Shown here piece by piece: positions 1-32,000 of a stretch of DNA of 32,000 nucleotides. The stretch comes from Erysipelothrix larvae (GTDB lineage: Bacteria; Bacillota_I; Bacilli_A; Erysipelotrichales; Erysipelotrichaceae). The stretch lies in NCBI RefSeq assembly GCF_001545095.1, contig NZ_CP013213.1, forward strand, positions 1,620,001 through 1,652,000, written 5' to 3'. Position numbers and translations under genes: made by a program. The notes beneath the pieces were generated by a model. The model saw only the letters and a program-made list of their open reading frames with translations. It made no database searches and was not told the origin of the DNA. How positions within the stretch are numbered: the first letter of the stretch is position 1; each line of letters opens with the position of its first letter.

Positions 1-1098
1 AACCTCCTTGATTCGTTTAATGATAATATCTAAGTCATTTTTATGCTGAAGGGGTCTTGGATCAAAACTGATCATCCCCTGATTTGCATCATAATTACGT
101 GTGAAGATTTGTGGTGTTCCTTTTTCGAGACGATGGATTATTTCGTGTGCACTTATTCCTAAGATTTGTGCATCAAAGTGAACTTTAGCCCGATATATGT
201 CCCGTCCTGATTCGTCTTTGATTTTTTGCGCATAAACACCGTTGATGGTATTCAGTGTCTCAATGAATGGATCCAAATCATCATAAGATACCTCAAAGTT
301 TTGTGATGAAGTGGTATATTCATAGGCTGCTTGAATCAATCCAAAGATGTTTTCTTTACCAATCTTCATCCCACGTCCAACACCATAGATGTGTTTTCTT
401 AGGTTGATTGCATCATCCTGTGATTGAACCAACACAAAACCTGAAGTGGGTCCCATCAATGCCTTTGAGCCACTATAGATGACATAGTCAATCCCCATTT
501 TCGTAAATGATGTGAAGTCAATTTCCGCTGCACAATCTAGAATTAATGGTTTTTTAAACTGTCGTGCGATGTCAAGCATTTCCTCAAGAGATAGCATATC
601 TTTTTGGACACAGTGTGAGCTTTTTACATACATCAGTGCCGCTGTTTTTTTATTGATACACAGCTCAACATCGCGTTGTGTACACTTATTTGCATAACCT
701 GCTTCAATAACACAACCCCCGCCTGTTTCTATCATGGTTTGTATTGGCGCGCCAAAGTCAACGTTGTGTCCTTTTGGAAGCACGATTTCATGTGGATAAT
801 CCTGCATGCTGGAATCGTGAATCTTTTGAATTTGTGCGTCATGATCTTTACATAAAACCGCCGCTACACTTAAACTGATCCCTGCGGATGCACTTGAGGT
901 AATAACTGCATCGGGTGCATCAAAGAGTGATGCCAAGGTTTCGCCGGAAATTTTGTATAGATCATCCATTAAAAAGTAGTTTGAAGCGCCATAGTTCATG
1001 GCGTCTTTCACACCGTGTGATTGTGTTGAGACTCCTAATTTTGTCATCCGTCCGGATGCATTAATGCACCCATTTATCTTGTCCATTAGATAGACCAT
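1..1098 (-). CDS. SelA-like PLP-dependent enzyme, DgaE-type (putative amino-sugar-acid-phosphate ammonia-lyase); the 3' end runs off the window
   Basis: My own minus-strand translation is open from the ATG at 1098-1096 to the window edge. It is absent from the ORF track because it is truncated. GGAGGT (1105-1110) lies 6 nt upstream, and the ATG overlaps the upstream stop as TAATG. The N-terminus MVYLMDKINGCINASGRMTKLGVS and the motif YSGSKALMGPTSG (PLP-lysine type) resemble the SelA/DgaE family. Confidence 0.75.
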   Translation of the reverse strand, partial: MVYLMDKINGCINASGRMTKLGVSTQSHGVKDAMNYGASNYFLMDDLYKISGETLASLFDAPDAVITSSASAGISLSVAAVLCKDHDAQIQKIHDSSMQDYPHEIVLPKGHNVDFGAPIQTMIETGGGCVIEAGYANKCTQRDVELCINKKTAALMYVKSSHCVQKDMLSLEEMLDIARQFKKPLILDCAAEIDFTSFTKMGIDYVIYSGSKALMGPTSGFVLVQSQDDAINLRKHIYGVGRGMKIGKENIFGLIQAAYEYTTSSQNFEVSYDDLDPFIETLNTINGVYAQKIKDESGRDIYRAKVHFDAQILGISAHEIIHRLEKGTPQIFTRNYDANQGMISFDPRPLQHKNDLDIIIKRIKEV

Positions 1099-2207
1099 TA
1101 GTGTACCTCCGTATATACTCCTGAAATCATACAACCTTTTGGTGTAATTTGTTTGTGGATTTGGATGGATTCATTGTTGGAATCGACTGCAGTTGTATCT
1201 ACAGTTTCCACTTCAAAGAATGTTAGGTGTGCTTTCACACCGTCTTTTAGCATTCCAAACCCTTTAAGTTTCGCATTATTTGCAGCACCCAATGTCACAA
1301 GATGAACCACATTCTCAAGACTATAGCCCATATTTAGAAACTTCGTCATAACACCTGCTAAAGAACCGACCGGTGTTTCAACATTGTACTTATGAATGTC
1401 TGTGCTAATGCTATCGGGTTCAAAATTATTGGACATGGCTTGTTTCGCAATCGTGAAACTAAAGCTATCTTGACCGTGTCCAACATCGTATAGAACCCCT
1501 TCTTTGCGTTTATCAAGCACAAGGTCCTTGATATGCAAACCATCCAAGATATTGTTTGGTTTGCCATGGAAGCAATGGGTTAACACATCGTCTTCACGCA
1601 TTTGTTTGAGCACCTCATGAATGGTAGGTGGGTTGTTTCCAAAGTGAACCATAATGGGACGATTGGTTGTGTTTGACACTGTGTGCGCCTTAAGAAATGG
1701 TGTCACAGTATCTTCGCCCATTACACTACCGGATGCTCGTACTTTGATGCCCACTACAAAATCATCATAGGCTTGAATCTTCGCAATTGTCGCATCAATA
1801 TCTACATTGTCAGGATCCTTCAGTTCAAAACGATCAATGAGTCCTGATTTCGCAATGTTGATCCATGCTTTCACAATTGTTTGTTTGTCTTTTACTTGAT
1901 TGTAGAATGTATCAATTGTATCCGATCCACTGGATCCTGCATCAATGACACAAACGACACCTGTTTTTACTCCGATACGGTCTGCTTCCACTCCTAAGTC
2001 TGTCGTATCTTGGAAACAATGCACATGGATATCAATCCAACCAGGGCTGACATAGCCCCCTTTTGCATCGATCACTGTGTCGAAATCTGTACATGGTTCT
2101 TGTGTGATGGATTCAATGACATCATCCTTCACAAGTATGTTTACTTGACACTTATGAAGTGGATGTGTTTGATCCACAAGAACACAGTTTGTGATGAGTG
2201 TGCGCAT
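1098..2207 (-). CDS. Amidohydrolase/deacetylase-family metallohydrolase (EF_0837/AHA_3915-like)
   Basis: 369-aa ORF with the HxH metal motif (WIDIHVHCF) near the N-terminus and a dihydroorotase/NagA-like length and layout. The start ATG overlaps the upstream stop (TAATG, 2205-2209). Confidence 0.8.
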   Translation of the reverse strand: MRTLITNCVLVDQTHPLHKCQVNILVKDDVIESITQEPCTDFDTVIDAKGGYVSPGWIDIHVHCFQDTTDLGVEADRIGVKTGVVCVIDAGSSGSDTIDTFYNQVKDKQTIVKAWINIAKSGLIDRFELKDPDNVDIDATIAKIQAYDDFVVGIKVRASGSVMGEDTVTPFLKAHTVSNTTNRPIMVHFGNNPPTIHEVLKQMREDDVLTHCFHGKPNNILDGLHIKDLVLDKRKEGVLYDVGHGQDSFSFTIAKQAMSNNFEPDSISTDIHKYNVETPVGSLAGVMTKFLNMGYSLENVVHLVTLGAANNAKLKGFGMLKDGVKAHLTFFEVETVDTTAVDSNNESIQIHKQITPKGCMISGVYTEVH

Positions 2208-2869
2208 TAGCTTACAACAGGGAGTGGAATACCAACGAGTACATTGAATGCAGCCATAATAATCGCACCTAAGATTGCACCCCCAACAATTGGTTTGTGA
2301 ATCTTATAGAAGACCAGTGAACCAATGACAGAGCCAATCCCAATAAATGGTCCATAGGCAACTGCACTCAGGATTACAAGAGGCCCTAATGCGTCTCCGG
2401 TTTTATTTCCAGCACCGATCATGATTGAAGTTGCTGTTCCTAAGGAGTTTGTGGGTGTAAACTTACGAATCAAAATAATGAGTGCACCAATACTCCCGCC
2501 AATCACAAACCCAGATAAGATTGCGAGGATAAAACTATCAATTAAAAATCCCATATTAGAAGTCAGTAAGATTGCTGGAATCCCAACACCAATACCGGTC
2601 ATTAAGGATCCCCCAATATCTAAAATTCCGACAAGTGGCCCTTCAAGAATGCGGGCAATCAGAAATGCAGAAGAGAATGCGAGTGCAGCATCATAGGCAC
2701 CTGTACTCTTTCCTTGATCTAAAAACTCCGCAATATAGATCTCGTTTGTGAGTCCTACGCCATGTGTTAAATACATACTTGTAGCCCCAACAACACCAGC
2801 TGATGCCAGTGCGAGCAGTAAAATAAAGGCGATATCTTTTTCTAAGAATGCTTCAAATTTTTCTTTCAT
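2207..2869 (-). CDS. Polytopic membrane protein, DUF4310-like (EF_0833-type)
   Basis: 220-aa ORF, extremely Gly/Ile/Ala/Leu-rich, with about 6 hydrophobic spans. SD AAAGGAGA lies about 9 nt upstream. The family name is assigned from memory of gene order and composition, not by search. Confidence 0.65.
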   Translation of the reverse strand: MKEKFEAFLEKDIAFILLLALASAGVVGATSMYLTHGVGLTNEIYIAEFLDQGKSTGAYDAALAFSSAFLIARILEGPLVGILDIGGSLMTGIGVGIPAILLTSNMGFLIDSFILAILSGFVIGGSIGALIILIRKFTPTNSLGTATSIMIGAGNKTGDALGPLVILSAVAYGPFIGIGSVIGSLVFYKIHKPIVGGAILGAIIMAAFNVLVGIPLPVVS

Positions 2870-2886
2870 ACAGTGGGTCTCCTTTC

Positions 2887-3609
2887 TTAAAATAGACCAA
2901 GAATTGTCTTATGGAAGCCACGGAAGTACGCAATCATACAAATCATAATCACGATAACTGCAAGCATGAGTCTGAATGATTTGTCTTTCGTTCCTTTTTC
3001 TTGCGCTAAGGTTCCTGCAAGAATTCCAAAGATTATACCCGGTAGAGAGTTTCCAGATATCATCTGCATAACACCTGCAAGGACAAGTGCATAAGCACCA
3101 ACAGTTTGTCCAGCATCAAGTGCTGCCCATAGAAAGATCAGTGGCATCACGATGTTAATCATGTTGGTGGATGCAGGGGCCAAAATATTCCCCGCTACTT
3201 CCGCAATATTCTTGGGTACAAGACCTGATGCAGTTGTTAAGAAAACAAAGACACTGGCACCAATTATTGCACCAACAATAAGATTTGAACTGATGGTTTT
3301 CGTGTAGTCCTTTTTCTTATTTAAGTTGATAACAGCTGCAGTCCAGTTTGGAATCACACGGTGTAAGATATCTTGTGTTAATGCCCCTGTTCCGATTGCT
3401 GAAGCAGCAGAAGTAATAAAGAATCCAAGACCAAAGGAGAAGTGTGAAACAGAGTCTCCATTACATGCATTCATTTCTCCTAATGTTCTAAATGCTCCCA
3501 TCCCTTGTATTTCAGGGGCTCTAAACATACGTGCAGCACCCGCAGCGATTGCGCCACCTGATAGTGCACCGACGATAATTGCTTTTATAATAATTTCAAA
3601 CTCTATCAT
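2887..3609 (-). CDS. Polytopic membrane protein, DUF4311-like (EF_0832-type)
   Basis: 240-aa Gly/Ala/Ile-rich ORF with multiple hydrophobic spans. Its ATG directly abuts the TAA of the upstream gene, and its SD (AGGAGG) is embedded in the last codons (I-G-G-E) of that gene. Confidence 0.65.
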   Translation of the reverse strand: MIEFEIIIKAIIVGALSGGAIAAGAARMFRAPEIQGMGAFRTLGEMNACNGDSVSHFSFGLGFFITSAASAIGTGALTQDILHRVIPNWTAAVINLNKKKDYTKTISSNLIVGAIIGASVFVFLTTASGLVPKNIAEVAGNILAPASTNMINIVMPLIFLWAALDAGQTVGAYALVLAGVMQMISGNSLPGIIFGILAGTLAQEKGTKDKSFRLMLAVIVIMICMIAYFRGFHKTILGLF

Positions 3610-3903
3610 TTACTCGCCTCCTATATTTAAGTATTTGACTGTTAAGTGAATGTTCAATTCAAGTGCGTATGAATCCACAATCCGTTTAAAAAAGAAATAT
3701 AAGAACGCTTCCTTCGCTTGCGTTTTTTGAATGTTCTTAACTTCAATTGCATCAGCACTCACACTGATAATTGGATCTTTAATCAGCGTTTGCAGTTCAA
3801 GGCGCATTGACTTAAACGCATCTTCAACAGCACTGTGTTGGGATGCTCCATGTCCTTTGACATGCATCACTAAGTGATCTTCAACAAGATGATTATGAGT
3901 CAT
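3610..3903 (-). CDS. Small soluble protein, DUF4312-like (EF_0831-type)
   Basis: 97-aa ORF with no hydrophobic span. It overlaps the upstream SFCGS gene by 11 nt and has no strong SD, so translational coupling is likely. The family call rests on position in the conserved cluster. Confidence 0.55.
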   Translation of the reverse strand: MTHNHLVEDHLVMHVKGHGASQHSAVEDAFKSMRLELQTLIKDPIISVSADAIEVKNIQKTQAKEAFLYFFFKRIVDSYALELNIHLTVKYLNIGGE

Positions 3904-4255
3904 TTCGTTTGATCCAAGCTTTCGCTAAATCACTTCCTAAAGATTCAGTATCCATAAATCCAAAGCCCAATACTTCGACGCCTTCATTGATTGCGGTAAC
4001 GCCTGCTTCATTGGTTCTTAAGTGATGTTTTGCTTTGTAACCATATTTGTTACTTGCAGTAATTGCTCCAGCTCCCCCTGACCCACAAAATGAGATACCA
4101 AAGTCAGCGTTGTGTTCCTTCATTGCATCGCCAAGCTTCATGTCTGCTGCCATTCCTTCAACTACAATAGCAGTTCCCCCAGCATCTTCAATGCCTTTGG
4201 CAGTATTTTGACCTTTTCCCATACGGTGTCCAATAACTACGATTGGTCGTTTCAT
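3893..4255 (-). CDS. SFCGS-family glycine-rich protein (EF_0830-type)
   Basis: 120-aa ORF containing the literal motif G-I-S-F-C-G-S-G-G-A-G. The SFCGS codons sit at 4079-4093, with Cys TGT at 4085-4087. An ATGA overlaps the upstream PRD gene. Confidence 0.8.
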   Translation of the reverse strand: MKRPIVVIGHRMGKGQNTAKGIEDAGGTAIVVEGMAADMKLGDAMKEHNADFGISFCGSGGAGAITASNKYGYKAKHHLRTNEAGVTAINEGVEVLGFGFMDTESLGSDLAKAWIKRNDS

Positions 4256-4602
4256 TTGTCCACCTCCTTTCTATTTTTCGCAAAGTAAATCGCAAATAAA
4301 TACGTTTCAAAATCTGTAATATCATAGTCCTTAAGCAGTTTGTGTGTCTTAAATAATTCTTTTGACACATCAATACACTCCTGAGGAATTTCTCCTGTAT
4401 CTTCAAACTCAAGATCATTTTGTGCGTGATTGTATACACGCTCTACAAGTGATAAATAATGATTCCAAAACAAGATATCATCGAGGATTTCTTGATTGAA
4501 GTTCAAGGTTTCAATTGCATCTTCCATCGTTTTGATTTCTTGATGCAAGGTGTCAATATTCGCGAAATATTGTCTTAACTCTTCGTGTAAGGTCTGTTTC
4601 AT
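4252..4602 (-). CDS. Stand-alone PRD-domain protein (EF_0829-type), no DNA-binding domain
   Basis: 116-aa acidic ORF that looks helical, with ATGA overlaps on both sides (4599-4602 and 4252-4255). Its position and size match the small PRD protein of this conserved cluster. Confidence 0.6.
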   Translation of the reverse strand: MKQTLHEELRQYFANIDTLHQEIKTMEDAIETLNFNQEILDDILFWNHYLSLVERVYNHAQNDLEFEDTGEIPQECIDVSKELFKTHKLLKDYDITDFETYLFAIYFAKNRKEVDK

Positions 4603-6485
4603 TGTCCGTCTTTCCTTTCAATAATATAATCAAAAAAACTCATTCGTTCTTGGATATTTAAAAGCACGCCCAGTTCTTGTTCAATCAAATCAAAGACTTG
4701 TTCAAATTGAATATAGACAACGTTGTGATTGGTTTCAATGTCATCCAGTGCTTTCATAACAAACGCGTCATGGACTTCTTTTGATTCGATCCAACGGGGT
4801 ATAGCGAGGATACAGTGAATTAAGATGCCCAGTATTTTTTGATCGTTGACTCCATATTTTTCATCCAATGACATTAATACATCCAAAATATTCAAGATTA
4901 CCGATGAGAGTTTTTCAACGCTGATATAGGTATTTGCATTGGAAGCTTGAAATTGCTTCTCAAGAAATTCGCCCAAGCTTTGTTTGGATGTATTTGGCAT
5001 CACACGCGATACAATGCCATAATTCAATAGGCGTTGAATTTGCTCGATATCTTTAATATTTAAGAGCTGGGTTACATGAATCACCGGAATCGAAATGTCT
5101 TTGACAGGAATGGTAGAGATGATAAAGTCAGCATCTTGATACCGTTTCTTATTCAACATTTGATTGATGGTTAAGGTTCCCAAAACTTCAATTTGGGGAA
5201 ATACATGCTTAATCCGTGTTTCAAGAAGTTTGGATACCCCTCGACTTGAAGCACAGGCAACATACACCTTTGGATGGTTTAATTCCGGTTTTTTCAACCA
5301 GTTCTTGTAAAGATAAATTGCGATAAAACTGAGTTCATCTTCACTGACTGCATACGCATAGGGTGATTTTTGAATCACGTTTTCATTAATCCGTTTTGCC
5401 AGTTCAAATTGTTCTGCATGCTGTTGTTTAACTTGGTTAAGCAGTGGATTAAAGTCTTTGGCTAATACGACGCGCTGTCTTTTGATTGAACCGTTGATAT
5501 GCTTGCGCAAGTCATCAGCAAGCGGTAGTGGGTCAATTGGATAATTATGGTGGATCAGATACTCAATAATCTCATCCACTAAGATATGACTCACATGCGA
5601 CGTATTCCCTTCTTCACTAATTACCACAATCCCCTCATCAACAAGAAACGAAATAAACCCCCATACTTCTGATTCCTCATGACATGTCGTAAATAAGTGT
5701 TCAAAAAGAAACTCACAATAGTGACGTTCTGATTTAAATGCAACGTGATCGAATGTTTGTGAACCGTTATCTCTAAATCCTAAATTGATCCGAATCTCAA
5801 GTGTTATAATTGCTGAGATTAGTTTCATAAATGAGTGTTGGCTTAGCCACACATGAAATTGATGATTCACACGGTCTAGGATTAAAATAATCACTTTGAA
5901 TCGCTCTGGGCTGACTTGTTGTTTAATCTGCTTTGGCAACACATCATAATAGTCCAAAAGATTGTAGTGCGTGCTGATGGTTTCCATGATCTTCTCAGTC
6001 ATCAAGATGCGCAGTTGATGTTCCAATCCCACAATCATATATCCCATATTACTGGCCTCAATCACACACCCTGATGCCTTAATGTCTTCATTAATCTCAT
6101 GGACACATTTTGAGGTTGATGATTCACTGATGTATACACTGTGAGCAAGTTGGGTTAAACTTAGGGGTCTTCGCTGAACAAGTAAGGTTAATATAATCGT
6201 ATTTTTACGAAAGGTTCGCTCATCAATTTCTTCTTCGGATAGGTCAAAAGCGAAGATTGAAGAGAGTTTTGACTTGTCACGGTTTAACACCGTATACCCA
6301 ACCCCACTTTTCACAATCAGTTCAACATCAATTTCAGCCAAGATCTCTTTAACTTGTGCCATATCATATCGAATCGTACGAAGGCTCACATTCAATGACG
6401 AACACAACATTTCAGTACTGATCGGTGTGACTGAATAGTAGAGCTTCTTAATAATGTTCATATGTCTTTTCTTGATGGTGCGCAT
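4599..6485 (-). CDS. BglG/MtlR-class PRD-containing transcriptional regulator with an EIIB(type 2)-like domain
   Basis: 628-aa ORF. It has an N-terminal wHTH-like segment (LCSSLNVSLRTIRYDMAQVKEIL) and PRD-like segments. An EIIB-2-like segment reads HPKVYVACASSRGVSKLLETRIKHVFPQIEV...DADFIISTIPV. A C-terminal PRD-like stretch reads ILGILIHCILAIPRW. SD GAGG lies about 9 nt upstream of the ATG at 6485. Confidence 0.8.
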   Translation of the reverse strand: MRTIKKRHMNIIKKLYYSVTPISTEMLCSSLNVSLRTIRYDMAQVKEILAEIDVELIVKSGVGYTVLNRDKSKLSSIFAFDLSEEEIDERTFRKNTIILTLLVQRRPLSLTQLAHSVYISESSTSKCVHEINEDIKASGCVIEASNMGYMIVGLEHQLRILMTEKIMETISTHYNLLDYYDVLPKQIKQQVSPERFKVIILILDRVNHQFHVWLSQHSFMKLISAIITLEIRINLGFRDNGSQTFDHVAFKSERHYCEFLFEHLFTTCHEESEVWGFISFLVDEGIVVISEEGNTSHVSHILVDEIIEYLIHHNYPIDPLPLADDLRKHINGSIKRQRVVLAKDFNPLLNQVKQQHAEQFELAKRINENVIQKSPYAYAVSEDELSFIAIYLYKNWLKKPELNHPKVYVACASSRGVSKLLETRIKHVFPQIEVLGTLTINQMLNKKRYQDADFIISTIPVKDISIPVIHVTQLLNIKDIEQIQRLLNYGIVSRVMPNTSKQSLGEFLEKQFQASNANTYISVEKLSSVILNILDVLMSLDEKYGVNDQKILGILIHCILAIPRWIESKEVHDAFVMKALDDIETNHNVVYIQFEQVFDLIEQELGVLLNIQERMSFFDYIIERKDGQ

Positions 6486-6618
6486 ACAGATTACCTCTTC
6501 TATAGTGTATCAACCCAAACATTACGTGCATTTCTTTAGTTTGCACTTTACTAAATATAAGGTGCAAAAATTCTTTGAATTGATGCATTTTTTAAATTCT
6601 TACATCATTTATGGTGAC

Positions 6619-6647
6619 ATTATACCAACCACACAGTAAGAATATAA
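6619..6647 (-). promoter_or_regulatory. Candidate sigmaA promoter of the PRD-regulator operon (extended -10)
   Basis: The minus strand reads TGgTATAAT (plus 6619-6627), with a weak -35 TTATAT 17 nt upstream (plus 6642-6647). This would give a leader of about 125 nt. It is a pattern match only. Confidence 0.3.
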
Positions 6648-6810
6648 TGATAAAAATAGTTAGGGTAAAAGGTGCATTTATAGAGAATTAAATCAAATGT
6701 ATGATTGGCTTTTATTTAAGCATATTCAGTGCGTTTTCAACGCCTTGATTCAATGAATCTGTTGTGTAATTCTAATAATTTATGGGTAAAACCTGGTCTT
6801 ATAAGCAAAA

Positions 6811-6850
6811 TAAAAACAGATGTTTTTTTATAACATCTGCCAATTTTTTT
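6811..6850 (-). terminator. Intrinsic terminator downstream of the DUF1835-like gene
   Basis: Stem CAGATGTT (6817-6824) pairs with AACATCTG (6832-6839). It is flanked by an A-run and a T-run. On the minus strand the hairpin is followed by TTTTTATTTT. Confidence 0.6.
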
Positions 6851-6957
6851 AGATTTCATAGAATGTCTTGAATGGTTTGCATGCATTATGTTGACTTTAT
6901 CTATGATTACGCTAAAAATACCAAATCATGCCATTCATCATCCCCTACTATGTGAGG

Positions 6958-7752
6958 TTAAACTAATTCAATGATATCCATAAACGGTGAGTCATCAAAG
7001 GATACTTGAGCCTGTTTTTGAACAAGGCGAAACGTATGGGTTTCAAGATGATGTTGAATCCGATGAAAGAGCCAAACATCACGAATTCCTGGCATTTCAT
7101 TTCCAATTATGCGACCTATCAATTCTGCAATCGCAAACGGTCCTTCTGGTGTCCATTTATCAATTAAAAAATCATAGAAATCATCCCTTACAGACATCAA
7201 CATCCCATTGATAATCACTCTGAGGTTCGCATTTTCAGCTGCGAGTGTTTCCCACTGTTGCGCCATGACTTCTTTTGTCGATTCATTCAGTATTTCAGTG
7301 TGTCCGATCATATCATCAATTGATTCAACATTCACTTCGCGCCATGAACCATACGTAACATTATATTTTACATTGGTTTCAAGTCGATTAACTCTGAGTG
7401 TGTAGGATTGGTTTTGTAATACATAACAAAGATGATACAGACCACACCAAGTTTCTGGCGTATTATCCACCCATACTTGTAAGAGATCGTGCTGTCGGAT
7501 GTGTTTGAAGAGTTTTTCTCGCCCCTTAATGCGATCTGAAAACATTGCCTCTACATCTTCATCAGTGAATGAATAAATTGAAAAGAGTTCTTTGAGGCTA
7601 TTGAGTCGTTGGTTTGAATCAAATGTTTCGCTAATATCGCCTAAGTCTAAGAAATGTCCCAGTCCAATAATGTTCTCTGGATCTTTATTTGCATTTCGTG
7701 TTTTTATGGCAAGCGAAGCATGAAAACTATCATTAAATACAATATCTAACAT
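6958..7752 (-). CDS. DUF1835-like protein (uncharacterized)
   Basis: The ORF-track frame is 6958..7758 and starts at a GTG. The SD GGAGG (plus 7760-7764) is only 1 nt from that GTG but 7 nt from the in-frame ATG at 7752. That ATG gives MLDIVFNDSFHASL, which resembles the N-termini of DUF1835 proteins as I recall them. Confidence 0.5.
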   Translation of the reverse strand: MLDIVFNDSFHASLAIKTRNANKDPENIIGLGHFLDLGDISETFDSNQRLNSLKELFSIYSFTDEDVEAMFSDRIKGREKLFKHIRQHDLLQVWVDNTPETWCGLYHLCYVLQNQSYTLRVNRLETNVKYNVTYGSWREVNVESIDDMIGHTEILNESTKEVMAQQWETLAAENANLRVIINGMLMSVRDDFYDFLIDKWTPEGPFAIAELIGRIIGNEMPGIRDVWLFHRIQHHLETHTFRLVQKQAQVSFDDSPFMDIIELV

Positions 7753-7856
7753 GTCCACCCCTCCTTTGTCTCATTATATCATATGAGCACACGCAATATA
7801 ATAGGAGCTTAACAATCCGTTAAGCCCTTACAGGTTATGAGCACAAGTGATCCAAC

Positions 7857-7881
7857 AAAAAAAGGGTGAGCCCCTTTTTTT
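7857..7881 (-). terminator. Intrinsic terminator after the first HAD gene
   Basis: The sequence is A7-GGG-TGAG-CCCC-T7, a short GC stem with flanking A/T runs. It begins 6 nt after the TAG at 7887-7889. Confidence 0.55.
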
Positions 7882-7886
7882 CGTTT

Positions 7887-8708
7887 CTAGTTTAGAATGT
7901 ATTGTGCTACAAAATCAGCAAACCCATCTTCTTCGTTGGTAAGTTGAGTAATGTAGTCGGCGATTGCTTTTGTATCATCCGTTCCATTTTTTAAACACAC
8001 TCCAATACCACTGGCTTCTAGCATATCGTTGTCATTCGATGTATCTCCAAAGGCAGCAACGTGTTCGATTGCAATCCCGCGCATCTCGCAAAATTTATGC
8101 AGTGCATAAGCTTTTGAGACTTTTCGATTAGCAAACTCAATCAGTGTTGGTTGTGTTTTGAATGCTTTATAGTGTTCAAGATTCAAGGCTTCAAAGTGTG
8201 CTTCAACTTCTGCCATTTTGTTTTCATCCAGTCTAAACATGACTTTTCCATTATCTTCTTCATACAGTTCAGAAATATCTTCGACAACAATCACATCTTT
8301 ATGAGCATGTTGAGCAGACTTACTGATTTGTAAATTATCCTCAACACATTTAATCACACCGTGTGAATAAATATATGGTTCTTGACTGAATGGTTTCATG
8401 AGATCAATGATTTCCTTGATCCATTCTTTTTTTAAAATGTAGTAATCGTATTGTTTTTGTGTTTGTAAATCAAAGAGTTCTGCTCCGTTCATGCCGATAT
8501 AGCAATCTGCTTCAAATCCTAAATCCCAATTGTGAACCGTTCTTGATACCTCATCAACGGGTCTTCCTGAGGCAATACCAAATAAAATCCCCTGCTTATT
8601 CATTGCTTGGAGTATTTCCTTTGTTTTCGGGGTTAAATCACGTGCTTCATTAACGATTGTTCCGTCAATATCAGCAATTATAAACTTTACTTCTGTGAGT
8701 CGTTCCAT
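7887..8708 (-). CDS. Cof-type HAD-IIB family hydrolase (sugar phosphatase-like)
   Basis: HAD motif I is FIIADIDGT. Motifs III/IV are GDTSNDNDMLEASG. I place the start at ATG 8708 (MERLTEVK, with AAAGGA upstream) rather than the longer track ORF that runs to 8771. Confidence 0.8.
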   Translation of the reverse strand: MERLTEVKFIIADIDGTIVNEARDLTPKTKEILQAMNKQGILFGIASGRPVDEVSRTVHNWDLGFEADCYIGMNGAELFDLQTQKQYDYYILKKEWIKEIIDLMKPFSQEPYIYSHGVIKCVEDNLQISKSAQHAHKDVIVVEDISELYEEDNGKVMFRLDENKMAEVEAHFEALNLEHYKAFKTQPTLIEFANRKVSKAYALHKFCEMRGIAIEHVAAFGDTSNDNDMLEASGIGVCLKNGTDDTKAIADYITQLTNEEDGFADFVAQYILN

Positions 8709-8928
8709 CAACTTAAATCCTTTCTTGCGTGTCTTTATTGTCTTTATTTTACCACATTCAAAACAAATCAAAGATTATCTGAAAATAAGTATCATCACGA
8801 ATCAAAAGTTGGTGGATTTTATGGGTTTTTACCTTTCGAATTTGTATAAAAACCGTCTATATCAAAAAGAAATCAGCAAAATATGGTATTAATTTTCATG
8901 GTAATCTCAAATGAAGACCGTGTGTTTA

Positions 8929-9705
8929 TTAGATAAGATTATGGTTCATACAGTATTGGTAAATACCCTCTTGATCGACCGGTTCACATACATCATCTGC
9001 GATGGCTTTAACATTATCCGTAGCATTACCCATCGCAACACCGACCCCAACTGCTTGGAGCATTTCTACATCGTTGGTACCATCACCAAAGGCCATTGAT
9101 TCCTGGGTTGTTAGGTTAAAATAGTTCAATATTTCGCGAACACCCACTGCTTTACTGCCACCCTTAGGAATGACATCTACTGCACAATCCCACCATGCAG
9201 TAATTTGAGCTCCCTCTACGTCTTTGAGTAAATCATCGTATTGGTGTGGATCTAGTCCTAACATAATTTGATAGATGTCTTCTTGGATCATTGCATCAAA
9301 ATCCTCAGCGATATCAACGGTTTGTTCTGATATTGCATAGTAGTCAATCAGCGCTTGGTCACGGCCATTTGCTCCACTTTTATGGATAGTCGCAACTGAA
9401 ACGGGGCGATTAATTGCCTGAGCATTCTCTACAATTTTTAAAACATCTGTTTTTGGAATGGGTTGATGGTATATGATGTCAGTTTCTGTTGAACAATATG
9501 ACCCATTGAACGTGAGATAAGCATCAAATTGGATATTATCAAAACGTGGTACTTTAGATAACGGTCTTCCCGTTGCGATGCATAGTTTGATTCCATTGGC
9601 TTGAAGTTTTAATAGTGCCTCTTCTGTTTTTGGTGACATTGTTTTTGTATGGATGTCGATTAATGTCCCATCGACATCAAAAAAGATAATTTTTATGTTC
9701 TGCAT
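8929..9705 (-). CDS. Cof-type HAD-IIB family hydrolase
   Basis: 258-aa ORF with the motifs IFFDVDGTL, ATGRP and GDGTNDVEMLQAVG. Confidence 0.85.
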   Translation of the reverse strand: MQNIKIIFFDVDGTLIDIHTKTMSPKTEEALLKLQANGIKLCIATGRPLSKVPRFDNIQFDAYLTFNGSYCSTETDIIYHQPIPKTDVLKIVENAQAINRPVSVATIHKSGANGRDQALIDYYAISEQTVDIAEDFDAMIQEDIYQIMLGLDPHQYDDLLKDVEGAQITAWWDCAVDVIPKGGSKAVGVREILNYFNLTTQESMAFGDGTNDVEMLQAVGVGVAMGNATDNVKAIADDVCEPVDQEGIYQYCMNHNLI

Positions 9706-9757
9706 AATACCCTGTACACATATATTAATCCATGTGTCCTTTCATTTATCCATTATA

Positions 9758-10612
9758 TCATTGTTGCATGCAATATTTTTTAATCGCTTCAACTTGGTCC
9801 ATTGTTTCAGTGTAACCAACGTCATAGAGTGCTTTAAGTTTTTGATTGTTGGTTTCAAACCGAGATACTTCAACGGGTTTTGAAGGTGCAATGATATACA
9901 CATCATCATGAGCTTGATCATTTTTGAGTTTATCACGAACCGTATTATATGCTTGATAGCGTGAGTTTATGGTATCCATCAGGTGTGGGTATCCATGATA
10001 AAAAAGTTTCGTGATGGCTTTCTCTGCGTGTGATGGTGCTTTCTTATGATAGGTTTCATCTTGTGTAAGCACCACAACAATGCGATCATACCCCAGTTCG
10101 CGCGCTCTGATGTAAGGAATTGGATCACCAATTCCGCCGTCTAAATAAAGATGATTTCCAATTGGAACCATCTTAGATAGATAAGGGACACTTGCAGTTG
10201 CGACAATACGATCAAATGCTTCGCGTGTTGGCTTCGCATGATATTCTGGCTTGCCTGTGTGTGTATTTGTAATGACACAATCAAACTGTGCATCACTGGT
10301 AATATATGCATCATAATCGAGTGGATATTTTGCTTCAACTGCTTGACTCATGAGAAATCCAATATTGAAGTATGACTTGTTTTTTAATAGACTTGAAAAG
10401 CCTCGGTATCGTTTATCATGGAGAAATTCTTGATTTAAACGTACCGTTCGACCGTGTTGTTTTGAAAGATAACTGATGGCACATAATGCACCACCTGATA
10501 CACCACATACATAATCAAACTCAATATTTGCTTCAAGGAGCGCATCTAAAACGCCCATTGTATAAAAGGTTCTCAGTGCACCACCTTCAAGCACTAATGC
10601 TGTTTTACTCAT
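9758..10612 (-). CDS. Patatin-like phospholipase family protein
   Basis: 284-aa ORF with an oxyanion-hole motif LEGGALRT, a nucleophile-elbow motif G-V-S-G-G and the catalytic Asp motif LDGGIGD. SD GGAG lies 5 nt upstream. Confidence 0.85.
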   Translation of the reverse strand: MSKTALVLEGGALRTFYTMGVLDALLEANIEFDYVCGVSGGALCAISYLSKQHGRTVRLNQEFLHDKRYRGFSSLLKNKSYFNIGFLMSQAVEAKYPLDYDAYITSDAQFDCVITNTHTGKPEYHAKPTREAFDRIVATASVPYLSKMVPIGNHLYLDGGIGDPIPYIRARELGYDRIVVVLTQDETYHKKAPSHAEKAITKLFYHGYPHLMDTINSRYQAYNTVRDKLKNDQAHDDVYIIAPSKPVEVSRFETNNQKLKALYDVGYTETMDQVEAIKKYCMQQ

Positions 10613-10672
10613 AGTTTCTCCATCTAAATTCTTTGTTTATATCCATTATTATACCATGCATACAGCATTCTT

Positions 10673-11872
10673 TTATGCGTTATTGTTTAGCCAATTGAGT
10701 GCTGTTTGAGTATAGGTGAGAATTCCATACGCAATGGCATCTTCATCAAGGGTTACGGATGGATGGTGTAATGGATAATCGTTTTCAGTGCGGGCATCAC
10801 TTGCGACAATCATGACACTTGTTACTGGGATTTCATGACTGATATAAGCGAAATCTTCAGATCCCATCACGGGGATTTCTGGACGCTGTGGTGCGATGAC
10901 CCCTGTATCACCTACGATGGGTTTTAGGGCTTGATACGCACAATCACTGACAACCTTGGATGATTTGAGATAAGGTGCTCCGACTGGGAATGTAATTTCT
11001 GCTGTGCATCGGTATGCTTTCGCAATATGGTCTGCAATTTCAACGATCCGTTCTTTGATAAAGGATCTATGTTTTTCATTATAGGTTCGAATGGTTCCTC
11101 CCAAGGTTACATCATCATTGATGACATTGGATGTTTGAGGGCCATTTAGTGCACCGACAGTAAGTGAGACCAGTGCATTGGGTGGAAGTTCACGTGATTG
11201 GATGGTTTGAAGTGTTTGCAGGATTGCGGTTGCGGGAAGGAGTGGGTCCATCCCTAAATAAGGAGATGATCCATGGCCACCTTTGCCTTGAATTTTTATA
11301 TCAAACCAATCCACCGATGCCATACAAGGACCATGTGGCATGAACACAAGGGTTCCAATATCTAGTGGAACACCCGTCATTACATGAACCATCATGCCTG
11401 CATCCGGTGTTGGATTTTGAAGCACGCCATGTTCAATCATATCTTTTGCGCCTTGCATTGTTTCTTCACCAGGTTGGAACATGAGTTTAATGGTTCCATT
11501 GATTTCATCCTCATGATTTTTAAAGTATTGTGCTGCACCTAAAAGCATGGTTGTATGCATATCATGACCACATGCATGCATGCGTCCGTCAATCTTCGAC
11601 TTAAATTCCAAGTTTGTATTTTCTATAATCGGTAAAGCATCCATATCTGCACGCAGTAAAAATACGGGAGTTTTTTTATTTCCAATGGTTGTACAGAGTC
11701 CCGCATGTCCAATGTGTGTGACATCATAACCCATTTCAGTGAGTTTTTGTGCGACATAATCACGTGTGTTTAAACACTCAAGACCTAATTCAGGGTTTTC
11801 GTGAAGATGTCTTCGACATGGTATTAACGTTTTCGCAATTTCCTTTACTTCATTCATTATGATTGTATTCAT
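10673..11872 (-). CDS. M20D-family amidohydrolase (N-acyl-amino-acid / hippurate hydrolase-like)
   Basis: 399-aa ORF with the motifs LRADMDALP, HACGHD and FQPGEE, typical of M20 aminoacylases. No clear SD precedes either candidate ATG. Confidence 0.85.
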   Translation of the reverse strand: MNTIIMNEVKEIAKTLIPCRRHLHENPELGLECLNTRDYVAQKLTEMGYDVTHIGHAGLCTTIGNKKTPVFLLRADMDALPIIENTNLEFKSKIDGRMHACGHDMHTTMLLGAAQYFKNHEDEINGTIKLMFQPGEETMQGAKDMIEHGVLQNPTPDAGMMVHVMTGVPLDIGTLVFMPHGPCMASVDWFDIKIQGKGGHGSSPYLGMDPLLPATAILQTLQTIQSRELPPNALVSLTVGALNGPQTSNVINDDVTLGGTIRTYNEKHRSFIKERIVEIADHIAKAYRCTAEITFPVGAPYLKSSKVVSDCAYQALKPIVGDTGVIAPQRPEIPVMGSEDFAYISHEIPVTSVMIVASDARTENDYPLHHPSVTLDEDAIAYGILTYTQTALNWLNNNA

Positions 11873-12279
11873 ATGTTTTGTGTATATAAATGTGGTTTAT
11901 TGCTTTTATATACATCCCCTTTCTATGGTATTATTTTATCATTTATTGGTCGTTAGGATTTTGTATTTTTTTTATTGATTGTTGCATAAATAATATATGA
12001 ACGTGCTATTTTGGCCGTTTTTATTGATGGAAATCTTTTCTGAAATGTTGCCATTTATTATTTCCATTGAACATAAGAACAAATATATGCTACTATTTAT
12101 TTAAAGGTGAACACGTTAATCTATTTAAAACGTGCATATATCACCACTATTATAGGATAGCATTTAAAAATAACTGATATTTCAATGATTCATATTGTTC
12201 TCATACCACAGTTTAAACACATGAAATATTCAGTGTTTAAGCGTGATGATTTATTTAATATTTTTTAAGGGGGGACGCT

Positions 12280-13080
12280 ATGCCTGGTTTCATTTATAAG
12301 CTTCAAAATGTTTTACTTACGTCTGCGAATATCAGCAATTCTGATTCGCAAATTGCTCGTCTGATTCTACAAAATCCACAGCTTGCGCATAAAAATGTAA
12401 CACTAAATGAACTTGCGAAAGCGTGTTATACATCAGTATCCAGTATCAGTCGTTTTGCGACCAATCTTGGTTATGATAGTTTCAATGATATGAAAGCAGA
12501 TTTTACCGGTATTGAATCGGAGTATTATGAACTTCAAATCGATAATTCATTCTTACAAAATCATTCCGTAAAGGAGTATAAAGCACGGATTATTCATTCT
12601 TTTGATTCAATGAACGAGATTGATTTAAAAAAACATGCGACATGGCTTGCGGAATTCATTTACGAATATGACACAATCTTTTTGTTTGCGACACATATTA
12701 CCAGTAATCTCGTAACGATTCTTCACCGGGCTGTTTTGGCTACGGGTAAGTATATTGAATTTGTGCAAGATAAACACAGCCAAATGCTTTTGGCTGAAAA
12801 AGCGTCACCATCCGATGCGTTTATCATTGTTTCTCTTGACGGTACTTTAGCAATGGCACAGGAAATCATCATCCCAATTATCATTTCTAAAGCGAAACGC
12901 ATTCTTATAACACAAAACATTAATTTAAAGTTCTCGGATAATTTCGACTTTATTATTCCACTTGGGACGAAGTCGGATAACTTTACTGCAAAGTATAAGT
13001 TAATGTTATTTATTGATTATTTTATATCTGTGTATTTTGAATATGCGAATGCTCAAAAAAATATCAGTGAGCATAAATAA
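12280..13080 (+). CDS. MurR/RpiR-family transcriptional regulator (HTH_6 + SIS domain)
   Basis: 266-aa ORF with an N-terminal HTH (LNELAKACYTSVSSISRFATNLGYDSFNDMK) and a C-terminal half of SIS-like length. SD AAGGGGGG lies 5 nt upstream. Confidence 0.85.
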   Translation: MPGFIYKLQNVLLTSANISNSDSQIARLILQNPQLAHKNVTLNELAKACYTSVSSISRFATNLGYDSFNDMKADFTGIESEYYELQIDNSFLQNHSVKEYKARIIHSFDSMNEIDLKKHATWLAEFIYEYDTIFLFATHITSNLVTILHRAVLATGKYIEFVQDKHSQMLLAEKASPSDAFIIVSLDGTLAMAQEIIIPIIISKAKRILITQNINLKFSDNFDFIIPLGTKSDNFTAKYKLMLFIDYFISVYFEYANAQKNISEHK

Positions 13081-13130
13081 AAACGCGTCATGATGCTTAC
13101 GTTTTGGATCATGACGCTTCTTATTATTTT
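13076..13130. terminator. Bidirectional terminator between convergent rpiR-like and GH1 genes
   Basis: A perfect 10-bp stem, GCGTCATGAT (13085-13094) with ATCATGACGC (13108-13117), has an A-rich 5' flank and a T-rich 3' flank. Confidence 0.6.
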
Positions 13131-14515
13131 GATTGATTTTCAATGAATGATTTAAACCAAACACTGCTTTTTTTGGGTGTTCTTTTTTGAGTATCGAGAT
13201 CAAGACTGATAAATCCATACCGATTTGTATAGCCATTAAGCCATGACCAACAATCCACAAAGGTCCATAAATGATATCCAAAGCAGTTGGATCCTTCTTG
13301 GATTCCACGATGAAGGACTTCAAGATGTTCTTGAATAAACTCAATGCGGTAATCATCTTGGATCATCCCAGCATCATCTTTAAATCGCGCTTCGTCTGCG
13401 ACCCCCATGCCATTTTCAGATACATACCAAGGAATGTTTTGATAGTCATGTTTTAACATCATTGCGATATCGTATAAAGCTTCTGGGAAGATTTCCCAGC
13501 CACGATAAGGATTCATACGACGGTTTTCCCAAACAAATGGTACAAACAAATCATCCAGTGTTTGCATTGGAACGCGGGCTGTTTTTTGCGGTGCTTGAAC
13601 ACGCATTGGTTGGTAATAATTCACACCCAGAAATTCTGCTGTATTGGTTTTAATGATGTCCAAATCAGCCACATCTGTCTCAATGAGTAGTTCATGTGTC
13701 TTAAGCAGGTCAATGAGCTCTTGGGGAAAGATTCCTTTGACCATTGGGTCTAAGAATGAACGAACAATCAACAAGTGTGCTTTTTGACTTGCGATGACAT
13801 CTTTTTCTTGGTTTGAACCACTGTATACAGGGGTTAAATTGAGCACGGTTCCTACTTTAATATCATTACGTACACCTTTCATTGCTCGAATTGCTTTTGC
13901 ATGGGCTAAAATTGTATGATAGCCTGAAACAACCGCTTTACGAAGATCGTGAATTGCTGGATAGTGGTGTCCAGAAATATAACTGCACTCAACATGTACA
14001 AGTGGTTCATTAAAGGTTACCCAATGTTTTACCAGATCCCCAAAATGAAGGATGCATTGTCTTGCATATTCTTCAAAGTAAGTGGTAATTTGTGGATTGG
14101 TCCAGCCCCCTTTTTCCATCATCCACCATGGCATATCAAAGTGAAAAAGGTTGATGGTCGGTTCTATCCCATGTTCAATCAAAGTTTTAAAGTAATCACG
14201 ATAAAATTGAACGGCTTCTTCGTTCACTGTTATACCATCGGGCATGAGTCTTGTCCAAGATATGGACGTGCGATATGAATTCAGATGCATGTCCTTCATT
14301 AATTGAATGTCTTCTTTATAACAGTTATATACATTTGATGTAGTTTCTGGCCCTACACCTGAGAATTTCTCAGGTTCAAGCTCAAACCATCGATCCCATG
14401 TGCTTTGTGATTTACCATGCGATGAGCTTTCGCCTTCTGTTTGAGGGGCTGATGCAGCTGTGCCCCACCAAAAGTTTTCAGGAAAGCGCAGTGTTTCAAA
14501 GGGTTTATGTGTCAT
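13124..14515 (-). CDS. GH1-family (6-phospho-)beta-glycosidase
   Basis: 463-aa ORF with FPENFWWGTAASAPQTEG, the acid/base motif TFNEP and the nucleophile motif VSENGMG. The C-terminal motif is SWLNGYTNRYG. SD GGAG lies 7 nt upstream. Confidence 0.9.
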   Translation of the reverse strand: MTHKPFETLRFPENFWWGTAASAPQTEGESSSHGKSQSTWDRWFELEPEKFSGVGPETTSNVYNCYKEDIQLMKDMHLNSYRTSISWTRLMPDGITVNEEAVQFYRDYFKTLIEHGIEPTINLFHFDMPWWMMEKGGWTNPQITTYFEEYARQCILHFGDLVKHWVTFNEPLVHVECSYISGHHYPAIHDLRKAVVSGYHTILAHAKAIRAMKGVRNDIKVGTVLNLTPVYSGSNQEKDVIASQKAHLLIVRSFLDPMVKGIFPQELIDLLKTHELLIETDVADLDIIKTNTAEFLGVNYYQPMRVQAPQKTARVPMQTLDDLFVPFVWENRRMNPYRGWEIFPEALYDIAMMLKHDYQNIPWYVSENGMGVADEARFKDDAGMIQDDYRIEFIQEHLEVLHRGIQEGSNCFGYHLWTFVDCWSWLNGYTNRYGFISLDLDTQKRTPKKSSVWFKSFIENQSK

Positions 14516-14580
14516 TGATATACTCCAATCTTTTGGTTGTCACATTCATTATATTTGATTTGAATCAATCTTAAAAGGCT

Positions 14581-14619
14581 AAAAAGTAAAAGGGGCACAT
14601 TCACACGTGAACACACCCC
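14581..14619 (-). terminator. Intercistronic hairpin + U-tract (possible attenuator between the EIIC and GH1 genes)
   Basis: The minus-strand RNA reads GGGG-UGUG-UUCAC-GU-GUGAA-UGUG-CCCC followed by UUUUACUUUUU. It starts 17 nt after the EIIC stop. The middle of the stem depends on G.U pairs. Confidence 0.4.
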
Positions 14620-14635
14620 AATTGATAAGACAGGT

Positions 14636-15916
14636 TTAATTGTTTGAAGCTTCTTGTTCGATTTCCAACATATCTTGTTTATTTGCAACATATACAAATG
14701 GAAGATAGATACAAATCATCACAACTAAGTTAAATGCAGCGAGTAATCCGCCTCTCCAACTTGCAGTAGCAAGTAGCCCACCGATAACTGGCGGTGTTAC
14801 CCAAGCAGTTACAACGGTACATACAGGTACAAGTCCTGAAGATGTTGCGAAGTATGCAATTGCAGCAAGAACAACTGGTCCAAATACATAAGGAATAAAG
14901 TAAATTGGATTTAAGACAATTGGAAGTCCAAATGTAAGGGGTTCGTTGATATTAAAGATACCAGGACCAATACTTAAACTTGCCATCGTCATCATCTTCT
15001 TATTCTTACGTCCAATGATAAACATTGCGATGAGTAAGGCGATTGTTGCGCCTGTACCACCCATATTTACAAATGAATCAAAGAATGGTTTATTTACAAT
15101 ATTTTCTGCTGCTTTTCCAGCTGCGATTGCGGCGTTATTTGCTTCAATTGCTGGAGCATTAATCAATTGCATCACTGGGTCGATCATATTCGCACCGTGA
15201 ATACCAAAGAACCAAAGGAATGTTGGTACAACTGCTAGAATCAATGCAGCAGGTAGTGTTGAAGATAATCCCATGAATGGTTTTTGGAAGTTTTCATAGA
15301 ATACTTCGACTACATTTGGAATTCCAACTCTTACAAGAATTGTTGTGATAAGACCAACTGCAACGATAACAAGCATCATTGGTATCATACTGTTAAATGA
15401 AGAAGCAACGCCTGCTGGAACACCCTCTGGCATAGTAATCTTCAACTTATCAATACTGCTGAGTACTTTGAGTAATTCAACAGAAAGTAATGCAACAATA
15501 ATTGCGATAAATAGACCACTTGAACTTACACCAGCCATACCACCAATTGTTGCGAATGAAGCAAGTGAGGTAGCACCCGCTGTTTTCCCATTCATTCCAT
15601 ATGAAGTGCCTAGGTTATCACCAATTAGATATGCCATAAAGAGTGACATAATTCCAAAGGTTCCGTTCCAAACATTTCCGCCAAGATTTTTCCAAATATG
15701 AGACCCATCTTCGAGTGTATATGCGAAGATGCTATTCATAAGGTTTTGGAATGCTTCAATTGGTAAATTATTAATTGCTACAACGAGCGCTCCGATAATC
15801 ATCAGTGGCATTATGGTCGTGAAGGCATCTCTTATGGCAAGCAAATGTCTTTGATTTCCTACCTTGTTCGCGATTGGAAGTAATGCATCTCCCATTTTAT
15901 CCATAAAACTATTCAT
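14636..15916 (-). CDS. PTS EIIC component, lactose/cellobiose (Lac) family
   Basis: 426-aa polytopic ORF. The N-terminus MDKMGDALLPIANKVGNQRHLLAIRDAF is typical of CelB/LicC-type EIIC. SD AAGGAGAAAAAGGAG lies upstream. Confidence 0.9.
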   Translation of the reverse strand: MNSFMDKMGDALLPIANKVGNQRHLLAIRDAFTTIMPLMIIGALVVAINNLPIEAFQNLMNSIFAYTLEDGSHIWKNLGGNVWNGTFGIMSLFMAYLIGDNLGTSYGMNGKTAGATSLASFATIGGMAGVSSSGLFIAIIVALLSVELLKVLSSIDKLKITMPEGVPAGVASSFNSMIPMMLVIVAVGLITTILVRVGIPNVVEVFYENFQKPFMGLSSTLPAALILAVVPTFLWFFGIHGANMIDPVMQLINAPAIEANNAAIAAGKAAENIVNKPFFDSFVNMGGTGATIALLIAMFIIGRKNKKMMTMASLSIGPGIFNINEPLTFGLPIVLNPIYFIPYVFGPVVLAAIAYFATSSGLVPVCTVVTAWVTPPVIGGLLATASWRGGLLAAFNLVVMICIYLPFVYVANKQDMLEIEQEASNN

Positions 15917-16048
15917 ATTCTTTCTCCTTTTTCTCCTTAATAAGACTTCTCAATTCTTATTTTTGATTTCAATATATGCACATTTACCTACCCCCTTTTG
16001 TGTGCACTATATCGCTTACATACATATGGTATCTTTTTTATCCAATTG

Positions 16049-16063
16049 ATGGCAACGTTTACA
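16049..16063. promoter_or_regulatory. Candidate cre (CcpA) site upstream of the EIIC-GH1 operon
   Basis: ATGGCAACGTTTACA has one mismatch (position 5) to the cre consensus WTGNAANCGNWNNCW. It lies about 135 nt upstream of the EIIC ATG. A second, weaker half-overlapping copy (ACAAGCGTTTAAA) follows. Confidence 0.3.
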
Positions 16064-16377
16064 AGCGTTTAAACTCGAAACATATTCCGCATTATGATAA
16101 ATTTTCCAAATTTTGAAATATAGGTAATTTTTTTACATATCAACATATATTAAACCTGCGCATTCTACCCAAGCAATCCTATAACCTAAAAGAATAATCC
16201 AAATAGACGCTTGCACGGACATAGGTCTATTAAGATCACTATGGATATCCCGCATTGGGTATGATGGTTTATCCAGTAATTTAATGACCATCTTTAATTT
16301 CATAAATCTTTCGATTATAATATTATCAAGGACACATTGCATGGTGTGATTTTTGTGGGGAATATAAGGAGAGATTG

Positions 16378-16872
16378 ATGAAGCTATATATAAAGCAAAA
16401 GGTGTTTACAATTGCGGAAAAATTTGAAGTGAAAAACGAGTTTGGAGAAACTGTTTTTTACTGTGAGGGAAGTTTCTTTAGAATTCCAAAAAAATTTACA
16501 ATCTATGATAAGAACCATGAGATTGTTGGGGAAGTTGAAAAGGTTATGTTAACCTTGATGCCACGGTATGTGATTAGAGATAGTCGTCGTGAAGTAACCC
16601 TTAGAAAGCAATTTACGTTTTTGTTTAGCGCGTACATTCTTGACAATATTGACTGGAAACTTGAAGGAAACTTCACTGCACATAAGTATCGGCTTTTGTA
16701 TGGGAATACCATCATCATGTCGATTGATAAACATTGGTTCACTTGGGGTGATAGTTATGAGCTGGATATTCGAGATGAAGACGATGCAATCTTAGCGTTA
16801 GGGATTGTTTTGGCGATTGACCGGATTCTATCCGATGATCATAACACAGCAAATTCTAATGTAAGTAATTAA
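16378..16872 (+). CDS. YxjI / LURP-one-related (tubby C-terminal-like) family protein
   Basis: MKLYIKQKVFTIAEKFEVKNEFGETVFYCEGSFF...KKFTIYDKNHEIVGEV matches the YxjI-type pattern as I recall it. I prefer ATG 16378 (6 nt after GGAG) over the track's TTG at 16375. Confidence 0.7.
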   Translation: MKLYIKQKVFTIAEKFEVKNEFGETVFYCEGSFFRIPKKFTIYDKNHEIVGEVEKVMLTLMPRYVIRDSRREVTLRKQFTFLFSAYILDNIDWKLEGNFTAHKYRLLYGNTIIMSIDKHWFTWGDSYELDIRDEDDAILALGIVLAIDRILSDDHNTANSNVSN

Positions 16873-16940
16873 TCCATTGATTTTATGAGTCGTTCAATCC
16901 ATCCTGTGATATTATTTCTTCACTTGGGAACATCAAAAAT

Positions 16941-17012
16941 TTAAAAATAAAAGGCACCACCTTTGTGAACAGTTTGATAATGCTGTCCATTCAAAGTGGT
17001 GCCACTTTTTAT
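16941..17012. terminator. Bidirectional terminator between the convergent yxjI-like and GH1 genes
   Basis: GGCACCACCTTTG (16953-16965) pairs with CAAAGTGGTGCC (16992-17003) with one bulge. AAAAATAAAA lies 5' of the stem and CTTTTT lies 3' of it. Confidence 0.55.
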
Positions 17013-17035
17013 AAATTCATTTATTTTTAATTCGG

Positions 17036-18532
<1,497 letters not shown>

Positions 18533-18801
18533 TTAAATCATCATGACCAATCCAATTAATGTTGTTACTACTTAATTATCATATCTCAAAGTTTGAACAC
18601 TTTACACTCTATTTTAATATCTTGGTTTAAAGTTTAGATAAAACAATCAATTCATACACTTTCATCAATATTTTGTTTCATAAAAACCAACGTCTACACT
18701 GATCATCCTTTCTAGATTAAATCCTCCTAAATAGAATCTATTGATATAGATTCACCCAAAATCATATTTGTGATTTTTACCTGATATTACGTCTAAATGG
18801 G

Positions 18802-18833
18802 TTGTACTTTTGGTAATGTTTTGGTATTATAAT
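18802..18833 (+). promoter_or_regulatory. Candidate sigmaA promoter of the tRNA-Arg gene
   Basis: TTGTAC (18802-18807), a 17-nt spacer, then TATTAT (18825-18830), which overlaps TATAAT (18828-18833). The element ends about 10 nt before the tRNA 5' end. Confidence 0.4.
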
Positions 18834-18842
18834 TAAGCAGCT

Positions 18843-18918
18843 GTCTCCGTAGCTCAGTGGATAGAGCACGCGCCTTCTAAGCGTGTGGTCAGAGGTTCGA
18901 GTCCTCTCGGGGACGCCA
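18843..18918 (+). tRNA. tRNA-Arg (anticodon UCU)
   Basis: I folded a 76-nt cloverleaf by hand. The acceptor stem is GTCTCCG/CGGGGAC, the D arm GCTC-AGTGGATA-GAGC, and the anticodon arm CGCGC-CTTCTAA-GCGTG. The T arm is AGAGG-TTCGAGT-CCTCT, the discriminator is G, and CCA is encoded. Confidence 0.9.
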
Positions 18919-18930
18919 TATATGACATTA

Positions 18931-18954
18931 ACTCACTATTTAGTGAGTTTTTTA
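18931..18954 (+). terminator. Intrinsic terminator of the tRNA gene
   Basis: ACTCACTA (18931-18938) pairs with TAGTGAGT (18941-18948), and a T6 run follows. The loop is very small (2-4 nt). Confidence 0.55.
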
Positions 18955-19315
18955 ATATCAAAAAGTCTAGTTGTAATAAAATTGTAACATTTTAAAATCA
19001 TGTGCACTCATTAAAGCGTATTCGTATCAGATGATTCAATTAATAGTGTTAATCTCTAGTTTATGTAAGATATATATAAATGCTTTTATGAATACACAAT
19101 CAGTTTCAATCATTTTATGAAATCATTCTAATTTTCTGAATAAAAAACTCTCCAGTGTTGTTTCTAAATTTTAGTTTTCAAAATTGAGAATTGTTGTAAC
19201 AATTTCATGTCCTTTATGCGATTGCAATCATATTTTTTATCAGCGCGAATTTCTGATTGGAAAATGATAATGTCTTAAGTAATGTTGACTTCTAACGATA
19301 ATTGTACAACCACCC

Positions 19316-19356
19316 ATAAAACGAAATAATCCCACTAAGTTTATAGTGGGATTATT
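19316..19356 (-). terminator. Intrinsic terminator of the adhesin gene
   Basis: A 13-bp stem, AATAATCCCACTA (19325-19337) with TAGTGGGATTATT (19344-19356), is followed on the minus strand by TCGTTTTAT. It lies about 130 nt downstream of the stop. Confidence 0.6.
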
Positions 19357-19386
19357 ACATTCTGTGCGTAGTCCAAACAATCCTTT

Positions 19387-19417
19387 CCCGGGATACTAAA
19401 ACTTCTCCTGGGTTTTT
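19387..19417 (+). terminator. Plus-strand hairpin + T5 (terminator for tRNA read-through or for an unannotated small transcript)
   Basis: CCCGGGA (19387-19393) pairs with TCCTGGG (19406-19412) with one G.U pair, followed by TTTTT (19413-19417). There is no U-tract in the minus orientation. Confidence 0.4.
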
Positions 19418-19488
19418 GACCTGCAACACAATTACTAGGGATGAATCAATTTAGCGAGATCGATTTTTTGACTTCATCCTTTATAGAA

Positions 19489-22400
19489 TCATGATTTATC
19501 TGCTTTTTCTTTCTTCTTTGAAAGATGACTGAAACTAAGCAAAATCATTCCAAATGATAAAATATAGAATCCGAATCTATCATTTTCTACACCAGTACTT
19601 GGAAGTACATCTTTATGAGGTCGATCGCCTGTATTAGGAAGGTTTGGTGTTATTGTCTCTGTTTTTCTTCTTACGTCTAGTGTGTTCACCAAATCAAATC
19701 CATCTTGACTACCTTGATAGTTATCAACAAGCACTTCTTTTACAGTATAGATTACTTCTTCTCCATTGATATATTTTGGAAGGTTACTGAAAGTATATGT
19801 CCATACATTCTTATCTTTTACCCATGTTGGTTCGATATTTGTAACAACCTGATTATTCGCAAATAAGATTAACTGAATTGAATCCGGTCTGTACCCCTCT
19901 TTATTATCATTATCCACCCATGTTTTCGTTCCACTCACTTCTGTGTAAGATGTGATTCGGGTATTGGTGATGTCATACCCTTTTTGTGTCATCACATAAC
20001 CTGCGACTGGCACTTCTTCTACAGTATACTTAATTTCTGCACCGTTTTGATATTGTGGTAGGTTCTCATAAGTATAAGACCAAAGGTTGTCACTTACTTT
20101 TGTCCATGTTGGCGTAACCCCTTGAACAACTTCATTGTTGGCTTTTAAAATAAGTTCGATCGTATTGGGTCTGAAACCTTCTCTATTATTATCATCCACC
20201 CATGTTTTCGTTCCACTCACTTCTGTGTAAGATGTGATTCGGGTATTTGTGATATCATACCCTTTTTGTGTCATCACATAACCTGCGACTGGCACTTCTT
20301 CTACAGTGTACTTAATTTCTGCACCGTTTTGATATTTCAATAAGTTTTCATATGTATATGACCAAACGTTGTCACTTACTTTTGTCCATGTTGGCGTAAC
20401 CCCTTCAACTACTTCATCATTACCTTTTAAAATGAGTTCGATCGCATCCGGTCTGAAACCTTCTTGATTGTTATCATCCACCCATGTTTTCGTTCCACTT
20501 ACTGTAACAAGTTGTTTTTCATTGAGGAAATCACCCAGATTAATTACATCCGTATTATTATAATCTTCTTCAAGAATGAAGGTTATTTTATGATCACTTA
20601 ATTGATAGCCGATTGGTGCTTTTTCTTCAACAACTTGATATGCCCCTGCATCAAGATATGTAACACGAACCATTCCATCACTACTCGAAATAAGTGCATC
20701 AGTGCCTTTACCATCATATGCATAGTATTCTATTCCGTTGACGATTGTTTTTGTAAAGCCCTCTACCTTTTCCATGTTACCTTGGCAAAGGTTATCGGAG
20801 CATTTGTAAAGTGCAAACTGAGCATCCTGAAGGGTCAATTGAGTGTTGTCTGCATCTGTTTTTCTCCACACGACTGTTCTTGGAACATTCGTAACTGTGA
20901 TGTATGATATATCATATTTTGATGTGGTGAAGCTTATTTTTTCATTTCCTGACTTCGTTTGATAAAATCCATCGGGTGATGCTTCTTCGACTAAATAATA
21001 GTTTCCGGTAGCAAGCCCATTGAGTATCAGACTTCCATCCATTCCAGTTTTAACTAATGCAAGTTGTCCTTGTGGAGAATAAACATATTTCCCACCTGAA
21101 TAATTAAATAAAATTGGCGTATTATCACTTGCTTTATATACTCTGAAATGTACGTCTTTAATATAATGTGAGGCGATTTCTTGATTTGTACCACTTTCAT
21201 ATAGTTTATTTGCTTTATAAATAACTGCATCACCGATTGTTGGTTTAGCAACAATGTACGCTTTCCAGAAGTTATCTTTTTCAGCAGAATAATCTCCGTC
21301 TTTATCGGTCCCTTTGATGATGACTGTATTTTTTACTTTCACTGCATTCAAAGTATCGATATCCTTATACTTAACAGCTGTAACTACTTTGAGTGAAAAA
21401 TTATAAACATATGGACCAATATATCGGTTTGAATCATTCTTTTCAGTGTAATAGTCTACGGACTGATTGTAAATGCTCGCCATTTCCTTCCATTCTAAAA
21501 AGGTATGACTCTCTTCGTAATCACCAGATACTACATCGCTATCATTTCGACCCATAGCTGTCCCGTATTCAACAATGCCATTAACGTATTCCTGTGATTT
21601 GATAAGACTATTGACAAACTGAACATATCCATCATATCTTAAATCCGTGTAACGAAGTCCTGTTGAACCTGGTGCACCAAAATTCATGATAACCCGTTCA
21701 CGAGTCTTTCCTTGGTTATCTGGGTCTTGTTCAGTAATTAATGCAAACGATAATGGCTGTGAACGTACTGCAAGTTCAACATCAGATACTGATTTTCCTT
21801 CACTGGTTATTTCTGTGAAATAATCAAACATGTTATATTGAAACCAGCTTTTATATTGAATAATCTTGCCATTCTCATCATGTTTGTCTGAATACAAATA
21901 GAATGGTATATCAATGAAGATCTTTTTACTTCCAGATTCACTTGTGAATGATAAATTTGAATCAAGGACTTCTTCTATTATGAGGTCTTCATACTTTGCA
22001 TCTGCATATTTTGATTCATAGTCTTTAAATTGGTTTCCAAGATGATTGTTTACATCAACATTCCAAGTTATAGTATAATCAATTGTGCTAATAGAACTTA
22101 CTGCTTTATTGTTTTTTGGTTCATCTGTTGGTTTAATCACACCTTTAATTGTCTCTGAAGAAGGTTTTAAATCAACGGTTACGTTAACAAGTGTTTCATC
22201 ACCATATGAGTACTCAACAGTTTCACCATTTGCAATCCCTGAATAGGATGCACCTCCATCAAGACCACCAGATATATTATCTTTTCCTTCAATATTTTCA
22301 TTAAATGTAATGACATATACTAACTTAGAAGTTGTATCATCGATTTTAACAACCTTCAGTTGACCAATTGCGAAGACCACATTACCATCCGTTAATTGGC

Positions 22401-22755
22401 GGATTTGTGATAAATTTTTAAACCCTGCATTTTCAACTCCCTTGACCGTTAAAATATCAAACTCGATATAATCACCTGATAAATAATTGTCGTAATTTGA
22501 ATCAATTGCAGACCATCGTAAATCAAAGTATAGATTATGCGTTCCAGAATTATAACTGAAATCATCAACGCTGATTACTCCGTTATCATTATGAACTTTT
22601 TTCCCTGCAACACTAATATTAATAGAATCAATTTTAAAATCATTTGTTACATTATTTCCTGTAATTGGTGTTTCCTCATTTTCAGCAAACACATAATTAT
22701 TACCCACGATTATCATCAACAAACATAAGAATGCAACAAGCATCTTTTTAATCAT
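19489..22755 (-). CDS. LPXTG-anchored surface adhesin (collagen-adhesin-like N-terminal region, 2 SpaA/prealbumin-like domains, 3 CnaB-type repeats)
   Basis: 1088-aa ORF with a signal peptide (MIKKMLVAFLCLLMIIVGNNYVFA/ENE). GNYYLVEEASPDGF and GAYQVVEEKAPIGY are SpaA-type motifs. Three VSGTKTWVDDNN-type repeats are present. The C-terminus is LPSTG + hydrophobic span + KKKEKADKS. SD GGGAGG lies 8 nt upstream. Confidence 0.9.
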   Translation of the reverse strand: MIKKMLVAFLCLLMIIVGNNYVFAENEETPITGNNVTNDFKIDSINISVAGKKVHNDNGVISVDDFSYNSGTHNLYFDLRWSAIDSNYDNYLSGDYIEFDILTVKGVENAGFKNLSQIRQLTDGNVVFAIGQLKVVKIDDTTSKLVYVITFNENIEGKDNISGGLDGGASYSGIANGETVEYSYGDETLVNVTVDLKPSSETIKGVIKPTDEPKNNKAVSSISTIDYTITWNVDVNNHLGNQFKDYESKYADAKYEDLIIEEVLDSNLSFTSESGSKKIFIDIPFYLYSDKHDENGKIIQYKSWFQYNMFDYFTEITSEGKSVSDVELAVRSQPLSFALITEQDPDNQGKTRERVIMNFGAPGSTGLRYTDLRYDGYVQFVNSLIKSQEYVNGIVEYGTAMGRNDSDVVSGDYEESHTFLEWKEMASIYNQSVDYYTEKNDSNRYIGPYVYNFSLKVVTAVKYKDIDTLNAVKVKNTVIIKGTDKDGDYSAEKDNFWKAYIVAKPTIGDAVIYKANKLYESGTNQEIASHYIKDVHFRVYKASDNTPILFNYSGGKYVYSPQGQLALVKTGMDGSLILNGLATGNYYLVEEASPDGFYQTKSGNEKISFTTSKYDISYITVTNVPRTVVWRKTDADNTQLTLQDAQFALYKCSDNLCQGNMEKVEGFTKTIVNGIEYYAYDGKGTDALISSSDGMVRVTYLDAGAYQVVEEKAPIGYQLSDHKITFILEEDYNNTDVINLGDFLNEKQLVTVSGTKTWVDDNNQEGFRPDAIELILKGNDEVVEGVTPTWTKVSDNVWSYTYENLLKYQNGAEIKYTVEEVPVAGYVMTQKGYDITNTRITSYTEVSGTKTWVDDNNREGFRPNTIELILKANNEVVQGVTPTWTKVSDNLWSYTYENLPQYQNGAEIKYTVEEVPVAGYVMTQKGYDITNTRITSYTEVSGTKTWVDNDNKEGYRPDSIQLILFANNQVVTNIEPTWVKDKNVWTYTFSNLPKYINGEEVIYTVKEVLVDNYQGSQDGFDLVNTLDVRRKTETITPNLPNTGDRPHKDVLPSTGVENDRFGFYILSFGMILLSFSHLSKKKEKADKS
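19681..20505 (-). repeat. Tandem coding repeat, 282-bp period: 2 near-identical copies plus 1 diverged 261-bp copy (CnaB-type domains)
   Basis: The string CCACCCATGTTTTCGTTCCACT recurs at 19914, 20196 and 20478, exactly 282 bp apart. The encoded 94-aa units (aa 751-844 and 845-938) differ at 9 positions. The third unit (aa 939-1025) is diverged. Confidence 0.9.
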
Positions 22756-23188
22756 ATAATTTCCTCCCTTGAATAACTACACATTACCAATCGATTTTTA
22801 GTTTATATTGAAAAAATCATCTTGATAATCAATGATTCAAAGAGTTCACCCACACATATTGCTTCCCCATTCTTTTATCAAATATCAGTTGTAGTTTCAA
22901 TTTAATCATAGGGATTTTATATATGATGCACAAATTTTGTCCATATCTTTACTTAATTTGGGTAAATAAATATAAGTTTTCTAAATGTCAGACTTCTAGA
23001 ATTGGTATTTATGATTATTTCTTTAAATTAACAGTGCATAATCAAAATAAAATATAAATTCGTAAAACGTCTAGTATGTATCCATTGTGGTTGAAGCATT
23101 CTTAAAAATTAAGCGCATGATGGATGAATGGATGAGACAAACTAGGAATTTCTCTTAGTAAACCCCTTTCTCAAACTATTAAGGTTTA

Positions 23189-23257
23189 CAAAAAAAAGAT
23201 GACTTCAGTTTAATGGATATCTTGTGATTAAACTAAAAAAATCATCTCTATTTTTTC
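23189..23257 (-). terminator. Intrinsic terminator of nox (compound hairpin)
   Basis: The outer stem is AGATGA (23197-23202) with TCATCT (23242-23247). The inner stem is AGTTTAAT with ATTAAACT. An A8 run on the plus strand gives a U8 run after the hairpin on the minus strand. Confidence 0.6.
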
Positions 23258-23296
23258 TTACACTGTGTATTACACGGGTAATCTAATTAACACGTT

Positions 23297-24646
23297 TTAT
23301 TGACTTGATTGAATCTTATCCAATGCTGCTTGTGCGAGCAGGTTTAGATAATTCCAAGGACGGTCAAAATGTGGTTGGAAGAAGAAGTCTACATAAGCGA
23401 GGTCTTCAACGGTCATTTTGTTTTGCACTGCAAGTGATAAGGTATTTGCGGATTGAGTGATGTCATATTTAGAAATCACTTGACCACCGACAATACGATT
23501 GGTTCCTTTTTCCCAAACAAGTTTCATCAGTACTTTTTCAGTTGTTGGCATGAATTCTGGACGGTAGTTATCTTCAAGAACAACACTGTCTACATCTAAG
23601 CCAAAGTTTGCAGCGGAAGCTACGTTTACACCTGTTGATCCAATGGTGAATCCAAAGAGGTATAGTCCTGAAGTTCCTTGAGTTCCACGGTATTTTACTT
23701 TGTTTTCTAAGATATTCTTACCCACTAAGTTACCCATACGAACCGCATTTGTTGCAAGTGGAATATAAGCATGATCACCATTTGGATTATAGTGAACTGC
23801 AACATTATCACCTGCAGCATAAATATCTTTATCTGAGGTTTGCATGTAGTCATTCACTTTGATTGCACCATTAGGGAGCGTATCTACAAGGTCTTTCGCA
23901 AGTTGAGCATTAGGTCTAAAGCCAACACATAAGATTACAAGGTCAGCTTCATATTCGCCTTGTGGTGTCACTACGGACGAAACTTTACCATCAGTGCTCT
24001 TGAATTCTTGTACGGTTTGATTTAATGCAACGGTTACACCACGACTACGTAAATCAGCTTCAAGGACATCGGTGAATTCTTGATCAAGGTATTTATTTAA
24101 AATACGATCCAATCCATCAATCAAGGTAACATCTTTTCCAGATTCACTGAATGCTTCAACAAGTTCAATCCCAATGTATCCACCACCTACAATGACAACC
24201 TTTTGAACTGCGTCTTTGCGTGCGATAATTTCTTGAGCTTGATTGTAGTTCTTACATAACAGAATGTTTTCTGTTTCAATTCCTGGAATTGGTGGAACAA
24301 TTGGCCATGATCCCGTAGTAAGGACGAGCTTATCATATGTTTCAGTATAAACTTCTTGTGTTTTTAAATCTTTAACAGTAACGGTTTTGTTGTCGTGATC
24401 AATATGTGTAACATCATGTTCCATATTCACAGTTGCTCCCAATGAAGATAATTCTTCAGGGCTTGAGTAAAATAACTCTTGGGCATTTTTCACAACACCA
24501 CCGATATAAAGTGCGATACCGCATGATAAAAATGACACATTATCATTGCGTTCAAATACAACAACTTCACTTCCTGGTGCTTCTTTTAAAATTGATTTTA
24601 CTGCAGCAGTACCAGCATGTGTACATCCAATAACTACAACTTTCAT
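23297..24646 (-). CDS. nox: NADH oxidase (FAD-dependent pyridine nucleotide-disulfide oxidoreductase, Cys-sulfenate type)
   Basis: The N-terminus MKVVVIGCTHAGT is a dinucleotide-binding motif, SFLSCGIALYIGG contains the redox-active Cys, and VVIVGGGYIGIELVEAF is a second Rossmann motif. I place the start at ATG 24646 (GGAGGA 5 nt upstream), not the track's 24658, because that ATG is part of the SD. Confidence 0.85.
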   Translation of the reverse strand: MKVVVIGCTHAGTAAVKSILKEAPGSEVVVFERNDNVSFLSCGIALYIGGVVKNAQELFYSSPEELSSLGATVNMEHDVTHIDHDNKTVTVKDLKTQEVYTETYDKLVLTTGSWPIVPPIPGIETENILLCKNYNQAQEIIARKDAVQKVVIVGGGYIGIELVEAFSESGKDVTLIDGLDRILNKYLDQEFTDVLEADLRSRGVTVALNQTVQEFKSTDGKVSSVVTPQGEYEADLVILCVGFRPNAQLAKDLVDTLPNGAIKVNDYMQTSDKDIYAAGDNVAVHYNPNGDHAYIPLATNAVRMGNLVGKNILENKVKYRGTQGTSGLYLFGFTIGSTGVNVASAANFGLDVDSVVLEDNYRPEFMPTTEKVLMKLVWEKGTNRIVGGQVISKYDITQSANTLSLAVQNKMTVEDLAYVDFFFQPHFDRPWNYLNLLAQAALDKIQSSQ

Positions 24647-24688
24647 AATATCCTCCATTGATTAAGGTTCTAATCAGCATACACCTGT

Positions 24689-24717
24689 ATATTACGCATT
24701 TTTAGTGTTTTTCGCAA
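24689..24717 (-). promoter_or_regulatory. Candidate sigmaA promoter of nox
   Basis: The minus strand reads TTGCGA (plus 24712-24717), a 17-nt spacer, then TAATAT (plus 24689-24694). Confidence 0.35.
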
Positions 24718-24737
24718 TGCAGATGACTGGATTCTCT

Positions 24738-24753
24738 TGTGACGAATTTCACA
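24738..24753. promoter_or_regulatory. Perfect TGTGA-N6-TCACA palindrome upstream of nox (Rex-type or Crp/Fnr-type operator candidate)
   Basis: The plus strand reads TGTGACGAATTTCACA. With flanks, the minus strand reads gTGTGAAATTCGTCACAa, which matches 16/18 of the Rex consensus TTGTGAAnnnnTTCACAA. Confidence 0.4.
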
Positions 24754-24916
24754 CTTATAAGATATCCTATAAAATATTATGGTGTAATAGAATTAAAATA
24801 TAGAATATGGAATTTTAGATGGTTTATCTTCATAATCATTTACTTTTTTTAAGGTAACATGTCATAGTATGCCAAAGATTCTTGATAAAAAAAGCGACAA
24901 TTTAAAAAGATTCTTA

Positions 24917-25432
24917 TCAAATCGTTCGCCGTGTTTTTTGCATGTATTCTTGGTAGTCAAAGCCAAATTGTTCAAGACACCATCGCTCTTCAGCTAGGAT
25001 TACCCAATGTCCTGAAATTTGAAAGAGAAGTGTAAGTGTGATGAGAATAATTGAGTGTGTTATCAGGCCACACCCTAGCATGACTAAAAATTGGGAGCCA
25101 TACATGGGATTTCTTGAATAAGCATAAATCCCTGTTTGATTGATTCCCTTTTTATTGGGCTTCGCAAAGGCTATTGTGGCACACAGATACAGGATAATTC
25201 CAATACTGTAAATGATGATTCCTGGGTAAAAAAACACGCTTTTCTTTAGGGACATAAACCATGCTGCGATACAAAAAAAGACAACGGAAAACTGATTCAT
25301 CAGATGTGCGAATCGTTCATTGTCTTTTGGTGGTGCGATGTGAGCTGCACGATGGATTGCGTCTTTACTGATGTGTCCCAACACACCATAACGTATTACA
25401 AATAGTGGTGCAATGAGCAATAGTCCAACCAT
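24917..25432 (-). CDS. Isoprenylcysteine carboxyl methyltransferase (ICMT)/phospholipid methyltransferase-family membrane protein
   Basis: 171-aa ORF with 4-5 hydrophobic spans. It carries the motif YAYSRNPMYGSQFLVMLG and a C-terminal EERWCLEQFGFDYQEYMQKT, typical of this family. SD AAGGGAGAA is present. Confidence 0.7.
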   Translation of the reverse strand: MVGLLLIAPLFVIRYGVLGHISKDAIHRAAHIAPPKDNERFAHLMNQFSVVFFCIAAWFMSLKKSVFFYPGIIIYSIGIILYLCATIAFAKPNKKGINQTGIYAYSRNPMYGSQFLVMLGCGLITHSIILITLTLLFQISGHWVILAEERWCLEQFGFDYQEYMQKTRRTI

Positions 25433-25471
25433 AACCCGATTCTCCCTTGTTTTTATATTTTTTAAAGGTGC

Positions 25472-25942
25472 TTAAAGGTCACTGACAAGGCAGCGGTTAA
25501 CGGTGATTTTATCATGGTCGATGAGCACTTGAGCATAGCAAGGTTTTGTGCCATCGCGATTGTATCGCATGGAACCTGGATTAATCAGGGTCACACCATT
25601 GTTTTCTTCAACATTATAGACATGAGTATGTCCGTAGCATGCAAACATACAGTGATGATTTACTGCTTTTTTGGTAAGACCTTCAATGCGATTATTGGTG
25701 TAAAATTGATGACCATGGGTAATGTAAAACTTAATGCCCTTGATTTCCGCAATCACATACTCTGGATATTGATAATAGTAATCATTGTTTCCAGTGCATG
25801 CATAATATCCACTGAGATATTGTGGGCTGAGTTCACTATCCCCACAGTGTATGAATCCATCAGCATGAGGGTGCTTGAGTTTCACAAGTTCTAAGGGCGT
25901 TGTAAGCCCGTGATTATCACTGACAATTATAACTTCAATCAT
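25472..25942 (-). CDS. YfcE/MJ0936-family metallophosphoesterase
   Basis: 156-aa ORF with the motifs VSDNHG, HCGDS, GNND, HGH and GHTH. An ATGA overlaps the murI stop (25939-25942). Confidence 0.85.
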   Translation of the reverse strand: MIEVIIVSDNHGLTTPLELVKLKHPHADGFIHCGDSELSPQYLSGYYACTGNNDYYYQYPEYVIAEIKGIKFYITHGHQFYTNNRIEGLTKKAVNHHCMFACYGHTHVYNVEENNGVTLINPGSMRYNRDGTKPCYAQVLIDHDKITVNRCLVSDL

Positions 25943-26688
25943 GCGTTATATACCTCCTCATGTATTCGATACAGCTGTTTGATTTGTTCTTTCATGTGTT
26001 GGGGATCACCGGTTGTGAAGACACGGTGTGTCGGCAATCCATCGCTTTCATAATGTGCTTGAATAAACGTGCGAATGGGTTCAATTGAATCCACGATCTG
26101 TGCGTCTGTTGTTTTTAGAAAAAGATGTTTTACTAATGGGTAATGGGTACACCCTAAAATAATGTGTGTGCGTCCCGTTAGGTTCTCCAAGCCTTCATAA
26201 ATCATCAATTCAATTTCCTTTTCAGGGATCAAAGATTCAATGGCACTGGCAAGAAGTGGCAGTGGTTTTTCAATGATTTCGCCTAAATGATTTCGATGAT
26301 AGGCTTTTGAATAGGCATGTGAGCTTACCGTAGCTTGTGTTGCGAGTACCGCAACATGGCGTGCATTATCAGGTAATGCATTGATTGTAAGATCAATAAT
26401 TCCCCAAATACGCATTGTGGGGTATCGTCGTTTCAACTCAGGAAGTGCAACAGAGGTTGCGGTATTGCATGCGAGTAAGACATCATAAATCCCATGTTTA
26501 TTGAACCATTCCATTGCGAGTGATGCAAGTTCAATGATTTCATCGTTGGACAAGTTTCCGATTGGGGCTCGTTTTTGATCGGCATACAACGTCAAAGATA
26601 ACATTGGAAAATGCTCTTTGAGGTCTTTAAAAATTGTATATCCCCCCAAGCCTGAATCAAATAATCCAAGTTTTCTAATTTTCTTCAA
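25939..26688 (-). CDS. murI: Glutamate racemase
   Basis: 249-aa ORF with LGLFDSGLGGYT, the first catalytic Cys in ACNTATS and the second in LGCTHYP. It has a TTG start at 26688, with GGAG about 9 nt upstream inside the uvrC 3' end. Confidence 0.9.
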   Translation of the reverse strand: MKKIRKLGLFDSGLGGYTIFKDLKEHFPMLSLTLYADQKRAPIGNLSNDEIIELASLAMEWFNKHGIYDVLLACNTATSVALPELKRRYPTMRIWGIIDLTINALPDNARHVAVLATQATVSSHAYSKAYHRNHLGEIIEKPLPLLASAIESLIPEKEIELMIYEGLENLTGRTHIILGCTHYPLVKHLFLKTTDAQIVDSIEPIRTFIQAHYESDGLPTHRVFTTGDPQHMKEQIKQLYRIHEEVYNA

Positions 26689-26694
26689 ACGTGC

Positions 26695-28446
26695 TCACTC
26701 CATTTCTAAATGTAGTAGTTCATAGATGTTTTGCGCAACGGATGTTGATACAACTGCGCTTAATTCTTCAATTGATGCTTGTCGCATATTTTTTAATGAC
26801 CCAAACTTCGCATATAATTGTTTCTTACCAACAGACCCCAATCCTTCAACCTCGTCAAGAATGGATGCGGTCATTTTTTTCTTTCGCAACAAGCGGTGGT
26901 ATGTAATAACATAACGGTGTACCTCATCTTGCATTTGTGTTAAGAGGTTAAATAAGGCACTTGAGAGTGACACACTTTTTTCTTGACCATCACAGTCCAT
27001 AATGCCTCGTGTACGGTGTCGATCGTCTTTCACAAGACCACAAAGTGGGATTGTTAATCCGAGATCGTCCAGTACTTCTTGTGCAGATTTCACTTGATTA
27101 AACCCACCATCCACAATAATCAAATCTGGAAATTGCGTCTGTTCTTTGAGAATTCTAAAGTAACGTCGGTAAATGACTTCGCGCATTGAAGCAAGGTCAT
27201 CACTGCCGGTGCTAAGTTTATACCTTCGGTATAATTTTCGATTGGGTTCTCCATCATCATACACCACACATGCAGATACTGCAAAGGATCCAGATATGTG
27301 AGAGTTGTCAAAGATTTCCACACGACGAATTGGTTGGTTTAGGTTGAGTGTGTGTTGCAATTCAACCAATGCACTCTCAAGGTGTTCTTGGCGCGATTGG
27401 AGGACTTCAAACTGGGATTCCAGTTGAATCTCAGCATTGCGTTTTCCAATATCAAGCAGTTGTCGTTTGTTTCCACGTTGTGGATGTGATACCTTAATCC
27501 CTAACAGTTCTTCAAGACTTTGAGCATCCACAATGTTTGGGACATAGACGTGTTTGGGTTTGGGTTGACGTTCATAAAACTGTGATATAAAGGATAACAG
27601 TGCGTCTTCAGGATCTTCTAAAGTAGCTTCAAGCGCCATGGTTTTTTCTAAAAGTCGGCCAGAACGCACAAATAATCCAACAATCGCAAGATATCCACGA
27701 TGGACGGCATAACTAAACATATCAAACGATTCACGGATGGAGAATTGAACTTGTTGGCGATCGCTAATGTAATCCAAGGCCTCCAGTTTCTCCTTATAAT
27801 GACTTGCGACTTCAAAGTTTAAGGTTTCACTGGCATGCATCATTTTTTCAACCAGGGCATCTCTAAATCCTTTGTCGTTGCCTTGTAAGACTTTTACGAG
27901 GTTTTGACGCCATGCATCAATTTCCGCTTCACTCCATACTGCTTCAGTATGATTCAGTGTTGTGTAAATCTTTTGTTTATTGGGCACAAATCCGGCGTCG
28001 CTGGGTAAGGTTTCACTCAGAAGCTCAGACATTTTACGTGCTGCTGTGGCATTTGGATAGGGTCCAAAGTACATAAACTTAGGATTCTGTTTTCGATCGC
28101 GTGACACACTTACCACCGGTATGCCTGTACGGTTGAGTTTTAAGTACGGGTAGGATTTATCATCAATGAAGATGATGTTGAATTTAGGGCGGTGTTCTTT
28201 GATTAAATTGATTTCAAGAATCAGGGATTCTTTTTCTGTTTTAGTAACCAGAATATCAAAGTCTTCAATCTCACTGACAAGGCGTGTTGTCTTGTGATCA
28301 TGAGCACCGGTAAAATATGAAGAGACACGGTTTTTGAGATTTTTTGCCTTACCGACATAGATAATCGTGCCGTGTTTGTCCTTCATTTGATAACAGCCTG
28401 GTTCAGGTGGTAGTACGCTCAATTTTTCCTTCAGTGTGAGTTTCAT
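26695..28446 (-). CDS. uvrC: Excinuclease ABC subunit C
   Basis: 583-aa ORF with an N-terminal GIY-YIG domain (PGCYQMKDKHGTIIYVGKAKNLKNRVSSYF), a UvrBC-like middle region and a C-terminal (HhH)2 region. An ATGA overlaps mutS2 (28443-28446). Confidence 0.95.
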   Translation of the reverse strand: MKLTLKEKLSVLPPEPGCYQMKDKHGTIIYVGKAKNLKNRVSSYFTGAHDHKTTRLVSEIEDFDILVTKTEKESLILEINLIKEHRPKFNIIFIDDKSYPYLKLNRTGIPVVSVSRDRKQNPKFMYFGPYPNATAARKMSELLSETLPSDAGFVPNKQKIYTTLNHTEAVWSEAEIDAWRQNLVKVLQGNDKGFRDALVEKMMHASETLNFEVASHYKEKLEALDYISDRQQVQFSIRESFDMFSYAVHRGYLAIVGLFVRSGRLLEKTMALEATLEDPEDALLSFISQFYERQPKPKHVYVPNIVDAQSLEELLGIKVSHPQRGNKRQLLDIGKRNAEIQLESQFEVLQSRQEHLESALVELQHTLNLNQPIRRVEIFDNSHISGSFAVSACVVYDDGEPNRKLYRRYKLSTGSDDLASMREVIYRRYFRILKEQTQFPDLIIVDGGFNQVKSAQEVLDDLGLTIPLCGLVKDDRHRTRGIMDCDGQEKSVSLSSALFNLLTQMQDEVHRYVITYHRLLRKKKMTASILDEVEGLGSVGKKQLYAKFGSLKNMRQASIEELSAVVSTSVAQNIYELLHLEME

Positions 28447-30728
28447 TGTTTCAACACGACTTTCGTAGCACCCGTGCCACCTTCGTTCACAGCTGCAAGC
28501 TCAAAACTAGCGATGTTTTTATTACGTCGAAGGTATTCATGGACCGCTTTTCTTAAGGTGCCGCTTCCATGACCGTGTACGATCCTAAAGGTATTCACGC
28601 GATTTAATATGCATGAATCAACAAACTGTTCGACTTCAGGCATTGCTTCTGCAACCCGTTTCCCAATAATATTGAGTTCTGTTTTTTGCGGGGTGATGCG
28701 TGAGACTGAGTGGCTTTTTTGTTTCGCCTTTTTCTTTTTCACAGGACCTGCAAGGCGATCAAGTTTATTAACATCGACTTGTAGCGTCAGTGAACCGACT
28801 GCAACATAAGCCGTCGTTTTTTCGATTTTTTCAAGGATTCCAACCTGTCCTGTTGTTGCAATCTTCACCCGATCTCCGACACCTACCGGCTCAACCACAA
28901 TCTTTGGTTTTGCCTTCTCAATGGTTTCTAAGACGGCTTTTCGTTCTTGTGGTTTACTGTTAGTTTTATTCAGGGTTTCGATTTGTTGTTTCAAGGCTTC
29001 AAGTTGTTGGTCAAAGGCAGCATTCTTTTCATCCAACCATTGACGTTTTTCTTTTTGAACGCGCTCAAGGGTTTGTTCAACCGTTTTCTCAAGCGTCACT
29101 TTTTCATGTTCAAAAGCGTCTTTTTGCGCTTGCAATTCAACACTCATATCATCATACATCTTGATGCGTGTTTCTAAGAGTTCAAGGAGCTGATCTGCTT
29201 CTTGAGTGCTTTCTTTTTTATATTCCCATGCTTGATTGACAATGGTTTCATTTAATCCCAAACGCTTTGCAATTGATAAGGCATTGGACTCACCCATGAC
29301 ATGTTCACGATAGCGATAAGTTGGTGATAAGGTATCCATATCAAACGCAACCGATGCAATCAAGATATCATCGTGTTTTGTCCCATATTGTTTTAATTTT
29401 GAGAAATGGGTTGTCGCGATCACAAAGCATCCGACATGTCTGAAGTAATCTAAAATTGCCATTGAAAGGGATTCCCCTTCTAATGGATCGGTTTGAGACC
29501 CTAACTCATCCAGTAGGACTAAGGAGCGTGGGGTTGCTTTCTCACATACGATCTTCATGGTTTCTAAGTGTGCAGAAAATGAAGACAATGATTTTTCGAT
29601 GGATTGTTGGTCTCCAATATCCACAAATATTTGGTCAACAAACATCACTTCTGCTTCTTGAGCAAGAATCGGAAACCCACATAATGTCATTAAGACACTT
29701 AAACCCATTGTTTTTAAGCTGACACTTTTTCCCCCTGTATTGGGACCACTGATAATCACTGTTCGATACGGTGGTTTTAAGGTATACGTATTAGCAACCA
29801 CTTCTTTATCATCAATGAGGGGGTGGCGTGCTTTGATAATATTTAAGGTATCATCACTCAAGCGTGCAACACATCCATCATGGATGCGTCCCCAATCTGC
29901 TTTCGCAAAGAGTTCATCAATCATACCACAGGTGTTGAGATCGGCAATTAATTGATCTGCATCTTGACCAATAGCGTGGGATGTTTCTTTGCATATGCGG
30001 TCAATTTCTTCTTTTTCTTTCGCGTATGCACCCATCAGGTCGGCGTGCAGTCGGGCAATACTTTGGGGTTCAAAGTAGACCGATTGACCACTTGCAGAGT
30101 ATCCATACACTGTTCCATCAAACTTGTTTTTATCACTGTTACGAATTAAAAAGGTACGGCGACCTTGATGTAAGGTTACAACAGGCTCCGCTAAAATGTC
30201 TTTATTTTTGGATAGAAACTCCTGTGTTTTAGCTTCAAGGCTTTGTTTCTTTTGTGCGATTTCTTTTCGAACGTCTCGTAAAGTGTCACTGGCACGATCT
30301 AAGACTTCAGATGTCTCAGAGAAACAATGGTCAATGTGATTTAGTAAGTGTTGATTAATTACAATACTTTCAAACAAATCTTCCAAGGGTTCAAACGATT
30401 CTTCAAGACTTTGGAATTGTTTTTTTAGGCGTTGTGACCCTTGCATAAAGCGACCCGTAAAGACAATCTCTTCAATTGAAAGCACCCCGCCTTTTGAGGC
30501 ACGGATGAGATGTGGGGTAATATCACGAATTCCACCAAAGGATAATGGACCAAACTTGATCAGCAAGTCCATGGCACTTCGCAATCGAGTCAGTTCACGT
30601 TGTGTATTTAAACGCGAAAAAGAAGGTTCACTCTCAAGGACCCTCTTTTTACCCAGTGAAAACGCAGCACGCGAAGCAACGCGTTCACATATTTTGTCAA
30701 ATTCTAAGCGATTATATAGATCATTCAT
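28443..30728 (-). CDS. mutS2: Endonuclease MutS2 (MutS domain + C-terminal Smr domain)
   Basis: 761-aa ORF with a Walker A motif (ISGPNTGGKS), LLDELGSQTDP and a C-terminal Smr domain (LNIIGKRVAEAMPEV...RIVHGHGSGTLRKAV). It overlaps cvpA by 8 nt. Confidence 0.95.
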   Translation of the reverse strand: MNDLYNRLEFDKICERVASRAAFSLGKKRVLESEPSFSRLNTQRELTRLRSAMDLLIKFGPLSFGGIRDITPHLIRASKGGVLSIEEIVFTGRFMQGSQRLKKQFQSLEESFEPLEDLFESIVINQHLLNHIDHCFSETSEVLDRASDTLRDVRKEIAQKKQSLEAKTQEFLSKNKDILAEPVVTLHQGRRTFLIRNSDKNKFDGTVYGYSASGQSVYFEPQSIARLHADLMGAYAKEKEEIDRICKETSHAIGQDADQLIADLNTCGMIDELFAKADWGRIHDGCVARLSDDTLNIIKARHPLIDDKEVVANTYTLKPPYRTVIISGPNTGGKSVSLKTMGLSVLMTLCGFPILAQEAEVMFVDQIFVDIGDQQSIEKSLSSFSAHLETMKIVCEKATPRSLVLLDELGSQTDPLEGESLSMAILDYFRHVGCFVIATTHFSKLKQYGTKHDDILIASVAFDMDTLSPTYRYREHVMGESNALSIAKRLGLNETIVNQAWEYKKESTQEADQLLELLETRIKMYDDMSVELQAQKDAFEHEKVTLEKTVEQTLERVQKEKRQWLDEKNAAFDQQLEALKQQIETLNKTNSKPQERKAVLETIEKAKPKIVVEPVGVGDRVKIATTGQVGILEKIEKTTAYVAVGSLTLQVDVNKLDRLAGPVKKKKAKQKSHSVSRITPQKTELNIIGKRVAEAMPEVEQFVDSCILNRVNTFRIVHGHGSGTLRKAVHEYLRRNKNIASFELAAVNEGGTGATKVVLKQ

Positions 30729-31386
30729 AGTGATTTAAAAACTCCCTAATCGCACTGTCAGTAAATCCTTGAGACTGAAGCCACAACACCATTTGATCTT
30801 CTTGTTGTTGGGTTAAGCTGCGGTTTGTGAGAATTGATTGCAGTGCACTATTTTTATTTAATTCATCATTCACAGTCGAAATCAGTGGGCTTGTGATATT
30901 ACGAATCGGCCCTAATACTGTTTTATCCACAACTACCTGGCCATTGGACACAATTGGAAGGGATAAAAATACAATCAGTAAAAGCACGTAGACGCAATAG
31001 ACAACCACACTAAAAATGCCACCTGCAACGGAATTAACTTGTTTAATAAGAGGCATTTTTGAAATCAAGGATGCAAGTGGTGTAACCACAAGCAAGATAA
31101 TACGGATCAGAATCAGTAAGATTCCAAACCACGCAAGTTGGTTTAAGGATGCATTTAAAGAGGTGTCAAGCGCTTCAATCTGAGTTGCTTCAACACTCAC
31201 AAGGGAAATGATGCGCGCAAACACTGGTGAAAATAACCATGCAACGATTGCGGATACACCCCAAGATATTAAATCGAGTACTTGTAAAAGGAATCCCTTT
31301 TTATAGCCTCGATAAAGGACAAACAAAAATAGCAATACCAATAGTGGGTTTATATACAGTATAATAGGTTCTGGAATCGAGAACAT
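30721..31386 (-). CDS. cvpA: CvpA-family membrane protein with an extended soluble C-terminus
   Basis: 221-aa ORF whose N-terminus (LLVLLFLFVLYRGYKKGFLLQVLDLISWGVSAIVAW) is CvpA-like. It has 4 hydrophobic spans and a hydrophilic tail of about 70 aa. SD AAGGAG is present. The position next to mutS2 and rnhC matches the Bacillus yshB context. Confidence 0.7.
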   Translation of the reverse strand: MFSIPEPIILYINPLLVLLFLFVLYRGYKKGFLLQVLDLISWGVSAIVAWLFSPVFARIISLVSVEATQIEALDTSLNASLNQLAWFGILLILIRIILLVVTPLASLISKMPLIKQVNSVAGGIFSVVVYCVYVLLLIVFLSLPIVSNGQVVVDKTVLGPIRNITSPLISTVNDELNKNSALQSILTNRSLTQQQEDQMVLWLQSQGFTDSAIREFLNHYE

Positions 31387-31465
31387 GGACCTTCACTCCT
31401 TATCTTATTTTATTATACACAACATTTCTCTTTTAAAAAAGGGAGATATCGTCTATATTATTAGT

Positions 31466-32000
31466 ATGGAAACTAAATCACTGACATTAACTCAAAAACA
31501 AATCGATGACTTAAAGGTGCGTCATAAGGATGCATCCTTTCGTTATGATATCGCGCATACGCAATTTCAACTCAAAGGTTCAGATTACACCATCACAGTT
31601 TACACTTCTTGTAAAGTGGTGTTTCAAGGTGAGAATTTGGATCTAATCCTTTCACCCTATGCACCCACATCCTCATCCAAACCATCCACTAAACCCCTCA
31701 CACCACACCTACCCATGGCAGGCAGTGATGAAGTGGGGACCGGTGATTATTTTGGTCCGGTTACAGTGTGTGCATGTATTGTGACGCAAGAAAATGCCAA
31801 CCACTTACCTTTAGACTTAATCCTTGATTCAAAGCTGATGAAGGATGATGTCATCATGAACATTGCACCGCAATTAATGGATGTTTTGGACTATAGCTTG
31901 TTGATTCTTGACAACAAGACCTATAATGACACCCATAAAATCTATAACTTAAACCAAATTAAGGCACGCTTACACAATCAAGCCTATCTTCATCTCTCTA
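31466..32000 (+). CDS. rnhC: Ribonuclease HIII (partial; the 3' end runs off the window)
   Basis: My own translation from ATG 31466 reads METKSLTLTQKQIDDLK...MAGSDEVGTGDYFGPVTVCACIV. It shows the N-terminal RNase HIII-specific domain followed by the catalytic DEVG-type motif. No stop occurs before the window end. Confidence 0.85.
   Translation, partial: METKSLTLTQKQIDDLKVRHKDASFRYDIAHTQFQLKGSDYTITVYTSCKVVFQGENLDLILSPYAPTSSSKPSTKPLTPHLPMAGSDEVGTGDYFGPVTVCACIVTQENANHLPLDLILDSKLMKDDVIMNIAPQLMDVLDYSLLILDNKTYNDTHKIYNLNQIKARLHNQAYLHLS

Follow-up and report, generated by a model that had tools for sequence, protein, structure and literature searches.

The analysed window, a 32,000-nucleotide stretch of Erysipelothrix larvae DNA, opens with eight minus-strand genes that all run in one direction, as read from the open reading frame listing and its translations, and with a control region that was read in the sequence and searched for hairpins:

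6486..6957, minus strand: control region upstream of the operon
4599-6485, minus strand: regulator, 628 aa
4252-4602, minus strand: stand-alone PRD-domain protein, 116 aa
3893-4255, minus strand: SFCGS glycine-rich protein, 120 aa
3610-3903, minus strand: DUF4312 protein, 97 aa
2887-3609, minus strand: DUF4311 integral membrane protein, 240 aa
2207-2869, minus strand: DUF4310 integral membrane protein, 220 aa
1098-2207, minus strand: amidohydrolase, 369 aa
1-1098, minus strand: DgaE-family lyase, cut by the window edge

The eight genes and their overlaps, as described in an earlier note on this DNA, were borne out. By their coordinates, neighbouring genes share 4 nt (ATGA) at 4599-4602 and at 4252-4255 and 11 nt at 3893-3903; a stop and a start abut at 3610/3609, and 17 nt (2870-2886) separate DUF4311 from DUF4310. 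At 2205-2209 and at 1096-1100 the coordinates and the sequence itself show 1-nt overlaps within TAATG. Six of the eight operon starts have a Shine-Dalgarno-like site in front of them; the amidohydrolase has none and DUF4312 a weak one, a pattern that fits translational coupling. The window holds 366 of the about 373 aa of the lyase, with the last seven codons and the stop beyond its edge, and a gene caller on the same contig chose the second ATG as the lyase start, at window position 1086, 12 nt further downstream. Directly after the lyase, beyond position 1, lies the KDGP-type aldolase gene (PF07071) that had been predicted there. The proposed eight-gene operon therefore stands for the window but not as a total, and a real, tightly packed operon of nine genes is confirmed.

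HMM scans and homologue alignments upheld all of the family assignments made in the earlier note: TIGR03577, 03578, 03579, 03580, 03581 and 03583 were matched by the translations, and TIGR03582 through homologues. These TIGRFAM matches show that the suggested neighbourhood, EF_0829–EF_0839 / AHA_3910–3917, was the correct one, and the gene set belongs to this database-catalogued, uncharacterised neighbourhood. A full-text literature search found no published characterisation of DUF4310-4312 or SFCGS, in agreement with the earlier note. When one genome per species was scanned, 359 relatives were confirmed, and 80 loci were fetched. The same gene set was found again in these 80 further loci, which span several phyla, and such recurrence in different genera puts the arrangement far beyond chance. 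The order PRD-SFCGS-DUF4312-DUF4311-DUF4310 is kept in the fetched loci with tight spacing, whereas the amidohydrolase, lyase, aldolase and regulator genes shift position; the amidohydrolase gene lies either in the same place or between the regulator and the PRD protein, and the regulator adjoins the core in 62-66 of 81 loci.

In the control region, a terminator-like hairpin that belongs to the preceding gene (6815-6841) is followed by an extended -10-like TGgTATAAT (6619-6627) and the palindrome TTTGCAC-N15-GTGCAAA (6540-6568), while no Rfam element was found there. The palindrome, as TTGCAC-N13-17-GTGCAA, is also found directly in front of the regulator gene in L002, L003, L007 and L008, with no further occurrence among 85 loci besides these regulator-gene leaders; TGCAA half-sites are present in other leaders. 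This conserved palindrome supports a dedicated operator, and both the operator and the promoter are putative. The regulator matched the Pfam models HTH_11 (2.5e-8), Mga (1.2e-10), PRD (1.1e-8) and PTS_IIB (0.0084), and its match to the NCBIfam AcpB/EbpR/MafR model was under the cut-off. With HTH_11, Mga-HTH, PRD and EIIB(Gat)-like domains and no EIIA domain, it is classed on sequence grounds as an MtlR/LicR/Mga-class PRD activator without EIIA. Among its homologues, PRD was found in 42 of 42, PTS_IIB in 10 and EIIA_2 in 1, and the family alignment showed A7, H329, C411, H557 and R564 to be nearly invariant. A PRD-type regulator with a conserved EIIB-like Cys speaks for a tie to the PEP phosphotransferase system (PTS).

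Three enzymes of recognisable type are encoded at the distal end. The 369-aa protein passed NCBIfam PRK09237 (378.7 bits against a cut-off of 371) and scored 373.6 with TIGR03583, under its cut-off of 432; with 8wzy, 2ics (EF0837), 2ogj and 8je0 as PDB relatives, it is an amidohydrolase/deacetylase-family metallohydrolase of the cog3964, EF_0837 type. The sole biochemical study of cog3964 amidohydrolases reportedly found O-acetyl-mandelate esterase activity and no sugar deacetylation, which counts against the deacylation proposed below. The lyase exceeded TIGR01437 (437 bits against 385) and aligned with Salmonella DgaE (7lc0) at 8.8e-77. Its score with the DgaE equivalog NF047797 was 339.5, under the cut-off of 600, so that its identification as DgaE itself was rejected, and it is assigned to the DgaE-family PLP-dependent ammonia-lyases. 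All 71 cluster lyases retain the residues equivalent to DgaE K213, H163, R301, R332 and R346, while H162 is replaced by Ser in the Erysipelothrix larvae enzyme only. In DgaE, the Arg301/332/346 cluster is located at the phosphate of the substrate (PMC9529869). Since all 71 lyases keep the catalytic Lys and His together with the three phosphate-binding Arg, the substrate is probably phosphorylated. The aldolase passed the NCBIfam equivalog cut-off for DgaF-type KDPG aldolase (328 bits against 300).

The five core proteins gave no match to PTS EIIA, EIIB, EIIC or EIID models in Pfam and NCBIfam HMM scans. The 116-aa protein gave no direct match to any Pfam or NCBIfam model, and its PRD identity comes from alignment with 61 syntenic homologues: 53 of these match TIGR03582, and 50 match PF00874. 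The family profile found the stand-alone PRD structure 3nuf (1.5e-28) and LicT (1.2e-11), and hhalign to E. coli YhfY gave 90% probability, so it appears to be a stand-alone PRD-domain protein of the EF_0829/AHA_3910 family, homologous to YhfY. In the alignment with syntenic homologues H48, R55 and E99 are invariant; the second PRD His is a Tyr in the Erysipelothrix larvae copy. SFCGS matched PF14272 at 6.7e-53 and TIGR03577 over its cut-off. Its AF2 model (pLDDT 95.2) has the RpiB/LacAB fold: the top 45 Foldseek matches in the PDB are all of this family (best E 1.7e-6, TM 0.72), and no PTS EIIB occurs among the top 50. C57, R11, D38 and D102 are invariant in the alignments, Cys57 within an invariant Cys57-Gly-Ser59-Gly loop. 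Mean identity across phyla is about 64-69%, and the family forms approximately one cluster at 50% identity, a conservation expected of a hub protein. In the fetched loci DUF4312 (PF14189, 2.8e-11) always has SFCGS on one side and DUF4311 on the other; no residue is invariant among 50 aligned homologues (mean identity 26%), and no PDB sequence relative was found. This soluble, poorly conserved protein is probably a structural or accessory subunit. DUF4311 (PF14188, 4.5e-73), 100% identical to E. larvae AOC36_07565, and DUF4310 (PF14187, 2.5e-67) are putative permease subunits 1 and 2, respectively. DUF4311 is unusually rich in invariant polar residues (R27, E45, N47, H56, Q79, D80, H83, R84, N88, D165 and N187), and its all-helical AF2 model (pLDDT 82.6), a monomer of a probable hetero-oligomer, resembles no solved structure (Foldseek against the PDB, best E 1.8, TM <=0.22). 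Invariant residues of DUF4310 are R73, E76, D84, T91 and N155; it shows weak similarity to DUF4311 (hhalign E 0.0028, probability 11%) and none to E. coli YhfT.

Taken together, these features may describe a catabolic operon of nine genes under a PRD activator, with a PTS-fed uptake and phosphorylation module and an N-acylated amino-sugar acid as substrate, a reading that we hold with roughly even confidence. Expression would be activated by the MtlR/Mga-type PRD regulator that the operon itself encodes, and PRD protein, SFCGS, DUF4312, DUF4311 and DUF4310 would make up an uptake system of a kind not characterised before and coupled to the PTS. Phosphoryl groups may pass from EI and HPr into this module at the invariant His of the PRD protein, at the invariant Cys of SFCGS, or at both. 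The candidate substrate is an N-acylated 2-amino-2-deoxy-aldonate, e.g. N-acetyl-D-glucosaminate, an epimer or its lactone, and the 6-phosphogluconolactonase-like gene added to a Klebsiella cluster fits an aldonate or lactone. The substrate would emerge inside the cell as the 6-phosphate and lose its acyl group to the cog3964 amidohydrolase, after which the DgaE-family PLP lyase, by eliminating water and ammonia, would produce 2-keto-3-deoxy-6-phosphogluconate (KDGP) or its galacto isomer, and the DgaF-type aldolase would cleave this product to pyruvate and glyceraldehyde-3-phosphate. Import, probable phosphorylation, deacylation and deamination of such a compound had been suggested before; the suggestion fits, and the phosphate-binding arginines of the lyase and the linkage to HPr/EI strengthen it, with the substrate itself a prediction. 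As to that linkage, HPr and/or EI genes adjoin the cluster in the same direction in 7 of 81 loci (L021, L023, L051, L068, L072, L074 and L075), and the linked HPr genes keep the His15 motif intact. One annotated Bartonella plasmid, additional to these seven, carries the cluster with its regulator in a copy that ends in a fusion of HPr with EI, and the 11-kb stretch examined holds neither a canonical EIIB nor a canonical EIIC. In L068 the HPr/EI genes may be a general ptsHI operon next door. The reading is further weakened by the lack of PTS EII matches in the core, by the fold of SFCGS, which is not that of EIIB, and by the absence of any conserved residue in DUF4312.

The same pathway could also be served by a non-phosphorylating permease (DUF4311/DUF4310) with cytoplasmic accessory or sensor proteins, where the PRD protein and activator merely sense the state of the PTS, in the service of catabolite control and induction, and phosphorylation of the substrate or of KDG is left to an ATP-dependent kinase from another locus. 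We consider this possible, if doubtful. It is standard biology that HPr controls PRD regulators, and the linked HPr/EI could merely phosphorylate the PRD regulator, which alone could account for these genes; the lack of an EIIA, EIIB or EIIC signature in the core and the isomerase fold of SFCGS point the same way. Five of the 81 clusters contain KDG-kinase-like PfkB genes, so an ATP kinase does get recruited at times, but the other 76 lack a kinase although every cluster lyase has the Arg triad. Moreover, the PRD-only protein stays in the core even where GntR-type regulators substitute for the activator, its fusion partner, in two genomes (L047 and L060/L061), is SFCGS and not the regulator, and an HPr-EI of its own would be costly for the Bartonella plasmid if it served mere regulator licensing.

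SFCGS might instead be a true pathway enzyme, one that uses its Cys for aldose-ketose isomerisation or epimerisation of the phospho-sugar acid after import and is co-translated with the transporter without being part of it, which we regard as unlikely. In favour are its RpiB/LacAB fold and the hhalign alignment with E. coli RpiB, which sets C57 opposite C66 and S59 opposite T68, so that the CG(T/S)G loop keeps its catalytic Cys and its Thr/Ser. RpiB-family members acting on acidic sugars are known, with DhuI (4u8f) among the Foldseek matches. However, the positions of RpiB His99 and Asn100 are lost, the Pfam LacAB_rpiB score is under the gathering cut-off, and SFCGS has no counterpart C-terminal to RpiB residue 128, the part that bears the phosphate-binding arginines. 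Its place between PRD protein and DUF4312 is invariant, in contrast to the changing positions of the real enzymes; its fusion to a PRD domain also speaks against an enzyme, and isomerisation is superfluous in a deacylase-lyase-aldolase route.

That the core is a membrane-bound enzyme or sensor complex, e.g. a signalling device controlling the PRD activator, with uptake by transporters encoded elsewhere, is highly improbable. In its favour, DUF4311 has its many invariant polar residues and resembles no solved transporter, and some Enterococcus and Pseudolactococcus clusters have an additional Lac-family EIIC. Against it, most loci, the Erysipelothrix larvae operon included, have no other transporter in the operon, and the core is retained alongside non-PRD regulators.

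On the reading with a PTS-fed module, the operon joins three recognisable enzymes with five conserved proteins of unknown function, the latter most likely a new uptake and phosphorylation machine. Compared with known systems, the lyase is approximately 49% identical to Salmonella DgaE, and Cys57 of SFCGS occupies the position of the RpiB catalytic base, in a predicted fold that is that of the sugar-phosphate isomerases and unlike EIIB.

The eight minus-strand genes that the earlier note had placed at 1-6485 were recovered from the ORF list and its translations, with the following boundaries in the window:

4599-6485, minus strand, regulator
4252-4602, minus strand, PRD-only protein (116 aa)
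3893-4255, minus strand, SFCGS
3610-3903, minus strand, DUF4312
2887-3609, minus strand, DUF4311
2207-2869, minus strand, DUF4310
1098-2207, minus strand, amidohydrolase
1-1098, minus strand, lyase, crossing the window edge

The junctions described in that note (overlaps, one abutting pair, one 17-nt spacer) were reproduced exactly. On L001, a longer contig that reaches past the window's left edge, the lyase ends 23 nt beyond the edge and is followed by a PF07071 gene. The 2-keto-3-deoxy-6-phosphogluconate (KDGP) aldolase predicted to lie there was thus located, and the operon comprises nine genes. Good Shine-Dalgarno sites precede six of the starts, while that of DUF4312 is weak and that of the amidohydrolase is absent, a pattern that fits translational coupling.

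Scanning the translations with Pfam and NCBIfam models, as the earlier note had suggested, confirmed SFCGS (TIGR03577, 176.6 bits against a cut-off of 141.1; PF14272, 6.7e-53), DUF4312, DUF4311 and DUF4310 (PF14189, PF14188 and PF14187, all exceeding their gathering scores), an amidohydrolase of the EF_0837/PRK09237 type and a DgaE-family lyase. The TIGRFAM equivalog cut-offs were missed by DUF4312 (TIGR03578, 41 vs 89.65), DUF4311 (TIGR03580, 240 vs 301) and DUF4310 (TIGR03579, 190.6 vs 215.45), as well as by the amidohydrolase, which lies above the PRK09237 cut-off and reaches 373.6 for TIGR03583, below 432.15. The window operon therefore represents a divergent version of the EF_0829-EF_0839 / AHA_3910-3917 neighbourhood (TIGR03577-TIGR03583; DUF4310, DUF4311, DUF4312, Gly_rich_SFCGS, KDGP_aldolase), which is defined by comparative genomics only; as had been proposed, it is an orthologous copy with the same families and the same core order. 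Its DUF4311 protein matches Erysipelothrix larvae AOC36_07565 at 100% identity. TIGRFAMs, Pfam and NCBIfam already list the gene set, RefSeq annotates it accordingly, and the Bartonella and Klebsiella copies bear the same names in the NCBI annotation. In agreement with the statement that no substrate, transport mechanism or phenotype had been published, full-text literature searches on DUF4310-4312, SFCGS and EF0829-EF0837 found no functional study, substrate, mechanism or phenotype, and searches on the PDB codes 8wzy, 8t7j and 8je0 found nothing functional either. The published mention of the cluster families is a mere listing in an E. faecium transposon, one cluster copy being reported on an E. 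faecium composite transposon.

A conservation scan for DUF4311 relatives, using one genome per species, identified confirmed relatives in 359 of 185,579 species genomes, and the cluster ranges over Bacillota, Actinomycetota, Fusobacteriota and Pseudomonadota, including Enterococcus faecalis, Klebsiella pneumoniae and Aeromonas. Across 80 fetched loci, the PRD-SFCGS-DUF4312-DUF4311-DUF4310 order and its tight spacing were kept essentially everywhere, whereas the amidohydrolase lies either ahead of the PRD-only protein or behind DUF4310, and the lyase and aldolase, found in 72-78 loci, are sometimes detached. A PRD activator accompanies the core in 62-66 of 81 loci; in others, GntR/UTRA regulators substitute for it and the PRD-only protein, itself nearly universal, is retained. 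This contrast between a conserved core order and moving enzymes and regulators indicates that the core acts as a unit and that the enzymes and the regulator act as its exchangeable partners. It is the core, and not the regulator, to which the PRD-only protein and its invariant His belong. In two loci of metagenome-assembled genomes, the amidohydrolase ORF is overlong (L023 7670-9187, 505 aa; L042 7596-9506, 636 aa), with PRD and SFCGS genes either lacking or not in frame, which probably reflects frameshifts from assembly and not true fusions.

The window's PRD-only protein is too divergent to match TIGR03582 or any other Pfam or NCBIfam model directly. It aligns with its syntenic homologues, 53 of 61 of which match TIGR03582 and 50 of 61 the PRD domain, with H48, R55 and E99 invariant, and the family profile matches the stand-alone PRD structure 3nuf (1.5e-28) and LicT. 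The usual second phosphorylatable His of a PRD is replaced by Tyr both here ('AIYFAK') and in the PRD of the regulator ('IAIYLY'), most homologues having His. A fusion of PRD and SFCGS in a single 248-aa ORF, with the PRD at residues 30-114 and SFCGS at residues 134-245, occurs in two metagenome-assembled genomes of Erysipelotrichaceae (buffalo rumen and goat jejunum; L047 8916-9662, L060 and L061 8903-9649).

SFCGS is extraordinarily conserved (family mean identity 64-69%), and its profile, searched against 1.84 billion 50%-identity representatives, retrieved roughly one full-length cluster and reached no neighbouring family. Its predicted fold (pLDDT 95.2) gave 45 best Foldseek matches in the PDB that are all RpiB/LacAB-family isomerases (top E 1.7e-6, TM 0.72), and no PTS EIIB appeared among the top 50. 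SFCGS has the fold of these isomerases and their CG(T/S)G active-site loop, hhalign placing its invariant C57 on the catalytic C66 of E. coli RpiB and S59 on T68. It differs from them in being about 30 residues shorter, in scoring 21.1 bits for PF02502, below the 24.7 gathering cut-off, and in not keeping RpiB His99/Asn100, where 'HN' stands opposite 'EG'. Moreover, the hhalign match stops at RpiB residue 128 of 149, so that the C-terminal region of RpiB has no counterpart in SFCGS. The phosphate-binding arginines of RpiB sit in that region. An EIIB fold for SFCGS was rejected because the top 45 matches are all of the isomerase family and hhalign detects no similarity to the EIIB-like domain of the regulator.

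DUF4311 was modeled as an all-helical protein (pLDDT 82.6) that is rich in invariant polar residues and has no structural match in the PDB (best E 1.8, TM <=0.22), and its similarity to DUF4310 is marginal. Structure and profile comparisons likewise left DUF4311 and DUF4310 unsupported as relatives of known transporters, of PTS EIIC/EIID or of YhfT. DUF4312 was dismissed as an EIIA-like phosphocarrier, since its family alignment (mean identity 26%) contains no invariant residue, be it His, Cys or Asp, and no sequence relative was found in the PDB.

The gene neighbourhoods provided further hints toward the phosphoenolpyruvate phosphotransferase system (PTS). In 7 of 81 loci, genes for HPr, with its His15 motif intact, and/or Enzyme I (EI) are found co-directional at the cluster borders, and all HPr genes in the 1.5 Mb of fetched loci lie at such borders, in the following arrangements:

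L072 (Paenibacillus), HPr-regulator-PRD-SFCGS-DUF4312-DUF4311-DUF4310
L074 and L075 (Paenibacillus), the L072 arrangement with enzyme genes ahead
L021, aldolase-HAD-HPr
L023, aldolase-HPr
L068, HPr-EI behind the cluster
L051, EI-HPr behind the cluster

On a plasmid of Bartonella sp. HY406 (L084), the cluster ends with an EIIA_2-domain regulator and a 671-aa HPr-Enzyme I fusion (8047-10062), and the annotation of the 11 kb examined there lists neither a canonical EIIB nor a canonical EIIC. DUF4311 is also present on another Bartonella plasmid, H2.

Several lines, namely the PRD-type control, the His of the PRD-only core protein, the PRD-SFCGS fusion and the HPr/EI genes, thus tie the core to the PTS. 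On the best reading of these sequences, the five core proteins would constitute a PTS-fed device for uptake and phosphorylation. The chief rival view confines the PTS link to regulation and has a kinase act elsewhere. It is kept in play by the isomerase fold of SFCGS, by a core without any EII signature (PTS family models from Pfam and NCBIfam gave no EIIA, EIIB, EIIC or EIID match to any of the five proteins) and by the occasional PfkB kinase in the cluster. Such KDG-kinase-like PfkB genes occur in only 5 of 81 loci, and most clusters, including that of the window, contain no other transporter. That the transport and phosphorylation core is a PTS-type system made of folds not previously associated with the PTS is probable. 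The further proposal, that the core represents an unrecognised class of PEP-dependent sugar phosphotransferase permease for amino-sugar acids, in which the stand-alone PRD domain would take the EIIA role with its His, the RpiB-fold SFCGS the EIIB role with its Cys and two membrane subunits, unlike any solved transporter, the EIIC/EIID role, is advanced tentatively, as possible but less likely than not.

The regulator was identified by the Pfam/NCBIfam scan as an HTH_11-Mga-PRD protein, and H329, C411 (in an EIIB(Gat)-like domain) and H557 are nearly invariant in its family. The window copy matches PTS_IIB weakly (E 0.0084), 10 of 42 homologues clearly. With the MtlR/LicR/Mga class of PRD activators the window regulator has HTH_11, Mga, PRD and the EIIB(Gat)-like Cys in common. 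Unlike in MtlR/LicR, the EIIA domain is missing in 41 of 42 family members, where the C-terminus is instead a weakly PRD-like module; PTS_EIIA_2 was detected in 1 of the 42 homologues, is absent from the window copy and is present in the Bartonella regulator.

Upstream of the regulator, the preceding gene is closed off by a terminator-like hairpin (6815-6841), which leaves the operon a 470-bp control region of its own. This region includes the palindrome TTTGCAC-N15-GTGCAAA (6540-6568), about 55 nt upstream of the regulator start. The general form TTGCAC-N13-17-GTGCAA occurs directly upstream of the regulator gene in the window and in four other genera, and nowhere else in the 85 loci; the additional copies, all upstream of a regulator gene, are:

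L002, 1271-1295
L003, 7102-7127
L007, 7152-7177
L008, 7089-7113

Further leaders hold related TGCAA half-sites. The palindrome at 6540-6568 is a good candidate for the operator of the PRD activator, judging from its placement and conservation, and it supports the view that the operon both includes and is probably controlled by its own activator. In the same region, GTGCATTT and AAGGTGCA recur at 6526-6533, 6672-6679, 6556-6566 and 6666-6676. A leader riboswitch or antiterminator RNA was discarded, as an Rfam scan of window positions 1-9000 returned no element.

The enzymes of the operon are unremarkable representatives of families already known. Over its full length, the lyase aligns with Salmonella DgaE (7lc0, 8.8e-77) and scores above the TIGR01437 cut-off, while it reaches 339.5 bits for the DgaE equivalog NF047797, below the cut-off of 600; on these scores it is a DgaE-family member predicted to be a different enzyme from DgaE itself. 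In DgaE, His163 is the proton donor, Arg301, Arg332 and Arg346 hold the 6-phosphate of the substrate, and His162 is proposed to touch the phosphate ester (PMC9529869). All 71 cluster lyases have the same residues as DgaE at the positions of K213, H163, R301, R332 and R346, and the Arg226 position is variable. The His162 position is His in 70 of the 71, the window copy alone having Ser (lyase residue 161, window ~616-618). The aldolase (L001 13656-14348) matches both NF047796, a DgaF-type 2-dehydro-3-deoxy-phosphogluconate aldolase (328.4 bits against a cut-off of 300), and TIGR03581 (EF_0839; 331 against 222). Together, the invariant lyase sites and the DgaF-type aldolase fix the last two steps of the pathway, in which the lyase would convert a 2-amino-2-deoxy-aldonate 6-phosphate to KDGP or its epimer and the aldolase would cleave KDGP to pyruvate and glyceraldehyde-3-phosphate. 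The presence of a cog3964 amidohydrolase in the operon further implies an acylated precursor. The amino-sugar pathway put forward in the earlier note is supported overall, its substrate and phosphotransfer steps being hypothesized.

Additional genes join the cluster in some genomes. HAD phosphatases flank or join it in about 24 of 81 loci, for example within the L021 operon, and in the window two genes lie directly upstream of the operon:

7887-8771, minus strand (that of the operon), Cof-type HAD-IIB sugar phosphatase
8929-9705, minus strand, Cof-type HAD-IIB sugar phosphatase

The Klebsiella cluster has an added 6-phosphogluconolactonase-like gene (L085 13504-14658), which fits an aldonate or lactone substrate. 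In Enterococcus and Pseudolactococcus (L028, L070, L071), a Lac-family PTS EIIC and a MupG-like glycosidase of the 6-phospho-N-acetylmuramidase family are inserted between DUF4310 and the amidohydrolase. These additions hint at lactone or disaccharide precursors.

The window genes outside the operon are ordinary chromosomal context. They include a 1088-aa surface protein with three Cna_B repeats and a SpaA-type domain (19489-22755), a Lac-family PTS EIIC (14636-15916), two GH1 6-phospho-beta-glucosidase-like genes, UvrC and MutS2. Past the left edge, a second, convergent PTS operon (L001 14500-18852) encodes EIIB, EIIA_2, an MtlR-like HTH-PRD-EIIA regulator, an Eda-type KDPG aldolase and a 351-aa fructose-family EIIC that is matched by NCBIfam TIGR01427 and by no Pfam model.

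The analysis newly contributes a ninth gene, an RpiB fold for SFCGS, a DUF4311 model unmatched in structure, a phosphate site invariant across the lyases, the PRD-SFCGS fusion, the HPr/EI linkage and the conserved palindrome. The Enzyme II families of the PTS have so far been regarded as a closed set; an Enzyme II made of unrelated folds, if true, would change the prediction of PTS substrates and PRD signalling from genomes. The conservative reading, too, gives five 'domain of unknown function' families a concrete and testable pathway, which starts from an N-acyl amino-sugar acid 6-phosphate and passes through KDGP to pyruvate and glyceraldehyde-3-phosphate. Gut and host-associated bacteria may in this way exploit oxidised products of chitin or glycans as well as amino-sugar acids or their lactones.

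Among known systems, the GlcNAc1A route of marine Gammaproteobacteria (OngB deacetylase, OngC deaminase, KdgK, KdgA) proceeds by deacetylation of an N-acetyl-amino-sugar acid, deamination to a 2-keto-3-deoxy acid and aldolase cleavage (PMC9537276, PMC12017989). The window pathway has this chemical logic in common with it, whereas the GlcNAc1A route is unphosphorylated until the KDG kinase, uses other transporters and has no PRD or PTS link. OngB/OngC-type enzymes were rejected for the window operon, OngB being a 489-aa D-aminoacylase-type protein of another amidohydrolase subgroup.

The cryptic E. coli yhfZYXW-php-yhfUTS operon is equally uncharacterised, and literature searches on yhfT/U/Y found nothing functional. 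Each of the two operons combines a membrane protein with a PLP enzyme and a member of the amidohydrolase superfamily, and YhfY is homologous to the PRD-only protein (hhalign probability 90%). YhfU (DUF2620, 117 aa) has a Cys-x-(S/T)-G-x-G-A motif placed as in SFCGS, though the similarity of the two is not significant and a relation is only possible. YhfT is a single 434-aa membrane protein with undetectable similarity to DUF4311/DUF4310, and sequence comparison places YhfS outside the DgaE family.

Canonical PTS Enzymes II and DhaKLM resemble the window system in PRD control, in HPr/EI linkage, in a phosphorylated first intermediate and in having a soluble invariant-Cys and a soluble invariant-His protein beside two membrane subunits. 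The core differs in showing no sequence or fold match to canonical EIIA, EIIB, EIIC or EIID, its Cys protein being RpiB-like in fold, with the Cys following strand 3. That the PTS can feed a phosphorylation device other than an Enzyme II has a precedent in DhaKLM.

The nearest characterised pathway is Salmonella dgaABCDEF, which has in common with the window operon the DgaE-family PLP lyase (K213, H163, Arg301/332/346) and the DgaF-type aldolase; both pathways run via a 6-phosphate and both are PTS-connected. The window operon differs from it by the additional amidohydrolase, the PRD activator and the Ser at the lyase His162 position, and above all in its transport genes, where the mannose-family EIIABCD of dga (DgaABCD) is absent and PRD, SFCGS, DUF4312, DUF4311 and DUF4310 stand in its place.

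Follow-up and report, generated by a model that had tools for sequence, protein, structure and literature searches.

At one edge of the window, that is, the whole stretch of 32,000 nucleotides of Erysipelothrix larvae DNA that was analysed, the following genes were identified by ORF calls and family profiles:

4599 to 6485, minus strand: cassette regulator gene (628 aa) with HTH_11, Mga HTH and PRD domains and a weak EIIB(Lac/Gat)-like domain (Pfam, NCBIfam)
4252 to 4602, minus strand: stand-alone PRD-domain protein gene, EF_0829-like (116 aa; family profile)
3893 to 4255, minus strand: SFCGS protein gene (120 aa; ORF call; PF14272 Gly_rich_SFCGS, 6.7e-53)
3610 to 3903, minus strand: DUF4312 protein gene (97 aa, soluble; ORF call; PF14189, 2.8e-11)
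2887 to 3609, minus strand: DUF4311 polytopic membrane protein gene (240 aa; ORF call; PF14188, 4.5e-73)
2207 to 2869, minus strand: DUF4310 polytopic membrane protein gene (220 aa; ORF call; PF14187, 2.5e-67)
1098 to 2207, minus strand: amidohydrolase/deacetylase-family metallohydrolase gene, EF_0837 family (369 aa; NCBIfam NF006689)
1 to 1098, minus strand: DgaE-family PLP-dependent ammonia-lyase gene (366 codons read, open at the window edge, stop not reached; TIGR01437)

The Pfam scores of the SFCGS, DUF4312, DUF4311 and DUF4310 proteins (178, 43.7, 246 and 227 bits, respectively) all exceeded the gathering cut-offs of approximately 27. From the regulator to the DgaE-like gene, the junctions are ATGA, TAATG, an 11-nt overlap and gaps of 0 and 17 nt; at TAATG, the start of the amidohydrolase gene overlaps the DUF4310 stop. 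Since neighbouring reading frames overlap or lie almost end to end, the genes are regarded as one operon, in which the SFCGS, DUF4312, DUF4311 and DUF4310 genes are translationally coupled. These four genes correspond to the module (4255 to 2207) of the original prediction, every described feature of which was recovered in place. The single Cys of the SFCGS protein is C57 within GISFCGSGGAG (codon 4087-4085), and the membrane protein pair is rich in Gly (10.8/14.1 %), Ala (13.8/11.4 %) and Ile (12.9/14.1 %). As had been described, the operon is headed by PRD/EIIB-like products, namely the 628-aa HTH_11-Mga-PRD protein with its weak EIIB-like domain and then the 116-aa PRD-family protein, and Pfam/NCBIfam profile searches of the operon returned neither an ABC or MFS transporter nor a known PTS EII family. 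The extent of the module has to be revised, though: the four genes are real, but a constant member, the 116-aa PRD-only gene, had been left out. A canonical Lac/Chb-type PTS EIIC is encoded at 14636-15916 of the window as part of a separate GH1 cluster.

The cassette was surveyed in 80 genome loci from Bacillota, Fusobacteriota and Enterobacterales. All 80 have kept the order SFCGS, DUF4312, DUF4311, DUF4310, and all contain the amidohydrolase/deacetylase and a member of the stand-alone PRD protein family, whose gene is always located directly upstream of the SFCGS gene. Homologues of the DgaE-like lyase were found in 79/80 loci (the exception, L026, ends at a contig end), homologues of the large regulator in 77/80 (the remaining three end at contig ends) and a KDGP aldolase in 74/80. 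Deacetylase, lyase, regulator and PRD-only protein join the core wherever the contig reaches far enough, and in the Erysipelothrix window all partners are present except KDGP aldolase, whose expected place is beyond the window edge. Some neighbours are of the phosphosugar type: Cof-type HAD phosphatase genes come after the aldolase in Firmicutes cassettes, and RpiR/SIS-type regulator genes flank the Spiroplasma cassette. Conserved ABC, MFS or known EII genes are missing from the cassettes of the 80 loci. Most cassettes, including plasmid-borne and Mollicutes copies, are without any other transporter, and the module is, as predicted, the sole candidate uptake system of the conserved cassette. 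The window genes belong to the same families as those of the EF_0829-EF_0839 / AHA_3910-AHA_3917 neighbourhood (TIGR03577-03583), with the same order and enzyme partners and no difference in kind, but they represent a divergent Bacillota version, since three of the four proteins score under the TIGR 'hypothetical equivalog' cut-offs. The cassette is a widespread, conserved gene set that has been catalogued without an assigned function, and no functional literature on it was found.

The amidohydrolase reached 378.7 bits with NF006689 (cut-off 371) and the lyase 437 bits with TIGR01437 (cut-off 385). With the D-glucosaminate-6-P lyase equivalog the lyase scored only 339 bits, below the cut-off of 600, and is thus not an equivalog of Salmonella DgaE. 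In Salmonella, the DgaABCD PTS makes D-glucosaminate-6-P, which is converted by DgaE to KDG-6-P and then cleaved by DgaF; relatives of the cassette enzymes, where characterised, act on such PTS-supplied 6-phosphates (PMC9529869). Both systems have in common a DgaE-family PLP lyase, a KDGP aldolase, an adjoining permease block and the lack of a kinase (PMC9529869), and the module takes the place that DgaABCD holds there. By contrast, Dga has a Man-family EIIABCD where the cassette has five unrelated proteins, and the cassette additionally contains a deacetylase and a PRD/Mga-type regulator. The substrate is likely an N-acylated 2-amino aldonic acid. Judged from the family assignments, the route from 2-acetamido aldonate-6-P to pyruvate and glyceraldehyde-3-P would be complete with the three soluble enzymes.

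Cys57 of the SFCGS protein passed the conservation check: it is invariant in 120/120 homologues and retained by a divergent relative (P0254) as SQCGSGGAGA. In the AF2 model (pLDDT 95.5) it resides in a Gly-rich loop behind strand 3 (E52-56) of a five-stranded sheet, and the invariant residues of the protein all lie in loops after beta-strands. The fold is RpiB/LacAB-like alpha/beta. In a Foldseek search of the PDB, the best 45 matches were all chains of RpiB/LacAB isomerases (E 2.7e-6 to 1e-3, TM 0.56-0.72), and no EIIB was among the best 50. Likewise, no EIIB family was detected by Pfam at E<=0.01, where only PF14272 and, weakly, PF02502 appeared. Besides the fold common to SFCGS and RpiB/LacAB (PF02502; Foldseek E 3e-6, TM ~0.7), the C-G-[ST]-G-x-G loop aligns, and in an alignment with E. 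coli RpiB (hhalign E 4.4e-5) Cys57 falls on Cys66 and Ser59 on Thr68. In the E. coli enzyme, Cys66 and Thr68 are catalytic, His99 and Asn100 serve ring opening and Arg133 and Arg137 bind the phosphate. In SFCGS, His99 aligns with Asn/Lys and Asn100 with Glu, and the protein (120 aa versus ~150 aa) ends at about RpiB residue 128, the C-terminal helix with Arg133/Arg137 being absent. Its invariant Arg11, Asp38, Lys40, Arg80 and Asp102 are not common to RpiB, its score is under the LacAB_rpiB gathering threshold (21.1 versus 24.7 bits) and far under the NCBIfam RpiB subfamily cut-off (22 versus 135), and a HMMER link to RpiB was not obtained. SFCGS is a separate, very tight family that makes up essentially a single cluster at 50 % identity in a set of 1.84 billion representatives. 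Such extreme conservation would be in keeping with a protein that has several partners.

Cys-type EIIBs (Lac/Chb, Gat, Asc, Mtl/Fru; PF02302 and relatives) and SFCGS are both small alpha/beta proteins of the cytoplasm whose invariant Cys opens a Gly-rich loop into a helix, and the genes of both adjoin those of membrane subunits and PRD proteins. There is, however, no sequence or fold match between them: the Cys of EIIBs follows strand 1 of a four-stranded sheet. Hence, of the suggestion that SFCGS is a Cys-phosphorylated EIIB-like protein, the invariant Cys remains, while the RpiB/LacAB fold and the position of the Cys after strand 3 are not those of an EIIB. Since neither SFCGS nor DUF4312 has a hydrophobic segment, both appear to be cytoplasmic, as the partners in EII systems typically are. 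On the evidence of sequence and model, SFCGS is a candidate phosphoryl carrier. Alternatively, due to its fold and the position of its Cys/Ser on the catalytic Cys66/Thr68, it could be an enzyme.

DUF4311 and DUF4310 each contain about six hydrophobic segments. In DUF4311, a polar motif between TM helices 1 and 2 (QGMGAFRTLGEMNAxxGD..SHFSFGLGF) is conserved; an alignment of DUF4310 revealed the conserved motifs GAFNE, ARxxEGxLVGxxDxGG, RK and MMGAGN. For neither protein was a PTS family (EIIC/EIID of the Glc, Lac/Chb, Fru/Mtl, Gut, Gat, Man or Asc type) found by Pfam at E<=10 or a relevant PDB profile match obtained. The AF2 model of DUF4311 is all-helical (pLDDT 84, pTM 0.63), and in the fold search, performed with DUF4311 only, no PDB match below E 1.8 was recovered by Foldseek. 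For such a comparison, the Gut and Gat EIIC families may have no solved structure. The two genes are adjacent in every cassette, and the proteins, compared with each other, show faint signs of being paralogues (E 0.0044). The proposed split permease is plausible, even though DUF4311 resembles no solved EIIC or transporter in fold or profile. For the 97-aa DUF4312 protein, an EIIA-like role had also been considered. Its family has only two invariant residues (Ala25 and Phe67) and, in the alignment, no conserved His, Cys or Asp; enterobacterial members, e.g. L017, contain no His at all. As a conserved His or Cys is lacking, DUF4312 cannot be an EIIA-type phosphocarrier, and without a phosphorylatable conserved residue in this protein no EIIA equivalent is evident within the module. 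The profile search yielded no significant PDB relative (best match Alba, E 0.017), and we propose DUF4312 to be an accessory subunit.

The PRD-only family possesses invariant His48 (79/79), Arg55 and Glu99. Its profile matched PDB entry 3NUF (5e-23) and the LicT PRD (3.5e-7), and Pfam PRD was matched by 8/13 members, whereas the window copy alone gave no Pfam PRD match. The weak EIIB-like domain of the window regulator contains a Cys (VYVACASSRG); this regulator is homologous to that of the Bartonella cassette, which also has EIIA_2. In Mollicutes, the PRD-only protein is kept although the large regulators there are of the RpiR or GntR type, so that the module is maintained there with no transcription factor of the PRD type. 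In three Clostridia (L006, L032, L050), the cassette lies directly beside HPr and/or EI genes, and a Bartonella plasmid carries the cassette together with a fused HPr-EI gene. It may be that these linked genes serve the PRD regulators and nothing else. The HPr-like genes next to the cassette in four enterobacterial loci turned out to be just ptsO, which belongs to the rpoN operon. The notion of a PTS-like transporter draws on the PRD proteins, the linked HPr/EI genes and the relatives of the enzymes that use PTS-made 6-phosphates, but none of the module proteins gave a match to an EIIA, EIIB or EIIC, either by family or by fold.

A parallel architecture was found in the yhfZ-yhfY-...-yhfU-yhfT cluster of E. 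coli (DUF2620, YhfT and PRD-only YhfY), a type also seen in Aeromonas, Vibrio and Yersinia. Like the cassette, it encodes a ~120-aa PRD-only protein, a ~118-aa protein that weakly resembles LacAB_rpiB and bears an invariant Cys in a C-N-T-G-A-G loop, and an adjacent polytopic membrane protein, but no kinase or known transporter. Its membrane protein is a single one of 433 aa where the cassette has two, and its partner enzymes are different. Homology was not demonstrated between SFCGS and DUF2620 (E 0.06) or between DUF4311 and YhfT (E 0.007, probability 5 %), and no functional literature on the cluster was found.

The interpretation starts from what was observed directly: gene anatomy, family membership, conservation, the SFCGS fold, the composition of the cassette and the HPr/EI linkage in some lineages. 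On the basis of gene context, import and phosphorylation of an amino-sugar acid with parts unlike known transporters is the most likely function of the cassette. It is conceivable, at somewhat less than an even chance, that the four genes and the PRD-only gene, five in all, encode a PTS-dependent permease that represents a new family. Together they would be responsible for uptake in a self-contained catabolic cassette, with DUF4311 and DUF4310 as a heteromeric membrane permease, DUF4312 as its accessory subunit and SFCGS docking at the cytoplasmic face, where Cys57 would lie in a glycine-rich, anion-cradling loop. The phosphoryl group would pass from PEP via EI and HPr to Cys57, possibly relayed by the stand-alone PRD protein or the EIIA/EIIB-like domains of the regulator, and from there to the incoming substrate, producing the 6-phosphate. 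The amidohydrolase would deacetylate this product, the DgaE-like lyase would then deaminate it, and KDGP aldolase would split the resulting KDG-6-P, while the PRD regulator might in turn respond to the phosphorylation state of the module. In this scheme we infer transport and phosphotransfer as well as the part played by Cys57, the substrate and the stoichiometry.

The findings on SFCGS may also be explained differently. DUF4311 and DUF4310, perhaps with DUF4312, might form an ion-coupled secondary permease, and SFCGS an RpiB-derived soluble isomerase or epimerase that uses Cys57 as base on the substrate or its phosphate, with a kinase elsewhere and PRD proteins which only tie expression to the general PTS status. 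Fold and Cys/Ser dyad match RpiB/LacAB, and LacAB-type isomerases are known enzymes of PTS sugar operons. On the other hand, an isomerase is difficult to reconcile with the replaced His99/Asn100 equivalents, the missing Arg133/Arg137 helix and the subthreshold LacAB_rpiB score; moreover, a DgaE-type pathway requires none, and in the order of the operon the SFCGS gene always goes with the membrane genes and never with those of the enzymes. As for the kinase, a non-phosphorylated deacetylase/deaminase/KdgK route is described elsewhere for the related compound GlcNAc1A (PMC9537276), so that phosphate could be supplied by a kinase outside the cassette. A PfkB kinase gene is indeed located downstream of the E. 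faecalis locus, but a kinase is absent from the cassette in 80/80 loci, with no PfkB-type gene within 10 kb in any of them, and the Bartonella plasmid carries its own HPr-EI. We consider this combination of secondary permease and enzyme rather unlikely.

Extra canonical EIICs in the cassettes of E. faecalis and E. faecium (PMC11934601) raise the question of whether the DUF proteins are a permease at all. Together with the constant adjacency of the PRD-only gene and the dissimilarity of DUF4311 to any known transporter fold, they would suit a membrane sensor, i.e. a non-transporting EII-like signalling complex that detects the substrate and acts on both the PRD-only protein and the PRD regulator to control them, while uptake is accomplished by transporters elsewhere. 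However, most cassettes, plasmid-borne and Mollicutes ones included, have no other transporter, a pair of conserved polytopic proteins that bear polar motifs within the membrane is much machinery for a sensor, and the RpiR/GntR-type regulators of Mollicutes leave it without a PRD transcription factor to control; a sensor is therefore improbable. Even less credit can be given to a membrane-associated catabolic enzyme, e.g. an oxidoreductase or dehydratase working on the substrate at the membrane, with SFCGS as catalytic subunit. Conserved polar and charged residues within the membrane subunits and the enzyme-type fold of SFCGS would agree with it, but Pfam placed none of the four proteins in a cofactor-binding, redox or known enzyme family, the pathway is already complete with three soluble enzymes, and the cassette would be left without an uptake step.

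The PTS-dependent five-gene permease thus remains the preferred reading. In its most far-reaching form, which we regard as doubtful, it would add to the PTS permeases an eighth family, structurally unrelated to the others, with an RpiB-fold Cys phosphocarrier, two distantly paralogous translocator proteins and a stand-alone PRD as HPr-to-carrier relay in the role of EIIA. To our knowledge, the PRD domain has so far been encountered solely as a regulatory switch in transcription factors. If such a family existed, the class would have its second branch in YhfY, YhfU and YhfT of E. coli.

The operon under study is tightly packed on the minus strand of the window. Its genes, in the order of transcription, are:

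6485-4599, minus: regulator, 628 aa, with HTH_11, Mga and PRD domains and a weak EIIB-like domain
4602-4252, minus: PRD-only family protein, 116 aa
4255-3893, minus: SFCGS protein, 120 aa (Pfam Gly_rich_SFCGS, 6.7e-53)
3903-3610, minus: DUF4312 protein, 97 aa (Pfam DUF4312, 2.8e-11)
3609-2887, minus: DUF4311 protein, 240 aa (Pfam DUF4311, 4.5e-73)
2869-2207, minus: DUF4310 protein, 220 aa (Pfam DUF4310, 2.5e-67)
2207-1098, minus: amidohydrolase/deacetylase of the EF_0837 type, 369 aa (NF006689, 378.7 bits)
1098-1, minus: DgaE-family PLP ammonia-lyase, 366 codons, continuing past the window edge (TIGR01437, 437 bits)

Neighbouring genes are joined by ATGA and TAATG junctions, by an 11-nt overlap or by gaps of 0 and 17 nt. 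The SFCGS, DUF4312, DUF4311 and DUF4310 proteins also matched the TIGRFAM models 'EF_0830-EF_0833'. The genes and their sizes, the Gly/Ala/Ile-rich composition of the membrane proteins and the GISFCGSGGAG sequence with a single Cys (C57, codon 4087-4085) agree with the original prediction. Family searches also bore out its statements that the operon is headed by a PRD/EIIB-like regulator and contains no ABC, MFS or known PTS EII family. A KDGP aldolase gene, which completes the cassette elsewhere, would lie just beyond the window edge.

Upstream of the cassette, the minus strand encodes a DUF1835/DUF3658 protein (6958-7758), two Cof-type HAD phosphatases (PF08282; 7887-8771 and 8929-9705), a patatin-like phospholipase (9758-10612) and an M20-family peptidase/amidohydrolase (10673-11872). 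A separate beta-glucoside/cellobiose-type cluster (12280-18505) comprises an RpiR regulator on the plus strand, a pair of GH1 phospho-beta-glucosidase-like genes and, at 14636-15916, a canonical Lac/Chb-type PTS EIIC, beside which no EIIB or EIIA was noticed. A 1088-aa surface protein of the adhesin or pilin type, with Cna_B repeats and a SpaA prealbumin-like domain, is encoded at 19489-22755 (minus).

SFCGS relatives were encoded in at least 547 of the stretches covered by a scan with one genome per species. Carriers of the cassette include Salmonella, Klebsiella, Enterobacter, Enterococcus faecalis, E. faecium, Erwinia/Pantoea, Fusobacterium and Mollicutes. The E. faecium copy is located on a composite transposon, and no copy of the Salmonella cassette was found in E. 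coli genomes at megablast level. The order SFCGS-DUF4312-DUF4311-DUF4310 was kept in all 80 loci retained. Wherever the contig was long enough, homologues of the regulator and of the 116-aa protein were present as well, as were the amidohydrolase and the DgaE-like lyase; the KDGP aldolase (PF07071) followed downstream in 74 loci. Within 10 kb, none of the 80 loci contained a PfkB-type kinase, a Lac/Glc-type EIIC or another recurrent transporter. Cof-type HAD phosphatases are a recurrent extra of the Firmicutes cassettes, which hints at phosphorylated intermediates. Such a gene directly follows the KDGP aldolase in two loci (L001 and L050), and a scan of neighbouring genes in 14 non-enterobacterial loci gave six PF08282 matches. 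Nineteen enterobacterial loci encode a 7-bladed beta-propeller lactonase (PF10282) that appears to carry a signal peptide (e.g. 15216-16364 in locus L047), consistent with a lactone or aldonate as substrate. Its gene is situated between the KDGP aldolase and the regulator. The families and their neighbourhood are already catalogued in TIGRFAM/Pfam. No functional study was found in the literature on the DUF families, on the E. faecalis (EF083x) and Salmonella (STM444x) genes or on YhfT/U; the traces of the cassette consist of annotations and a mention that STM4441-2 and STM4446 were induced in a chicken caecal community.

SFCGS proteins of Bacillota and Proteobacteria are 64-82 % identical, and at 50 % identity the family amounts to essentially a single cluster among 1.84 billion representatives. 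A profile search of these representatives revealed fragments and one divergent relative only, with no fusion proteins or sister families. Cys57, to which the original prediction had tentatively assigned the phosphoryl group of an EIIB-like carrier, is invariant in 120 of 120 homologues and in the sole divergent relative. Also invariant are Arg11, Gly13, Gly15, Ala37-Asp38-Met39, Asp102 and, within the GFGF motif, Gly97 and Phe100, while Lys40 and Arg80 are nearly invariant and the S55-A64 loop is conserved throughout. In the AF2 model (pLDDT 95.5), the protein folds into five beta-alpha units, and Cys57 sits where strand 3 ends. The top 45 Foldseek matches in the PDB were RpiB/LacAB isomerase chains (E down to 2.7e-6, TM ~0.7), and no PTS EIIB was among the 50 matches listed. 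When profiles were compared, Cys57 aligned with the catalytic Cys66 of E. coli RpiB and Ser59 with its Thr68 (E 4.4e-5). However, the positions of RpiB His99/Asn100 are unconserved in SFCGS, which ends ahead of the helix carrying Arg133/Arg137. Therefore, SFCGS does not have the fold of an EIIB, nor is it a canonical RpiB: fold and topology rule out a canonical EIIB, and key residues and the C-terminal helix of an RpiB/LacAB isomerase are absent. According to the model, the protein is an RpiB-type scaffold that retained the nucleophile loop, and it has an invariant residue set of its own, located in the loops after the strands.

The 97-aa protein had been proposed as a possible accessory or EIIA-like partner. 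The only invariant residues of the DUF4312 family are Ala25 and Phe67; a conserved His, Cys or Asp was not detected. Because neither His nor Cys is conserved, DUF4312 cannot be an EIIA-type carrier. A significant relative in the PDB was not found. For DUF4311, the AF2 model (pLDDT 84, pTM 0.63) is an all-helical membrane protein with a highly conserved polar motif between helices 1 and 2. In this model, the EIIC-like or transporter-like fold that might be expected of a split permease did not emerge; the best Foldseek match of DUF4311 had an E value of 1.8. Neither DUF4311 nor DUF4310 gave a PDB profile match, and these searches revealed no homology to solved transporters. Pfam (E<=10) listed no PTS EIIC/EIID family for either protein. 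A weak in-register similarity between the two (hhalign E 0.0044) and the match of a DUF4310 HMM to a Spiroplasma DUF4311 (2.5e-4) hint at distant paralogy but do not prove it. In Spiroplasma sp. SV19 (locus L171, 10549-12231), the DUF4310 gene was called at 560 aa; its N-terminal extension of about 350 aa, rich in Lys/Gln/Asn, may be due to a mis-called start or be a genuine coiled-coil addition.

Several observations link the cassette to the PTS. The 116-aa protein of the window alone had no Pfam match, but the profile of its family matched PDB 3NUF ('PRD-containing transcription regulator', 5e-23) and the LicT PRD (3.5e-7). A Pfam PRD match was obtained for eight of 13 members, and 79 sequences without exception have His48, Arg55 and Glu99. 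Judged by these similarities, the family is a PRD domain. A second His, usually conserved (91 %), is replaced by Tyr in the window copy (4252-4602, minus). A PRD-only gene also lies immediately 5' of the SFCGS gene in one Spiroplasma and one Mycoplasmatales genome, where the large regulator is not of the PRD but of the RpiR/SIS or GntR/UTRA type. The module was therefore treated as five genes. Three loci have HPr and/or EI genes directly beside the cassette: L006 (Wukongibacter), L032 (Vallitalea) and L050 (a Firmicutes MAG). A plasmid of Bartonella sp. HY406 (L083, NZ_CP104895, 272-10062) bears a complete nine-gene cassette with a fused HPr-EI gene (671 aa) behind it; the regulator of this cassette has an EIIA_2 domain. 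The arrangement has the appearance of a portable cassette equipped with general PTS proteins of its own. Otherwise, this 55-kb plasmid carries type VI secretion and replication genes. HPr-like neighbours in four enterobacterial loci (L016, L027, L034 and L075; Sodalis, Rouxiella, Acerihabitans) were discounted as PTS evidence. There, the rpoN-hpf-ptsN-rapZ-ptsO operon adjoins the cassette just past the regulator, and the match is the ptsO product NPr, which is adjacent by chance and does not represent a dedicated HPr.

The yhfZ-yhfY-yhfX-yhfW-php-yhfU-yhfT-yhfS cluster (E. coli K-12, L081, 4936-12345; L166-L169), which occurs in E. coli, Aeromonas, Vibrio and Yersinia, resembles the module in its parts: YhfY is a PRD-only protein, YhfU a small protein with a Cys loop and weak similarity to RpiB, and YhfT a polytopic membrane protein. 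The sequence likeness is suggestive but not significant; hhalign scores did not support homology of the module to YhfU/YhfT. A metagenome scan made to widen the diversity returned E. coli copies only.

In Salmonella, D-glucosaminate is imported as its 6-phosphate by the Man-family PTS DgaABCD; DgaE turns D-glucosaminate-6-phosphate into KDG-6-P, which is then cleaved by DgaF (PMC9529869). The cassette also possesses a DgaE/DgaF-type pair but adds a deacetylase, has the five-gene module ahead of the enzymes and lacks a kinase. The simplest reading is a non-orthologous replacement of the permease by the module, which would import and phosphorylate an N-acylated 2-amino aldonate. Cys57 of SFCGS would be the likely phosphoryl carrier, with the PRD-only protein or the EIIA/EIIB-like domains of the regulator as possible intermediates. 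We give this proposal somewhat less than an even chance, while it is fairly probable, as a broader claim, that the uptake system of the cassette is this module. All functional statements are drawn from sequence, predicted structure and gene context. As to the substrate, N-acetyl-D-glucosaminate is a guess; for this LPMO product, a non-phosphorylating route has been described (PMC9537276).

A secondary permease combined with an RpiB-derived enzyme and an external kinase would account for the fold and the Cys/Ser dyad of SFCGS. On the other hand, residues of RpiB are absent, there is no need for an isomerase, and the operon position of SFCGS is invariant. This explanation appears rather unlikely. 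It is kept alive by enterococcal cassettes. In E. faecalis (L082, NZ_CP143580), an insert between the DUF4310 and amidohydrolase genes (11376-14111) encodes a canonical PTS EIIC, a 99-aa protein without family and a MupG-like 6-phospho-glycosidase, and a PfkB kinase is encoded downstream of the cassette (17081-18091). In the published E. faecium transposon, a Fru-type EIIC is listed as part of the cassette (PMC11934601). The inserted EIIC likewise leaves some room for a module acting as a sensor complex that serves the PRD proteins, which we regard as improbable; that it forms a membrane-bound enzyme is very doubtful. Alternatively, the additional enterococcal permeases may handle related disaccharides.

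Descriptions of the PTS have long treated its permease families as a fixed set. If the proposed import and phosphorylation by the module is right, a known kind of system has been assembled from unrelated parts. A further PTS family built from unrelated folds would alter the prediction of PTS substrates and PRD regulation from genomes. The cassette is a well-defined target through which four 'domain of unknown function' families could be given a function together. For its carriers, it probably opens up a defined nutrient, perhaps oxidised amino sugars derived from chitin or from glycans of the host.
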